Part shown: one piece after another, positions 1 through 64,000 of the stretch | Position numbering within the stretch: position 1 is the first letter of the stretch | Layout: every line of letters starts with the position of its first letter | Assembly: GCA_963809895.1 (NCBI GenBank) | Contig: CAWELD010000003.1 | Span: forward strand, 1,888,001-1,952,000 | Direction of reading: 5' to 3' | Length of the DNA stretch: 64,000 bases | Origin: an uncultured Gemmatimonadales bacterium | GTDB taxonomy: Bacteria; Gemmatimonadota; Gemmatimonadetes; Longimicrobiales; Gaopeijiaceae | Position numbers and translations under genes: made by a program | The notes under the pieces: generated by a model | What the model saw: the letters and a program-made list of their open reading frames with translations, nothing else | Told to the model about the DNA's origin: nothing | The model's database searches: none

Positions 1-1193
1 CTCCCGCACATCGGATGCGCTTCCCCCCTCCGTGAGCGCGTCGGGCGCCAGCCCGTGCGGAGCCTCCACCATGCCACGGATCGTGCGCGCCGTCCGCGGC
101 GAAGCGTAGATCGGGATCCCGCGAGCCGCGTACGTGCGCACGCCCGCCAGGTGCGGCCACGCGGGCGAGGCCGCGACGACGCCCTTCACAACCGCGCCCG
201 GCCAGCGCCGCTCGATCTCGTCGAGGATCGACTGCGAATACCCCCCCGAATGCGGCGCTTCGATGATCACCACCCCGTCCGGCTGCCGGACCAGCGTCAC
301 GTCGTAGATGCCGCCGATCTGGACCACGCCTCCGCCGTGCTCGGTGATCGCGGGCGACCCGTTCCCCAGGGAGGTGTCCTGCTGGGCCAGGAAGCCCTGC
401 CGCCGCCCCGCCACGTCCGCGAACGAATCGGCCGGAAAGTCCGCATGCCAGTCGATGTCCGTGTACGAGATCGTCCGCACCCGATGCCCGTCATGCCAGA
501 CGTTGATCGTGAACGGATAGCGGAGCCCAGTGGAGTCCGCGGACCAGTTGGACCAAGCCACGCGCGTCCTCACGTCCCCCCAGACCGCCCAGTTCGGGTC
601 GTCGGCAGTAGCTCCGCACGCCCGTCCACCCGGCCGGGAGCGACGTCTCCGCATCGATCAGCAACCGCAGCTCCGGCTCGCCCCAGGCGACGACATGCAA
701 CCGCCTGCCCCCCAGCACCGTGTCAGGCGCCAGCCACGCATCCGACGCGCCCGCGGCCTCGAGCAACAGACGCTCCGGGGACAGCCGCACTTCCTCCAGC
801 GCCTCCCCCGGCGTCAGGTCGTCGTCGAGATACTGCGTGAACGCGATCGGGTCCGGCCGCATCGGCAGGAGTCCCTTCATCTCCCGAAGCGCCCGCCCCG
901 CCCGGACGTCCCGTTGCTCGGTGAACTCCACCGCGAACACCGGCGGCGTCTCGGGATCCAGGGCCACGCCCACGAGCTGCTCCTGGCGCGCGCCCGTTAG
1001 CTCGAGGGCCGAGATGCCCTCCAAGGCCGCCCGCGATCCCATCGCGTCCAGGGATGCAGCGATCACGGCGTCCGCGGAGGCGCGATCCTGCGGGCATCGA
1101 TGGCTCCCCGTCGGACGGGGGATTCCCCCCGCAGCCGAGAACCAGGATCCCGCCCAAGCCCACGGCCACCACTCCCGCCTTCGTCACCAGCAT
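1..1193 (-). CDS. Exported (probable lipoprotein) MBL-fold metallo-hydrolase-like protein; 3' end runs off the window; two apparent frameshifts (~1085, ~605)
   Basis: N-terminus MLVTKAGVVAVGLGGILVLGC resembles a lipoprotein signal. It joins ORF 491..1066, then a third frame reading WAVWGDVRTRVAWSNW...GVVIIEAPHSGGYSQSILDEIERRWPG...WPHLAGVRTYAARGIPIY, typical of degenerate MBL-fold proteins. Confidence 0.55.
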
Positions 1194-1963
1194 GTCTTCC
1201 TCCCCCCGTCGAGATCCCAGGATGAACGTCCTGCGAACGGTGGGGGGCCCTCACGTCGGTCGCGAGGGGCGTGTGGACGAAAGCCGACTGGGCGGGGATG
1301 AAGGCCGGGATTGTGTGGAGGAAATCGGGGGGGCGGTGGCAGGAGATGATCGTAGCACCGCCCCAACTTGGATGGGCAGGGGCGATTCCGGTTAGAAAGC
1401 GCTAGGTGGTCAGCCGCGACGAGGGTCCCACGAACAGGCTGAAGACGTTGGCGTTGCCTTGCCGAGGTCCAGTGGGGACTCTCCAGGCCGTGGGTTCGAC
1501 AGCTCCGTCAAGAAGCTGGCGGAAACAAGACTTGGGCCCGTTCAGTGGCGTGACGTGTCAGACGGCCGGGCTCATTGCCCCGCTGGCCTTTCATTCCAGA
1601 GTCCGCCCCGAGTCGATTCGCTACCCTCGCCAATTTGCCCAGGTATTCGCAGCTTGGCATTCTCCACTTGGACGGGGCCATAGGCCTAGATGATACTGCG
1701 GGATCCGTGATCCGCACGCGGGAGGTCCTCGTCGGGATCTGGTTTCGGGAGGGCCCTCCGGTTCCGCATGCCTCCGCCGCGGCGCAGACACGGTCGGACG
1801 CCGTCATCAAGGAGTGACCGGGAGACGAGGTGCTTCTCCGACTCCGTCCAGGTCCCAGGAGATCTCCTTCTGGCGGCACGGCTGGTTGAGGAAGTCCCTC
1901 GTTGGCGGGCCCCTTTTCTCGGGTTGCGCTCAACGCCCGCCAATTGAATGCGCAACGAGAGAT

Positions 1964-3181
1964 CTAATCGGCCGGCGCGACAACTTCAGCTGCGCTCTTC
2001 TTCCTAAAAGAGCCGAAGGAGATGTTATCGAGGAATCCATCGGGGATCGCTTGGACCGGTTCTGGATCGGGCGTCTCTCGCTTTGGGGGGACCAGCGAGG
2101 GCTCTAACGAAACCGTGTCGCCGAAGAACTGCCGTCGGATCTCCAAGCCAAGCACTTCGGCCAAGGCACTCGGTACGGCATTCCCAAGTTGCCGCTGTAT
2201 TGCTGTGATTCCGCCTTGTACTTCAAAACCATCTGGGAAAGTCTGGATACGGCAGAGTTCCCGAGCTGAAAGGCGGCGATTCTCCCAATGGAACGGTCCG
2301 ATCGCGCTGCCGGGCTGCGCCTGAACCGTCCACGAGGGGCGCTTCTTCGCGAGCTTTAGAAGCATGCTCCAATAGCGAGAACGCCACTTGAATATTGGAG
2401 TGCCGCCTCCCCTCTCCGTGTGCCAGAGGTAGTTATTCCCTTCGGGGATCGACGGCAACAAGGGTGCCCACTTCCCGGTCACGGCGAGCGCCTCGGCATT
2501 AGCTGGCCGATCAAGATCCCCTAAGGCATCCCAGGCTGTGCGGTAAGGCTCAAGGTCGAAGACTGAAACCTGCTCCGGGTTCTTCGCCGGATCTGCGAAA
2601 CGTGGCCTCGGAAACTCGAACTCCGCGCCATCCCTTGAGCCGATCAGGAAGACCCTCTCTCGGATTTGGGGAACCCCGAAATCCGCGGCATTCAGCACTT
2701 CGAAGCGTAGTGAGTATCCTGCACCCGTCCGATCGTTGATCTGAGAGAGTGCATCCTTGAGGAAGACCATTCCCTCGTCCTTCCCCTCATACGTGAGTCC
2801 GTAGACGTTCTCAAGAAGAAAGGCCTTCGGAAACGTGTCTTCGAGGACACGCATGTACGCCCCGAGCGTGGAAGCACGAGGGTCGTCGAGCCGCTTCGTA
2901 TCGCCTCGGGCCCAGTATGCTGACTTAGAGAACGGCTGGCATGGCGGACCACCACAAAGAAGGTCGGCCTCTCCGGGCTCCAGCCCGGCGGCCTCTAGGA
3001 TCGCCTCGCTCGGTACGTCGTGGATGTCCCGGTCAATCACTGGCCACTCCCGGTTGTGGCGAAGGGTGCGCACGCAGGTGCTGTCCATTTCGACACAGAC
3101 GCGAGTCTCGAATCCGGCCGCCTCTAGCCCGAGGTCAAGGCCACCGGCACCGGAGAACAGGGAGATTAGCGATCGGGACAT
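1964..3181 (-). CDS. DNA (cytosine-5)-methyltransferase of a type II RM system
   Basis: C5-MTase motifs in order: SLFSGAGG (I), GGPPCQPFS (IV), LENV (VI), QIRERVF (VIII), RRLSARE..RIQTFPD (IX), QLGNAVP (X). Confidence 0.97.
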   Translation of the reverse strand: MSRSLISLFSGAGGLDLGLEAAGFETRVCVEMDSTCVRTLRHNREWPVIDRDIHDVPSEAILEAAGLEPGEADLLCGGPPCQPFSKSAYWARGDTKRLDDPRASTLGAYMRVLEDTFPKAFLLENVYGLTYEGKDEGMVFLKDALSQINDRTGAGYSLRFEVLNAADFGVPQIRERVFLIGSRDGAEFEFPRPRFADPAKNPEQVSVFDLEPYRTAWDALGDLDRPANAEALAVTGKWAPLLPSIPEGNNYLWHTERGGGTPIFKWRSRYWSMLLKLAKKRPSWTVQAQPGSAIGPFHWENRRLSARELCRIQTFPDGFEVQGGITAIQRQLGNAVPSALAEVLGLEIRRQFFGDTVSLEPSLVPPKRETPDPEPVQAIPDGFLDNISFGSFRKKSAAEVVAPAD

Positions 3182-3257
3182 TGCGCAGGGTAGGTTGAGG
3201 CTTGAGCTTCACGGGTACCGTATCATACCACCCATCCACTGTACCCTCAATACAACC

Positions 3258-3482
3258 GTGCACATCCACATTCGACTACGCGAATGCATGGACCGCCACG
3301 AAGCGCGGACCGGCCGGCGAATCAGCTACGGGGATGTGGCTGAAGCAACGGGCCTGAGCCTTGCGACGATTGAATCCATCGGATCACGCGAGCACTACAA
3401 CGCGACCCTCGCGATCGTGGCGAAGCTCTGCCGGGCCCTTTCAGTCGATATCGCAGAGATTCTCGAACTGAGGGACAGCTAA
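3258..3482 (+). CDS. Small Cro/C1-type HTH regulator (74 aa), probable RM controller
   Basis: GTG start at 3258: VHIHIRLRECMDRHEARTGRRISYGDVAEATGLSLATIESIGSREHYNATLAIVAKLCRALSVDIAEILEL. Divergent from the MTase; its stop overlaps the endonuclease stop. Confidence 0.85.
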   Translation: MHIHIRLRECMDRHEARTGRRISYGDVAEATGLSLATIESIGSREHYNATLAIVAKLCRALSVDIAEILELRDS

Positions 3483-4564
3483 TCGCCGACAGCCGTGTCG
3501 ACGATTGCTTTCCAACTCTGCAGACCGACAATTGAGGCCTCGATCTCGAGTAGGCGCTCGTAAATGTCGCGGCCGGCAGACTCCAATACTCGTCTCGGCG
3601 GCCGCCCCGAGTTGAACAAGACGCTGCTCAGCAACTCGAGCCATCCGCAATAGACGGCGAGCGAGATCCCGCGGTCGAACGCTGCGTCCACGAGAGCACC
3701 GAGTTCGAGCCGAGGCTGACCTGTCGCAACCGCAACCATTGCCGCCCAACGCGCCTGGGCCTCGTGGGCCTTCACGAGGAAATGCGAGACGTCGTGTACA
3801 CCGACGACCTTATCTCGGACCTCGTACACGCGCACCACCGAGTAGGGATGCTCGGGATCCAGGACACCTACGTCGCCTGGGAAGCGGCGATCAGGGTCGT
3901 TGATTCGATCGACCAAGACTCGCTCCGGGCCGTAGAGCTGATCAAGGAACCCCGCAGCTACCGCCTGTGCTCGCTTCCCTCCCTCGGAATCCTCGCCTGT
4001 AAACTCCGCGACTATCGCAGCCAGTTCTGACGGGGTCACCCTGATCATCGCGTCGCCGTCTAGCGTCGGGGGTGGCGTACGTGCTCGACCCCGGATGAAT
4101 GCTCGAAGAGCTGCGCGCGCATCGCGTTCATCGCCCGCCTCAAGGAGCTGGATACCCTCCAGCATGATCTTAAATGGAACCTCGGCGTCGCCGCGTAGCT
4201 TCTCCGACGCCTCGTCGAGATCCTTCTTCCCAAAGTAGGGCTGGTTGTTCAGCGGCTCGCGTCCAGTAACGCCCAAGTCGATTGACAAAGCGGGTGCCAT
4301 CGCGGCCAGTACGTGCTGAGCGAGGCTCCGAGCGGAGTAGGCTCCGGGAACGCCAGCCGACACCTTGAGTGTCCGCACGTTGACGCGGGGGTTTGTCGCT
4401 TTGGCGAGGATGGCGGTCCCTAACATCGCTATGTGCGTCTTCGGAGCCCTTTCGCAGGCTCTGGAGAGTCTTGCAACGAGGTCGATCCATACATCCGGAA
4501 TCGGCTCTTCGCTCCGGGCGGCCTCCTTGAGCACCTGGCTAGCTTTCTCGTGATCGATCTTCAT
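3479..4564 (-). CDS. Type II restriction endonuclease, SacI family
   Basis: Start at MKIDHEKA. Motifs THIAMLGTAILAKA, YSARSL, DLGVTGREPLNNQPYF, SEGGKRAQA and INDPDRRFPGDV..YEVRDK (PD-(D/E)xK-like) match SacI-family REases as I recall them. Lies next to a C5-MTase. Confidence 0.8.
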   Translation of the reverse strand: MKIDHEKASQVLKEAARSEEPIPDVWIDLVARLSRACERAPKTHIAMLGTAILAKATNPRVNVRTLKVSAGVPGAYSARSLAQHVLAAMAPALSIDLGVTGREPLNNQPYFGKKDLDEASEKLRGDAEVPFKIMLEGIQLLEAGDERDARAALRAFIRGRARTPPPTLDGDAMIRVTPSELAAIVAEFTGEDSEGGKRAQAVAAGFLDQLYGPERVLVDRINDPDRRFPGDVGVLDPEHPYSVVRVYEVRDKVVGVHDVSHFLVKAHEAQARWAAMVAVATGQPRLELGALVDAAFDRGISLAVYCGWLELLSSVLFNSGRPPRRVLESAGRDIYERLLEIEASIVGLQSWKAIVDTAVGD

Positions 4565-5032
4565 ATGTGGCTGGGTGGTGTCAGACTTCTGTCTCAATCG
4601 CGGCATTGGTTCTGGAGACCGCACCGAGACGAGCTTCCTCGCGGATGAGATCTCGCCGCGCAGCCGAAGGTCGTCTCTACACCTGAATCTCAAAAGGCTT
4701 CAAGGCAAGAGGTCCCCATCTGGAAGACATGGTCTGACCCACCCGCGAGCATGCCGCGTAACGTGAGGGGGCTTCCGAACCGGCCCTCAACCAAACGTTC
4801 GACTCGCAGGTTACGCTGAGTCCCGTCGGCTCCGCCAGGGCCTTCCACATGGTTGTGGGTCGATTCGGACGAAGCGCTGCGCCGGTCACCGCGCGGTGCG
4901 AAGCCGAACGCCTCGAGTCAAGTGAGGCGCGAACCGGGCGTTCAAGCCCAGCCCTCCCGATCATGGAGCCGTGACGAGAATGGGCAAGCCACCGTCGTTG
5001 GCCGGCCGATGCGTCTCCGGCACGCCGGGCAA

Positions 5033-5639
5033 TCACACAAGCCACACAGTGACGCCGAATGCACCGAGGACGATCGCTCCGAGGATAAGCCATGGACGCT
5101 GTGCTGCCGCAGACCAACGGAGGCGGGTGAGGAGCTTGCCCCCGAAACTGACCTTGAAGTCGTCAGGCTGTCGCACAGCGAACATCCCGTAGTCGACCGG
5201 CTCGTGGTTCTCAGGAAATCGCTTCAATATGTCGTTGTAGTCCTCAATGAACCCCACCACATCGAGCGCTTCGGCCTCAAGGCTGGCAAGGTCGTAGAGC
5301 CGTCCGAGCCTCGATCGCCGCTCGATGATGTTGGTCGGCCCGAAGCTCATACGACTTCCCATACTCTAGAACTGACACCACAAGAATGGCGATCGCCCCG
5401 ACGGCTGCAAGAAAATCGACCTGCCCGGAGCTTCCAAACGACCCACCGACCAGACCGAAGGCGTTTGCCAAGGACAGGCCCACCAGTCCGAGCGAAGCGA
5501 AAGTTACCGCCCAACGGGACGCCACGCCGGCACGCGCCAGACGGCGGTACGCTTCAAACCGGGCCCCCTTGGTTGTCCAGACCTTTCTCAGTTGCCGGGC
5601 CCTTGAGCCCTCGTCCTTCAGGTTCTTTGGCCGGATCAC
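5033..5639 (-). CDS. SLATT-domain (SLATT_5-like) transmembrane effector; one frameshift at ~5310
   Basis: ORFs 5277..5639 and 5033..5362 join if one G is removed (ATC GAG [G]CTC GGA = IELG). Reads KVWTTKGARFEAYRRL, two hydrophobic helices, RADQHHRAAIEL, ENHEPVDY, then a C-terminal TM helix. This is the RT-associated SLATT pattern. Confidence 0.8.
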
Positions 5640-5658
5640 GTGACCCCCACCGAGCGTT

Positions 5659-5802
5659 GGGATCCACTGCTACATGATTCTGATGGTCGCTTCGCACTCA
5701 CCGTCAGCACGAAGGGTAGAAGCTCCTACGGAGACTCTGATCACAGCCGCCCTACTCCATGGCGTAGGGGTTCGCCCGTCCCGGGCGAGAGCAGTGGATC
5801 CC
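5659..5802 (-). ncRNA. Candidate structured ncRNA of the RT-SLATT system (144 nt)
   Basis: Perfect 13-bp inverted repeat GGGATCCACTGCT (5659-5671) / AGCAGTGGATCCC (5790-5802) encloses hairpins at 5772-5788, 5750-5769, 5713-5738 and 5680-5707. It fills the gap between the RT stop (5809) and the SLATT start (5639). Strand is inferred from the operon. Confidence 0.7.
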
Positions 5803-5808
5803 TAAGGG

Positions 5809-7206
5809 TTAGGAGACGAATGCGATGTCCGCTTCAAGATCCGCAATCTGCTGGTTCCGGTAACGTTCGAACAAGTCATTCACCTGTTCCTCACTCACGA
5901 AGTCGTCAGGTCCGATTCGACCTCTCTCAACGAGGAAATCCAGCCTCTGAGCCATCGTCTCAAAGACATCGTAGTTGTGAACGTAGGCACCGGAAGGCCG
6001 ATGGCGAACCTCATGGAATGCGCGGGCCAGACGCTTGACGTCACCTAGTGACTTTGTAGGTAGGCCCGCGAGCCGCGGGAGCATCGAACGTACGGCCGCG
6101 TCCATCCGAAAGAGCAAGGTCTCGTCAGTCATCGCGGAGAAGTAGAACATCCAGCCATACCTTCGCGACTCGCTGATCGCGCCGGTGATTCGCTCGTTCA
6201 ACTCATCGATGAAGACCTGCCTGGCCAGGTCCGGGGTCATCCAGTCGTGCTCTCGGATCAATCGCTGGCGGTCGCGGCGATACCGCGTTGCCCGTGCTGC
6301 GATCTGCTCGAGGAAGCGATCCACGGAGCTGTCACGCACGGTTACCAAATCGCCGGTGAAGACGTAGCCAAGGAAGCCGATAGCCCATTGAGCTCAAATC
6401 GGCCACCCTTGGCCGTTTGGGGCTCCAGCGGATGCACACGGAGGCCGCGATCCTCCAGCTCACCAGAGACGAACTCATAGACCGTCTCCACCGCATCCGC
6501 GCCCACGATCAGCAGCAGATCATCGACGAAGCGGAAGTAGGCTACCGCGTCTTCCCGGATGCGTTCATCCAAGTCCCCAAGGTAAATGTCGGCGAGGACG
6601 TTGGAGATGCGACAGGCCTTGGGGCACTCCCGCGGTCCGGCGGGTACGCGGAACCTGAGACGTCTACTCCCTTCGCGGCACCGCCGGGTTTCGAATCGCC
6701 CTGTAGACCAACTAGACTCAAAGTCCGGCAGGCGCCGCCGCACAAGGGGCATCAACTTCTCATGAGACACGGAATCGTAGAACTCCTTTATGTCCAAACG
6801 AAGGCATGCATGGGTGCCAGGCTCAGCCTCCGTGACGGCGGTGAGGGCCTCCCGAACCATTGTGTTGGGAAGGACTCGACCAACATGTCCGGAGAACTCC
6901 TCATGTAGGCGTTCCTTAGTTGGAGGAGTGCCAGGCGATCCCTCGCCGTTGGGATGCAGATCTTCGCGCGGCGGGCGAGCTTGGTCCCTTGTTTCGCAAC
7001 ACCTGGGCGTAGTTCCCGAACCGATAGGTGCCGTCTTGGACCTTCTGAGAGACCGTTGCTGCCTCCTCCTCCAGACGATCATCTAAGGCGCTCGGAGCAA
7101 CCCGATCCATACCTCTGGTTTCGTCGAGTCTGAGGCGGTCTCTGTATAGACCAACCAGAGCCTCTAGCGACCAAGGATCCGCCACCATCCCTCCTCGCTC
7201 GAACAT
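5809..7206 (-). CDS. Defence-associated reverse transcriptase (UG/DRT class, ~460 aa), split by about 5-6 single-base indels
   Basis: Stitching frames gives TRGMDRV, YRFGNYAQVLRNKG..KICIPTARDRL, RLDIKEFYDSVSHEKL, GVPQGLS/ISNVLADIYL, YFRFVDDLL, FLGYVF, then a C-terminal extension LNERITG...YGWMFYFS. No group II intron maturase/HNH tail and no retron NAxxH/VTG motifs. Start is ATG 7206 or 7188. Confidence 0.9.
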
Positions 7207-7213
7207 GCCCCTC

Positions 7214-8043
7214 TCATCTCTCTCGTGCCTCATGGGTCTCAAGCAGGAACGTGGCGAGCGTCGTCGCCGCCCCCACGGCAAGACGTGCGTGCCGGGGATG
7301 AACACCTTGCGCCCTCCCGTGCTTTCCATGGCCCGTGCCGTACAGATTTCGAAGCTCAGCAAGGCCGTTAACTAGCGTCGCGAGGTTGCTGAGGAGCCGT
7401 CTGATGGACTCGGCACCCTTGGCGGCATCGTCGATGTCGGCCGGAAGAAGCGTCAGGCCTTTCTCGTCTCCTTCACCAGTCGCGGAACGTCCCACTTAGT
7501 ATCGATCGATACTCCACGCTCGGTGAGGATTGTCTTGCAGGTCGTCTCCACTAGTTCCTTCGCGGTACCGATGGCGAGACTAGGGTCCTGCTCTAGGGCA
7601 CCGCGCATGCGGTCGATCTGCCTCCGGAGTTCCGGGGCGTCCATAGACACGAGCGCGGTTCGTAGAGAGCTGTGTCCGGGAAGGCGTAGGCGCCCATCAA
7701 CCTCCTTCAAACCATCACGCGCCAACCACCGCCGCAACACGGCGGCTGTCTCTTCAGCCCAGTCGGCGTTGTGTCCGCCCCCGGATGCCTCAATGTCGAG
7801 ATTCACGAGGACAGCCTCGTAGACGCGAAGCACTCGGTTCGCCTGGACCGGATCGGACCAGTCGATGCCGTGATAGTACTGTTCGACCAAAGACCGTCGC
7901 TGTCCTCCCACAGGCGGATCGAAAGACAGGTCAGCCTCAAATCCCTCCGCACGAAAGGCGTCGTCAATCTTTGCCAACGTCGTCGAGACGAAGTACTCGC
8001 GGAATTCCTGCCGCGTCTTGATGCTAACGAGGTCTCGCGTCAT
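7214..8043 (-). CDS. Abortive-infection family protein (AbiJ-like N-terminus + Abi_C/HEPN-like C-terminus); one frameshift at ~7456
   Basis: ORFs 7453..8043 and 7214..7495 join by restoring one C (GCC [C]TG). Motifs AIGTAKELVETTCKTIL and ELRNLYGTGHG...HARLAVGAA are typical of Abi_C domains. Confidence 0.85.
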
Positions 8044-8615
8044 GCCAGTACCTAGTGCCTATCGACGTTGCTTAACACGCATGCAATCGCTCCCATGTCG
8101 CGCTTCACTTGACTGCCCATATCCGAGTCCTGCTGTGGCTTCATGGCCTGAGTGTACGCCTGGCACTGGCACCGACCGGCCACGCCCTCCAGAATGGCGC
8201 GTGAAAGCTCCGTCCGCAACTTATGCGATGGGATGATGCAGCCGCGCTGCACACGCACCACATCGGAGACTTGGCAACCGCTCCGCAATCAACGCCCAGC
8301 GATCCCCTGAGTGGACCAGCAGCCCAACTGGCCGGACGAACCCGCCCGGAAAAGGCCCCCCAAGTGCCGGGATGATCGTACCGCCCACCCCGCCCATCCC
8401 GGTGGTCAAACCGTGCAGGCAACCCCCCCGTCCGACCCCCCGCCCAGGGGCCTCTCCTGCGGGGAATCCGTCGCGGCGCAGCCCGCGAACGCAGCGGGGG
8501 CTCGCCTTCCGCCGCGCAGCGACGGCTAGCGAGCCCCCGAATTTCCCAAACCCCAGTTGGGCGAGCGTGCCCCGCAGGGGAGGCCCCTGAGCGGGGGGTC
8601 AGGCCAACAAAGCCA

Positions 8616-9818
8616 CTACTGCACCGTATTGATCATGTCGAAGATCGGCAGGTACATCGCCACGATCATCCCGCCCACGATCACCCCCAGGAACACGATC
8701 ATGATCGGCTCCATGGCCGACAACATGGCCGCCACCGCCGCATCCACCTCTTCGTCGTAGAAGTCGGCGATCTTCTCGAGCATCTCGTCGAGCCCGCCCG
8801 TCTGCTCACCCACGTTGATCATCTGGACCACCATCGGCGGGAACACCCCCGACTCCTTGAGCGGCCCCGCGATCGTCTCACCACCGGCAATGCTGGCCCG
8901 GGATCCCATCACCGCATCGTGGATCACCCGGTTCCCCGCCGTCTTGGCCGTGATCTCCAGTCCTTCCAGGATCGACACGCCCGACGACACCAGCGTGCCC
9001 AGCGTGCGCGTGAAGCGGGCCACGGCCGCCTTGCGCTGCAGGTCCCCGATCAGCGGCATCGCCAGCAGCATCCGGTCGACCGTCAAGCGTCCGCCCTCCG
9101 TTCGGTAGAACTGCCGGATCGCGAAGGCCGTCACCATCACCCCTCCCAGCACCGCCCACCAGTACCCCGTCAGGAAGGCCGACAGCCCGATCACGATCCG
9201 GGTCGGCAGCGGCAGCGGCACGCCCACAGAGCTGAACATCTCCTGGAAGGTCGGGATCACGAAGATCAGCAGGATCGTCACCGCGGAGGCGGCCACGGTC
9301 AGGATCACCGCCGGGTAGATCATGGCGCCTTTGATCTTCCGGACCAGGGCGTCGTTCTTCTCCAGGAAGGTGGCCAGGCGGAGAAGGATCGTGTCCAGGA
9401 TACCGCCGGCTTCACCCGCGGCCACCATGTTCACGAACAGGTCCGTGAAGACCCGCGGGTGGCGGCTCAGGGCATCGGCCAGGGTGTGGCCCGACTCCAC
9501 GTCGTAGAGCACGTCCTGGATGATCTTGCGGAGCGACTTGTTCTCCGTCTGCTCGGCCAGGATGTCCAGGGACTGCACCAGCGGGAGCCCCGAGTTGATC
9601 ATCGTGGCGAACTGACGCGTGAAGATCACGATGTCGCGCGTCTTGACGCCCGTTCCGATCTGGAAGCTGATCTCGCGTGACTTTTCGCGGACCGATACCG
9701 GGATCAGCTTCTGACGATGCAGGAAAGAAAGGACCTCTTCCTTGGTCGGAAGCTCGATCTCGCCGGACTGGATGTCCCCGCCGGTGGCGGGACGGGCGCT
9801 GTAGGCGAACGTTGGCAT
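8616..9818 (-). CDS. pilC: Type IV pilus inner-membrane platform protein PilC (T2SSF family)
   Basis: FTRQFATMINSGLPL, AGEAGGILD, GEQTGGLDEML, AMYLPIF; follows pilB-pilT. Confidence 0.95.
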   Translation of the reverse strand: MPTFAYSARPATGGDIQSGEIELPTKEEVLSFLHRQKLIPVSVREKSREISFQIGTGVKTRDIVIFTRQFATMINSGLPLVQSLDILAEQTENKSLRKIIQDVLYDVESGHTLADALSRHPRVFTDLFVNMVAAGEAGGILDTILLRLATFLEKNDALVRKIKGAMIYPAVILTVAASAVTILLIFVIPTFQEMFSSVGVPLPLPTRIVIGLSAFLTGYWWAVLGGVMVTAFAIRQFYRTEGGRLTVDRMLLAMPLIGDLQRKAAVARFTRTLGTLVSSGVSILEGLEITAKTAGNRVIHDAVMGSRASIAGGETIAGPLKESGVFPPMVVQMINVGEQTGGLDEMLEKIADFYDEEVDAAVAAMLSAMEPIMIVFLGVIVGGMIVAMYLPIFDMINTVQ

Positions 9819-9826
9819 GGCCTACC

Positions 9827-10970
9827 TCAACCTAAACTGGAGGGCATGGTCTCGCCGACGGACCGCAGGAGCTCCTGCGGATCGGCCGAGCGCTTGAGTG
9901 CTTCCTCCAGCGTGATCTCGTTCTTGAGATACAGCATCTGGAGGGAGTCGTTCATCGTCTGCATGCCGTGCTTCTTGCCGGCCTGCATGAGCGAATAGAT
10001 CTGGTGGATCTTCTCGTCGCGGATCACCGCGCGAATGGCCGGCGTGCACATCATCACCTCGGAGGCGGCGACCCGGCCCCGGCCCTTGGCCCTCGGGATC
10101 AGCGTCTGGGTCACCACGCCCTCGAGCACGAACGAGAGCTGGGCCCGCACCTGCGGCTGCTGGTGCGAGGGGAAAGCGTCGATGATCCGGTTCACGGATT
10201 CCGCGGCGGAGTTGGTGTGCAGCGTGGCCAGCACCAGGTGGCCCGTCTCGGCGATCGTGAGCGCGGCGCTGATGGTCTCCAGGTCGCGCATCTCGCCGAT
10301 CAGGATCACGTCCGGGTCCTGCCGGAGCGCGTACTTGAGCGCCGCGGCGAAGGACTTGGTGTCGGCACCCACCTCGCGCTGGTTCACCACCGAGTTCTGG
10401 TGGCGGTGGATGAACTCGATCGGGTCCTCGATGGTGATGATGTGCGACTTCCGCTCCTTGTTGATCTTGTCCAGCATCGCCGCCAGCGTGGTCGACTTAC
10501 CCGAGCCCGTGGGGCCCGTCACCAGCACCAGGCCCCGGGGCCGCTCGGCCAGCTTGTTGATGATCGGGGGCAGCCCCAGCTTCTCCACACTCTGGATGTC
10601 GTAGGGGATCTGCCGGATGGCCAGCGCCACGCAGCCCCGCTGCTTGAAGGCGTTGCCGCGGAAGCGGGACAGGTTCTGCACCCCGAAGGAGAAGTCCAGC
10701 TCGTCTTCGGTCTCGAAGCGCTTCTTCTGATTCTCGGTGAGGATCGAGTAGGTCAGGTTCAGCGTGTCCTTCGGGCGCCAGGACCTTCGGGTACTGGGAG
10801 TTCACCAGGTCGCCGTCCACACGCACCTTGGGACGCTCGCCCACGGTCAGGTGCAGGTCCGACGCGCCCCGGCTGATCATCTCCTGCAAGAGGTTGCGGA
10901 GACTCAGCTCGGGGATGCGGGCTCCCTCCTCCTTCACGTTCTGCGCGCTGGTACTGGCTTGTTCGCTCAT
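9827..10970 (-). CDS. pilT: Type IV pilus retraction ATPase PilT; one frameshift at ~10772
   Basis: N-terminal ASDLHLTVG (ORF 10497..10970) joins ORF 9827..10681 with GPTGSGKSTT, TIEDPIE, LRQDPDVILIGEMRD, TGHLVLATLHT and PAIRAVIRD. Confidence 0.93.
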
Positions 10971-11046
10971 GCCAGATCTCGGGCTCGGGCGTCTTGTTCG
11001 AGGACCCGGACGCTCCGGGCCACGTGGGGAGGATGGTACGGCATCG

Positions 11047-12756
11047 TCAATCCGACGTCTCCTTGACGATCTCTTCCAGCGTGGTGATCCCCCGCTCCAC
11101 CTTCACGAGACCGTCCATGCGGAGCGTGAGCATGCCCTGACGGAGCGCGATCTCCCGGAGGTCGTCGGTGCTCCGCTCTTCCATGATGCCCCGGCGCAGC
11201 TCCGGCGACATGGCCATCACCTCGTACAGGCCCTGACGGCCCCGGTAGCCGGTGCCGTCACACTGCTCGCAGCCCGTGCCCTTGTAGAAGGTCGTCTTGT
11301 TCGCCCAGTCCATGGGCAGCTTGGCCGCGTGCAGGTACTCCTCTTCGTAGGTCGTCTCGGCCTTGCAGTTGGCGCAGATGCTCCGCACCAGCCGCTGGGC
11401 CGTCACCAGGTTGAGGGCCGAGGCCACGTTGAAGGGCTCCATGCCCATGTCGATGAGGCGGGTGACCGTCGAGGCGCAGTCGTTGGTGTGCAGGGTGGAC
11501 AGCACCAGGTGTCCGGTGAGGGCGGCCTTGAGCGCGATGCTCCCCGTCTCCAGGTCGCGGATCTCACCCACCATGATGATGTTGGGATCCTGACGCAGGA
11601 AGGCGCGCAGCGCCGCGGCGAAGCTCATGCCGATCTCGGTGCGCACCAGCACCTGGTTGATGCCGTGGATGTTGTACTCCACCGGGTCCTCGGCCGTCAT
11701 GATGTTGACGGACTCGGTGTTCACCCGCGACAGCGCCGAGTACAGGGTGGTGGTCTTACCCGAGCCGGTGGGGCCCGTGACCAGCACCATGCCGTAGGGC
11801 CGCGAGATGGCCCACATGAAGTCCTGCTCGGCCTTGGGCTCGAACCCGAACTTGGTCAGGTCGAAGGTCAGGTTGCCCTTGTCCAGGATGCGCAGCACGA
11901 TCTTCTCGCCGAAGATCACCGGCAGCGTGGACACGCGGAAGTCCACCACCTTGTTGCGGATCCTGAGCTTGATGCGGCCGTCCTGCGGCACCCGCCGCTC
12001 GGCGATGTTCAGGTCCGACAGGATCTTGATGCGCGAGGTGAGCGCCGCCTTCATCTTGAAGGGCGGCTTCATGACCTCCTTGAGCGTGCCGTCGATGCGG
12101 TAGCGCACCCGCACCTCGCGCTCGTAGGGCTCGATGTGCACGTCGCTGGCGCCTCGCATGACCGCGTCGGTGAGGAGCCCGTTGATGAACTTCACCACCG
12201 GGGCCTGGTTCACCTCCGCCTGCAACGCGGACAGCGAGACGTCCTCCTCCTCGTCCTCGACGAACTCGACGTCCTCCTCGATCAGGTCCTCGAGGATGTC
12301 CGCCATGCGCTGATCGGCGCTCTCGTAGTACTTCTCGATCTGATGTCGGAGCGTGTACTCGCCCACCACCACCGGCTCGATGTCCAGCCGCGTGATGAAC
12401 TTCAGGTCGTCGATGGCCCCCATGTCGGTGGGGTTGACCATGGCGACCGTGAGCGTGCGTCCCATGCGCCGCAGCGGGAGCACCAGGTGCTTGAACGCCA
12501 CCTCGCCGGGCACCAGGCGGAGGATCTTGGGATCCACCTCCACCTTGTTGAGATCCACGGCGGGCACCCGGTACTGCCGGGCCAGGACTCGGGTCAGCGC
12601 GTCTTCGGCGACGTAGCCGAGACGCACCAACGCAAAACCCAGCCGCGTGCCCTCCTTGCGGGCCTCGCGGAATCCCTCCTGAAGCTGATCGTCCGATACC
12701 AGTCCCTCGCGGACGATCAGATCGCCTAGTCGATCCTGGGCGACGTTGGTGGCCAT
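11047..12756 (-). CDS. pilB: Type IV pilus assembly ATPase PilB
   Basis: Start MATNVAQDRLG; ASDVHIEP, ERRVPQDGR, GPTGSGKTTT, LRQDPNIIMVGEIRD and a tetracysteine motif. Confidence 0.95.
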   Translation of the reverse strand: MATNVAQDRLGDLIVREGLVSDDQLQEGFREARKEGTRLGFALVRLGYVAEDALTRVLARQYRVPAVDLNKVEVDPKILRLVPGEVAFKHLVLPLRRMGRTLTVAMVNPTDMGAIDDLKFITRLDIEPVVVGEYTLRHQIEKYYESADQRMADILEDLIEEDVEFVEDEEEDVSLSALQAEVNQAPVVKFINGLLTDAVMRGASDVHIEPYEREVRVRYRIDGTLKEVMKPPFKMKAALTSRIKILSDLNIAERRVPQDGRIKLRIRNKVVDFRVSTLPVIFGEKIVLRILDKGNLTFDLTKFGFEPKAEQDFMWAISRPYGMVLVTGPTGSGKTTTLYSALSRVNTESVNIMTAEDPVEYNIHGINQVLVRTEIGMSFAAALRAFLRQDPNIIMVGEIRDLETGSIALKAALTGHLVLSTLHTNDCASTVTRLIDMGMEPFNVASALNLVTAQRLVRSICANCKAETTYEEEYLHAAKLPMDWANKTTFYKGTGCEQCDGTGYRGRQGLYEVMAMSPELRRGIMEERSTDDLREIALRQGMLTLRMDGLVKVERGITTLEEIVKETSD

Positions 12757-12956
12757 ACCGTGCGGGTTTCCTCTGGTGGGAAGGGGGGTGCCCGGTTGTG
12801 ATGGAAGCGACAAAGGCCCACACCCTGCCCGTGCCGGCGCCCTTCGGGAACGGCCCGCCGACTCGAACAGGGAAACGGATGTAGTCATTTCAAACGTAGG
12901 CCGGCCCGGCGCCACGGGTCAAGCATCGTAAAACGGGCCTGGCAAGCCGGCCCCGG

Positions 12957-13646
12957 TCATCCTCCTCCGAGGCGCACGAGCGGCTTCAAGCGCGCCAGCA
13001 CGGCGGGCCCGATCCCCCGCACGCGCAGCAGGTCGTCGGGGGTGCGGAAAGGCCCGTCCCGCTGCCGCGACTCCAGGATCCGGCGGGCCAGCGCCGGCCC
13101 GATTCCCGGGAGCGCCTCCAACGCCCCGGCGTCGGCGTGGTTCACGTCCACGGCGGCGGGCGCCGCCGCCTCGTCCGCCGCCGGTCCCACCAGCGGCTCG
13201 TAGCCCCGGGCGCCGTCGTCGGCGTCCCGCACCAGCGCCACCGAGGCCGGCGGGCGCGAGAAGTCCAGCCGGTCCCGGAGCCGCGTCACCGTGGCCGGCC
13301 CGATGCCCCGCACCCGGGTCAGGTCGTCGGGCCCCCCGAATCCCCCCTCTCGGGTGCGGAAGGCGACGATGGCCCGCGCAACCGACGGCCCCACGCCGGG
13401 GAGCCGCTGCAGCTCGGGCTCGTCGGCCCGGTTGGGGTCGATGCGCTCGCCCGGCGCCAGGGGGGTGGCCGCCCGCGCCTCGGCGTCTGCCGCCGCCCGC
13501 GCCGCCGAGTCCAGCGCCGGCAGCGCCGAGCGGGTGCCGGGCAGTTCGGGCGCAGGGTGGACCCGCTCCACGCCCCAGCGCACGAGCCCGGCCACCAGGA
13601 GCGTCAGCGCGGCCTTCACCAGGGTCCCGCTCTCGCTCTGCGTCAC
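12957..13646 (-). CDS. comEA: ComEA-family DNA-binding protein with two HhH domains
   Basis: N-terminal TM helix; two repeats IDPNRADEPELQRLPGVGP..A..IV..R and VDVNHADAGALEALPGIGP...VRGIGP. Confidence 0.88.
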   Translation of the reverse strand: MTQSESGTLVKAALTLLVAGLVRWGVERVHPAPELPGTRSALPALDSAARAAADAEARAATPLAPGERIDPNRADEPELQRLPGVGPSVARAIVAFRTREGGFGGPDDLTRVRGIGPATVTRLRDRLDFSRPPASVALVRDADDGARGYEPLVGPAADEAAAPAAVDVNHADAGALEALPGIGPALARRILESRQRDGPFRTPDDLLRVRGIGPAVLARLKPLVRLGGG

Positions 13647-13734
13647 CCCTCACGGTGGCCGCGCCCCGCGGGCGATGGCATGGCCCGTTGCGCCCCTCCG
13701 CCCGCCGTCGCCCGCGCGCCCCCGCGTCAGCGCG

Positions 13735-16700
13735 TCAGCGCGCGCCGGGAAGCCCGGGCGCACCGGACAGCCCCGGCAGCCCCATGGCGCCGGCCTCGAG
13801 CAGGAACTGTCCGAAGACCGAGAGCTGGAACTGGGTGGAGCCCCGGCGCTGGCCCACGTACGACTGGCGGTCGGTGTAGCTGGCCTGGATGCCCACCTCG
13901 AGGCTCCGCACCTGGGAGTCCAGGGTCATGGAGAGCGCGCGGTTGAGCTGGTCCACGAAGGCCACGCACTCGGGCCGGCCCACGGGCACGCGGCACTCCC
14001 GCTCGGCGACGTAGCTGGCCAGGAGCGACAAGCGCACGGGCCGGCTCACGCGAGCGGCCAGCCCGAAGGGCGGCAGGAAGGACGAGGTGACGGACAGGCG
14101 GTGGGTGGTGCGCTCACGCTCGGTGTCGCCGGTGGGGTCCTCGCCGGTACCGGTCTCGAACCCGGCGCGGTACGACGTCACCAGCCCGCCGGCCCAGGCC
14201 AGCGTCAGGTCCAGCGGCACGCTGCGGTCGTCGAGCAGGCGCCGCTGCGCCGCCTGGCCGTAGACCAGTTGCCGCCGCGCCCGCCGGATCCCGGCCGACA
14301 ACGAGATGCGCTCCAGGGCGCCCCCGAGTACGTCGCCGGCGGGCAGACCGTCGACGCTGGCCCGCAGGTCCGGCCAGGTCTCGGTGCGCACGGTGCGGTC
14401 CGCGCGCGTGTCCAGCGTGGCCACCTCGGTGCGGGCGTAGGTGGCGTCCAGCCCCAGGTGGTCGGCCAGCACGCCCCAGCTCACCTGATGGGCGCTCCGG
14501 TCGGTGAGGGTGGCGGCGGTGTCGCCGTCCAGCACCCGGTAGCCCCCCAGCCCGGTCCAGCCGAACTGGTAGCCCAGCCCCGGATCCACGGGGTCGCGGT
14601 TGAAGCGCGAGAACAGGCCTCCCTGCCAGGTCCAGGACACGGGGCGCAGGTGCCGGAGCACGGCGCCCAGGAATCCCCCGTCACCCGCCTCCGCCCCACC
14701 CAGCGCCTGGGCCAGCGCGTCGGGCTGGAAGCGCGACGAAGGTTCGCAGCGAGCGCTCGCCGCTGGCGTTCCGCTGCAGAAAGACCAGGCTGTCCAGCGG
14801 CTGGGGGATGACGCCCACGAAGCCCGGGTTGCGGTCGCTGTCGTAGCGGGTGGTGAAGGTGAGGTCGTGTCGGAGCCAGGGGACCACGCGCGGGCGGTAG
14901 GACACGGTGGTACGCAGGCTGCGGTTGGTCTCCCAGCCCAGGTCCACCCCGGCCACCTCGGCCCGCTGGTCCTCCAGGAGCTGCTGCACGTCGGGGTCGG
15001 CCACCACGTCTTCCGGGCGCAGCAGATCGCGGGTGGACAGGAAGGTGAGGTCGGCGGTCAGCGATCCCAGGGGCCGGAAGGTGACCTCCGCCGCCGACTC
15101 CAGCGCCTCGCGGGGCGCCTCGGTGGGGGTGACCAGCGAATCCTCCGGCGTCTCGATGATGCGCTGGTAGCGGAAGATGCGGTTGTCCTGGCGCGAGAAC
15201 GACGTGCCCACGATGAAGCGCTCCGGCGACCAGCGCACCCTGGAATCCAGGACCTTGTCCTCCAGGGGCTCGGGCAGGAGCAGGCGCACGAGCCCCTCCA
15301 TGAAGCCGGGGATGGGATCGAACTCCCGGGGCTCCAGACGCCGGTCGTAGCCCAGGCGCAGGTCCATGCCGCTGGCCTCGAGGCGCGAGGTCACCGTCGA
15401 CGAGCGCGCCTTGTACCAGGCCACGTTGCCCTCGAGCCCGTCCATGACCGCCCCCAGCAGGGGGTTCGCCATGGGGGTGGTCTTGCGGAAGCCCAGCGAC
15501 ACGCGGGTGCGCCGGGAGCCGGTGTCGCGCAGGTCACCCAGGCGGTCGGCCCGCACGTCGGAGTCGGTGAGGAAGGTGGGGTCCACGGTGGCGCGGTCCA
15601 CGGTGAGCGACAGCGGCAGCTCCACCCCCCACTCCGCCGGGGCCAGCCGCTCCAGCCGCGCCCGCGAGGTGAAGGTGAGGCGGCGGTCGGTCTGGTAGGT
15701 GGCCCCCTCGCTCGAGCTGGTGGAAGAAGGCGCCCCTGGAGGACAGGGTGAGCTGGTTCTGCAGCACGTCGCCGGCGTTGAGCGAGGCGTTCACCACCCC
15801 CGCCAGCCCCGCGTCGTGCACCCCCCGGGACAGGCGCAGCTCGTCGATCCACACCTCGCCGTCGAAGGGGGTCGGGCCCCGGTTCCACACGCCCACGGCC
15901 AACTCGCGCACGTTGGCCAGGTCCGGCGCCCGCCCCCGGTCCCGGAGCACCACCGCGTAGGTGGAGTCCTGCGCCCACAGGGTGAGGGGCGGATCACCGG
16001 GTCCCCGGGGATTCAGGTTCAGGTCCTCCTCGGCGCGCCGGCGGAGCTCCTGCAGCACGCCGAAGTCCACCACCACCTCGGGCAGCCAGTCCGAGGGGAC
16101 CACGCCGCCGGGGTCCGAGGGGCGCCGGAGCGTGGTGCGGTACAGATAGAAGTTCTCCGGGTCGGTGCCGATCTTGAGGAAGAACGACACCGGGCGCTCC
16201 TCGCCCCAGTCGCCGGAGCGGGCCACCACCCACAGACGGGCCTCGCGGTAGGAGAGGAAGTCCCGGGGCCGCTGCGGAAAGCGGCTGTAGACCTCGGCCC
16301 GCTCGCCGGGCTGGATGTCCTCGACCTTGAGGCTCAGCGACTTCTCGTTGAACTCCACCCCGGTGCCGCCCACCGCCGAGGTGGGGTCGGCGAGCTGCTC
16401 GAGCACGCCGGGCGGCGAGGCGTAGGCGTCGCCCTCGGTGACCCGGCTCACCGGACCCACCTCGACCCGGCCGCCGGCGGCCAGGGTGTCGCCGATGATG
16501 CCGGTGAGCACGCCCTCGATGCCGCGCTTGATCCAGCGCGAGCCCACGATGCGCATGCGGGCCAGGGTGATGTCGGTGCGGTTGCCGCCGGTGACGGTGA
16601 TGCGCAGGTGGCGCACGGCCCGCAGATCCGCCTCGGTGACGGGCCCGTTCACCTGCGTGGCCAGCGTGGAGCGGATGGGGATGCGGTAGAGGCGGAACTG

Positions 16701-19700
16701 GGTGCCGGTCTCGGAGCGGCTGCGGGCCAGGAAGGGCGACGAGCCGCTCAGGTGGATCAGGTAGCGGAGCGAGCGCTCGGCGGTGTCCAGGTTGCCGTCG
16801 CCGTCCAGGTCCTCGGTGTCGTTGCGGCCGTTGCCCCGGGTGCACACGGCCCGGGGGTCGCCCAGCCGGTAGATGCGGCCGGGCTCGGCCTGGCACGACT
16901 CGCCCCACACGCCCAGCGCGTCGGCGGCGTTGCCCCACACCTCGCCCCGGGCCGGGTCCGCCTCCTGATCCAGCAGGCCCAGCCCCCACGGCACTCCCGA
17001 CTCCTTCACCCCCGAGGTGCGCCCCTCCTCGTCGACGAACATGGCGTCTTCGCTCACCGTGCCCAGGTCCACCACCAGATCCGTGCCCTCGCCCCCGGCC
17101 ACGTAGAACTCGATGAACTCGCTCTTGGTCAGGTCGAGGCCCGTGGTGCTCAGGGTGGTGGTGATGGAGGACCAGGCGCGGCCGCCGAAGCCGGGATCGA
17201 AGGTCAGGCGCAGCCCCGGCTCCCGGGTGCGGGTCCCCGCCACCCGGATCTGCTGATCGATCTCCTCGCGGGGCAGGAATCCCTCGTGGATCCCCACGCT
17301 GTCGCCGGCCTGCGACTCCTCGATCCAGGTGTGCTGCCACACCAGGTCGGCGAGGGTGGAGGCGTCCAGCGGCGAAGGCAGCGAGCCTTCGGCGCCCTCC
17401 GCCGAGGTGGGCGCGCTGCCCCGGTTCCAGTCGTAGGCCAGCAGCGAGAGGCCGCGCTCGTCGCCGGCGTCGAAGTCGTCCAGGAAGACGTCACCCCGGG
17501 TGTTGGGATTGGGAAGCGACAGCGCCACCTCGCCGTCCATGGCGAAGGAGGAGCGCTCGCCGACCCGCAGCCCAGGGATCTCCGACAGGACCTGATCCAG
17601 CCAGGTGACGTCGCGGCGCACGCGGCCGTTGAGCCCACCCAGGAGCGCGGCGCCGGGCTCCAGCCCCAGCACCGGGCGCTTCACCAGCGTCTGCTCGGAG
17701 CGGTAGAGGGTGAGCAGGTCCAGGCTGCCCCGGTCCGAGCCGCCCAGGTGCGCGTTGAAGCCGAACACCGAGGTGGGTGCCTGGCGGAAGACCTGCTTCT
17801 GCTCCCAGGTGGCCCGCACCGGCGCGTCGGGGTTGGCGGCGAACAGCGCCTCGGGATCCAGGAGCGTGACCTGGCCCACGTCGTAGTCGATCTCGTAGTC
17901 CACGCCGCGCACCAGCACGCGGTCGCCCAGGTAGACGCGCTCGCTGCCGTCGACGATGCCCAGCGCCCCCAGCGAGAAGGACGAGATGACGCCCTCACTG
18001 CGCACGCGGTAGGGGATGGTCAGGCGGAAGCGTCCCCCGCTGTCCCGCTCGTAGGGGTCCTCGCTCTCGTAGATGCGCCGGTTGGCGTCGTCGGCCAGCA
18101 GCTCGGCCGCCTCGGCGGCGGTGAGCCCCACCCCCGGGTTGGCCGGCGGGTCGGCGAAGGGGTGCAGCGTGGGGAACACCACGAAGGTGCCCTGCACGCC
18201 GCCGGCGTCCTGGAAGAGGTCCTGGGCCGGCGAGTACACGAAGCTCGGGTCCACCTGGTCCACGGGGGATTCCTGGTCCAGGCCGAAGAGCTGCAGCCAG
18301 GTGACGTCGCGGCCGTCGGTGGCCCGCTTGAAGGTGCGGCCCGCGCTGGGCTCGCCCAGCGAGATGGTGACCTCCACCGAGCTGCGCTCCACGTCGGGCG
18401 CCGCGCTCACCCGGTAGATCTGGTGCATCTCCTGCTCCCAGGTGGGCCGGCCCGGCTGGTGGTTGGCGCCCGAAGCCTTGAGCAGGCGGAGCTGGGGGCG
18501 CCCCCCGGCGGTATAGACCCGCTCGGGGTTGTAGGTGCCCACGGTGTCGCCCACCGCGGTCACGTAGGTCACCGCCAGCATCTCGTCGCGAGACAGGGGA
18601 TTCCTGAGCGCGATCCACAGCCCCGAGGGGTGCACGTAGTAGTCCTGACCCGGCACCAGGTAGCGGAACCAGCCCGACTCCACCACGCGCCCGCCGTCGC
18701 CCTCGGCCACGGCGTCGGCCTGGATGTAGCCCTCCACCTGCTGGCGGGCCGCCGGGTCGTTCTCGTAGCGGTAGAGCTGGACCGGCTCGATGCCCGGCAC
18801 CACCTGGGGCGGCGCCGCGCCGGCGTTCAGGTCCAGCACGTCGACGTGGGGATAGTCGGTGAGGAGGCGGGGGTCCACGAGGAAGAAGAACTGGCCCCGG
18901 TCGTAGTCGGCGTCGTCCAGGACCAGCGTGTCCTCCTGCACGAAGCGACGCTGGTTGCCCACGCCGGTGAGGCGGAACTCGCGCGACGACAGATCGCCCT
19001 TCTGCTCGGCCCACACGCTGCGGAAGTCCAGCGGGCCGAGCTGCCCCTCGGCCTGGAAGCCGAAGTTGCCGGCGGGGATGCCCTGGGTCAGGTAGCGGGA
19101 GCGGGGCAGCCGGAAGGTGACGTCACCCACCTCGAAGCGCTTGAGGATGTCGTCTTCCTGTCCCTCGTAGACGATGGAGATGGTGTTGGTGGCGCCGAAC
19201 TCACGGAGCTGATCGTAGTCCACGTCGACCTTCACGCGGTCGGCCACCGTGCCCTGGATCTGCACCGCCAGGTTGACGTCGGGCTGGAGCTGGGGCAGGA
19301 GCGTGGGATTGCAGCTCTCCTGGAACTGGTCCACGCAGGGCCGGTAGCGGGTCCAGTCGCCACCGAGCTCGGTGCGCCCCCGCACCCGGAGGCCCGAGCT
19401 CGGCGTAGCGCGACACCAGGCCCGACAGCTCCTCGCTGCCCACCGCCGCCGGCGGCGGCTCGCCGGCTCCCGGCCCCGCCGTGTCCGGCGGCAGGAAGGC
19501 CCGCGTCGGCGGGGGCGCGCCCGCCCGGGCCACGCGGGCGGCGATGAGCCCCGTCACGATGGCGTCGTCGAACGCCGACCTTCCCCCCGCAATCGCCAGA
19601 CGCACCGGAGGCGCCGTGGGCCGGCGCAGCCAGGGCAGGCGGTCGGCGGCGCGGGGCACCAGGTCCTGGAACGAGGGGGCCTCCACCACCCGGGGGCTCA

Positions 19701-19914
19701 GGCCCAGGTACACCAGGGGCGGACCGGCGGCGCCCGGCCAGCGGGGCGGCGGGCCCACGGGACGGGGCGCCAACAGGTCGGGCCGCAGAATCGTGTCGGC
19801 GCGGGCGAAGCGGGCCCCGGGCGCCGGCCGCGGGTGGAACGCGCCTCCTTCCTGTGGCGGCGGCGGGCGGACCACGCCCAGAATCGCCATCAGAGAAAGG
19901 AAGAAGAGACGCAT
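13735..19914 (-). CDS. sprA: SprA/Sov-like giant outer-membrane protein (~2050 aa); frameshifts at ~19390, ~15705, ~14730
   Basis: Signal peptide at 19914. Stitched ORFs include YEGQEDDILKRFEVGDVTF, IVDGSERV...LVRGVDYEIDYDVGQV, GNGRNDTEDLDGDGNL, NEKSLSL and GEVWIDELRL (SprA-type motifs as recalled), with a beta-strand-rich C-terminus. Confidence 0.75.
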
Positions 19915-20082
19915 GGCCTCGGCTCAGTCGAAGGACCGGTTCGCGCTGCGGCGGGTAGGAGGCGTTGCCGCGTTTCCGCATCGGCCGGTTGAGCGGAATC
20001 GCGGCGCCGGTATACCTTCGTACCTCACCGAGTACGCGACAGTCCGCCGGGGGTTTCCCGGCCCCCGGATCGCCCCGACGGC

Positions 20083-21552
20083 ATGCGCATCCTCACGCGA
20101 CATCTGATCAAGGCCCACCTGGGTCCCTTCCTCTTCGCCCTCTCGGCGCTCACGGGGTTGCTGTTCCTCAACGCCGTGGCGCTCAGGATGGAGGACCTGG
20201 CCGGCAAGGGCCTGACCTGGAACGTCATCGGCGAGTTCCTCCTGCTGTCGCTTCCCCACACCATCGCCCTCACCCTGCCCATGGCGGTGCTGGTGGCGGT
20301 CCTGTACGCCTTCTCGGAGATGACCGCAAGCAACGAGATCACCGCCATGAAGGCCGGAGGAATCCCGCCCCACCGCTTGCTGGTGCCCCTGCTGCTCACG
20401 GGCACGCTCATCGGCGGGGTCATGCTCTTCTTCAACGATCAGGTCCTTCCGGAGGCCAATCACCGCCTAAAGAACCTCATGCTCGACATCAACCGCAAGA
20501 GTCCCACCTTCGTCTTGCGGGAGCAGGTGATGAACCGGGTGCAGACGGGCGAGACCGGCAAGACCTACTTCATCAAGGCCTCGCGCATCGACAATCAGCG
20601 CAACCGCCTCGAGGACGTGGTCATCGTGGACGGGAGCGATCCGGCCCGCCGCCGGACCACCTACGCCGACAGCGGCTTCATGGCCTTCAACGCCGAGCGC
20701 ACGGACCTCTACCTCACGCTCTTCCACGGCAAGTCGCTGGAGCTGGACCCGGAGCGGCCGGGCGGCTTTCGCGTGGCGTTCTTCGAGCGGCAGGCGGTAC
20801 CGCTCCGGGGCGTGGGCAACGAGCTGAACCGCCGCATGGACGCCGCCGACCGGGGGGACCGCGAGATGACGCTGGCCATGCTGCGCGGGCGCGCCGGCGA
20901 GGCCCGGGACAATCTGCGCCTGCTGAAGGAGCAGAGCCGGGACCGCAACGTGGACCTGGTGCGCATCGCCCTGGGCCAGCAGCCCACCGACTCCACGCTG
21001 GCCGATCTGGACCGGAGCGGCGCCCCGACCCGCAGGCCCAGCCCCAGCCAGGGCAACGCGCTGACCCGGGATCCCGTGACCCAGCGGGCGTCGGTGAACG
21101 CCGCCACCTACGCGACCCGGGCCGTGGCCTTCCGGCAGAGCGCGAACCGCTACGAGGTGGAGCTCCACAAGAAGTACACGCTGGCCTTCGCCTGCATCGT
21201 CTTCGTGCTCCTGGGCGTGCCGCTGGCGATCCGCTTCCCGCGCGGGGGCCTGGGGATGGTGATCGCGGCCTCCTCCACCATCTTCGCCGTCTACTGGGTC
21301 GGGCTCATCGGCGGCGAGAAGCTGGCGGACCGCGGCTTCGCGCCGCCGGCCATCACCATGTGGATCCCCAACATCATCTTCACCCTGCTGGGGCTCCTGC
21401 TGGTGCGGAACATGGGCAAGGAGGCCGCCACCACCCGCGGAGGCGGCTGGGACGACCTGTGGTGGGTCACCAAGGGGCTGGTGGGCCGGCTCTTCGGTCG
21501 CGGACGCCCCGCGCTGCCCGAAGGTGGCGATGCCGCGGAGAGCGCTGCATGA
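20083..21552 (+). CDS. lptF: LptF/LptG-family permease
   Basis: MRILTRHLI..., LPMAVLVAVL...SNEITAMKAGGI, ELHKKYTLAFACIVFVLLGVPL. Confidence 0.88.
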   Translation: MRILTRHLIKAHLGPFLFALSALTGLLFLNAVALRMEDLAGKGLTWNVIGEFLLLSLPHTIALTLPMAVLVAVLYAFSEMTASNEITAMKAGGIPPHRLLVPLLLTGTLIGGVMLFFNDQVLPEANHRLKNLMLDINRKSPTFVLREQVMNRVQTGETGKTYFIKASRIDNQRNRLEDVVIVDGSDPARRRTTYADSGFMAFNAERTDLYLTLFHGKSLELDPERPGGFRVAFFERQAVPLRGVGNELNRRMDAADRGDREMTLAMLRGRAGEARDNLRLLKEQSRDRNVDLVRIALGQQPTDSTLADLDRSGAPTRRPSPSQGNALTRDPVTQRASVNAATYATRAVAFRQSANRYEVELHKKYTLAFACIVFVLLGVPLAIRFPRGGLGMVIAASSTIFAVYWVGLIGGEKLADRGFAPPAITMWIPNIIFTLLGLLLVRNMGKEAATTRGGGWDDLWWVTKGLVGRLFGRGRPALPEGGDAAESAA

Positions 21553-22616
21553 AGATCCTCGACCGCTTCGTCGGCGGGACCTTCCTCAAGCTCTTCATGG
21601 TGTCGATCCTGGCCACCCCGCCGCTGTTCGTGCTGGGTGACCTCACCGAGAAGCTGGACGACTACCTGGACGAGGGGCTCACCACCCTCCAACTGGTGCG
21701 GGGGTACCTCTTCAACATCCCCGAGTACTTCCAGTGGTCGTTCCCCATCGCCGGGCTCATCGCCGCGGTCTTCACCGTGCACGGCATGACGCAGCACCGC
21801 GAGGTGGTGGCGGCCAAGGCCGGGGGCGTGTCCTTCCACCGGCTGATCCTGCCCATCCTGACCCTGGGATTCCTGTTGGGCGGGCTGGCGGTGAGCGCCA
21901 CGGACCTGGTTCCGCTGAGCAAGCGGCGGGCGGCGGAGATCCTGGAGCAGCGCAACACCGGGCGCGACTGGCGCTCCAATTTCGCCTACCAGACCGAGGA
22001 CGGGCTGGTGCTGTACGTGCAGCGGCTGGAGGTCAACCAGGGCCGCATGACCGGCATCGGCATCAACCGCCCCGCGGGCCCCGGCGACTCCACGGTGATC
22101 CACGCCGACGCCGAACGGGCGGTCTACGACTCGCTGGGATGGCGCTTCGAGACCGGGAGCGTGCGTCGGGTGTGGCCCGACGGCCGCGAGGCCACCTTCC
22201 GCTTCGACGCCCTGCGCCTGCCGGACTTCACCGAGAGGCCCGAAGACCTCATGGAGGAGCCCCGGTCCGACGAAGAGATGACCTACGCCGAGCTGAACCG
22301 ACAGGTGGCCATCGTCGAGCGCTCGGGCGGCAACGTGGGCAAGCTCAAGACCAAGCAGCAGCAGAAGCTGGCGATCCCGGTGGCCACCTTCGTCGTGATC
22401 CTCTTCGGCGCGCCCCTGGCCACCAGCGCCAAGCGGGGCGGCGCCGCCTACGGCATCGGCATCTCGCTGGGCACCACCATCCTCTACCTGCTGGTCTTCA
22501 AGCTGGCCGGCGGCCTGGGCTCCAGCGGCGCCATTCCCCCCGAGTGGGCGGCGTGGGCGCCCAACGCCCTCTTCCTGGTGGCGGGGATCGTGCTCATGGC
22601 CCGGGTGCGGACCTGA
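21549..22616 (+). CDS. lptG: LptF/LptG-family permease
   Basis: ATGA overlap with the previous gene; [48 protein letters not shown]. Confidence 0.88.
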   Translation: MKILDRFVGGTFLKLFMVSILATPPLFVLGDLTEKLDDYLDEGLTTLQLVRGYLFNIPEYFQWSFPIAGLIAAVFTVHGMTQHREVVAAKAGGVSFHRLILPILTLGFLLGGLAVSATDLVPLSKRRAAEILEQRNTGRDWRSNFAYQTEDGLVLYVQRLEVNQGRMTGIGINRPAGPGDSTVIHADAERAVYDSLGWRFETGSVRRVWPDGREATFRFDALRLPDFTERPEDLMEEPRSDEEMTYAELNRQVAIVERSGGNVGKLKTKQQQKLAIPVATFVVILFGAPLATSAKRGGAAYGIGISLGTTILYLLVFKLAGGLGSSGAIPPEWAAWAPNALFLVAGIVLMARVRT

Positions 22617-23590
22617 GGGGACCGGGGTTGCGGCGTCGGAGGTTGGTCGCAGTTTAAACGCTGGACTGAGAGCCGCGCCGCGAAGCCCGGGTCCAGCACG
22701 CCGTCGCACACCGCCTGCACCGCGCCCCGGAGCTCCACCTCCAGCGCTTCGCGCACCGTCACCTTCAGCGATCCCCCCTCCATGCGCACCGTCTTGGCGC
22801 CGGCCGCGATGCGCCCCGACGCCACGGCGGACACGGCCACGGCGCAGGCGCTGGTGCCCGACGCCGCCGTGTGCCCCACGCCCCGTTCCCACACCAGCGC
22901 CTCGAGGGTGTGGTCGTCCAGCACCCGGGCGAGCTGCACGTTGACGCCGTTGGCGAAGGCCCGGTGGGGCGCCACCCGCGGGCCGATGCGGTCCAGCGCC
23001 GCCCGCTCCAGCGACGCGAACGCCTCGGGATCCCCCCACACCACGCAGTGGGGATTGCCCACGGACACGAAGACCGCGTCCAGGGGCTCGGTGCGGTCCA
23101 GGCACAGGTGGCCGGCCTCGTTCAGGGCGTCGGGGTCCAGCGCCACGGCGGCGGCGCCGGTGCGGGCCCGGCCCATCTGCACCGAGACGTCGTACTCGCC
23201 CCGGTCCACGCCGTGCACGCGCATCCCGATGGTGTCGCCGCCCACGTGGACCTGGAAGGGCTCTTCGGCCACGCGGCCCGTGCGGTGCAGGTACGAGGCC
23301 AGGATGCGGAGCCCGTTGCCGCTGCGCTCGAACTCGGAGCCGTCGGGATTGAACATGCGCAGGCGCCAGGGCTCGTCCTCGCCCCGGAGCAGGACGACGA
23401 CGCCGTCGCCGCCGGGGCCTTCCCAGCGGTGGCAGACCGCGCCCACGGCAGCCGGCGCAACCGGCCACGCGTCCCCCTCCTCGAACACCAGATAGTCGTT
23501 GCCCAGCCCGTGTCCCTTGTAGAACCCCGCGTCCGCGGCGGGGCGGGTATTCTGCCGATCGTGCGACACCGGTTCACTCCCTGGATTCAT
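22484..23590 (-). CDS. dapF: Diaminopimelate epimerase; true 3' end probably near 22655 (indel suspected)
   Basis: [56 protein letters not shown]. As read, the tail overlaps lptG by ~130 bp. Confidence 0.85.
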
Positions 23591-23713
23591 GATGCGTGTC
23601 CTGAAACTGCGTACCCCGAAACCGCCGTAGAGGGGGATACGCAACCTCCGTTCCCCTCCATGTATCCAACGTGCTGAGGCAGGGGACCGTTCGCTGGCGG
23701 GAGTTGAAGATAG

Positions 23714-26441
23714 ATGATGAGGACCGGGGTGTGGGGCTGGGTGGTGGCGGGTGTGGTGGGGATGGCGGCGCCGCGTGGCCGCGCAGACGCACAAGGGACC
23801 GCCGGGACTGGCGTCGGAGGTAGCGGCGTGGTGGCGTGCCGGTGGCCGGACCGGGTCGGAGGCTCGCGGAGGGCCGAACGCCGGGCGGCCCACCGCGCCG
23901 ATCATGGAGGCCGTGCGCGTGGGCGCCGAGGTGCCCCGGATCGACGGACGCCTGGACGACGAGGCCTGGGAGCGTGCATCGGTGGCCCGGGACTTCGTGC
24001 AGTTCGAGCCCGATCCCGGCGCGCCGGCGTCGCAGCGCACCGAGGCCCGCGTGCTCTACGGCGACGACGCCCTGTACGTGGCGCTCCGGGCCTGGGACAC
24101 GGCACCCGACTCCATCGTGGGCCAGCTCACGCGCCGCGATCAGTCGTCGTTCTCCGACGAGCTGGCCGTGGTCGTCGACTCCTACTTCGACCGGCGCACG
24201 GCCTTCCACTTCGCGGTGAATCCGGTGGGGGTGAAGACGGACCTGTACCGGTTCGACGACACCCAGGAGGATCCGGGCTGGGACGCGGTGTGGGACGCCG
24301 CCACCTCGGTGGACGAGGAGGGGTGGAGCGCCGAGTTCCGGATCCCCCTGTCGCAGCTTCGCTTCCGCGACGCGGCCGACCAGACCTGGGGCATCAACTT
24401 CCTGCGCAAGATCGCCCGCCACGACGAGACGGTGCTGTGGGCGCCCACCTCGCGGAGCGACGCCGCCATCGTGTCGCGCTTCGGCGAGCTCACGGGGATC
24501 CGCGATCTGCATCCGCCGCGGCGGCTGGAGATGACGCCGTACACGGTGGCGCGCCTGGAGCGGGCGCCTGGCGATCCGGACAATCCCTTCTACCGGCAGA
24601 ACGCCACCTTCGGCACCGTGGGCGCCGATCTCAAGTACGGCATCACCAGCGACCTGACGCTGAACGTCACCCTGAACCCCGACTTCGGGCAGGTGGAGGC
24701 GGACCCGGCCCAGGTGAACCTGTCGGCCTACGAGACCTTCCTGCCCGAGCGGCGGCCCTTCTTCGTGGAAGGCGCCAACCTGTTCAACTTCTCGCTGGCG
24801 CTGGGCGACGGCGACGACGCCGTGGAATCCCTCTTCTACTCGCGGCGCATCGGGCGCTCACCGCAGGGCTCGGTGGACGACCAGGGCGGCTGGGTGGACG
24901 CCGACCCGCGCACCACGATCCTGGGCGCCTGGAAGCTCTCGGGAAAGACGGCCTCGGGCTGGTCGGTAGGGCTCATGAACGCCATCACCGCCGAGGAGAA
25001 GGCCACGGTGGCGCCGGCCGGCGGGGGCCGGATCGAGGAGCCCGTCGAGCCCTTCAGCAACTACTCGGTGGCGCGCTTTCAACGGGACTTCCGTGAGGGA
25101 CGCACCGCGGTGGGCTTCATCGGCACCGCGGTGAACCGCGAGGCCGACGTGGCCGCCGACCTGGGGCTCCGGAGCGGCGCCTACACCGCCGGCTTCGACG
25201 TGCGGCACCGATTCGGCGGAGATCGCTATCAGCTGCAGGCCTACCTGCTGGGCTCCAACATCCGGGGCTCCGAAGAGGCCATCGCGGCGGCCCAGCGTTC
25301 GTCGGCCCGCTACTTCCAGCGCCCCGACGCGCCACACCTGACCTACGATCCCACCCGCACCAGCCTGAGCGGGTACACGGGGATGCTCACCTTCAACAAG
25401 ATCACCGGCGGTCACTGGCGCTTCGGCACCGGCGTGCAGACCCGCTCGCCGGGCTTCGACGCCAACGACGCCGGCTACCTGCGCGAGGCCGACTTCACCA
25501 CCTCGTTCCTGTACCTGGGCTACGACCAGTCGTCGCCCCAGGGGCCCTTCCGCCGCTGGCGGCTGAACGCCAACGGGTTCGGCTCCTGGTCGTACGGGGG
25601 CGAGCGCTACAGCAGCGGCGGCAACGTCAACGGCAACTTCCAGCTCCGCAACTTCTGGAGCGGATACCTGGGCGTGAACCACAACACCCGCGGCTACTCC
25701 AACGGGATCCTGCGGGGCGGCCCCTCGTTCCTGCGCGAGGCCCAGTGGAACGGCTGGGGCGGCCTCAACTCCGACTCGCGGCGGGCGGTGCAGCTCAACC
25801 TGAACGACTGGTGGAACGTGCGGCCGGAGAGCGACTCGTGGACGCTGGGCCTGTCACCGAGCCTGCGTTTCCGGCCCTCGGGGCGCGCCACCTTGAGTCT
25901 GGGGGGATCCTGGACCCGCGCGGTGGACGACCGTCAGTGGGTGCGGCGCATGGGCACCGACGAGGCGCCGGCCTATCTGTTCGGCCGGCTGGACCAGACC
26001 ACGGTGGGCGTCACGGCGCGCCTGGACTACGCCTTCACCCCCACGCTGTCGCTGCAGGTCTACGCCCAGCCCTTCGTGAGCGCCGGAAGCTACGGGGACT
26101 TCAAGCGGGTCACGGATCCCCACGCGCCGACCTACGCGGGGCGCTTCACCGGCGTCGACGTGACGCTGGACGAGGACGGCTACTACCGGGGCGACGTGGA
26201 CGGCGACGGGAGCGTGGACAGCTTCCGTGATCCCGAGTTCAACGTGCGCCAGTTCCACTCCAACACGGTGCTGCGCTGGGAGTACCGGCCCGGCTCGACG
26301 CTCTATCTGGTGTGGGCCCAGGGCCGGGACGCCCTGGGCCCCACCGGGGACTTCCGCTTCAGCGGCGACTTCCGGGGCCTCTTCGACACCCGGCCGTCGA
26401 ACACGCTGATGCTCAAGGTGAGCTACTGGTTCGCGCCGTAG
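23714..26441 (+). CDS. CBM9-like + DUF5916 outer-membrane protein; probable frameshift in the signal region (~23772)
   Basis: RIDGRLDDEAW, GWSAEFRIPLSQLRF, TLNPDFGQVEADP, PERRPFFVEG, LFYSRRIG; C-terminal LRWEYRPGS...LMLKVSYW. Confidence 0.85.
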
Positions 26442-26447
26442 CGCGCG

Positions 26448-29400
26448 CTACTGGTTGGAGCCATACGTCCCGGGATCCAGCACGGTGAGCTCGGTGGTGT
26501 AGCTGCGGTCACCGACCCGTAGCGTGACGGTGTAGGTGCCGGGGGACACCTCTTCGGACTCGCCGAAGCGCGACGGGAACAGCCCGCCGCCTCCGAAGCC
26601 GAACCCGCCCCGGCGGCCACCCGTCTGCGGGCGCACGGCCTGGTTGATACGCTGCTGCAGCGACTGCTCGCCCTGGCCGCCGGGGCCGCCCTGCCTGCCG
26701 CCGGGACCGCCGCCCTGGCCGCCACCCAGCGGTGGGCCCTCGGCCGGACGCGCGTCCCAGGCCTGCGAGCCGCCGCCCCCACCTCCGCCGCCGCCACGGC
26801 CGCGGAAGCTGAAGCCGCCGCCACCCTGGCGGAGCCCGTCGAGCACGTCCTCCACCTCCTGGCGGTCCTCGCCCAGGTTCACGAAGGAGTCGGCCACCAC
26901 CTGGAAGCGCTTCTCCATGGCGAGGCTGTCGCGGCGCTCGGAGGGCGACAGCGGCAGCCGCTCGGGCTGCGTGCGCAGCTGCCAGCTCACCGAGTTCATG
27001 CCCTTCCGGGACGAGCCGTTCAGCGTCTGCATGACGTTCCCCGACGCATCGGCGATCTCGACCTTCACGCTGTCGTCGGTGGCGTCGCCGAGCCAGTAGC
27101 GGATCTCGGCGCCGCCGCCGGGCGTCGGCGCTTGGAAATAGGCCTGGGCCGTGAACTCACCGCCCGTGGGCGGCATGCCGAAGTCGTAGGCCGGCGACGG
27201 CTCGAAGAGATGGACGTCGGAGGCCAGCACCTGCGCGTCGAGCTGCTGCAGCGGCGCCACGTCGACGATCCAGATGGAGCGGCCGTGGGTGCCCGCGATG
27301 AGCTCGTGGTCGCGCGGATGGATCTTCAGGTCCCGAACCGGAACCGTGGGCAGCCCCTGCATGAAGCGCTGCCACGACAGCCCCCGGTCCAGCGATACGT
27401 ACACGCCCACGTCGGTGCCCAGGTACAGCAGATCGGCGTTCACCGGATCCTCGCGGATCACGTGGGCGAAGTCGGGCCCGTCGTCGGGCAGATCGCTGGC
27501 GATGGAGTGGAAGCTCGAGCCCCGGTCCTCGCTCACCAGCACGTAGGGTGTGAAGTCGCCGCGGCGGTGATTGTCGAAGGTGACGTACACCCGGTTCGCC
27601 ACGTGCGACGACGGCTCGATGCGGCTCACGTAGGTGCCGTCGGGCACCAACGAGGTCGTGTTGGCCGTGATGTCGTTCCAGGTGCCGCCGTCGTCCGGCG
27701 ACATCCACAGGTTGCCGTCGTCGGTGCCGGCGTACAGCAGCCCCCGCACCAGCGGCGACTCGTTGAGCGAGACGATGGTGGCGAAGGTCTCGGCTCCGGT
27801 GACGTCGGGGGTGATGCCGCCCGTGGTCTGGGTGCTGACCCGGATCTTCATGGTGTCCTGCCGGCTCAGGTCCGGCGAGATGGGCACCAGGGTGTCGCCC
27901 CGGTTCGTGGACTTGAGGACCCGATTCGCGCCGGCGTAGAGCACGTCGGGATTGTGGGGCGACAGGAAGAACGGGGTGTTCCAGTTGTAGCGGAGCTCGA
28001 GGGCCGCCGAATCGGCGCTGGCCCGGCGCTGGAGCGCCTCGATGCGCGCCTGGCTCTCGGGCGGCATGAGCTCGGTGCTGTCGGGCCACAGCATGGCGAT
28101 GGAGTCCTGCAGGAGGCGGTAGGGCTCCTGCCAGCTGGGCCGGCCCAGCCGGGTGCGCTCACCGGTGGCCAGGTTCGAGCGCCCCATGTTCCCGCCCTGG
28201 GACTCCGAGTAGACGATGTTGGGATCCCGGGGATCCTGCTGCGTGACGAAGCCGTCGCCCCCGCTCACGCTGAACCAGTCGTGGTTGGTGATGGCGCCGC
28301 CGGTCTTCCGGCTGGGCCCGCACCAGGAGTAGTTGTCCTGCAGCCCGCCGCACACGCGGTACGGCTTTCCCATGTCGTAGCTGACGGCGTAGAACTGGCC
28401 GATGGGGAAGATGTTCGGGAACAGGTAGTTGCCGCCCTGATCGTGGCTGATGGCGATGCCGCCGTCGTTGCCCACCACCAGGTGATTGCCGTCGTTGGGA
28501 TCGATCCACATGGCGTGGAAGTCGACGTGCACCTCCTGGGCGGCGTTGCGCATGGTCTTGCCGCCGTCGTCGGAGAAGCGGAGCGAGGAGAAGTACACCC
28601 GGTCCGGATTGGCCGGGTCGACCCGCACCTGGTTGTAGTAGAACGGCCGGCTGTTGAAGTCGTTCATCCGCTCCCAGGTGGTGCCGCCGTCCTGGGACCG
28701 GTAGAGGCCGGACAGGGCTTCGGGCTCCGGGTCGTCGGCGGTGGAATCCGGCGCCGCGGCCTCGATCTCGGCGTACACGGTCGAGGGCCGGCTGGGCGCG
28801 AAGGCCACGTCGATGCGGCCGAGCTCGGTCTCCGGGAAGCCGTTGCCGGTGACCTCGGTCCAGCTCTCGCCGCCGTCGGTGCTCTTCCACAGGGCGCTGC
28901 CCGGGCCGCCGCTCTGCAGGTAGTACGGACCGCGGATGCGCTCCCAGCTCGACGCCAGCAGCACGTTCGGGTTGCCCGGCTGGATGGCCACGTCGACGAA
29001 GCCGGCGCGGTCGCTCACGGACTTGACCAGCCGCCAGGTGTCACCGCCGTCGGTGGTCTTGTAGAGCCCCCGGTCGCCGCCCTCACGCCAGAGGGGTCCC
29101 AGCGCCGCGACCCACACGATGTCCGGGTTGGTGGGATGCACCACGATGCGCGCGATGTGCTCGGTGCCCTCCAGGCCCTTGAGCTCCCAGGTCACACCGC
29201 CGTCGGTGGACTTGTAGATCCCCCGTCCCGGCGAGATGGAGTTGCGGGAGTCCTCTTCGCCGGTGCCGGCCCAGATCTGCATGGTGTCGCTGGGCGCGAT
29301 GGCCAGGTCGCCCATGGCCGCCACCCGCTCGTCGGTGAACAGGGGCCGGAAGGTGGTGCCGTCGTTGGTGGTCTTCCAGACGCCACCCGCCGCCGGCGCC

Positions 29401-29600
29401 ACGTAGAAGGTGGCCGACGGGCTCGGAATGCCCTCGATGTCCGTGACCCGGCCCAGCATGTTGGCCGGCCCGATGGAGCGCCACTCGAAGGCCTCCATCC
29501 AGGTGGAGTCGAGGCGTGGAGGCATGGTGGTCTGGGCAGCCACCGGCGCCGCGAGCAGCAGCGCCAGGGTCGCAGCGGAGATCGCGCGGAATCGGTTCAT
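26448..29600 (-). CDS. Secreted BNR/VPS10 (sortilin-like) beta-propeller glycosyl-hydrolase-like protein
   Basis: Signal peptide MNRFRAIS...; WRSIGPANMLGRV; repeated YKSTDGGxTW Asp-boxes; GGLQDN; GGDGF. Confidence 0.88.
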   Translation of the reverse strand: MNRFRAISAATLALLLAAPVAAQTTMPPRLDSTWMEAFEWRSIGPANMLGRVTDIEGIPSPSATFYVAPAAGGVWKTTNDGTTFRPLFTDERVAAMGDLAIAPSDTMQIWAGTGEEDSRNSISPGRGIYKSTDGGVTWELKGLEGTEHIARIVVHPTNPDIVWVAALGPLWREGGDRGLYKTTDGGDTWRLVKSVSDRAGFVDVAIQPGNPNVLLASSWERIRGPYYLQSGGPGSALWKSTDGGESWTEVTGNGFPETELGRIDVAFAPSRPSTVYAEIEAAAPDSTADDPEPEALSGLYRSQDGGTTWERMNDFNSRPFYYNQVRVDPANPDRVYFSSLRFSDDGGKTMRNAAQEVHVDFHAMWIDPNDGNHLVVGNDGGIAISHDQGGNYLFPNIFPIGQFYAVSYDMGKPYRVCGGLQDNYSWCGPSRKTGGAITNHDWFSVSGGDGFVTQQDPRDPNIVYSESQGGNMGRSNLATGERTRLGRPSWQEPYRLLQDSIAMLWPDSTELMPPESQARIEALQRRASADSAALELRYNWNTPFFLSPHNPDVLYAGANRVLKSTNRGDTLVPISPDLSRQDTMKIRVSTQTTGGITPDVTGAETFATIVSLNESPLVRGLLYAGTDDGNLWMSPDDGGTWNDITANTTSLVPDGTYVSRIEPSSHVANRVYVTFDNHRRGDFTPYVLVSEDRGSSFHSIASDLPDDGPDFAHVIREDPVNADLLYLGTDVGVYVSLDRGLSWQRFMQGLPTVPVRDLKIHPRDHELIAGTHGRSIWIVDVAPLQQLDAQVLASDVHLFEPSPAYDFGMPPTGGEFTAQAYFQAPTPGGGAEIRYWLGDATDDSVKVEIADASGNVMQTLNGSSRKGMNSVSWQLRTQPERLPLSPSERRDSLAMEKRFQVVADSFVNLGEDRQEVEDVLDGLRQGGGGFSFRGRGGGGGGGGGSQAWDARPAEGPPLGGGQGGGPGGRQGGPGGQGEQSLQQRINQAVRPQTGGRRGGFGFGGGGLFPSRFGESEEVSPGTYTVTLRVGDRSYTTELTVLDPGTYGSNQ

Positions 29601-29780
29601 GGAATCGTCCGTGTGCAGCGTGTCGCGTGGTGTGGTCCTCATCCCCCGAGGACCCGTGGGAGCGGTGTGGCGTTGAGTTTACGGGTGGGGATGGGGGGAG
29701 GCGAGGGGGGTGGGCGGCCCTCGCCGGCTGGGCCGGCGACGGGTGCGCCATCGCCGACCAGGCCGCCGGCGCGCGCCCCT

Positions 29781-32522
29781 TCACTCCGCGCGCAACGTCT
29801 CCACGGGGTCCTCGCGGGCGGCGCGCCAGGCGGGCACGAGGGTGGCGGCGGCCGCCACCGCGAGGAGGAGCGCGACGGCTCCGCCCAGGGCGGCGGGGTC
29901 GCCGATCCGGACCCCGGGTACGACGGTGGATACCAGCCGGGCCACCACCAGCGCGCCCGCCATCCCCAGGAACAGGCCCAGCAGTGGGGCCACCATGCCC
30001 TGGCGCAGGATGAGCGCGAGGACCCTGCCGCGGGTGGCCCCCAGCGCTCGCCGCACGCCGATCTCGCGGATGCGGCGTCGGACGGCGTAGGCCGTGACAC
30101 CGTACACACCCACGGCCCCGAGCAGGAGCGCCAGCAGACCCAGCGCGCCGCTCACCCACGCCGCGATGCGCTGAGGAGCCAGGTACAGAGCCAGCTCCTG
30201 GGACAGCGGAGCGAGGGGTTCCACCGGAAGATTGGGATCGAGATCATGGATGATTCCGGCCACACGCGCTCGCACGTCCTCTTCGCCACGTCCGGGCTCG
30301 GGACGCACGAACAGCAGCATGTGGGCGTAGTACCACTGAGCCAGGGGCAGGTAATACGCGTTGGGGGTCGCCTCGAACATGCTCTGGTAGCGGGCGTCTT
30401 CCACGACGCCCACCACGGTGAGGTCCCTGCCCTCCTCCAGCGAGCCCAGATGGAAGGTCCGGCCCACGGCGTCGCCCTGGGGCCAGAGGCGACGGGCCAT
30501 GGTCTCGTTCACCAGCGCCACGGGCGTCGAGCCCTCCACGTCGGCGGCTCCGAAGTCCCGGCCCGTCACCAGGGCGAGATCCAGCGCCGCCAGGTAGCCG
30601 GGAGTGATGCGCAGGGTTCGGGCGTCGAAGCCGTACCGGCCCGCGGGGGGGTCCACGCCCTCGACGTTCACCTCGCCGAAGGACGAGCTCGAGGCCAACG
30701 GGAGCTTGTGGGCCAGCCCCGCCGCGGCCACGCCGGGTGCGCTGGCCAGCCGCGCGGTGAGCTCACGGAAGAAGGTCGCGCCCTCTTCTTCGGAGGTGCC
30801 GGTGAGCTCCAGGTCCAGGTCGGCGGTCCACACGCCCTCGGCCCGCCACCCGGGATCCACCTCGCGCATGGCCGCGAGCGTGCGCAGGAAGAGGCCCGCG
30901 GTGACCAGGAGGACCAGCGACAGCGCCATCTGGCCGGCGACGAGTGCGCTCCGTCCGCGGGTCCGGGTGCGCCCGCTGCCGGCGTCGCCCCGGATGGCCG
31001 CGATGACGTCGATGCGCGCAGCGCCCAGCGCCGGCGCCAGGTTGAACACGACCGCCGAGCCCAGCGCCGCCACGAAGGCGAATCCCAGGACTCGCCAGTC
31101 GAGGCCCATATCCAGGGCGAGCTCGAAGCCGGGTGGCAGGGGCGGCTGGAAGGCGAGGAGGAGCCGCCCGACCCACATGGCGAGCGCCAGGGCCAGACCG
31201 CCGGCCGCTGCCGCCAATACGAGGGACTCCGTGAGGAGCTGACGCACGATGCGCTGCCGACCCGCGCCCAGGGCGGCGCGCACGGCGATCTCATCGGCCC
31301 GCTCCACCGAACGGGACAGCACCATCCCCGCCACGTTCGTGCACGCCATGGCCAGCACCAGGCAGACCAGGAAGAGCATGGCCGACAGGAAAGCGGCCAC
31401 GTAGCCCCGAGCCATCGCGGGCACGGGGCCCCAGGGATCCACCTGGATGCGGTAGCGCGCCGGGGCCGAGCCCAACTCCGCCGCCAGCGTGGCACTCCCC
31501 ATGGCGCTCAGCTCTTCCGCAGCCGCCTCCGCCGAAGCACCCGGCCGTAGATGCGCGAGAACCTCCACGTCCCCCGCTCGCGCGGTGGAGAGGGATTCGG
31601 GGGAGTGGAGCCCCGGCACGGGCAATCCCAGGGGCACGAACACGTCCACCGGCGAAATGGCGTGACCCCGGAAGCCGTCGCCGGCAACGCCCACGACCGT
31701 CACCGGCACGCCGTTGAGCACCAGCGTGGCCCCGGGGATGGTGGCATCGGGGAGCCGGATCTCACGCAGCCGCTGGCTGATCACCACGACAGGCCGCACC
31801 GAAGGAAAGGTGGCCTCGTCGGCGTCGAAGAGCCGGCCTACCGACGCGTGCACGCCCAACACGTCGAAGTAGCTGGCCGTGACGCCCAGGGCCGCCCGCA
31901 CTTCGGGATGATCCGCTCCGCCCACGGCCAGCGGCGCCCAGTCCACGGCAGCCACCTCGTCCAGCGTGCGGCTGCCGCCGGCCATGGCCTGGACCAGTGG
32001 GTAGGACACGTCCACGAGCTCACCGTCATGATCGCGGGCGATCTCGACGATGCCGTCGGCGGAGGGCACGCCGGGCACGCGTTTGAAGAGCACGCTGTTC
32101 ATGATGGAGAAGACGGCGGTGGTGGCGCCGATGCCCACGGTGAGCGTGAGGAGCGCCACCAGCGTGAAGCCAGGACGGCGCAGGAAGCTGCGAACGGCGA
32201 AGCGAAGATCCTGGAGAAGCGCGTCCATGGGGTGCGCCCGGTGGGAGGGATGGGGGGAGCCGGCCACGGGGGCGGTCGCGGCTCGGGGAGCACGGGAGCG
32301 GCGACGCCGCACGCGCCGCACCAGGGCCGGCCACACGGAGGTGAGCACCTGGCTTCGGTACCAGCGGCGGGCCGCGGCGCGACCGTCGCGCGTCACGCGC
32401 TCGCGGAACTCTTCATCGAGATCGCCGAGCATGTAGGGGCGATCCTCGGGCGGTGCGGCCGCCGCCAGCAGGGCGCGCCACGTCCGGGGAGGCGCCGGGT
32501 CGCGTGGTCCGCGGGGGCTCAC
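29781..32522 (-). CDS. Duplicated orphan ABC permease (ADOP/MacB-FtsX type)
   Basis: QDLRFAVRSFLRRPGFT, ACTNVAG...EIAVRAALGAGR, REIGVRRALGA, DPVETLRAE; GTGA-coupled to padR. Confidence 0.9.
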   Translation of the reverse strand: MSPRGPRDPAPPRTWRALLAAAAPPEDRPYMLGDLDEEFRERVTRDGRAAARRWYRSQVLTSVWPALVRRVRRRRSRAPRAATAPVAGSPHPSHRAHPMDALLQDLRFAVRSFLRRPGFTLVALLTLTVGIGATTAVFSIMNSVLFKRVPGVPSADGIVEIARDHDGELVDVSYPLVQAMAGGSRTLDEVAAVDWAPLAVGGADHPEVRAALGVTASYFDVLGVHASVGRLFDADEATFPSVRPVVVISQRLREIRLPDATIPGATLVLNGVPVTVVGVAGDGFRGHAISPVDVFVPLGLPVPGLHSPESLSTARAGDVEVLAHLRPGASAEAAAEELSAMGSATLAAELGSAPARYRIQVDPWGPVPAMARGYVAAFLSAMLFLVCLVLAMACTNVAGMVLSRSVERADEIAVRAALGAGRQRIVRQLLTESLVLAAAAGGLALALAMWVGRLLLAFQPPLPPGFELALDMGLDWRVLGFAFVAALGSAVVFNLAPALGAARIDVIAAIRGDAGSGRTRTRGRSALVAGQMALSLVLLVTAGLFLRTLAAMREVDPGWRAEGVWTADLDLELTGTSEEEGATFFRELTARLASAPGVAAAGLAHKLPLASSSSFGEVNVEGVDPPAGRYGFDARTLRITPGYLAALDLALVTGRDFGAADVEGSTPVALVNETMARRLWPQGDAVGRTFHLGSLEEGRDLTVVGVVEDARYQSMFEATPNAYYLPLAQWYYAHMLLFVRPEPGRGEEDVRARVAGIIHDLDPNLPVEPLAPLSQELALYLAPQRIAAWVSGALGLLALLLGAVGVYGVTAYAVRRRIREIGVRRALGATRGRVLALILRQGMVAPLLGLFLGMAGALVVARLVSTVVPGVRIGDPAALGGAVALLLAVAAAATLVPAWRAAREDPVETLRAE

Positions 32523-32854
32523 GCCTCACCTCCGGCCAGCGGCACTCCCTCCATCATGCGCGACAGCATGGAGGTGGAGGTCCGGAGCGCTTCCCTGCCC
32601 GCCTCGGTCAGCGTGTAGACCTTGCGCGAACGTCCACCGCGCACCGGTAACGGGTCGGTGATCTCGTGCTCCAGCAGGCCCCGGTCCTCCAGCCGTCCCA
32701 GCGTGGCGTAGACGGCGCCGATGGATACCGGGCGCCCGGCCCGTTCCTCGATCTCCCGCCGTATCGATGCGCCGTAGGCCTCGGCCTCGGGACGCGCGAT
32801 GGCCAGCATCACGAACAGCTCGAACTCCGCCAGGTACTCCGTCGATGGTGTCAT
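32519..32854 (-). CDS. PadR-family transcriptional regulator
   Basis: AYGASIRREIEER...SIGAVYATLGRLEDRG...RKVYTLTEAGR. Confidence 0.92.
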   Translation of the reverse strand: MTPSTEYLAEFELFVMLAIARPEAEAYGASIRREIEERAGRPVSIGAVYATLGRLEDRGLLEHEITDPLPVRGGRSRKVYTLTEAGREALRTSTSMLSRMMEGVPLAGGEA

Positions 32855-32985
32855 ATCCCCTACGACGGAATACATATCGGTGGAGTTTCAAGCGGGCATG
32901 GGCTTGGGTACGGCGGCGCCCGACCCGACGTCAAGCAAACTCTTGTTTCCCGCGCACCTGGGCCGCTGCCGCACAACTCGTTACC

Positions 32986-33630
32986 GTGTTCGTCGTGGAT
33001 ACGCTCACGGTACGGGGACTGACCCGGCGCTTCGGCGCCCTGGTGGTCCTGGACGGAATCAGCTTCTCGGTGGCGCCGGGCCACGCCCTGGCGCTGCTGG
33101 GACCCAACGGGGCCGGCAAGACCACCCTGCTCCGGTGCGTCATCGGCGCCGATCGGCCCGAAGCCGGCGAGATCTTCCTGGAAGGTCGGCGGCTGGACGA
33201 GACGGATCCGAGGGTGCGCGCCGGCGTGGCCGCGGCGCTGGACGACATGGAGTTCTTTCCCGATCTGTCCGTACGGGAGCACCTGGAGCTCCTGGCCTTC
33301 GCCCACGGCGAGGAGGGGAGCGGGAATCGCGAGACCGCGGCCGTGGCCGTAGTGATGACCGAGCTGGGTCTGGACCCCGCCGGCGATCAGCTCCCCGCCA
33401 CGCTCTCCAGCGGACAACGCCGCCGACTGGCGCTGGCCTCGTGCTTCGTGCGGCCCCGCCGCCTCCTGGTGCTGGACGAGCCCGAGCAGCGGCTCGACGT
33501 GCGCGGGCGGGACTGGCTCGCCCGCCGCCTCCTGCAGGAGAAGGCCGACGGAACGGCCATTCTCATGGCGTCGCACGACCCGGAGCTGGTGGAGCGGGTG
33601 GCCGACGAGCGCTTCGAGATCGGGGGATGA
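32986..33630 (+). CDS. ABC transporter ATP-binding protein
   Basis: Walker A GPNGAGKTT, signature LSSGQRRR, Walker B LVLDEP, H-loop ASHD. Confidence 0.92.
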   Translation: MFVVDTLTVRGLTRRFGALVVLDGISFSVAPGHALALLGPNGAGKTTLLRCVIGADRPEAGEIFLEGRRLDETDPRVRAGVAAALDDMEFFPDLSVREHLELLAFAHGEEGSGNRETAAVAVVMTELGLDPAGDQLPATLSSGQRRRLALASCFVRPRRLLVLDEPEQRLDVRGRDWLARRLLQEKADGTAILMASHDPELVERVADERFEIGG

Positions 33631-33764
33631 CTCGGCTGGCCGAGAGCCCGGGGATCCGGCGCGCGCCGCCGAGCGAGGGAGGGTCTCCTGAAGGATCGCC
33701 GAGCGAAGGATCGCCGAGGGCGGGCGCGCCTCCTGAGGGATCGCCGAGGGCGGGCGCGCCGTGA
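33627..33764 (+). CDS. Possible 45-aa repeat peptide bridging two ABC genes
   Basis: ATGA overlap with the upstream stop and GTGA overlap with the downstream start; encodes EGSP(RAGAP) repeats. Confidence 0.3.
   Translation: MTRLAESPGIRRAPPSEGGSPEGSPSEGSPRAGAPPEGSPRAGAP
33693..33760. repeat. Short tandem repeat (23-bp core, 30-bp period)
   Basis: GGATCGCCGAGGGCGGGCGCGCC at 33708-33730 and 33738-33760, with a partial copy at 33693. Confidence 0.8.
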
Positions 33765-35173
33765 GCGAAGCCGCTCTGCCCGGGGTGCCGTCTCCGTGGG
33801 CCTGGCGCCGCCGCCTGCGCCGCGCCCGCCGCAAACACCACGGCCGCCCCTGGGGCGAGGTCTTCACGGACCTGTACATGCTCCTCTGGCTGGTGGCCGT
33901 CTACGGCACCGCGCTGGTGTCGGTCATCCGCCGGCACGTCGCGGCGGCCGCATCGGCGCCGGCCGGGCCCGCCGAGCAGTGGTGGATCGGCATCGCCCTC
34001 CTGCTGGCCGGGGCGGGCCTCGCCTGGCGTGGCCTGCAGGCGGTGGGCCCCCTCATGGCGACGCCGGCCGAGCAGAGCTGGGGCGTCTCGACGCCGCTCG
34101 ATCGGCGGGGGCTGCTGCTGACACGCTTCGTGGCCTTCGTCCTGGGCGGTGCGGCCGTGGGAGCCGTGTTCGCCTTCATCGTGGCGTTCCTGGCGCTGCA
34201 CGGCCCGGCGCCGCTCCGGGTCGCGCTGGCCGGCGGCCTGTGGGGGGCGGCGCTGGTCGCCCTGTGCGTCGTGGCCCAGAGCACGGACGCCGGCCGCGCC
34301 GGGCGGGGCTGGCCTCGGATGCTCGGTGTCCTGACGCTCACCGCCGCCATCGTCCTGGTGGCTGCGGTGGTGGGTGCCGACTCGGTGGGCCTGCAGCTGA
34401 CCCGGCCCGAGCGTGCCTGGGCCGGAGGGATGTCGCTGGCGGGAATCCCCCTGGCCCTGGGCGGCCTGGTCGCGGCGTTCCGGATGCTGCCCCGGCTCGA
34501 CCTGGCGGCGTTGAGCGCGGGCACGCAGGTGGCGGCCGCGACCCTCACCGCCACGGTGTGGCTGGATCCTTCGGTGCTCACGGGCATCATGGAGGTGCGT
34601 CGCTGGCGGCGGGTGGGCCGCGTGCGCAGCCGGCACTTCCGGCCTCTCGGGGGACGCGTGGGCGTCCTGCTCCAGGCCGAGCTGCGGCGGCAGATGCGAC
34701 GCCCCGGCGCCCTGGCCGTGTGGGCGGTGCTGGCGCTGACCCAGTACGCCGTGGCCGTGGTGGCGCCGGCCCTGGCCGTGGTGTCCCGCGTCCTGCTGGC
34801 GTACGGGGCGGCGGGCCGGCTGGCGGCGGGACTCCGCATCCTGGACGGCTCGCCGGGGCTCCGCCGCTCGCTGGGCGGCAACGAGCTCCAGCTCCGCCTG
34901 ACCCACGTGGTGCTACCGGCGCTGGGCACGGCGCTGTGGTGGGTGCTCACCGGTCCCACCGCCGGACGGCCGCCGGGCGTCCTGGACGCCGTCCTGGTGG
35001 CCGGCATCGTCGGCGCCGCCTACCGGGGCGCCACCCGCCCGCCGCTCTCCTACGGGGGCGCCGCCATGGAGACGCCGTTCGGCCTCTTCCCGGTGGAGAT
35101 GGTGCAGCAGATGGCCCGCGGTCCCGACCTGCTGGCCGCCATCGTCCTCATCGCATGGCTCGCCGGGGGGTAG
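33761..35173 (+). CDS. Multi-pass membrane protein, probable ABC permease (DUF6297-like)
   Basis: Many hydrophobic helices; GPLMATPAEQSWGVSTPLDR and ETPFGLFP...GPDL; downstream of the ABC ATPase. Confidence 0.7.
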   Translation: MSEAALPGVPSPWAWRRRLRRARRKHHGRPWGEVFTDLYMLLWLVAVYGTALVSVIRRHVAAAASAPAGPAEQWWIGIALLLAGAGLAWRGLQAVGPLMATPAEQSWGVSTPLDRRGLLLTRFVAFVLGGAAVGAVFAFIVAFLALHGPAPLRVALAGGLWGAALVALCVVAQSTDAGRAGRGWPRMLGVLTLTAAIVLVAAVVGADSVGLQLTRPERAWAGGMSLAGIPLALGGLVAAFRMLPRLDLAALSAGTQVAAATLTATVWLDPSVLTGIMEVRRWRRVGRVRSRHFRPLGGRVGVLLQAELRRQMRRPGALAVWAVLALTQYAVAVVAPALAVVSRVLLAYGAAGRLAAGLRILDGSPGLRRSLGGNELQLRLTHVVLPALGTALWWVLTGPTAGRPPGVLDAVLVAGIVGAAYRGATRPPLSYGGAAMETPFGLFPVEMVQQMARGPDLLAAIVLIAWLAGG

Positions 35174-35574
35174 CGGGAGTTCGGGGGATCGCGGGCCTGG
35201 GGGCGGCGGGATCGCGGGCCGCGGGCACCGGGTGGTTCGCGGGCTGCGCGATCGGGCCTCGGGGGATCGCGGGGTTGGGGGATCGCGGGCCGCGGGCGCG
35301 GGGCCGCGGGCGGCGGGGCGCCGGGGCGCCGGGCGGCCTCCGGCCCAGCGTGACAGGCCACCGTGGGCGGGGGCGGGGGCGGGGGCGGCCTCGAAGCGCC
35401 CCCGTGGATGCCGTCAAACCGACAATCGGAGGCTATCCGGACGGCCGGCATCGGTTTGACCGGACTATTTGGGGTGAAGTCTTCACGCGCGGGCCGGGGG
35501 GGCGACGCGTGCGGCCGCGCCGGCACATAATGCCGTCAGACCTACGAGTTCGGGTTAACACACCGGTCCTTGCT

Positions 35575-35656
35575 GGGTTGACGGCACGCGCCGCGCCGGG
35601 CCGGCCGCGCGGGTTGACGGCACGCGCCGCGCCGGGCCGGCCGCGCGGGTTGACGG
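35575..35656. repeat. 36-bp tandem repeat (2 copies + partial)
   Basis: GGGTTGACGGCACGCGCCGCGCCGGGCCGGCCGCGC at 35575-35610 and 35611-35646, then GGGTTGACGG. Confidence 0.85.
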
Positions 35657-35897
35657 GTTGAGGCCGGCCGCGCGGGTCGGCGCCACCGCCGCACGCGCCG
35701 GGCCGGCGCCGCGGCTCGGCGCGGGTCGACGCACGGGCGGCACGGGCTGGCGGGTCCACGACCCGGGCGCGCGAGCCCACAGGGAACGCCACCGACCCGG
35801 GCGATCCGGCCCGGGCCGGCTCCCGACGCCCGCCCATCGCCCGCGTCCCCCTTCCCTCCCGGCCCCTGCAGGCATTACCGTGAGGCTACAACTCGAA

Positions 35898-35963
35898 TGG
35901 GGCGATTTGCGGCGTATTGCGGCCCGCCCGGTGACTGGACTCGCCGGGCAAACGTGCTAAAAA
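35898..35963 (+). promoter_or_regulatory. SAM-II-type riboswitch with an inserted hairpin
   Basis: GGG-C-GATTT-GCGGCGTA-TTGC-GG-CCC...AAACGT-GCTAAAAA matches the SAM-II core (GAUUU...UUGC...GCUAAA). It lies ~55 nt upstream of the metH ORF. Confidence 0.8.
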
Positions 35964-36018
35964 GCCACGGCCTTGGCGCGTCGCTCCCGCCCGAGGCCTT
36001 TGCTGTGGAGGGTTCTCC

Positions 36019-40049
<4,031 letters not shown>

Positions 40050-40053
<4 letters not shown>

Positions 40054-41936
40054 GCCCGGGCCGGCCTCCGGAGCCTGCCGCGCTCCCCTCGCTGCGCGCC
40101 ATGCTCGAGGACGGGCGTCTGCACGTGGTGGACGGCGCCATGGGCACGCTCCTCTACAGCCGCGGCGTCTTCGTCAACGTGTGCTACGACGCCCTCGTCC
40201 TGGAGGAGCCCGAGATGGTGCGGGGGATCCACGAGGAGTACGTGGCGGCGGGCGCCGAGATCCTGGAGACCAACACCTTCGGCGCCAATCCCGTGAAGCT
40301 GTCGTCCTTCGGGCTGGACCAGCGCACCGAGGAAATCAACCTGGCGGCGGCGCGACTCGCAGCCGAGGCCGCCGCCGGCCGCGCCCGGGTGCTGGGCGCC
40401 GTGGGTCCGCTGGGCGTTCGCATCGAGCCCTGGGGTCCCACTTCGGTGCACGAGGCTCGCCAGCACTTCCTGCGTCAGATGCGCGCGCTGGTGGACGGGG
40501 GCGTGGACGGCCTGCTGCTGGAGACCTTCGCCGACGTGCACGAGATGGAGGTGGCGCTGGCGGCGGCCCGTGACGCGGCCCAGGGCCGACCCGTCTTCGC
40601 CCAGATGACCGTCGGCGAGGACGGGCGCACGCCCTACGGCACCTCCGGCGTCGAGGCGCTGGAGAGGCTCGCCGGCCTGGGCGCGGACGCGGTGGGACTC
40701 AACTGCTCGGTGGGCCCCGCCGAGCTGCTGGACGTGCTGGAGGAGGCCGCCGACGTGGTGGCGGTCCCGCTGGTGGCACAGCCGAACGCCGGCCTTCCCC
40801 GCACCATCCGCGACCGCAAGATGTACATGGCGAGCCCCGAGTACATGGCCCGCTACGCGCGGCGCTTCGTGGATGCGGGCATCCGTTTCGTCGGGGGATG
40901 CTGCGGCACGACCCCGGAGCACATCGCCCACGTGCACCGGGTGGTGCAGGGACTGCAGCCGCGGCACTCCCACGTGCAGGTGCAGGAGCGGCGGGAGCGC
41001 GCCGGCGAGCCCGGTACCGAGCCGCTTCCGCTGGCGGAGCGCTCGGCGCTGGGACGGGCGCTGGCCGAAGGCCGCTTCGCCGCCACCGTGGAGCTGGCCC
41101 CGCCCCGCGGATGGGACGCCACCGCCATGGTGGCCGCGGCGCGCAAGGCCGGCGCCCGGGGGGTGACCGCCGTCTCGGTGCTGGACGCCCCCCGCGGCCG
41201 GAGCCGCATGGCGGCGCTGCCCGCCGCCACCCTGATCCTGGCCGAGGGCGTGGAGCCGGTCATGCACTACACCTGCCGCGACCGCAACATGATGGGCATG
41301 CTCTCGGACCTGCTGGGCGCCGCCGCCGCCGGCGTGCGCAACCTCCTGCTGGTGAGCGGCGATCCCCCGGTGCAGGGCCCCTACCCCGACGCCACCGCGG
41401 TCTTCGACATCGACAGCATCGGCCTCACCAACGTGGTGGCGGGCCTGAACCGAGGCCTCGATCCCGGCGGCACCGGCATCGGCGGCCCCACGCCCTTCGT
41501 CATCGGTGTGGCGCTGAACCCCGGCGCGGTGGATCGGGAGCGGGAGCTGTCCCGCTTTCGCTGGAAGGTGGAGGCCGGCGCCGACTTCGCCGTCACCCAG
41601 CCGGTCTTCGACGTGGACGTGCTGGCGCGCTTCCTGGACGACGCCCGTCCCCACGAGGTCCCGGTGCTGGTGGGGCTGTGGCCCTTCACCTCGGTGCGGA
41701 ACGCCGAGTACCTGGCCCACGAAGTGCCGGGTGTGACGGTGCCGGATGCGGTGATGCAGCGCATGCACGACGCCGAGACCCGGGGGCCCGGCGCCGTGCG
41801 CGCCGAGGGCGTCGCGCTGGCCCGGGAGGTGCTGGCCCGGGTGCGCCAGGTGCCCGGCGTGGCCGGCGTCTACGTCAACTCGCCCGACGGCGACATGGAC
41901 ACGGCGCTGGCGGTGCTGGACGACGCGCTCCCGTGA
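40050..41936 (+). CDS. yitJ: Bifunctional homocysteine S-methyltransferase / 5,10-methylene-THF reductase (YitJ-like)
   Basis: GTG overlaps the metH stop. [23 protein letters not shown], followed by MTHFR motifs HYTCRDRN and [15 protein letters not shown]. Confidence 0.92.
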
Positions 41937-42781
41937 GCGCCGCCTCGCTGCTCGAGGCACTGGAGGGCTCCGAGCCGGTGGTGACGGTGGAGCTCAGGCC
42001 GCCCCGCACCGGGCTGGGGGCGGCCGCCAGCATGGACGCGTGGATCGACCTGAACCACGCCGTGCGCCGCTTCACCGCCGCGGGCCGCTTCGTCTTCCTC
42101 ACCGACGACGCCGTGGGCCAGCGCGAAGAAGAGAACCTGGGGCACCTGCAGGCGAACCTGGCCGAGGCGGCGGATCCGTCGCGGGTCATCCCCTTCCTGA
42201 CCTGCAAGCACGCGCTGGACTACTGCCTGCTCTACGCCGAGCGGGCCAGCTCCATGGGGCTCCGCACCCTGGTGGTGCTCGGGGGAGACCGGGACGCCGG
42301 CCCGCCCCGCTGCCTGCCCCACGCCTACCTGCTCCGGGGGCGAATCCGCCAGCGCGTACCGGCGCTCACCCTGGGGGGATGGGCCAACCCGCACGCGGAT
42401 CCGGCGGAGCAGGCGCGCTACCTCGCCGAGGGCGACTTCCATGCCGGCTTCTACCTGACGCAGGTGGTGTCGCACCATTCGGCGCGCCGCCTGGCGGCGC
42501 TCACCGAGGCGTGCGCGGCCCGGGGCTGCAGCCTGCCGGGCATCGCCGGCGTCTTCCACTACCGGAGCGCCAATCCCCGGACGCTGGAACGGTTGGGAGA
42601 CTTCTTCCCGGTGCCGGCGGCGGCGCTCACGCGGGAGTTCGAGGCCGGCGCGCGCCCGGAGGAGATCACCGCGCGGAGCATCCGGGCCGCGCTGGACGCC
42701 GGCGCCCGGGGCGTCTACGTGAGCAACCTGGGGCTCCGGCGGCCGGAGCGGAGGCTGGAGGAGATCCTGGCCCTCGTGTGA
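41933..42781 (+). CDS. Divergent methylenetetrahydrofolate-reductase-like protein
   Basis: GTG overlaps the previous stop; VTVELRPP, FLTDDAVG, PFLTCKH, LVVLGGD, WANPH, FYLTQ (MTHFR barrel pattern). Confidence 0.7.
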   Translation: MSAASLLEALEGSEPVVTVELRPPRTGLGAAASMDAWIDLNHAVRRFTAAGRFVFLTDDAVGQREEENLGHLQANLAEAADPSRVIPFLTCKHALDYCLLYAERASSMGLRTLVVLGGDRDAGPPRCLPHAYLLRGRIRQRVPALTLGGWANPHADPAEQARYLAEGDFHAGFYLTQVVSHHSARRLAALTEACAARGCSLPGIAGVFHYRSANPRTLERLGDFFPVPAAALTREFEAGARPEEITARSIRAALDAGARGVYVSNLGLRRPERRLEEILALV

Positions 42782-42835
42782 CGGACCGGCGCGAGTCCTC
42801 CGGCGCCCGACGAGCCCGCCCGGAATCCCCCGAAC

Positions 42836-43567
42836 TCAGATGCGGTTCAGGATGAAGTCCGGCGTGAAGCGGGCCAGGTAGCTGGACAGGATCGTGAAGC
42901 TCCCCGTCACCAGCAGAATCCCCAGGAACACCAGGAGCACGCCCGACGCCCGCTCCAGCGTCGGCACCCAGCGCCGGAAGCGGCGGAACGCCCCCAGGAA
43001 GCGCTCCAGCGCCAGCCCCGCCAGCAGGAACGGCACGGCCAGGCCCACCGAGTAGGCGAAGAGGAGGCCCATGCCCTGCCAGATGGTGTCGGAGGTCCCG
43101 GCCAGCGTCAGGATCGCGCCGAGCACCGGGCCGATGCACGGGGTCCAGCCCGCGCCGAAGGCCGCGCCCACGGCCAGCGTGCCCAGGTGGCCCGCGGGCT
43201 TGTCGGCGAGCTGGACGCGACGCTCGCGCATGAGGGCGCCGATGCGGAACACGCCCATGAGATGGAGCCCCAGCACGATGATGAGCACGCCCCCGATGCG
43301 GGCGATCCAGTCCTCGTAGAGGTTGAAGAACTGGCCCAGGAACGACGCCGTGGCGCCGAGGATCATGAAGACCCCGGTGAAGCCCGCCACGAACAGCGCC
43401 GAATGCACCATCACCGCGCGGCGGTCGACGGCGCCGTCCTGCAGATCGTCCAGCGTCATCCCTGTCACGAAGGACAGGTAGCTGGGCACCAGCGGCAGCA
43501 CGCAGGGCGACAGAAAGGAAAGAAGCCCTGCGGTCAGGGCGATGGTCACACCCAGGGACTCGGTCAC
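42836..43567 (-). CDS. ccdA: Cytochrome c biogenesis protein CcdA
   Basis: AGLLSFLSPCVLPLVP and GWTPCIGPVL; multi-TM. Confidence 0.93.
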   Translation of the reverse strand: MTESLGVTIALTAGLLSFLSPCVLPLVPSYLSFVTGMTLDDLQDGAVDRRAVMVHSALFVAGFTGVFMILGATASFLGQFFNLYEDWIARIGGVLIIVLGLHLMGVFRIGALMRERRVQLADKPAGHLGTLAVGAAFGAGWTPCIGPVLGAILTLAGTSDTIWQGMGLLFAYSVGLAVPFLLAGLALERFLGAFRRFRRWVPTLERASGVLLVFLGILLVTGSFTILSSYLARFTPDFILNRI

Positions 43568-45255
43568 GCGCTCTCTTCCTCGGTCTCGTTCGGGATCTGG
43601 GGATCGCGCCCGCCGCTTCCGGGCTCGTCCGTCTCGTGGCTGGTGCCGGTGGCATCGGGCTCGTCGCCGGCGGGCAGCTCCGGCGGGCCGCCGGCATGCA
43701 ACGCGGCGGTGCGGGCGGCGGCTCGCTCATCGCGGGCGTCCATGGCCCGGGCGCGCCTCTTCTCCAGGAAGGCCCGCACCGCGCCGGTGCCGCCCACCCA
43801 GGCCAGCACCGCGGCCAACGCCCAGCCGGCCCAGCTCGGGATCAGCGCCACCAGCACCGCCGCCACCAGCGCCATGGTGGATACCGTTCCCAGGATGGTG
43901 CGGTCCTCGCGGCCCAGGGGGCGGTGGCCCGCCAGCGCGTCGCCGAAGATGGATCCGGCGCGCACGAAGTCGGCGATGCGCCAGCCCGTGCTGCCGCCGG
44001 CGCGGTTGCGCAGCTGCCACTCCAGGCGTTCGGGAAGCGTGCCTTCGGGCTCCAACGGCGTCGTGGGCGGCTGGTGCTCGCCCTCCACCGGCTCGGGCAC
44101 CTCACGTGCCCGCACCCGGGGCAGCGTGATCTCCACCGACGACGCCAGGTCCGCCAGGAAGAGCCCCTCGAGCTGCCCCGCCAGGCCCTCGTCCAGGACG
44201 CCCACGTCGATCTCCCAGTTTCCCAGGAGCGAGGCGGCGTTGAGGTTGCTCGAGCCCACCCGGCACCAGATGCCGTCGGCCACCGCCGTCTTGGCGTGGA
44301 TCATGGGGCCCTGCCACTCGAAGAGGCGCACGCCGGATTCCATGAGGAAGCGGTAGCCGGCCCGGGACATGCTTCCGACCCACGGCCAGTTGTTGTGCGC
44401 CGGCAGGAGGATGCGCACGTCCACGCCCGCCAGCGCCGCGGCCGCCAGGGACTCGGACACCGGACGGGGCGCCACGAAGTAGGGGTCGGTGATCCAGAGA
44501 CGGTTGCTGGCGTGGGCCGCCACCAGCTGGAGCGTGCGGTAGACGCGGCTCCGGCCGGGCTCGCCCTGGATGATCCACACCGGCGTGTTGCCCGCGGTCT
44601 CGGCGGAGCGCGGGTGGACGTGCAGGTCCACCGGCACGGGATCGCCGATCTCGGACCAGATGCGCTCGAAGGCCTGGGTGGCGGCAGCGGCGGCGGGTCC
44701 CCGGATCTCGACGCCGGTGTCCCTCCAGGGGGGATCGTCGCCGGCCCCGGCCCACTCCACGCCCACGCAGAATCCCCCGACGTACGCCACGGTGCCGTCG
44801 ACGCACACGAGCTTGCGGTGGTCCCGCTGGAAGACGCCCAGGGGATCACGCAGCCGCGGGCGGTTGAAGGCGCGCACCTCGATGCCGGCCTGGCGAAAGA
44901 CCTTCCAGTAGCGCCGGGGCGTGGCCCAGCACCCCACCCAGTCGTACAGCACGCGCACGGGAATCCCCTGACGCGCCTTGGCCACCAGGGCGTCGCGGAA
45001 GGCCCGACCGACACGGTCGTCGCGCAGGATGTAGTTCTCGAAGTGGACGAAGTGCTGGGCCCGGTCGATGGCCTCCAGCCAGGTCTCGAAGGTGGAGGAG
45101 CCCTCGAACTGCAGCGACAGCGCGTTGCCGTCGATGCGAGGGGCACCCGTGGCGCGCTCGATGGCCTCGAGTGGGAAGGCAGAGCGGGCTCCCGGGACCG
45201 CACGCCCCACCTCTTCTCCGTCACGGAGGGAGAGGGTGCGGTGACCTTCGTTCAT
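43564..45255 (-). CDS. cls: Cardiolipin-synthase-like phospholipase D
   Basis: Two HKD motifs (DHRKLVCVD; IHAKTAVAD..VGSSN) and C-terminal TM helices. Confidence 0.88.
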   Translation of the reverse strand: MNEGHRTLSLRDGEEVGRAVPGARSAFPLEAIERATGAPRIDGNALSLQFEGSSTFETWLEAIDRAQHFVHFENYILRDDRVGRAFRDALVAKARQGIPVRVLYDWVGCWATPRRYWKVFRQAGIEVRAFNRPRLRDPLGVFQRDHRKLVCVDGTVAYVGGFCVGVEWAGAGDDPPWRDTGVEIRGPAAAAATQAFERIWSEIGDPVPVDLHVHPRSAETAGNTPVWIIQGEPGRSRVYRTLQLVAAHASNRLWITDPYFVAPRPVSESLAAAALAGVDVRILLPAHNNWPWVGSMSRAGYRFLMESGVRLFEWQGPMIHAKTAVADGIWCRVGSSNLNAASLLGNWEIDVGVLDEGLAGQLEGLFLADLASSVEITLPRVRAREVPEPVEGEHQPPTTPLEPEGTLPERLEWQLRNRAGGSTGWRIADFVRAGSIFGDALAGHRPLGREDRTILGTVSTMALVAAVLVALIPSWAGWALAAVLAWVGGTGAVRAFLEKRRARAMDARDERAAARTAALHAGGPPELPAGDEPDATGTSHETDEPGSGGRDPQIPNETEEESA

Positions 45256-45288
45256 TGGATCGTCCCGTCGTGGAGGCGAGCCGCCCCG

Positions 45289-46191
45289 TCAGAAGCGGTC
45301 CTGGAAGCGATACCCCAGAAGCTTGTAGACGAGCTTGGCCACGAGGAAGTCCGGCGCGTGCAGACCGGGCGTGGGCGCCAACTCCACCACGTCGCACCCC
45401 ACCACCTTCCGCTCACGGAACACCCGCCGGAGGAAGCGCAGCGTGCGGTACCAGTCGCCGCCGCCGGGCTCGGGCGTGCCCGTGGACGGCATGAGCGAGG
45501 GGTCGAAGTAGTCCACGTCGAAGGTGATGTAGACCTCGGGGCCCAGCGCGTCCAGGGCACGCTCCATCCAGGCGTCGTCCTGCCACATGACGTCGGCCCA
45601 GATCATCGTGATCCCGTCGCGGGAGCCGGCGATCTCCATCTCCTCGGCGCTCACTGCCCTGAGGCCGACGCCCACCACGTCGGCGGCGTCGAGCACCCGG
45701 GCCATGGCCGAGGCGTGGGAGTGGGGCGTGCCCTCGTAGGACGGCCGCAGGTCGGCGTGGGCATCGAGCTGCAGGACCGACAGCCGGGTCTCGCACAGCG
45801 CCGCGTGCGACAGGATCGCCGGCGACGACACCGAGTGCTCACCGCCCAGCATGAGCACGAAGCGCTCGCCGGCGGCATTCAGGACGCGGTCGTGGGCGGC
45901 GCGCAGCTCGGCCATGGCCTGGCCCGCGCCGGCCCGGGTCAGATCCAGCGCCGGCAGGGTGTGGATGCCCAGCGCCGGGCCCACCTCGGCGTTCAGCTCC
46001 TGGTCGTAGAGCTCGATGAAGCGCGATGCCTCGAGAATCGCCTGCGGGCCGCCCCGGGCGCCGCCACCGTAGCTGGTGGTGGACTCGTACGGCACCGGGA
46101 GGATCACCGCCGACGCCGTCTCGAACGCGGCCTCGTCTCCCTCCAGGCCCAGGAAGGTGTGAGGGAGCTCCCAGGTCAGGTCATCGAGCAT
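45289..46191 (-). CDS. speB: Agmatinase
   Basis: GGEHSVS, DAHADL, TFDVDYFDP..STGTPEPGG; next to arginine decarboxylase. Confidence 0.93.
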   Translation of the reverse strand: MLDDLTWELPHTFLGLEGDEAAFETASAVILPVPYESTTSYGGGARGGPQAILEASRFIELYDQELNAEVGPALGIHTLPALDLTRAGAGQAMAELRAAHDRVLNAAGERFVLMLGGEHSVSSPAILSHAALCETRLSVLQLDAHADLRPSYEGTPHSHASAMARVLDAADVVGVGLRAVSAEEMEIAGSRDGITMIWADVMWQDDAWMERALDALGPEVYITFDVDYFDPSLMPSTGTPEPGGGDWYRTLRFLRRVFRERKVVGCDVVELAPTPGLHAPDFLVAKLVYKLLGYRFQDRF

Positions 46192-46197
46192 GGAGGC

Positions 46198-46758
46198 TCA
46201 GCCGCAGGATACGGCGGCGGCGACCACCGTCACCCACTGCCCGTCTTCCGGCGCCTCGGCCACGATGGTGTGGTTCATGGATTTCACCACGAGGCCGCTC
46301 ACCCGCCACTCCTCCTTGCGGTGGTCCCAGGCATCGTCGGGATCGAAGTCGGCCCCGAGCACCGTGGCCAGCATCTGCGCCGCCAGGTCCTCGGCGTAGT
46401 TGCCCATGGTGTTCTCGGACTGGCCGAAGGCGTGGTGTTCCGAGATGTAGCCGTAGTGGTCCCGGTTGGCGGGCATGGCCACACCCACCGACGCCCCCAC
46501 GCGGCGGCTGGGCTCGTTGGTGGCGGCCTCGCTCAACACGCAGAAGACGACCTGACCCGGGCGCAGCAGCTTCACCCCCTCCTCACGGTCGATGATCTCA
46601 CAATTGGGGGGAAAGATGGAGGAGATCCGCACCAGGTTGTGCTGAGCGATGCGGGCGTCTCGAAGCGCCATCTCGAAGCTGGTCAGCTTCTCTTTGTGGA
46701 TGCCGACACCGGTGGTGAAGAAGACCTTCTTGGGAACGAGCTGCTCACCCTGGAACAC
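46198..46758 (-). CDS. pdaD: Pyruvoyl-dependent arginine decarboxylase
   Basis: PKKVFFTTGVG, SFEMALRDA, HNLVRISSIFP (Ser-Ser autocleavage site), GYISEHH. Confidence 0.92.
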   Translation of the reverse strand: MFQGEQLVPKKVFFTTGVGIHKEKLTSFEMALRDARIAQHNLVRISSIFPPNCEIIDREEGVKLLRPGQVVFCVLSEAATNEPSRRVGASVGVAMPANRDHYGYISEHHAFGQSENTMGNYAEDLAAQMLATVLGADFDPDDAWDHRKEEWRVSGLVVKSMNHTIVAEAPEDGQWVTVVAAAVSCG

Positions 46759-46862
46759 CGTGGATCACCTCCTGTGTGACGCCACCAGAAGCGTCGACGA
46801 GGGGACGAGGCGCGGGCCGCGACCTGGCCCCCGGTCAACGCGGACACGGGCCGGACCAACGC

Positions 46863-46901
46863 AAAACGGGTGAAGGGGGCAGCGCGCCCGGCCTTCACCC
46901 G
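46863..46901 (-). terminator. Probable intrinsic terminator downstream of fur
   Basis: CGGGTGAAGG (46867-46876) / CCTTCACCCG (46892-46901) stem, followed on the minus strand by TTTT. Confidence 0.55.
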
Positions 46902-46927
46902 GTCCCCTCCGATCCGGAGACCGAAAG

Positions 46928-47428
46928 CTAGACGGTTTCGATCGGGCAGGTCAACCCTTCCTGGGGCAGCGTCACGCCGCGATCCTGGCAGCGCTGACAG
47001 AGGCCGTAGATGTCCAGGCGGTGGCGCGCGGGGCGGAATCCGAGCTCCCGTGCGACCCGGGCCTCGATGGCGGGAATCTCCGGACTGCGAAACTCGTCCA
47101 CGTTCCCGCACTCCAGGCAGATGAGGTGCTGGTGCACAGGCTCGTGCGACAGGCGGTGCTCGTAGCGCTTGAAGCCCTCGCCGAAGTCGTGCTCGTCGAC
47201 CAGCTTGCTCTTCACCAGCAGGTCGAGGGTCCGGTAGATCGTGGCCTTGCCGATGCGCTCGCCCGTGGAGCGGAGCTCCTGCTCGATGTCCTCCACCGAC
47301 AGGTGGCCCTCCGAGGCGAAGACCACCGTGGCCACGGCCTCCCGCTGGTGCGTCACGGGGAGTCCCTCCTCGCGCAGATAGCGGGCGAAGAGCCGGTTCG
47401 ACGGATGGCGCTCGGCGGTGGTGCTCAC
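46928..47428 (-). CDS. fur: Fur-family transcriptional repressor
   Basis: THQREAV, HLSVEDI, ATIYRTLDLL, HQHLICLECG, YGLCQRC. Confidence 0.92.
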   Translation of the reverse strand: MSTTAERHPSNRLFARYLREEGLPVTHQREAVATVVFASEGHLSVEDIEQELRSTGERIGKATIYRTLDLLVKSKLVDEHDFGEGFKRYEHRLSHEPVHQHLICLECGNVDEFRSPEIPAIEARVARELGFRPARHRLDIYGLCQRCQDRGVTLPQEGLTCPIETV

Positions 47429-47958
47429 GGGTCGGTGACGGGTTGAGGCTCCGGTGCGGGGGCGGGTGGCACGCCGGCCGTGGGCGTCGCGCTCTCCGGG
47501 GCCGCGGACTCGGCCGCTCGGTCGGCCGGCTCGGGCTCCAGGAGCTCGCGGCCCAGCTCGTCCAGGAGCGCGTCGAAGCGCTCGCTCTCGCCAGCGATCT
47601 CCACCTCGCGGGGATCGCCGAGCTCGCTGCCGGCACGGCGCACCACGCCGTCCATCATGCGAGGAAAGCGGTCGTCCGGAGCCGCGCCCTGCTCCTCCAG
47701 CTGCCACTCGATCTCCAGGCCCTTGCCGGTGCGCTCGGCCACGTAGGGCGCGGTGAACAGCCCTCGCCGATCTTCGCGCTCGGCGCCGGAGAAGCGACTC
47801 ACGGCCACCAGGCCCCACTCCTTTCGGCCGCGGATGAGCGGGGGGAAGATCCAGATGCGGTCCAGGGTCTCGGGCAGCAGTCGGCGTCCCAGGCCCTGGA
47901 TGGTGCGCGGAAGGGCCTCCGGGACGCCGGGTCCCTGGTCCTGCCGTCCGCCGCTCAT
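47425..47958 (-). CDS. Hypothetical protein
   Basis: In-operon ORF whose stop overlaps the fur start; non-repetitive globular sequence (DRIWIFPPLIRGRKEWGL). Confidence 0.7.
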   Translation of the reverse strand: MSGGRQDQGPGVPEALPRTIQGLGRRLLPETLDRIWIFPPLIRGRKEWGLVAVSRFSGAEREDRRGLFTAPYVAERTGKGLEIEWQLEEQGAAPDDRFPRMMDGVVRRAGSELGDPREVEIAGESERFDALLDELGRELLEPEPADRAAESAAPESATPTAGVPPAPAPEPQPVTDP

Positions 47959-48013
47959 GGGTCTCGTCACGTGATCTGCTCTCCCTCGAGGAGCCCGGGC
48001 GCGCCGGTGCGGG

Positions 48014-49060
48014 CTAGGCGCGCCCCGCCCCCGCCGGCTCGACGCCGTCGGCATCCAGGTGTTCGCGGACGACCTTGCGCGTGGCCGCCACCACGGTGGG
48101 CATGACGTCGTCCAGGGCGCCCTCCACCAGGGCCCCGGACGCTTTGACGTGCCCGCCACCGCCAAATTCGCGTGCCAGGGCATTCACGTCCACCGTGCCG
48201 TTGGCCCGGAAGGAGACCTTGGTACCCCGGGCCGTCTGACGGAAGAGGAGCGCCACCTCGGTGCCCTCCACCGAGCGCGGATAGTCCACCAGTCCCTCCA
48301 GGTCCTCTCCGGTCGCCTCCAGCTCGGCGTACGCGGCGCCGGGGACCACCATCCAGGCCACCCCTTCGTCGACCTCCAGCGTGGCCAGCGCCGCCTCCAG
48401 CAGCCGCAGCCGTCGCAGGGGCGCGGCGCCGTAGACCCGGCGGTGGAGCCCCTCGGGATCCACGCCGCGCTCGATGAGATCGGCCACCACGCGGTGCGCC
48501 TCCGGCGTGCTGTTGCTGAAGCGAAACGACCCGGTGTCGGTGAGGATGGCGACGTACATCCCGTCCAGCGCCTCCTGGGGCCAGGGGCCGCCGGTCGCCA
48601 GCAGGATGTCGTAGACGAGCTCGCCGGTGGCGCAGGCCGTGGAATCGCGCAGCGACACGCCTCCCACGGGGTGGGGACCCGGAGGGTGGTGGTCGACGAC
48701 CACGCTGGTGAGGTGCTCGATCATGGGCTTCACGCGACCGATGCGCGGGACCTCGCCGGTGTCCAGGACCACGGCGACCCCGGCCTGCGCGCAGATGCGG
48801 CGGGCCTCTTCGGAGCCGGCGTCCAGCACCCAGTCGTCGTCGGGCACCAGGAAGCGGAAGTTGCCCGGAAAGGGCGTGGGATTCACGATCCACGCCCGGG
48901 TGCCGTTGGCCCTCAGCCAGGCCGCCACCGCCACCTCGGAACCCACGCCGTCACCGTCGGCGTTGACGTGGGTGGTCAACACGGCGTCTCTCGACGCCCG
49001 CAGCACGTCGGCTGCCTCGCGCACCGCCCGGCGGCGGCGATCGGGGGTTCGGTAGCTCAC
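48014..49060 (-). CDS. nrnA: DHH/DHHA1 phosphoesterase (NrnA-like)
   Basis: THVNADGDGVGS, VVDHH, TDTGSFRFS, GGGGHVKASG; GTG start overlaps the gdhA stop. Confidence 0.9.
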   Translation of the reverse strand: MSYRTPDRRRRAVREAADVLRASRDAVLTTHVNADGDGVGSEVAVAAWLRANGTRAWIVNPTPFPGNFRFLVPDDDWVLDAGSEEARRICAQAGVAVVLDTGEVPRIGRVKPMIEHLTSVVVDHHPPGPHPVGGVSLRDSTACATGELVYDILLATGGPWPQEALDGMYVAILTDTGSFRFSNSTPEAHRVVADLIERGVDPEGLHRRVYGAAPLRRLRLLEAALATLEVDEGVAWMVVPGAAYAELEATGEDLEGLVDYPRSVEGTEVALLFRQTARGTKVSFRANGTVDVNALAREFGGGGHVKASGALVEGALDDVMPTVVAATRKVVREHLDADGVEPAGAGRA

Positions 49061-50343
49061 AGGCCTCTCAGCTGCGCGGCCTTGGACACGCGCCGGACCG
49101 CCACGATGTAGGCCGCCTGGCGCAGCGTGACGCCCTGCTCGTCGGCCACCCTCAGCACGTCGTCCAGCGCCCGTTCCATCACCTTGCTCAGCTCCTCCTT
49201 CACACGATCGGCATCCCAGCGGAAACTCTGCGCGTTCTGGACCCACTCGAAATAGCTGACCGTGACGCCGCCGGCGTTGGCCAGGATGTCCGGCACCACC
49301 ACCACTCCTTTGCTCGCCAGGATCTCGTCGGCCACCGGCGTGGTGGGGCCGTTGGCACCCTCCACCACGAAGCGGGCGCGCACGTCACCGGCATTGTCGC
49401 CGGTGATGGCGCCACCCAGCGCCGCCGGCACCAGCACGTCGACGTCGGCGGAAAAGATGTCGGCGCCGTCGAGGTCTTCGTGGGCGCCGTCGTACGCCAC
49501 CACCGAGCCCTCGTGCTCCACGGCGGACGTGAGCCCGTCCACGTCCAGGCCGTCGCCGTTGAAGACGCCGCCCTTCACGTCGGTGACCGCCACCACCCGG
49601 GCACCGCGGCGGTCCAGCTCCCGCGCGGCGAAGCTGCCCACGTTGCCGAACCCCTGCAGCGCCACCGTGGCGCCCTTCAGCGACTCGCCCCGGGACGACA
49701 GGATGCGATCCGCCACGATCCCCAGGCCGTCGCCGGTGGCCGACACGCGGCCCTCGGACCCACCGAGCTCCACGGGCTTTCCGGTGACCACGCCCGGGGA
49801 CCATCCCTTGAACTTGGCGTACTCGTCGACGATCCAGGCCATGACGCGGGGGCTGGTGTTCACGTCGGGAGCCGGGATGTCCTGGTTCGGCCCGAGGAAG
49901 GTGTGCATGCGCTGCACGAAGCGGCGCGTGATGGCCTCCACGTCTTCGTCGGTGAGGGCGGTGGGATCGCAGTTCACGCCCCCCTTGGCGCCGCCGAAGG
50001 GCACGTTCACCACCGCCGTCTTCCACGTCATGAGCGAGGCCAGCGCCCGCACCTCGTCGAGGTTGACGTGGGGATGGTAGCGGATCCCCCCCTTCATGGG
50101 ACCGCGGGCCTGGTCGTGCTGGACCCGGAATCCCTGGAAGATGCGCAGGGAGCCATCGTGCAGTCGCAGCGGAATCTCCGCGGTCACCTCACGATACGGC
50201 GTCCGCAGGTAGACGCGGATCTCCTCGTCCAGGTCCAGCGTCTCGGCCACCCGGTCCAGCTCGTAGTTCACGGCCTCGAAGGGCGTGAAGTCGTCGCGGG
50301 GCTTGGAGGGTGCGTCCCGGACCGGGACCGAATGCGCGCTCAT
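49057..50343 (-). CDS. gdhA: Glutamate dehydrogenase (Glu/Leu/Phe/Val family)
   Basis: GPMKGGIRYHP, PFGGAKGG, DIPAPDVNT, QGFGNVG, EGANGP, DILANAGGVTVSYFEWVQN. Confidence 0.95.
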   Translation of the reverse strand: MSAHSVPVRDAPSKPRDDFTPFEAVNYELDRVAETLDLDEEIRVYLRTPYREVTAEIPLRLHDGSLRIFQGFRVQHDQARGPMKGGIRYHPHVNLDEVRALASLMTWKTAVVNVPFGGAKGGVNCDPTALTDEDVEAITRRFVQRMHTFLGPNQDIPAPDVNTSPRVMAWIVDEYAKFKGWSPGVVTGKPVELGGSEGRVSATGDGLGIVADRILSSRGESLKGATVALQGFGNVGSFAARELDRRGARVVAVTDVKGGVFNGDGLDVDGLTSAVEHEGSVVAYDGAHEDLDGADIFSADVDVLVPAALGGAITGDNAGDVRARFVVEGANGPTTPVADEILASKGVVVVPDILANAGGVTVSYFEWVQNAQSFRWDADRVKEELSKVMERALDDVLRVADEQGVTLRQAAYIVAVRRVSKAAQLRGL

Positions 50344-50408
50344 CAATGCTCCTCATCTGCGGGCGGGACCAGCTCGATCTGGTGATCGACTCCTGCAGAA
50401 AAAACCCG

Positions 50409-51743
50409 CTACCCGTCCGAAGGGTTCGTCATCCCCTCCGGAAACGACGGTGCCCCGAAGAGGCGCCTGCGGACCTTGGCCCAGGTGGAGGCCAGGTGGA
50501 CGAGATTCGAGGCGGTGCGCCCATGGACGTGCCCGGAGGCCAGCGCCACGCGCAGCGCGTCGGCCGTGTTGGCGTGCCGGGGCACTTCGACCCAGGCGCC
50601 CGCGACCTCACCCAGGGTGTGGGCGTCGGAGCCCGCGCCCCGGAGACGGCCGTGGCGACGCGCCAGATCGGCCGCCGGTCCGTTGAGCCGCCCGGGATGG
50701 AGACGGGCGTTGAAGACCTCCACCACCTCCACCAACGGCGCCAGCGTTTCCGCGTACTGCCCGGAGCCACCCTTGCCGCGGGCGTAGGGATGGGGCAGGT
50801 AGGCGATCCCACCCTGATCGCGGATGCGCGCGCAGGTCTCGCGGGCCGGCGTGCCCCTGGGGATCTCCTCGGTGAGGTAGAGACCGATGACGTCGATGCC
50901 CTCGGCGGTCTTCACCTCCTCGCCGGGAATCACCCGATCGGGGTAGCGCTCCGCCAGCGCCCGCGCCACGTGCAGGCGGTTGTGGTCGGTGACGGCGATG
51001 CGCTCCACGCCGCGCACGGCGGCTCGCTCCAGCACCTCCACCGGGTCCGACAGGCAATCCCACGAGCCCGCGGTGTGGAGATGCAGGTCCAGGCGCATGG
51101 AGCCCACCGGCGGGGCTTCGGCCGGGGCCACGCCGGGGGCCGCCTCGGCGCTGCCGCGGAGCTCGTCGAGGAGGTCCAGGGCCCGCTCCCGAAGCGTGTC
51201 GGGGTCGGCGTCGTTCTCCAGGACGTGGTCGGCACGGCGGCGCTTGTCCCGGGCATCCATCTGGGCCGCCATCATGCGGCGCGCCGCATCCTCGTCCAAC
51301 CCCCGATCCTCCATCAAGCGGCGCAGGCGCTCCTCGTCCGGGGCGTCGACGAGGACCACCAGGTCGAAGTCGGCGTCCCGCCCCGTCTCGTAGAGAAGCG
51401 GGATCTCGGCCACGACCACATCGTGGCCCTCGGCCTCCCGGGCCCGGGTCCAGCGGTCACGCAAGTCCCACACCACGGGATGGACGATCGCTTCCAGCCG
51501 CGCGCGCTCCGCCGGGTCGGCGAAGATCCGCTGGCGCATGCGGGCCCGGTCCAGCGAGCCGTCGGCGGCCAGCACGTCGGCGCCGAAGGCCTCGCGCACC
51601 CGCTCCAGCCCCGGGGTGCCCGGCGCCACGGCCTCGCGCGCCAGATCGTCGGCGCTCACCACCGGGACACCGGCCTCGCGCCAGATGCGCGCCACCGAGG
51701 ACTTGCCCGAGGCCACGTTGCCCGTGAGCGCCACCTTCAGCAC
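50409..51743 (-). CDS. coaE: Dephospho-CoA kinase fused to a PHP phosphoesterase domain
   Basis: VALTGNVASGKS, LEAIVHP, EIPLLYE, then in the same frame LDLHLHT, VTDHN, GEEV, HPY, EVFNAR and GSDAH. Confidence 0.85.
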   Translation of the reverse strand: MLKVALTGNVASGKSSVARIWREAGVPVVSADDLAREAVAPGTPGLERVREAFGADVLAADGSLDRARMRQRIFADPAERARLEAIVHPVVWDLRDRWTRAREAEGHDVVVAEIPLLYETGRDADFDLVVLVDAPDEERLRRLMEDRGLDEDAARRMMAAQMDARDKRRRADHVLENDADPDTLRERALDLLDELRGSAEAAPGVAPAEAPPVGSMRLDLHLHTAGSWDCLSDPVEVLERAAVRGVERIAVTDHNRLHVARALAERYPDRVIPGEEVKTAEGIDVIGLYLTEEIPRGTPARETCARIRDQGGIAYLPHPYARGKGGSGQYAETLAPLVEVVEVFNARLHPGRLNGPAADLARRHGRLRGAGSDAHTLGEVAGAWVEVPRHANTADALRVALASGHVHGRTASNLVHLASTWAKVRRRLFGAPSFPEGMTNPSDG

Positions 51744-52348
51744 GACTCCTCCTCCCCTGGGATCTCGCCCCGGCGCCTGGCCCGCAACCACAGGATCGCC
51801 CCGGCCACCGCGAACAGGGTGGCCCAGCCGACACCCACCAGCGAGCTGACGGTCTCCCAGCTCCGGCCCGCCGCCAGGCCGATGCCCATGTAGAGCGCCA
51901 CCCACAGCACCACACCGGGCACGTCGTAGGTCACGAAGCGCCGGGCCGGCACCCGGGCCATGCCACTGCTCATGGGCATGAGGGTGCGCACGAAGGCCAC
52001 CAGCCGGGCCAGCGTCACGGAGTACAGGGGATGGCGCCCGAGAAAGGACCCCAGCCGGCGGTCGTGGCGCCGGAGCGCGCGGGCGACCCAGCCTCGGCCC
52101 TCGCGCAGCCGCTCGCCACCGCGCCGCCCGATGCCGTAGCCGAGCATGTCGCCGGCCCATCCCCCCAGCCCCGCGGCCAGCGCCACCTCGACGTAGCCCA
52201 GCTCACCGGCCCGGGCCAACACGGTGGCGAACGCCGTGGCCATGCCCGACGGGACGACCAGGCCGGTGACGAAAGACGTCTCGAGCACGGCCAGAACGAA
52301 GAGGACCCAGGGGCCGTACAGCGCCACCAGCTCGGGGAGCCGGGTCAT
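51737..52348 (-). CDS. dedA: DedA-family membrane protein
   Basis: LETSFVTGLVVPSG, GDMLGYGIGRRGG, ARLVAFVRT. Confidence 0.88.
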   Translation of the reverse strand: MTRLPELVALYGPWVLFVLAVLETSFVTGLVVPSGMATAFATVLARAGELGYVEVALAAGLGGWAGDMLGYGIGRRGGERLREGRGWVARALRRHDRRLGSFLGRHPLYSVTLARLVAFVRTLMPMSSGMARVPARRFVTYDVPGVVLWVALYMGIGLAAGRSWETVSSLVGVGWATLFAVAGAILWLRARRRGEIPGEEESC

Positions 52349-52390
52349 GGGCCCGGGAGCGCGGGTGGAGGGAGAGGAGGTGACGGCCGA

Positions 52391-52762
52391 TCAGCGGCGA
52401 TTCCGCGTCTCCACGATGTCGTCGTCGGTGCCGCGCTTCTTGTCGGGCCCGTAGGAGACGACGTCGAAGGCGTGGCGGCGCAGGACCAGCACGTAGGTGT
52501 TGCCCCAGGAGTCCCGGGTGGCGTCGCCGTTGTAGCGTCCCTCCAGCCAGCGCGGGAACTCGCGCGGCTCGGGCATCTTGCCCAGCGTCTCGCGCTCGTA
52601 GGTCTGCAGGTCCCGGGAGATCTTCTCCATCTCGGCCTTGGTGGCCAGACGGAAGGCCGGGTTGAGCGCCGGCCCCGCGTAGCGCGTGACCACCGCCCGC
52701 GACGAGGGGAAGTAGAGCGCCGCCGCAAGCGCCACCAGGAGAAACAGGATGAGCTTGAACAT
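52391..52762 (-). CDS. GspG/T2SSG C-terminal-domain-like small membrane-anchored protein
   Basis: N-terminal TM helix; DSWGNTY...VVSYGPDKKRGTDDDI motif; no prepilin cleavage site. Confidence 0.75.
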   Translation of the reverse strand: MFKLILFLLVALAAALYFPSSRAVVTRYAGPALNPAFRLATKAEMEKISRDLQTYERETLGKMPEPREFPRWLEGRYNGDATRDSWGNTYVLVLRRHAFDVVSYGPDKKRGTDDDIVETRNRR

Positions 52763-52776
52763 GAGGATCTCTCCAG

Positions 52777-53028
52777 TCAGGTCCTGCGGCGCATGGCCCG
52801 GGCCCAGGTCACGAAGCGCGCCAACTCGTCGTCGGGTGGCAGCGCGTCGGGCTCACCGTAGGCCGTCTCCATGCGCCAGCGCAGATAGTCGGCGGGTGGA
52901 AGGGGCAGAAAAGGCGGACGCCGGTACCAGTTCCTGGCGCGAAAGGCCCAGGCCGTACCCACCAGGGCGGGAATCAGACGCGGACGCCTGAGGGCCAGCC
53001 CCAGAAGCTTCCGATAGATGGGGGGCAA
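52777..53028 (-). CDS. Small hypothetical protein
   Basis: WYRRPPFLPLPPADYLRWRMETAYG looks like a conserved motif; start (TTG 53028) uncertain. Confidence 0.6.
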   Translation of the reverse strand: MPPIYRKLLGLALRRPRLIPALVGTAWAFRARNWYRRPPFLPLPPADYLRWRMETAYGEPDALPPDDELARFVTWARAMRRRT

Positions 53029-53245
53029 ACGGCGGCTCCGTGAATAGGTCGCTGATTCAAGGTAAGACGGTCCGTCCCGGCGCCACAATCCTGGCTTGAC
53101 CGGAGAGTACCACCGACCGCCGATGCGCGCCCCGCGGCGCGACCACGGGTACCGGCCGGGCCAGCGGGTCCGTACCTTCATCGTGTCGACGACACAGCAC
53201 CCCTACGATCCCACGGGGCCGCAGGGTTCCAACCGCGAGGCCGCC

Positions 53246-53452
53246 ATGACGTTGTACGCACCGGTCTATCCCCAGGGCACCCGCGTCCGCGTGCGCCAGG
53301 GTCGCCTTCCCATGAGTCAGGATCTGCTGGGCCGCGCCGGCACCGTGGTCGAGCTGGACGACTATCGTCCGGGCCGCTACGGCGTGTCGCTCGACGGCGA
53401 GGAGCAGATCCGCGACTTCCGCGAGGACGAGCTGGAGGTGATGGGGGGCTGA
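53246..53452 (+). CDS. Small hypothetical protein (SH3-like)
   Basis: GAGG RBS before the [13 protein letters not shown]...GTVVE...[17 protein letters not shown]. Confidence 0.6.
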
Positions 53453-53463
53453 CCCCCGACGCC

Positions 53464-55533
53464 GTGCCCAACCGCCTCGCGGGAGAGAGCTCCCCCTACC
53501 TGCTCCAGCACGCCCACAACCCCGTGGACTGGTACCCGTGGGGACCCGAGGCGCTGGAGCGCGCCCGGCGCGAGGACCGCCCGGTGTTCCTCTCCATCGG
53601 CTACTCCGCCTGCCACTGGTGCCACGTCATGGAGCGGGAGTCCTTCGCCGACCCCGACGTCGCCGCGCTCATGAACGAGGCGTTCGTGTGCGTGAAGGTG
53701 GACCGCGAGGAGCGGCCCGACCTGGACGGGATCTACATGAAGGCCGTGCAGGCCCTGACCGGCCGCGGTGGCTGGCCCCTGTCGGCCTTTCTCACCCCCG
53801 CGGGCGAGCCCTTCTACGGCGGCACCTACTTTCCCCCGGAGCCGCGCCACGGCATGCCGGCCTTCCGTCAGGTGCTGGCAGGGGTGGCGGAGGCGTGGCG
53901 GGACCGCCGGGATCAGGTGCTGGACAGTGCTCTCGCGCTGCGCGAGGCGCTGGAGCGTGCGGTGCTGGACGCGGTCCCGGGGGACGGCGGGCAGGCGGGA
54001 GCGACGGGGAGCGACGACGGCGCCCTGGTCGCCGGCGCGGTGCGCCACCTGCGCGAGCGCTTCGACGCCGTGCGCGGAGGCTTCGGCGGCGCGCCCAAGT
54101 TCCCGCAGCCCACCACGCTGGAGCTCCTGCTCGCGTACGGTGCCTCGTCCGGCGACGGCGAGGCCGTCTCCATGGTCACGCGCACCCTGGACGCCATGGC
54201 GCTGGGCGGGATCCGGGACCACCTGGGCGGCGGCTTCCACCGCTATTCCGTGGACGCTCGCTGGCTGGTGCCCCACTTCGAGAAGATGCTGTACGACAAC
54301 GCCCTGCTGGCCCGCCTGTACACCGACGCCTGGCGGGTCACCGGCGAGCTCCGTTTCCGCGAGGTGGCCGAGGACACACTGGCCTACCTGCTCGCCGATC
54401 TGCGGACGCCCGAGGGGGGATTCTACGCGGCGCGCGACGCCGACTCCGAGGGCGAGGAAGGGCGCTTCTACCTGTGGACGCCGGAGCAGGTGTCCGAGGC
54501 GGTGGACGATGCCGAGCGGGCGGCGCTCTTGTGCCGGGTGTACGGCGTGGAGCCCGGCGGCAACTTCGAGGGGCGGAGCATCCTCCACCTGAGGCGCCCC
54601 CTGGAGGCCGAGGCGGAGGCGCGGGGCATGACCCGGGACGACCTGCGCGACGCCCTGGCGCCGGCGCGGCGGACGTTGCTGGAGGCCCGGGCCCGCAGAG
54701 AGCCCCCGTTCCGGGACACCAAGGTGCTGTGCTCGTGGAGCGCCTTCGCCGTGCGGGCGCTGGCTGAAGCCGGGGGCGCCATGGGGCGGGACGACTGGCT
54801 CGAAGCCGCGCGCCAGGGCGCCCGTTTCCTGAGCGTGGTAATGCGGGCCGACGGCGAGCTCCGCCACGTGTGGACCGACGGGGTGCCGGGCCCGCCGGCC
54901 TTCCTGGAGGACCGGGCGGCGCTGGGCAACGCCCTGTTGTCGCTGCACGAAGCCACGCTGGAGCCGTCCTGGCTGGAGGCGGCGGCGGGCCTGTGCGCCG
55001 AGATGCTCGACCGCCACTGGGACGCCGACGCCGGCGTCTTCTACGATGACGCCCGGGGCGGCGAGCCCCTGGTGGTCCGTCCCCGCGAGGTCATGGACCA
55101 GGCCACGCCCTCGGGGACCTCGCTGGCCGTGGAGCTCCTGCTGCGGGCAGCGCACCTGCTCGACCGCGAGGGTTGGGCCGAGGTGGCACGCCGCGCCCTG
55201 GACCACGAGCGCCCCGGCATGGCCCGCTTCCCGGCGGCCTTCGGGCGACTCCTCACCCAACGCGTCCGCCTCGAGACTCCGCCCGTCGAGGTGGTGGTGG
55301 CCGGGGCGCGTGGCGACGACGACACCCGGGCGCTGCTCCGGCGCACGCTGGCGAGCTACCACGCCCATCGTGTGGTGTCGGGCGTGGATCCCTCGGAGCC
55401 GGCACCGGAGGCCTGGCCGCTCCTGCAGGGGCGCGGACCCGTCGACGGCCGACCGGCCGCCTAGGTGTGCCGCGGCTACGTGTGCGATGCGCCGGTCACC
55501 GACGTGGACGACCTGGGGCGACTGCTGGACTGA
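53464..55533 (+). CDS. Thioredoxin-domain/six-hairpin protein (YyaL/SPATA20 family), in-frame TAG at 55462-55464
   Basis: [46 protein letters not shown]. The conserved tail [12 protein letters not shown] continues past the amber to TGA at 55531. Confidence 0.92.
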
Positions 55534-55631
55534 TTCATCCGGCTCCGCCCTGCGGCGCCGCCGCGGGCCCGCGGTGTCGTGGCCGCCACGGAATCCCCCG
55601 TGAAACCCTTTCGCCGTCCGCTGCGTCTTAG

Positions 55632-55667
55632 TATCTGTAACATGACTACTATGTCACCTTACAGATA
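55632..55667. promoter_or_regulatory. AT-rich palindrome, probable PadR operator
   Basis: TATCTGTAA (55632-55640) / TTACAGATA (55659-55667) with inner TGAC/GTCA, 6 bp before the padR ATG. Confidence 0.6.
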
Positions 55668-55673
55668 TCACCC

Positions 55674-56009
55674 ATGGACGACATCGCTCGACACCTGCCC
55701 CTGGCCCCGCGTGATCTCCTGATCCTCGCCGTGCTCGCCGAAGGCCCGCTCCACGGCTACGGCATCATCAAGGCGGTGGAGGAGCGTTCCCGATCGGGGG
55801 TGCTCCTGGATCCCGCCAACCTCTACCGCACGCTCCGGCGCATGCGCAAGGCGCAGTGGCTGGAAGAGGTCGAGGGCGACGGAGACGACGAGCGGAGGCG
55901 CACCTTCGCCGTGACGGGCCTCGGTCGCAGGGTGCTGGCCGCCGAGGTGGAGCGACTGGAACGGCTCCTGGGGCAGGCGCGTCCCGCGCTGGCGGGCGAG
56001 GACGCGTGA
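55674..56009 (+). CDS. PadR-family transcriptional regulator
   Basis: ILAVLAEGPLHGYGIIKAV...NLYRTLRRM...RRRTFAVTGLGR. Confidence 0.92.
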   Translation: MDDIARHLPLAPRDLLILAVLAEGPLHGYGIIKAVEERSRSGVLLDPANLYRTLRRMRKAQWLEEVEGDGDDERRRTFAVTGLGRRVLAAEVERLERLLGQARPALAGEDA

Positions 56010-58650
56010 CTGCCCGGGCGCCTCTACCGCGCCCTCCTGTGGCTCTTTCCGCCGGCGTTTCGCCGCGAAGAGGGAGAGGCGGCGGCGCGGACCTTCGAGG
56101 AGCTGCTGGCCAGGGCGCCGGGTCGCTGGACGCGGATACGGCTGGGGCTGCGATACGTGTCGGCGCTGCCCGCGGCGGCGACGGCCGAGTGGTGGAACAC
56201 CTTGTGGGGCGCTCCGGTGGGCGCCCGTTCGAACTCCAGAGGGAGAGGGACGATGCGTGGGCTGTGGAGGCAGGGACGGTTCTCGGTGCGGGCGCTCCTC
56301 AAGGCGCCGGCCTTCACCTGGAGCGCGGTGCTGCTGGTGGGCGTGGGCGTGGGGGCGGTGACCACCATCTTCACCCTCGTGGACCACGTCCTGCTGCGGC
56401 CGCTCCCCTACCCCGACGCGGACCGCCTGGTGCTGGTGGAAAACGGCAGCCATTCGGGACCCCTCTTCAACCAGATGAAGCAGATGTCCACGGTGGACGA
56501 GTGGGGCGCCGCGTGGGACGAATCGGCCACGCTGGTGGGCGAGGGCGAGCCGCTGCGCCTGCGCGCCGCCCGGGTGTCGCGGGATTTCTTCCGCATCTTC
56601 GGCGCCCGGGCCGTGCAGGGCCGGCTGCTGACCGAAGAGGACTTCACGACCCCCGATGCCACCGTCATCGTCGACGGCCACGCCTGGCGCCGCATCTGGA
56701 ACAGCGATCCGGACCTGGTGGGACGGACCATCAACCTCGACGGGCAACCGGTGACGGTGGTGGGAATCACCAATCCCGACTTCGTGCCGCCCGAGGCCGA
56801 GGTGGGATCCGAGGTGGACTTCTGGCGTCCGCTGGACTGGTCGTCGGACATGCTCACCTCGCACACGGCCTGGGTCCTGAGCGTGGTGGGACGCGTGGCT
56901 CCCGGGTCCTCGGTGGAGGCGGTCTCCCAGGAGATGCAGTCGGTCATGGCCCGCATGGCGCCGGTGCACGAGAACTACCGCAACCGTGACGACGAGCCCC
57001 GGGAGCTGCCCATCACTCCGCTCGGTGAGGTGACGGTCCGAGGCGTGCGCGCCGGGTTGGGGCTCCTGCTCGGGGCCGTGGTGATGCTGCTCCTGGTGGC
57101 GTGCGCCAACGTGGCGCAGCTCTTCCTGGCCCGGGGGCTGGGCCGGCACCGGGAGATGGCGGTGCGCAGGGCGCTGGGCGCGGGGACCGCCGTGCTCATG
57201 GGCCAACTCCTGTGGGAGAGCCTGCTGGTGGGCCTGGCCGGAGGAGCCCTGGGCGTGGTGCTGGGCTGGGTGGGTCTGCGGGGATTCCTGCGTCTGTCGC
57301 CGGATGCGCTGCCCAGGCAGGAGAGCGTGATGCTGGACCCGCGGGTCCTGGCCTTCGCCGCGGCGGTCTCGGTGGCCACGGCGCTGGTCTTCGGGCTGCT
57401 GCCGGCGGTGCGATCGGTGCGGGGCGAGGTCGCGGACGAGCTTCGGGGCTCCGGGCGATCGGCCACCGCGGGACGAGGCACCGGACTCCTGCGCAGCGGG
57501 CTCGTCATCGGCGAGGTGGCGCTGTCCCTGGTGCTCATGGCCGGCGCCGGCCTGTTGCTCCGGAGCTTCCTCCTGGTGCACGCGCAGGATCCGGGCTTCC
57601 GCACCGACCGGGTGTGGACGGTGCCGCTGAGCCTCACCAGCATCGACACCCCCGAGGCCTGGATGCAGACCATGGAAGGCATCGACGAGGCGGTGGCCCG
57701 GGTGCCGGGGGTGGAGAGCACCACCTTCGGCCTGACCATGCCCCTGACCTCCGGCGGCGGGCGCTGCTGCTGGCGGAGCACGGTCACCGCCGAGGCCGAC
57801 GCCACCGAGACTCCCATGATCCATCCCGTGACGCCGGCGTACTTCGAGACCCTGGGGATTCCGTTGCAGGCGGGAAGGATCTGGTCGCGGGGAGAGGCCG
57901 AGGCGGATCCGGCCCCGGTGGTGGTGTCGAAGGGGCTGGCCGTGGCGCTGTGGGGGAGCGCGGAGCGAGCGGTCAACCAGCCCCTGGAGATGAACAGCTT
58001 CGCCATGACGGTCGTGGGCGTGGTGGGCGACGTGCGCCACTACGGCCTCGAACACGACCCGGATCCGGCGCCTCTACGTGCCGGTGGAGCGGCTCCCCTT
58101 CCCCATCGATCGGGCGCACCTGGCGGTGCACCTGCGGGGCGCGGCGGACCCCTCCTTGGGCCGCGAGCTCCGCGAGGCCGTGTGGAGCGTCGCCCCCGAC
58201 GTGCCGGTGCCGGTGGTGCGCTCCATGGACGAGTGGCTCGCCCGGGAGACCTCGAGCCGCCGCTTCGACTCGACGCTGTTCGCCACCTTCGCCGCCATGG
58301 CGCTCCTGCTGGCGGCCGGCGGGCTGTACGGCACCCTGCTCTACCTGGCGGGTCAGCGGCGGCGCGAAATGGGGATCCGGCTGGCACTGGGGGCCTCGCG
58401 GGGCCGCATCGAGCGTGACGTCATGACCGGCGGCGTCGCCGTGGCCACCGTGGGCGTGGCCTTCGGGCTGGCCGGCGCCTGGGCGGTGGGCCGACTGCTG
58501 CAGAGCCGCCTGTGGGGGGTGACGTCGGCGGACCCGGTGGCGCTGGCGGGTGCCGCGGCGCTGCTTCTGAGCACGGCGGCGCTGGCGAGCTGGTTGCCGG
58601 CCAGACGGGCGGGACGCGTGGACCCGGTGGAGACGCTCAAGGCCGAGTAG
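56006..58650 (+). CDS. Duplicated orphan ABC permease (ADOP type); frameshift at ~58070 and probably ~56015
   Basis: RLYRALLWLFPPAFRRE N-terminus, LLRPLPYPDADRLV, ACANVAQLFLARG..REMAVRRALGA, REMGIRLALGA, VDPVETLKAE. Confidence 0.88.
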
Positions 58651-58746
58651 TCGGTTGGCCGGCCCCGGGAGCCCGGCTATCTTAGGCCGGTTCCGGGGCC
58701 GCCGCCGCGCGGCGCCCGCACAGCGTTCCCTCCAGCGCGTCACCGC

Positions 58747-60876
58747 ATGGCGACCGATACCTCCGAGCAGACGCGGACGCGAGACCTCGCCGGTCTCTCC
58801 GCCGAGCAACTCCTGGGCTTCTACCGCACCATGGTGACCTCCCGCTTCGTGGACGACCGGGAGATCTCCCTCAAGCGCCAGAACAAGATCTTCTTCCAGA
58901 TCTCCGGCGCCGGGCACGAAGCCATCGGCGTGGCGGTCGCCGCGCACACCCGGCCCGCGTCGGACTGGTACTTCCTCTACTACCGGGACCGGGCCCTGGC
59001 GCTGGCGGTGGGCCAGACGCCCCTGGACCACCTGCTGCAGGCGGTGGCCGCCGAAGACGATCCGTCGTCGGGCGGCCGCCAGATGCCCGCCCACTACGGC
59101 GACGTGCGCTACAACATCGCCAGCACCTCATCGCCCACCGGCACGCAGTTCCTGCAGTCGGTGGGGGCGGCGGAGGCGGGCCTGCGAGCGCTCCACCTGG
59201 ACGAGCTGAAGGAGCGGGTGACCGGCTTCGCCGAGGACGAGCTGGTGGTGTGCACCACCGGTGACGGCACCACCTCGGAAGGCGAGTTCTGGGAGGCGCT
59301 CAACACGGCCTGCAACCTGAAGCTGCCCGTGTTGTTCGTGGTGGAGGACAACGGGTACGCCATCTCGGTGCCGGTGGAGGTGCAGACGGCCGGGGGCAAC
59401 GTGTCGCGGCTCCTCACCGGAATGCCGGACCTGCTCATCCGGGAGTGCGACGGCACCGACGTGGTGGACGTGTACCGCCATGCCGGAGAGCTGGCGGCGC
59501 ACTGCCGCGCGCGGAAGGGGCCTGCCCTCCTGCACGCGCACTGCACGCGGCCCTATTCGCACTCCATGTCCGACGACGAGCGCATGTACCGGCCCGAGGA
59601 AGAGCGGGAGGCGCAGGAGGCGCGGGATCCGCTGCGCAAGCTGCGGGCCCTGCTGCTCGAGATCGGAGCCGCCACGGACGAGGAGCTGACGGCGCTGGAG
59701 GCCGAGGTGAAGCAGCAGGTGGCCGACGCCGCCGACGAGGCCCTGGGTCACCCACAGCCCGCCCCGGAGACCTACGCGCGTTACCTGTTCAGCGACGACG
59801 CGAATCCCACGACATCCGACTTCGAGACCGAGCCCGCGTACGAGGACGAGCGCCAGCTCACCATGGTGGACCTGCTCAACGCCTGTCTGCGCGACGAGAT
59901 GGAGCGGGATCCCCGGATCGTGGTCTTCGGCGAAGACGTGGCCGACGTGTCACGCGAAGAGGTGCTGGAAAAGGTCAAGGGCAAGGGCGGCGTCTTCAAG
60001 GTGACGCACGGGCTGCAGGGCCGCTTCGGCAGCGACCGGGTCTACAACTCGCCTCTGGCCGAGGCCAACATCGTGGGCCGGGCCGTCGGCATGGCCCTGC
60101 GGGGCATGAAGCCCGTGGTGGAGGTCCAGTTCTTCGACTACATCTGGCCCGCCATGCAGCAGCTCCGGAACGAGCTGGCCACCATGCGCTACCGCTCCGC
60201 CGGCACCTACAGCGCGCCGGTGGTGGTGCGTACGACCTACGGGGGATACCTGAAAGGCGGCGCCATCTACCATTCGCAGACCGGGGCCGCGCTCTTCACC
60301 CACACCCCGGGACTCCGGGTGGTCATGCCCTCCACCGCCGAGGACGCCAACGGGCTTCTGCGCACGGCCATCCGCTGCGAGGACCCGGTGCTCTTCCTCG
60401 AGCACAAGCACCTCTACCGGCAGGTCTACAACAAGGGGCGCTATCCGGGAAAGGACTTCATGATCCCCTTCGGCAAGGCCAAGGTGGTCCGCGAGGGATC
60501 CGACCTGACCGTGGTGACCTGCGGCGCCCTGGTGAAGCGCTCCATGGACGCCGCCAAACAGGCCGAGGCGGAGCACGGCATCCGCACCGAGATCCTGGAT
60601 CTGCGCACGCTGAGCCCCCTGGACATGGACGCCATCGCCCGCTCGGTGAAGAAGACCAACAAGGTGGTGGTGGTCCACGAGGACGGGCTCAGCTTCGGCA
60701 TCGGTGCCGAGATCGCGGCCCGCATCGCCGACGAGCTGTTCGCCTGGCTGGACGGTCCCGTGCGCCGGGTGGCATCGAAAGACGTGTGGGTGGCCTACGC
60801 GCCCCAGCTCGAAGAGGTCATCCTGCCCCAGGTGCCCGACGTGCTCGAAGCCATCGTGGAGCTGGCGAGGTTCTGA
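58747..60876 (+). CDS. 2-oxoacid (probably branched-chain) dehydrogenase E1, fused alpha/beta subunits
   Basis: [11 protein letters not shown] motif GDGTTSEG...[14 protein letters not shown], then [16 protein letters not shown] and EHKHLY. Confidence 0.93.
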
Positions 60877-60891
60877 GGAGACCTCTCGGGG

Positions 60892-62214
60892 TCAGTCGCT
60901 GGGACCGGCGGAATCCCCGGGACCGGCCGCGACCCGATCGCCGACCTCGGGCCGCTCCCGGGCTTCGGGCAGCACCAGCCGCACGGCCCGCTTCGGGAAC
61001 AGGTAGTTCCACGCCCAGTTGACCAGCACCAGGGCGCGGTTCCGGAAGCCGATGAGCTTGGCGATGTGGATGAGGGCCCACAGGACCCACGCCAGGAATC
61101 CCCGGAAGCGTCCGCCGAAGACCTCGGCCACCGCGGCGTTGCGACCGATGACCGCCAGCATCCCCGGATCCTTGTAGCGGAACGGCGGCGCCTTTCGCCC
61201 GGCGGCCAGCGCGCGCACCGCCCGCGCCACGTGCTCGCCCTGCTGGATCGCCACCGGCGCCACCTGCGGCAGCAGGGCGCCCTCGCCGTCGGTGGCCCCG
61301 GCCAGATCTCCGGCCACGAAGATCTCGCCGTGGCCAGCCACCTGGAGCGTGGCGGTCACCGCCACACGGCCCCCCTTCCCCACCGGCAATCCCCAGGCCC
61401 TGACCAGCGGGTCCCCCTGGATGCCCGCCGTCCACACGATGGTGTCGGCGTCCAGCGTGGTGCCGTCGCCCAGTTCCACCTGGTCCTCGCCGATGCGGGA
61501 GACCTGGGTGTCCAGGCGCACGTCCACCCGGCGGCTGCGGAGGCGTTTCGCGGCGTATGCGCTGGAGGCTTCGTCCATGGCCGACAACACACGATCGGCG
61601 GCTTCCACGAGCACGATGCGGATCTCGTCCGCGTCCACGGTGGGATAGTCCCGCTGTAGCGGCCCGTACACGAGCTCCGCCAGTGCCCCGGCGTATTCCA
61701 CCCCGGTGGGCCCGCCGCCCACGATGACGAAGGTGAGCAGGCTCCGGCGGCGCGCGTCGTCCTTCTCGTAGACCGCCGCCTCGAAGCGCGACAGCACGGC
61801 CCGCTGCAACGGGAGCGCGTCGTCCATGACCCGCAGGCGGAAGGCATGCTCCTCGGCCCCCTCCACCCCGAAGAAGTGGGGCACGCTCCCGGGAGCCACC
61901 ACCAGGTAGTCGTAGGGGATGTCGCCCGACGTGGTCTCCAGCACGCGGGCTTCGGCGTCCAGGCCCGTGGCCTCGGTCATGTGGAAGCGCACGTTGCGGG
62001 CCCGGCGCAGGATCGCGCGCACCGGATAGGCGATGTCGGTGGGCCCCAACTCGGCCGCGGCCACCTGGTACAGGAGAGGGAAGAAGGTGTGGTAGTTGTT
62101 GCGGTCGATGAGGGTGACGTCCACCGGGGCGCCGGCGAGGCCGCGAGCCGTCCACAGTCCCGCGAAGCCCGCGCCCACGACCACCACGTGAGGACGGACG
62201 CCCTGCTCGCTCAA
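60892..62214 (-). CDS. ndh: Type II NADH dehydrogenase (NDH-2)
   Basis: VVVGAGFAG, NYHTFFPLLYQVA, VGGGPTGVEYAG, AGD..PQVAPVAIQQG; TTG start overlaps the moeB stop. Confidence 0.92.
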   Translation of the reverse strand: MSEQGVRPHVVVVGAGFAGLWTARGLAGAPVDVTLIDRNNYHTFFPLLYQVAAAELGPTDIAYPVRAILRRARNVRFHMTEATGLDAEARVLETTSGDIPYDYLVVAPGSVPHFFGVEGAEEHAFRLRVMDDALPLQRAVLSRFEAAVYEKDDARRRSLLTFVIVGGGPTGVEYAGALAELVYGPLQRDYPTVDADEIRIVLVEAADRVLSAMDEASSAYAAKRLRSRRVDVRLDTQVSRIGEDQVELGDGTTLDADTIVWTAGIQGDPLVRAWGLPVGKGGRVAVTATLQVAGHGEIFVAGDLAGATDGEGALLPQVAPVAIQQGEHVARAVRALAAGRKAPPFRYKDPGMLAVIGRNAAVAEVFGGRFRGFLAWVLWALIHIAKLIGFRNRALVLVNWAWNYLFPKRAVRLVLPEARERPEVGDRVAAGPGDSAGPSD

Positions 62215-63491
62215 GGCACCACCAGATCCGGGTCCACCTGCGCGGCCCAGGTCACCAGGCCTCCGCGCAGGTTGGCCACGGCTCGAAATCCCTCCTGACG
62301 GAGACGCAGGGCCGCCCGGGCGCTGCGGGCTCCCACGCGGCACACCACCACCACGGGCTGCTCGGGATCCAGCTCGTCCAGGCGTGCGTCGAGCTCGCCC
62401 AGGGGGACGTGCACGGCGCCCTGCGCTGCCAGATTGCCCGCATTCCATTCCCAGGACTCGCGCACGTCCAGTACGAGCGGAGGCGCGTCGCCCTCCAGGA
62501 GCGCCGCCAGATCGCGGGCGCCCAGGTTGCGGGGGAGCGGGTCGGTCCCGGTGGATGGGGCGTCGCTCGGTGGGGCGTGGCTCGCGTCGGGGGCCGAGTG
62601 CGCCGCCGAGTCCCCGGCGAGCTCCTCGGCCACCAGCATCTCGGGCGTTATCCCGCAAAAGCGTTCGTAGTCGATGAGCTCGGTCTGGGTGGGATGCTCT
62701 CCGCACACCGGGCACTTCGGATCGGGCCGCACGCGCACCTCGCGCCAGGCCGCTGCCAGGGCGTCGAAGAGCAGGAGGCGGCCCGCCAGGGAATCCCCCA
62801 CGCCCAGCACGTACTTGAGCGCCTCCAGCGCCTGCATGGATCCCACCACCCCGGGCAGCACCCCGAAGACCCCGGCCTCGGCGCAGTTCGGGACCAGCCC
62901 CGGAGGCGGCGGTTCCCGAAAGAGACAGCGGTAACAGGGGCCGTCGGGGGTGGCGAACAGCGACACCTGCCCCTCCCACCGCAGGATGGCGCCGTACACC
63001 ACCGGCGTGCGGCTCAGGACGCCGGCGTCGTTGACCAGATAACGCGTCGGGAAGTTGTCGCTCCCGTCCAGCACCAGGTCGTAGTCGACGAGGATGTCCA
63101 GCGCATTGGCGCTGGTGAGCCGGGTGTCGTGGACCTTCACCTCGATGTGGGGATTCAGGTCCAGCATGCGCTCCCGGGCCGACTCCACCTTGGGGCGGCC
63201 CAGGTCCGAGGTGCCGTGCAGCACCTGCCGTTGCAGGTTCGAGGCATCCACGGCATCGGCGTCGACGACGCCCAGGGTGCCGACGCCCGCCGCCGCCAGG
63301 TAGAGACCCGCCGGCGAGCCCAGCCCGCCGGCGCCCACCAGGAGGATGCGCGCCGCCTTGAGCTTGCGCTGGCCCTCCTCGCCCACTTCGGACAGGACCA
63401 GGTGGCGCGCATAGCGAAGGATCTCCTCGCGGGAGAGCTCCGGGAGGGCGTCGGACGACGTGGAGGGTGAGCCGGCGGCCGGGGTGCGCAT
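62211..63491 (-). CDS. moeB: MoeB/MoeZ adenylyltransferase with a C-terminal rhodanese domain
   Basis: RYARHL, VGAGGLGSP, SNLQRQ, DGSDNFPTRY, PCYRC...CPVCG, then LDVRE..VCRVGARS. Confidence 0.93.
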   Translation of the reverse strand: MRTPAAGSPSTSSDALPELSREEILRYARHLVLSEVGEEGQRKLKAARILLVGAGGLGSPAGLYLAAAGVGTLGVVDADAVDASNLQRQVLHGTSDLGRPKVESARERMLDLNPHIEVKVHDTRLTSANALDILVDYDLVLDGSDNFPTRYLVNDAGVLSRTPVVYGAILRWEGQVSLFATPDGPCYRCLFREPPPPGLVPNCAEAGVFGVLPGVVGSMQALEALKYVLGVGDSLAGRLLLFDALAAAWREVRVRPDPKCPVCGEHPTQTELIDYERFCGITPEMLVAEELAGDSAAHSAPDASHAPPSDAPSTGTDPLPRNLGARDLAALLEGDAPPLVLDVRESWEWNAGNLAAQGAVHVPLGELDARLDELDPEQPVVVVCRVGARSARAALRLRQEGFRAVANLRGGLVTWAAQVDPDLVVP

Positions 63492-63692
63492 GAGCGAATT
63501 GCACCCCGGCGACCGGGCGGGGTTCCGGGCAGGTGCGGTGGAACCGGATTCAGTGCCTCAGTCCGCCGCGCGAGGTCCTGAGCGGGTCAGCGAGCCGTGG
63601 CGCCGCACGACGCGACGCGACGCGCCACAACCTGTGCGCGCCGCGTTCGGTCCGGTGCCAACGCCCGCGTCAGCGCGGCGTGGCGCCGGAGA

Positions 63693-64000
63693 TCAGGCCT
63701 CGATCTCCTGGAAGAGCTGGTGCACCAGATCCCGGTGGAGCCAGGTGATGTAGCCCAGGGTGGCCAGACCTCCGGCCACGCTACCGGCGACGGCGCTCTT
63801 CCAGCTCAGGGCGTGCAGAGCCTCCACTGTGATCGCGCCGAAGAAGATCGGCACGAATCCGCCCACGGCGATGGCCGTGAAGACCAGGCCGTAGGCCAGC
63901 CCGTGGTCGGATCTCCGCCTGCTCGGCGAGGAAGGCCACCAGCATCCCCAGCGCCAGCGACACCAGCAGGTGCAGCCCGTTGAACGCCAGGACGGGAGCC
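63693..64000 (-). CDS. 3' end of a hypothetical membrane protein (5' end outside the window; frameshift ~63905)
   Basis: APVLAFNGLHLLVSLALGMLVAFLAE joins HGLAYGLVFTAIAVGG...LFQEIEA-stop. Confidence 0.55.
   Translation of the reverse strand, partial: LPSWRSTGCTCWCRWRWGCWWPSSPSRRRSDHGLAYGLVFTAIAVGGFVPIFFGAITVEALHALSWKSAVAGSVAGGLATLGYITWLHRDLVHQLFQEIEA

Follow-up and report, generated by a model that had tools for sequence, protein, structure and literature searches.

DRT10 (UG17) anti-phage systems, described in 2025-2026, combine a reverse transcriptase (RT), a non-coding RNA (ncRNA) and a SLATT protein, and make protein-primed tandem-repeat DNA. The Eco3 system is the subject of two preprints (Tang et al., bioRxiv 10.1101/2025.10.16.682844; Ramirez et al., bioRxiv 10.64898/2026.06.29.735271), and a subtype UG17-B has been named in Pseudomonadota and Bacteroidota (Sanchez-Nieto et al., bioRxiv 10.64898/2026.04.29.721553). 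The latter work comprises 484 UG17 RTs labelled by subtype, and three covariance models. Parts of these preprints are drawn on here. In the ncRNA plan that they give, the two ends of the RNA pair to form SL1, and the molecule carries a Loop A and a Loop B, the latter with an A-B-A' arrangement 3' of a stem-loop. The priming residue is Ser456 in Eco3 and Y444 in Eco1. Both RT-dependent tandem-repeat cDNA and a defence that needs RT, ncRNA and SLATT are, in these sources, published for E. coli systems only.

The locus described here lies on the minus strand of a stretch of 64,000 nucleotides (the window), in the order RT gene, spacer (5808-5640), SLATT_5 gene. The best explanation of the whole, to which we assign a probability of roughly 0.9, is that it is a DRT10 (UG17) anti-phage system with the RT first, presumably acting by the mechanism of the published systems. 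Going by the wording of Sanchez-Nieto et al., the RT-first order would place it in subtype UG17-B. Below we establish what the RT and SLATT genes are, that the RNA is conserved in structure and place, that the residues for catalysis and priming are kept, and how the genes are ordered.

The original prediction had reported a minus-strand RT hidden by indels but with all core motifs, a 169-bp spacer almost filled by a closed multi-hairpin, and a SLATT transmembrane protein after it. It had taken the RT for neither a retron nor a group II intron type, and had named UG17/DRT10 as a group with RT, ncRNA and SLATT. All of this holds, and that composition is now published. It overstated how new the locus is, an arrangement that begins with the RT and carries the ncRNA in the gap being already published. 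The locus is not novel in kind; it is one more copy of DRT10, already in print, and here possibly damaged.

The RT, SLATT and neighbouring genes

The RT gene starts with an ATG at 7206 and ends with a TAA at 5811-5809. The PADLOC profile RT_UG17, which has 429 positions, matches all three long pieces of the protein: the N-terminal piece over profile positions 12-77 (41.2 bits, E 2.3e-11), the middle piece over 96-252 (85.8 bits, E 6.5e-25) and the C-terminal piece of 179 aa over 275-428 (129.9 bits, E 2.7e-38). Pfam RVT_1 also matches the middle piece. At E<=0.001 the RT has 460 homologues, and the C-terminal piece of 179 aa is 51% identical to the best of these.

The core motifs LDIKEFYDS, GVPQG, FRFVDD and FLGY are all found, with GVPQG in a different frame from the sequence on either side of it. 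Both aspartates of the palm motif FRFVDD are retained. The protein ends in ...DIAFVS, and its last residue is therefore a serine, so that a residue of the priming type is kept. Among 97 full-length relatives the last residue is Ser in 63 and Tyr in 19, and the palm motif is YVDD in 83, FVDD in 11, YIDD in 2 and YADD in 1. Because 11 of the 97 share it, FVDD is a natural variant rather than a novelty, and the original prediction, which had suggested a divergent FVDD variant, went too far on this point.

The SLATT gene starts with a GTG at 5639 and has its stop at 5035-5033. A single frame change splits it near 5309, where the GG at 5310-5309 has one base too many. Pfam SLATT_5 matches both halves, over positions 9-104 and 125-190 of its 192 (E 3.5e-19 and 5.5e-07), and PADLOC RTasSLATT also matches both pieces. 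The frame change near 5309 is absent from the original prediction.

The coordinates of these and the neighbouring features are collected in Table 1. The system adjoins a SacI-type restriction-modification (R-M) system and an AbiJ-like gene, which is a defence-island setting. According to the GC profile, the R-M genes share with the locus an island of about 60% GC, within a host genome of 69% GC. The AbiJ-like gene lacks one base near 7459, and its stop codon is 7 nt upstream of the RT start. It was considered as a fourth component of the DRT10 system and rejected, because none of the 80 related loci described below holds a homologue.

Table 1. Features in and around the locus, in window coordinates
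Feature	Position	Strand	Basis
C5 DNA methyltransferase, intact	1964-3181	-	Pfam DNA_methylase 5.6e-56
Cro/C1 HTH ORF between R-M genes	~3300-3482	+	HTH_26 5.3e-09
SacI-type restriction endonuclease	3479-4693	-	Pfam RE_SacI 2e-34
SLATT_5 membrane effector gene	5033-5639	-	Two frames; Pfam SLATT_5, PADLOC RTasSLATT
DRT10-type ncRNA	5659-5802	-	144 nt; fold, covariance models, genome descriptor
Candidate template AUCA-GA-AUCA (A-B-A') in Loop B	5675-5684	-	Sequence and family structure
GUGAUC in Loop A, window copy of GURAUC	5739-5744	-	15-sequence alignment, nhmmer
UG17 (DRT10) RT	5809-7206	-	~465 codons, nine frame segments; PADLOC, Pfam, tblastn, three-frame reading
AbiJ-like gene, Abi_C domain	7214-8043	-	Two frames; Pfam Abi_C E 1.3e-24, PADLOC AbiJ E 3e-08

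Assembly error or gene decay

As assembled, neither the RT (eight shifts) nor the SLATT gene (one) can be translated. Placed against homologues, the RT breaks are one extra base near each of 6984, 6962, 6675 and 6609, and one missing base near each of 6917, 6711, 6660-6636 (where the position is not fixed) and 6384, so that the net change is zero. Over the RT, SLATT and AbiJ-like genes together there are ten one-base changes, five extra and five missing, mostly within runs of 2-4 identical bases. A nonsense mutation, by way of an in-frame TAG near 6665, is a less likely reading of part of the RT. Two one-base shifts are preferred because they give EGSRR after AVP, which fits the VP-x-G-x-RR of the relatives at equal spacing, with 10 residues following before GVPQG. 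No motif common to the ten indels was seen by eye. GAGCTC occurs 5 nt from the 6384 break and GATC at two other breaks, these also being observations by eye.

The indels are probably assembly or consensus errors in a patch of low quality, and if so the system would be functional in the organism. A possible, if rather doubtful, alternative is that they mark a true pseudogene remnant, in which the AbiJ-like gene and DRT10, being costly or toxic, lost their function and then drifted, while the addictive R-M pair was kept by selection. The distribution of the shifts speaks for such a history. The ten fall within 3.0 kb (5033-8043), which is about 40 times the rate in conserved genes of the same assembly, and seven to eight of the RT breaks crowd into about 600 nt. 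The R-M genes alongside, 2.7 kb in all, have no frame change. Toxicity of UG17 upon loss of the host exonuclease SbcB is also reported in the published work. Such clustering is equally compatible with a bad patch and with selective decay of abortive-infection genes, which are costly.

The nature of the lesions, however, argues for error. All are of a single base, with as many bases extra as missing, and no longer deletion is present, whereas gene decay in bacteria is biased towards deletions. Real decay would also be expected to bring substitutions far in excess of indels, going by general mutation spectra, yet the read-through path of about 940 codons contains no stop, and the motifs, the length and the C-terminal serine are all retained. 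Moreover, the assembly breaks conserved host genes too: within the window pilT is frameshifted once and a 2000-codon gene twice. Frameshift junctions number four in 60 kb and six in 55 kb, one of the latter on an antisense shadow ORF. The assembly is prone to indels, and the gene calls and the accessory-island 'pseudogenes' of this genome need caution.

The spacer RNA and its family

The spacer of 169 nt is almost wholly taken up by a closed multi-hairpin of 144 nt. In the predicted fold, a perfect basal stem of 13 bp (5802-5790 with 5671-5659) encloses four inner hairpins. After the basal stem come, in order, a pair of 5' hairpins, Loop A, another two stem-loops and finally Loop B. The fold of the window RNA follows the published ncRNA plan. 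Perfect inverted repeats of at least 13 bp with a span of 110-175 nt number 18 in the whole 5.33-Mb genome, and the one in the spacer is the only one of these with a GTRATC motif at offset 40-80, which makes the descriptor unique in the genome. Fold energy has no discriminating value here, because the sense strand is not significantly more stable than its shuffles (z -0.91) and the antisense strand does better against its own (z -2.08).

Relatives were found by scanning genome contigs with an alignment of 30 homologues, which retrieved 80 related loci; the same scan with the single C-terminal RT piece as query found no relative. A SLATT gene is present at 67 of the 80: in 61 it follows the RT on the same strand, in five it lies upstream of the RT, and in one it follows the RT but on the opposite strand. 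The median spacer is 195 nt. A Gemmatimonadaceae MAG carries the locus most closely related to that of the window. The spacers of the relatives fold like that of the window, with strong covariation. Of 62 spacers (the window counted in), 60 have a basal stem with six or more stacked pairs and a span of 80 nt or more. In 20 relatives, with the window left out, 84.4% of cells are paired, compared to 70.4% in shuffles (0 of 500 shuffles reach the observed value), and both sides change in 30 of 35 pairs. As a control, the partners were slid along the same 20 sequences, and paired cells dropped to 36.7-47.9%. The covariation in the relatives spans six helices.

Covariance models were then searched with. 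Model R1 has a seed of 15 sequences, the window being one of them, and the 70.3 bits that the window scores are therefore by construction. It has 38 matches, every one of them downstream of the RT and on the RT strand. Model R3 was built from 12 relatives with the window left out, although its alignment was made with R1 and so was seeded partly by the window. It has a single match in the 64-kb window, at 5660-5802 and end to end (16.2 bits, E 0.018 on a rough calibration). Model R2, an internal covariance model of 81 positions that also leaves the window out, gave no match with default filters; with filters off, over positions 1-20000, the spacer site ranks first with 8.4 bits, which is not significant (E 1.4). 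Taken together, the R3 and R2 matches and the fold energy are modest evidence for the RNA in the window itself.

Within Loop A, the 15-sequence alignment (A2) contains the motif GURAUC, with invariant columns G59, T60, A62, T63 and C64. An nhmmer profile built without the window has its sole match at 5754-5723 (E 0.074), over the Loop A motif. The subgroup with GURAUC in Loop A also includes cyanobacterial, Thermodesulfobacteriota, Saccharibacteria and Methanosarcinales loci.

Loop B holds the candidate template given in Table 1, for which the predicted cDNA repeat unit is 5'-TCTGAT-3', that is, (TCTGAT)n. An A-B-A' repeat as long as this occurs in 27% of Loop B shuffles, which is not above chance, so that the repeat is consistent with a template and is no evidence for one. 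Across the family, A is at least 4 nt long in 24 of 38 RNAs, and its mean length is 3.76 nt compared to 3.32 nt in shuffles, an enrichment that is not significant.

We consider it very improbable that the spacer hairpins are merely a terminator or a translational control element of the two genes, with no template RNA for the RT. The sense-strand fold energy would allow such an element, and a promoter scan found no sigma-70-like site near the locus. On the other hand, a terminator scan of 4900-8300 found none in the spacer (its two terminator-like sites are at 7729-7746), covariation extends over several helices, the single-stranded GURAUC is invariant, and in the published systems an RNA at the same position is bound by the RT and needed for defence. 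An Rfam search of 4500-8500 returned no family at E<=1.

The order of genes in the relatives is also informative. Three of the 38 model-matched loci (L007, L009 and L013) have the order SLATT-RT-ncRNA, and at L013 there is no space for the RNA upstream. Given that the ncRNA lies downstream of the RT in all 38, we tentatively suggest that in this branch of UG17 the conserved unit is the RT with an ncRNA 3' of its gene, and that the SLATT gene can stand on either side. On this reading, which we put forward with some reserve, the RNA may come from the RT transcript, rather than being an RNA upstream of SLATT. The window RNA would then belong to a GURAUC subgroup spanning Cyanobacteria, Gemmatimonadota, candidate-phyla bacteria and archaea, which carries no name in the parts of the published DRT10 descriptions used here, and the product of the window would be a 6-nt repeat, of the length of a telomere repeat.

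Proposed mechanism and comparison with known systems

By analogy with the published systems, the expression, template register, cDNA, trigger and effector step of the window's DRT10 would be as follows. The 144-nt RNA, with its basal stem and two pseudo-symmetric halves, would act as a scaffold for two RT monomers. One monomer would copy the template in Loop B, primed by the hydroxyl of its own C-terminal serine. Once a copy is made, the end of the cDNA would re-anneal to the downstream repeat A', and further rounds would yield a long tandem repeat in single-stranded form, for the window (TCTGAT)n by prediction. The level of this repeat DNA may be kept low by a host 3'-5' exonuclease, and phage infection would lead to its accumulation. 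The SLATT protein, with two transmembrane segments, would then damage the membrane, so that the infection is aborted.

The locus alone is a small addition, being another, possibly damaged, DRT10 in a high-GC environmental bacterium. It does show that reading raw sequence can recover a defence system masked by frame errors. The RNAs of RT-first DRT10 loci form a family that covaries well, and its model could be used for annotating such loci and for predicting their repeat products.

That the RT is of another class (retron, group II intron, DRT3/UG3 or DRT9/UG28) and has its SLATT neighbour by coincidence is hardly credible: the middle piece does match Drt3a (59.1 bits) and RT_UG36 (57.2 bits) as runners-up among 52 families matched, and DRT3 and UG28 are likewise accompanied by SLATT proteins in the literature, but RT_UG17 is the best match for this piece and, at the N- and C-terminal ends, the only PADLOC match. 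In PADLOC UG17 is not outranked by any RT profile of retrons or introns, the Rfam search found no retron msr/msd or intron RNA at E<=1 in 4500-8500, and SLATT adjoins the RT in most relatives.

DRT9 (UG28) and DRT3 (UG3+UG8) resemble the DRT10 of the window in being Class 2 UG systems, in making protein-primed or ncRNA-templated repetitive DNA and in having SLATT nearby. The RT profiles set them apart: Drt3a scores below RT_UG17, and the PADLOC matches listed do not include UG28. DRT9 has a poly-U template that yields poly-dA, whereas the window RNA is without such a tract.

Eco3, as described in the parts of its two preprints used here, is closer. It too has a compact RT (about 456 aa) ending in a priming serine, and its ncRNA, of some 140 nt, likewise has a basal SL1, five stem-loops and two loops, A (12-15 nt) and B (18-19 nt). 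Its order is ncRNA-SLATT-RT and not RT-ncRNA-SLATT, its catalytic motif is YVDD in place of FVDD, and its template gives a 9-nt repeat (GAATCATTG), compared to the 6-nt repeat predicted for the window; the window locus is known from its sequence alone.

The RT-SLATT DRT10 systems of Methylotenera mobilis JLW8 and an E. coli H120 prophage (bioRxiv 10.64898/2026.04.29.721553) differ from the window locus, where the genes are frameshifted as assembled, the host has 69% GC, the nearest relative is in Gemmatimonadaceae and the ncRNA is of the subgroup with GURAUC in Loop A. In the parts of that work used here, they share with the window the same gene order, a SLATT_5 gene after a gap of about 200 bp that holds a structured ncRNA, the RT family as judged by profile, and a defence-island setting.

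Gene content and identity of the reverse transcriptase

The tripartite locus of reverse transcriptase (RT), structured RNA and SLATT membrane protein described in the original prediction is present on the minus strand at 7206-5033. The RT is indeed hidden by indels: aligning six full-length homologues with the DNA and reading its three frames yields a collinear path, some 465 codons long, that requires eight one-base frame changes, and the motifs DIKEFYDS, GVPQG, FVDD and FLGY named beforehand are all found.

Three long RT frames match the PADLOC profile RT_UG17 at positions 12-77, 96-252 and 275-428 of 429, with E-values of 2.3e-11, 6.5e-25 and 2.7e-38 respectively. It is the sole PADLOC match of the two end pieces, and for the middle piece it scores 85.8 bits against 59.1 bits for the next best, Drt3a. 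The genome contains no second copy of this gene. When the C-terminal 179 residues were searched against 1.84 billion representative proteins, 460 matches reached E≤0.001, the best being 51% identical. The FVDD motif had been proposed as a possible mark of a divergent variant, and this did not hold up. Among the 97 full-length proteins (430-500 aa) of the 150 matches listed, the palm motif is YVDD in 83, FVDD in 11, YIDD in 2 and YADD in 1, and on this sequence comparison FVDD is not special. Of these 97 proteins, 63 end in Ser and 19 in Tyr. The window RT has Ser at its end; Tang et al. (bioRxiv 10.1101/2025.10.16.682844) report self-priming on a C-terminal serine (Ser456), or on tyrosine in the Eco1 system.

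Coordinates of the features (window positions unless a contig or locus is named; C3, C4 and C10 are contigs of the same genome, G000)
Feature	Position	Strand	Remark
AbiJ-like gene with Abi_C domain	8043-7214	-	
Reverse transcriptase	7206-5809	-	
Spacer	5808-5640	-	169 nt
SLATT_5 gene	5639-5033	-	
SacI-type restriction endonuclease	4693-3479	-	
Small Cro/C1-type HTH ORF	about 3300-3482	+	between endonuclease and methyltransferase
C5 methyltransferase	3181-1964	-	
AbiJ-like gene frame change	near 7459		one base missing
RT frame change	near 6984		one base too many
RT frame change	near 6962		one base too many
RT frame change	near 6917		one base missing
RT frame change	near 6711		one base missing
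RT frame change	near 6675		one base too many
RT frame change	6660-6636		one base missing, place not fixed
RT frame change	near 6609		one base too many
RT frame change	near 6384		one base missing
SLATT frame change	near 5309		one extra base
Split conserved host genes, in window	9830-11102; 13738-19553; 1-1066		last by appearance
Split conserved host genes, elsewhere	G000:C4:175007-177141; C3:2580717-2582553; C10:1196988-1198170; C3:116231-118238; C3:1791229-1793884		
ncRNA in SLATT_5 - RT - ncRNA loci	L007:2123-2261; L009:4837-4978; L013:4867-5007		58-62 bits, outside seed

The first ~8.6 kb of the window has about 60% GC, compared with about 72% in the remainder. Searching 20 related genomes gave no DNA match to this island, save a ~150-bp stretch just upstream of pilC in one of them, and their similarity to the window starts at pilC (8613); the unpublished genome G013 is counted only in these 20-genome tallies. 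Of ten reading frames put to Pfam, six were given a family and four were not (the N- and C-terminal RT pieces, the N-terminal piece of the AbiJ-like gene and a 67-aa frame). The C5 methyltransferase and the SacI-family endonuclease (1964-4693) form an intact type II restriction-modification pair, for which the HTH ORF likely encodes the controller. A GAGCTC site is found at 6395-6390, 5 nt away from an RT frame break.

The AbiJ-like gene, an unknown N-terminal domain followed by Abi_C, stops 7 nt ahead of the RT start. Because it has no homologue among 80 related DRT10 loci (the best 80 of 369), it is judged by sequence to be a separate defence gene of the island. Between the endonuclease start and the SLATT stop, at 4747-4913, there is a repeat of about 110-165 nt with an imperfect internal inverted repeat. 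Seven more copies with 80-89% identity form a cluster at a distance of 1.3 Mb (G000:C3:3213477-3262749), close to a tyrosine-recombinase-like ORF (C3:3212002-3212391) and an IS110-like ORF. Candidates for its nature are an attC-like site and a miniature mobile element.

The spacer RNA

The spacer is predicted to fold on a perfect 13-bp basal stem (5802-5790 with 5671-5659). This encloses first a pair of hairpins, then an unpaired segment containing GUGAUC (5744-5739), then two stem-loops, the second the longer, and last an 18-nt single strand. The published DRT10 RNA has the same plan (SL1, two stem-loops, Loop A, further stem-loops, Loop B). According to Ramirez et al. (bioRxiv 10.64898/2026.06.29.735271), SL1 forms from the two ends of the RNA, Loop A leads to abortive products, Loop B is the repeat template, and one pseudo-symmetric RNA carries two RT monomers.

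GURAUC is common to 14 relatives at the same place, and the 15-sequence alignment shows no variation in its G, U, A, U and C. Run over the window and the 80 loci (629,942 bases), a covariance model of these 15 sequences (R1), the window among them, finds 38 sites at E≤1, all downstream of the RT and on its strand. In an alignment of the 20 best relatives without the window, which was fitted to the model and is hence biased toward the structure, pairing is kept in 84.4% of the cells of the 35 pairs. Shuffles give 70.4 ± 1.0%, with none of 500 attaining the observed value, and sliding the partners by 1-3 columns gives 36.7-47.9%. Of the 35 pairs, 30 change on both sides.

Four tests ask, without circularity, whether the window RNA belongs to this family. 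A profile from sequence alone, built on 20 relatives, has one match in the window (5754-5723, E 0.074). An internal model of 81 positions (19 relatives) gives no match in the window with default filters; on 1-20000, switching the filters off brings 5699-5771 to the top, at an E-value of only 1.4. The full-length model R3, from 12 relatives, has a single match in the window, covering the model from end to end (5660-5802, 16.2 bits, E 0.018, calibration rough). Finally, 18 perfect inverted repeats of at least 13 bp spanning 110-175 nt occur across the 5.33-Mb genome, and only the one in the spacer has GTRATC at offset 40-80. Fold energy is uninformative (sense z -0.91, 34 of 200 shuffles as good; antisense z -2.08), and Rfam has no match at E≤1 in 4500-8500.

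Loop B reads CGACC-AUCA-GA-AUCA-UGU, with A at 5684-5681, B at 5680-5679 and A' at 5678-5675. With A-B (AUCAGA) as template, the published rule would give the cDNA unit 5'-TCTGAT-3'. This (TCTGAT) repeat is a weak prediction: 27% of shuffles of the window Loop B yield an equally long repeat, and over 38 RNAs the longest A averages 3.76 nt, compared with 3.32 in shuffles, reaching at least 4 nt in 24. AUCAGA is present in Loop A as well, which fits the published pseudo-symmetry.

Origin of the frame changes

The frame changes probably mark a low-quality patch of an indel-prone assembly (probability roughly 0.65). All ten are single-base, five extra and five missing; there is no larger deletion at the three genes, and no stop codon in ~940 read-through codons, each of which counts for an artefact. 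In real decay, general mutation spectra imply that substitutions should far exceed indels, some being stops. The majority of the RT changes fall where one base occurs two to four times in a row. Conserved host genes in the window are also broken relative to relatives, pilT being in two frames and a ~2000-codon gene in three, and the gene at its very start looks split from its overlapping frames and a GC3 phase switch. Comparison with one relative shows 4 junctions in 60.2 kb, in 3 genes (41 usable genes of 97 query ORFs), and with another 6 in 55.1 kb (46 usable ORFs of 80), one of them on the antisense shadow of the large gene. With such a background, some 0.07-0.11 junctions for every kb of conserved coding DNA, apparent pseudogenes in this assembly need checking.

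A true pseudogene at the DRT10/AbiJ-like locus is less likely, given the single-base, stop-free pattern, though the density of changes argues for it: ten in 3.0 kb is ~40 times the background, seven to eight RT breaks crowd into about 600 nt, and the adjoining restriction-modification genes (2.7 kb) have none. A mixture of bad patch and true decay takes the rest of the probability. An in-frame TAG could replace the fifth and sixth RT changes, but two one-base shifts are preferred because they yield EGSRR, matching the x-G-x-RR of relatives at equal spacing before GVPQG.

Gene order in relatives and in known systems

One genome per species was scanned, the query being 30 aligned homologues. This matched 420 stretches, 369 of which encode relatives; the best 80 were retained. 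These span many phyla, with a Gemmatimonadaceae MAG as top match. Custom profiles found the RT in all 80 and a SLATT gene in 67: 61 loci have it downstream of the RT on the same strand, 5 have it upstream, and 1 has it downstream but on the other strand. The expected linkage of homologous RTs to SLATT is borne out; several of the other 13 loci stop at a contig edge. For the 61 loci and the window, the median spacer is 195 nt, and 60 of these 62 spacers contain a basal stem (6 or more stacked pairs, span 80 nt or more). One of the two misses, locus L041, shows the stem once the region is extended.

In L007, L009 and L013, SLATT_5 (Pfam-confirmed) is upstream of the RT, and the RNA model matches directly after the RT stop. 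L013 has just 83 nt between SLATT and the preceding ORF, so an RNA of such size cannot fit upstream of SLATT. The DRT10 papers, where they describe it, place the ncRNA upstream of SLATT. Since the RNA of these three loci follows the RT though SLATT is upstream, the RT-RNA pair looks like a fixed unit in this UG17 branch.

The RT-first spacers of other, mostly betaproteobacterial loci (L027, L029, L032, L053, L054, L057, L060, L072, L075 and others) contain, after the RT, a different and longer RNA of about 177-181 nt, with conserved stretches GCGGAAGUGCUCC and GGAUAUGAC. The window-type model matches it weakly (21-36 bits), and it is probably the published UG17-B RNA of Methylotenera.

The combination of RT, ncRNA and SLATT, named in the original prediction for UG17/DRT10, is in print. 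UG17 RTs were linked to SLATT proteins by Mestre et al. (2022, PMC9226505), and Tang et al., who named the system DRT10, report that defence requires the RT, a 137-nt ncRNA and SLATT, all three. Sanchez-Nieto et al. (bioRxiv 10.64898/2026.04.29.721553) distinguish three UG17 subtypes, report an 'alternative RT-SLATT arrangement' in which ~200 bp separate the two genes and the ncRNA precedes SLATT, and assign the 'RT-SLATT locus' of E. coli H120 to UG17-B. From this placement, and by elimination, we infer that the RT-first order is UG17-B. The original observation is confirmed and its interpretation supported; the locus belongs to a system known in detail, and the RT-first order too has been described before.

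Follow-up and report, generated by a model that had tools for sequence, protein, structure and literature searches.

The RNAs of DRT10 (UG17) systems, which defend bacteria against phages, are described, with RIP-seq, mutagenesis and cryo-EM, in four preprints. These RNAs measure about 130-185 nt and have a basal stem, 4-5 hairpins and two loops, and the RT ends in a priming Ser or Tyr that follows a helix. Tang 2025 (PMC12632851) reports an RNA of 137 nt built from a central stem plus four hairpins, in which a loop of A-B-A′ layout templates protein-primed tandem repeats. Structures with 2:1 RT:RNA stoichiometry and spacing rules are given by Ramirez 2026 (10.64898/2026.06.29.735271) and Chen 2026 (10.64898/2026.10.08.757509), the latter also presenting the cryo-EM of the H120 DRT10. 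The E. coli H120 locus is assigned by Sanchez-Nieto 2026 (10.64898/2026.04.29.721553) to subtype UG17-B, which is described there as having the RT-SLATT gene order, the two genes being separated by ~200 bp that contain the RNA. In the published text that we consulted, the RNA is placed upstream of SLATT for every subtype.

Here, we analyze an element between an RT gene and a SLATT gene in the window, by which we mean the whole 64-kb stretch of DNA under study. A preliminary description had interpreted the element as a structured ncRNA that goes with the RT and SLATT genes, and not as a terminator, and had named no family; the conserved, covarying arrangement that we find is that of the published DRT10 RNA. 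We consider it nearly certain that the element is a DRT10 (UG17) RNA encoded on the minus strand, and very likely that the locus as a whole is best explained as a DRT10 module in RT - ncRNA - SLATT order with this element as its RNA. The kind of element is already known, and the window provides a new, divergent, deep-branching example of it.

Results

The DRT10 genes and their surroundings

The module and the gene next to it comprise the following features:

5033 to 5639, minus strand: SLATT_5 membrane effector, with one frameshift near 5306-5327
5659 to 5802, minus strand: DRT10 (UG17) ncRNA, 144 nt, with ends predicted from the closing stem
5809 to 7206, minus strand: UG17/DRT10 reverse transcriptase, with 8 frameshifts, FVDD motif and terminal Ser; start codon approximate
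7214 to 8043, minus strand: Abi_C (AbiJ-like) gene, with one frameshift near 7454; outside DRT10

The RT is split over three ORFs, and RT_UG17 is the best PADLOC model for all three (E 2.7e-38, 6.5e-25 and 2.3e-11); its catalytic YxDD-type motif reads FVDD. The SLATT gene is split over two ORFs, both of which match RTasSLATT and Pfam SLATT_5 (PF18160; E 3.5e-19 and 5.5e-7). Because a UG17 RT, a SLATT gene and an ncRNA are present together, the locus is a DRT10. The terminal serine of the RT aligns with S456 of Eco3 and Y467 of H120. Relative to Eco3, R371 is kept, K385 is replaced by R and Y388 by H; relative to H120, H313 is replaced by R. A PDB sequence search with the C-terminal RT piece returned no match at E 0.01.

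The window shows the UG17-B architecture, with RT and SLATT in this order and 169 nt between them. We also built a quick tree from 63 RT rows. In this tree, a 99% branch parts 18 SLATT-first RTs from the RT-first ones, and the window lies on the RT-first side, where it forms one clade (100%) with its closest RTs, P0001-P0003. This clade stands outside a 31-row, 99% clade that contains the H120-type rows, amid unresolved branches. The window therefore fits UG17-B by architecture, and by phylogeny it is a candidate member. P0001-P0003 are intact and share about 60-77% identity with the window RT (76, 72 and 60%). Their DNA was not found in metagenome, viral and genome scans; a metagenome scan seeded with P0001 gave one fragment, which lacked the intergenic region, and a second viral scan gave nothing above 36% identity. 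Among other genomes, the system was seen in 0 of 313 from the same family, 1 of 400 from the order, 1 of 400 from the class and 2 of 400 from the phylum.

Several neighboring features may be recorded here. The Abi_C gene belongs to a 276-aa family with 74-79% identity to its relatives, and 8 nt separate its end from the probable start of the RT. At 1964-4693, a C5 cytosine methylase and a SacI-family nuclease make up a type II restriction-modification pair; the short divergent ORF region that parts the two may be a controller gene. The module and this pair lie in a stretch of ~60% GC, compared with 65-71% in the flanks. A 17-nt inverted pair (4916-4932 and 8098-8114; 16/17 matching) brackets Abi_C, RT, ncRNA and SLATT and has no other copy in the genome at up to 2 mismatches; its two members might mark the limits of a mobile cassette or serve as regulator boxes, and we saw no transposase between them. 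A 167-nt element (8434-8600), located between the island and the pilus genes, has a 31-bp closing stem and inner hairpins (-125 kcal/mol) and might be either a miniature mobile element or a further structured RNA. From 8616 to 19385 lie genes of a type IV pilus, judged by their translations, and a long outer-membrane gene, and this stretch has frame switches near 10771, 14730 and 15711.

Position, strand and conservation of the RNA

The perfect 13-bp inverted repeat that pairs 5790-5802 with 5659-5671 forms the closing stem of the element, and it is the sole perfect 13-bp inverted repeat spanning ~90-210 nt in the whole window. The preliminary description had given this stem, the 144-nt length and the same coordinates, all of which we re-found in the sequence, and its spacing also holds: 6 nt separate the RT stop (5809) from the RNA and 19 nt separate the RNA from the SLATT GTG (5639), so that the RNA sits inside the 169-nt gap. 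The minus strand reaches a minimum free energy of -66 kcal/mol (z -3.32), which none of 200 shuffles equaled. For the plus strand, the z value is similar (-3.67) and 2 of 200 shuffles matched the fold, and folding alone thus carries no strand information. An Rfam search of window positions 4000-9000 found no family at the element and one unrelated match (E 4.5). At the element itself, we found no terminator-like site, no U-tract following it, as had been noted before, and no sigma-70 promoter-like site.

Comparison with relatives proved more informative about the strand. From 65 viral and 34 genomic loci, we examined the 300 nt past the RT stop in 36 RT-first loci and kept 34, dropping the duplicate L005 and the frameshifted L103. 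A closing stem follows the RT stop on the sense strand in all 34 kept loci (its boundaries were set by hand in 7 of them), and the elements measure 133-187 nt. A first covariance model, R1, was built from 33 relatives, with the window and the near-copy L091 left out; its top-ranked hit of 210 (E up to 10) was 5660-5803 on the minus strand of the window (16.8 bits, E 0.01), and a search of both strands of the whole window gave no plus-strand hit at the element. A second model, R2, combined 34 related loci, again excluding the window, with a covariation-tested structure. It placed 5659-5804 on the minus strand first in 64 kb over both strands, with 23.4 bits (E 3e-6) against 13.7 for the next hit. 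Because these window-free models place the element on the minus strand only, we assign it to that strand; the preliminary description had read the same strand with some doubt, and the R1 and R2 ranks support its choice. A count of G-U versus A-C appositions (129 versus 37) also favors the minus strand, with a bias from an alignment fitted on that strand.

The element is the top hit of R2, a model of homologous RT-SLATT spacers, and the relatives show covariation, with two-sided changes in 32 of 33 pairs over the 34 relatives. For the four named helices in these aligned relatives, 86.3% of 1061 cells can pair, compared with 70.0% after shuffling and 41-50% after sliding; relatedness and alignment fitting inflate all of these figures, the count of two-sided changes included. 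The window is a distant member, scoring 23 bits under R2 against 70 for L110, although the L110 score holds by construction, its RNA being identical to that of training row L008. Applied to 56 loci, R1 detected L105 as a new locus in addition to its 33 training rows. Neither model found the RNA in SLATT-first loci (0 of 17, plus L040) or SLATT-first sources (0 of 8), in agreement with the subtype-specific models of Sanchez-Nieto 2026 (10.64898/2026.04.29.721553). A whole-genome search with R2, in which 150 of 385 candidates were scored, returned nothing.

Two features of the relatives concern the spacing after the RT. In L084 (3398-3541), ~140 extra nt separate the RT stop from the RNA. Conversely, the basal stem starts in or overlaps the RT stop codon in 10 of the 34 RT-first relatives (L006, L080, L085, L087, L088, L094, L096, L098, L102 and L106), which leaves no room for an intergenic promoter, so that transcription there would start inside the RT gene or the RNA would be cut from the mRNA.

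Secondary structure of the RNA

From 5′ to 3′ on the minus strand, the RNA is divided as follows:

5790 to 5802, minus strand: SL1 5′ arm of the 13-bp basal stem (pair probability 0.88-1.0)
5772 to 5788, minus strand: SL2, 7-bp hairpin (from the fold)
5748 to 5770, minus strand: SL3, anchor hairpin of loop A (model alignment and fold)
5736 to 5746, minus strand: loop A, with a conserved GU-purine-x-UC motif; predicted to give a short abortive product
5723 to 5733, minus strand: SL4, compact 4-bp core (fold)
5688 to 5715, minus strand: SL5, template-boundary hairpin (fold and alignment), superseding a hairpin drawn earlier
5672 to 5686, minus strand: loop B, predicted template loop, 15 nt (fold; spacing rules from solved systems)
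5659 to 5671, minus strand: SL1 3′ arm (sequence and fold)

The preliminary description had drawn four hairpins within the closing stem. The first two are borne out, with pair probabilities of 0.87-1.0. Only the 4-bp core of the third stands (0.74-0.77), its outer pairs being weak (0.43-0.57). The fourth, pairing 5707-5700 with 5687-5680, has a pair probability of 0.01 and gives way to a 9-bp stem between 5714-5706 and 5698-5690, which has a probability of 0.9 and a fold energy of -64.4 kcal/mol, compared with -60.6 kcal/mol for the structure with the earlier hairpin. The model from relatives likewise aligns the 9-bp stem, SL5. With SL5 as the correct last hairpin, the single-stranded 3′ loop comprises 15 nt rather than 8, and it was thus the mis-drawn hairpin that had hidden the template. 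In the ensemble, the bases of loop B are unpaired with probabilities of 0.4-0.9.

The bases of the two hairpins that border the loops differ. An A-G pair closes SL3, whereas at the base of SL5 an A replaces the G and an extra C is present. In 25 of 34 relatives the SL5 base is A-G, and the window departs from this consensus. In known systems, the base pair of the boundary hairpin is a non-canonical purine pair, G-G in Eco3, and Ramirez 2026 (10.64898/2026.06.29.735271) reports little dependence on the identity of this pair.

Template loop and predicted product

Loop B can be divided, again 5′ to 3′, into these segments:

5686-5685, minus strand: 2-nt linker (fold)
5684-5681, minus strand: A, AUCA (sequence)
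5680-5679, minus strand: B, GA (sequence)
5678-5675, minus strand: A′, AUCA (sequence)
5674-5672, minus strand: 3-nt linker (fold)

The A-B-A′ element (AUCA-GA-AUCA) starts 2 nt after the SL5 base, which is the spacing seen in solved DRT10 complexes, and counting 7 nt back from SL1, as in H120 and Eco3, leads to the last base of B as the predicted initiation site. A 4-nt repeat as in the window has a shuffle P of 0.015 at that position and of 0.07 anywhere in the loop. We thinned the near-copies among the 34 rows to 19 lineages; 15 of these have a repeat of at least 2 nt beginning 2 nt past the SL5 base (8.9 expected), and 7 have one at 3 nt (3.0 expected). Without regard to position, an A-B-A′ layout occurs in 27 of 34 loops against 20.8 expected, so easily is it found by chance, and in loop A as a control it occurs in 5 against 8.3 expected.

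These findings make it reasonably likely, by analogy with the characterized systems, that the locus would direct a protein-primed product (TCTGAT)n with an exact 6-nt repeat. One RNA would bind two RT molecules, as in characterized relatives. The RT on loop B would prime on its own C-terminal serine and copy AUCAGA, halting two bases before SL5; after this first pass, yielding TCTGAT, the 3′ end would slip back and re-pair with the second AUCA, and repeated slippage would generate a long protein-linked single-stranded (TCTGAT)n in the manner of telomerase. The RT on loop A would instead yield a short abortive product, to judge from Ramirez 2026 (10.64898/2026.06.29.735271). A build-up of product DNA during infection would then trigger the SLATT membrane protein. 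In the genome, we found no tandem copies of two or more TCTGAT units.

The two loops also share sequence. The hexamer AUCAGA is common to loop A (5746-5736) and loop B (5684-5679), and the UGAU of loop A is complementary to both A elements, a pattern that may reflect exchange between the pseudo-symmetric halves of the RNA or loop-loop pairing.

Frameshifts across the locus

The RT carries 8 single-base frameshifts between 6382 and 6975, 4 of them insertions and 4 deletions, on which three relatives agree. With one frameshift each in SLATT and Abi_C, 10 fall in three adjacent genes, while rpoB and rpoC have none; the preliminary description makes no mention of the breaks in RT and SLATT. The RT value of 8 in 1.37 kb compares with a rough background of 0.09-0.15 per kb, derived from a frame-switch HMM that called 66 switches in 450 kb and 37 in 400 kb; the HMM called none of the frameshifts of the island, and this background is accordingly a rough floor. 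At the RT indel rate, an indel would be expected with a chance of 57% for the RNA and 8% for loop B. As a separate observation, ARAGORN reports a tRNA with an unreadable two-letter anticodon at 36928-37022, possibly another assembly indel.

Discussion

Our findings favor a model where the element is the RNA of a DRT10 module, and other accounts of its structure fare less well. A retron would explain the locus by taking the 13-bp arms as a1/a2 of an msr-msd from which the RT makes branched msDNA, and the layout is indeed retron-like, in that a long inverted repeat closes the element and an RT and a membrane effector lie next to it. Against this, the middle RT piece scores E 3.7e-6 with RT_III-A compared with 6.5e-25 with RT_UG17, the C-terminal piece matches RT_UG17 only (both among the best 25 of 63 models), and the RNA aligns to DRT10 RNAs, with no Rfam family at the element; we therefore regard a retron as very improbable. 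We see just as little prospect for a terminator, a processing signal or a chance cluster of GC-rich hairpins: such structures are easily had in a GC-rich genome where both strands fold well, but the element lacks a U-tract and a terminator hit, and it shows covariation in relatives, conserved single-stranded motifs and the top rank in a window-free model. Within the DRT10 reading, the discarded fourth hairpin might be a real alternative fold that hides the template as an on/off switch, or the repeat might be read in another register. In favor of a switch, 5687-5680 can pair with the SL5 apex at 7 of 8 positions (shuffle P 0.04), and loop B is partly closed in the ensemble. However, the hairpin pairs with a probability of 0.01, costs 3.8 kcal/mol and would break an SL5 anchor that is kept in relatives, and linkers of 2, 3 or 4 nt all yield one 6-nt unit. 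We consider these variants improbable.

Two further possibilities accept the DRT10 identity and concern the history of the locus. The RT, SLATT and Abi genes may have decayed recently, leaving the RNA as the relic of a dead locus. The 10 frameshifts (8, 1 and 1) in three neighboring genes suggest this, as do the adjacent methylase and SacI-family nuclease ORFs, which are unbroken by inspection (405 and 404 aa), like rpoB and rpoC, and the absence of the system from 313 other genomes of the family, which would fit a recent and dispensable acquisition. On the other hand, the aligned RT path of 455 codons contains no stop codon, 3 of 53 invariant RT columns differ where intact relatives show 0-5, and all 35 bp of SL1, SL2, SL3 and SL5 are unbroken. 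Four insertions and four deletions within 600 nt look more like consensus noise, since pseudogenes show a deletion bias. It takes a ratio of about 10 substitutions per indel for decay to be disfavored (P 0.10 and 0.03); at 3 to 1, it is not. We lean toward a locally poor consensus rather than recent decay as the source of the frameshifts; the chance that the locus is intact in the living cell seems to us a little better than even, and a dead locus is a substantial though lesser possibility. The other proposal is that the template loop of this DRT10 RNA has been flipped, by a micro-inversion or by capture of the system's own cDNA in place of the template. Read forwards, loop B matches the loops of relatives less well than shuffles do (mean longest match 3.05; sum 61 versus 72 for shuffles), whereas its reverse complement behaves like a typical member (mean 4.65; sum 93), and 17 of 20 relatives match better forwards. 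The predicted first strand would thus be complementary to the motif that most relatives would make, with opposite polarity. Since an inverted A-B-A′ is still an A-B-A′, the enzyme would go on working after such a flip, its product now being complementary to the usual repeat of the family. The reverse-complement match has a P of 0.001 against random loops of equal repeat layout, but the comparison is post hoc and the loops are not independent; moreover, both loop ends match L006 forwards, with 7 nt at the SL5 base, and the palindrome in loop A holds the same hexamer and is a possible source. In the DRT10 literature that we searched, we found no report of a naturally inverted template. A flip is unlikely, although if it were true it would let one ask, in a natural setting, whether the sequence or strand of the product matters for SLATT activation, and it would point to a route by which DRT10 templates diversify.

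A DRT10 RNA is of a kind that is known and structurally solved, and the element by itself opens no new biology. What the window adds is a deep-branching, Ser-ended, RT-first DRT10 with a concrete (TCTGAT)n prediction. If the product were confirmed, the template rules would extend beyond the enterobacterial models, with a bearing on what SLATT senses.

Comparison with known systems

The closest parallel is the E. coli H120 DRT10. For comparison we used L110, an E. coli RT-SLATT locus that matches 20/20 RT residues and 11/11 RNA nucleotides cited for H120. L110 and the window align in one model, with G5747 on the H120-type G65 and A5687 on G125. Both systems have the RT-SLATT order, an RT of about 469 aa and an RNA of about 145 nt with five stems and two loops, a 2-nt gap from the SL5 base to the repeat and a predicted initiation site 7 nt before SL1. 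They differ in that only 71 of 190 residues of the C-terminal RT piece are identical, in the terminal residue (Ser in the window, Tyr467 in H120), in the SL5 base (A rather than G125) and in the repeat, the window having a 4-nt A/A′ and a 6-nt unit whereas H120 has a 2-nt A/A′ and an inferred 5-nt unit. In addition, the window RNA starts 7 nt after the RT stop rather than about 19, and the window genes are frameshifted.

With Eco3DRT10, represented among our loci by L013, whose template and residue numbering are those of Eco3 and in which all five cited residues are present, the window shares five stems, a template loop between the last hairpin and SL1, a 4-nt A/A′, a 2-nt 5′ linker, a Ser priming residue and the R371 anchor. 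In contrast, Eco3DRT10 has the ncRNA-SLATT-RT order, a 9-nt repeat and a 4-nt 3′ linker where the window has 3 nt, and it is undetected by R1 and R2. Part of the Eco3 repeat is complementary to the first strand predicted for the window. The DRT10 relative L105 (1111-3489) has a third gene order, SLATT - RT - ncRNA: the RT stop is where its RNA begins, with no ORF after it on the same strand, and upstream of SLATT the models give no hit; its loop B has a 6-nt A/A′ and an 8-nt unit. The three DRT10 gene orders are circular permutations of each other.

DRT9 (UG28) likewise combines a Class 2 UG RT with a similar RNA fold and protein priming, according to Tang 2025 (PMC12632851). Its template is poly-U and its product poly-dA, whereas the 144-nt window RNA has no run of three U and the RT scores as UG17, and we rejected a DRT9/UG28 identity for the locus. 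Finally, the same source supports a likeness to telomerase RNA, which also joins a template and an alignment segment with a boundary hairpin and repeat addition. The window system would be protein-primed, bacterial and anti-phage, and we compare it with telomerase RNA as a functional analogue.
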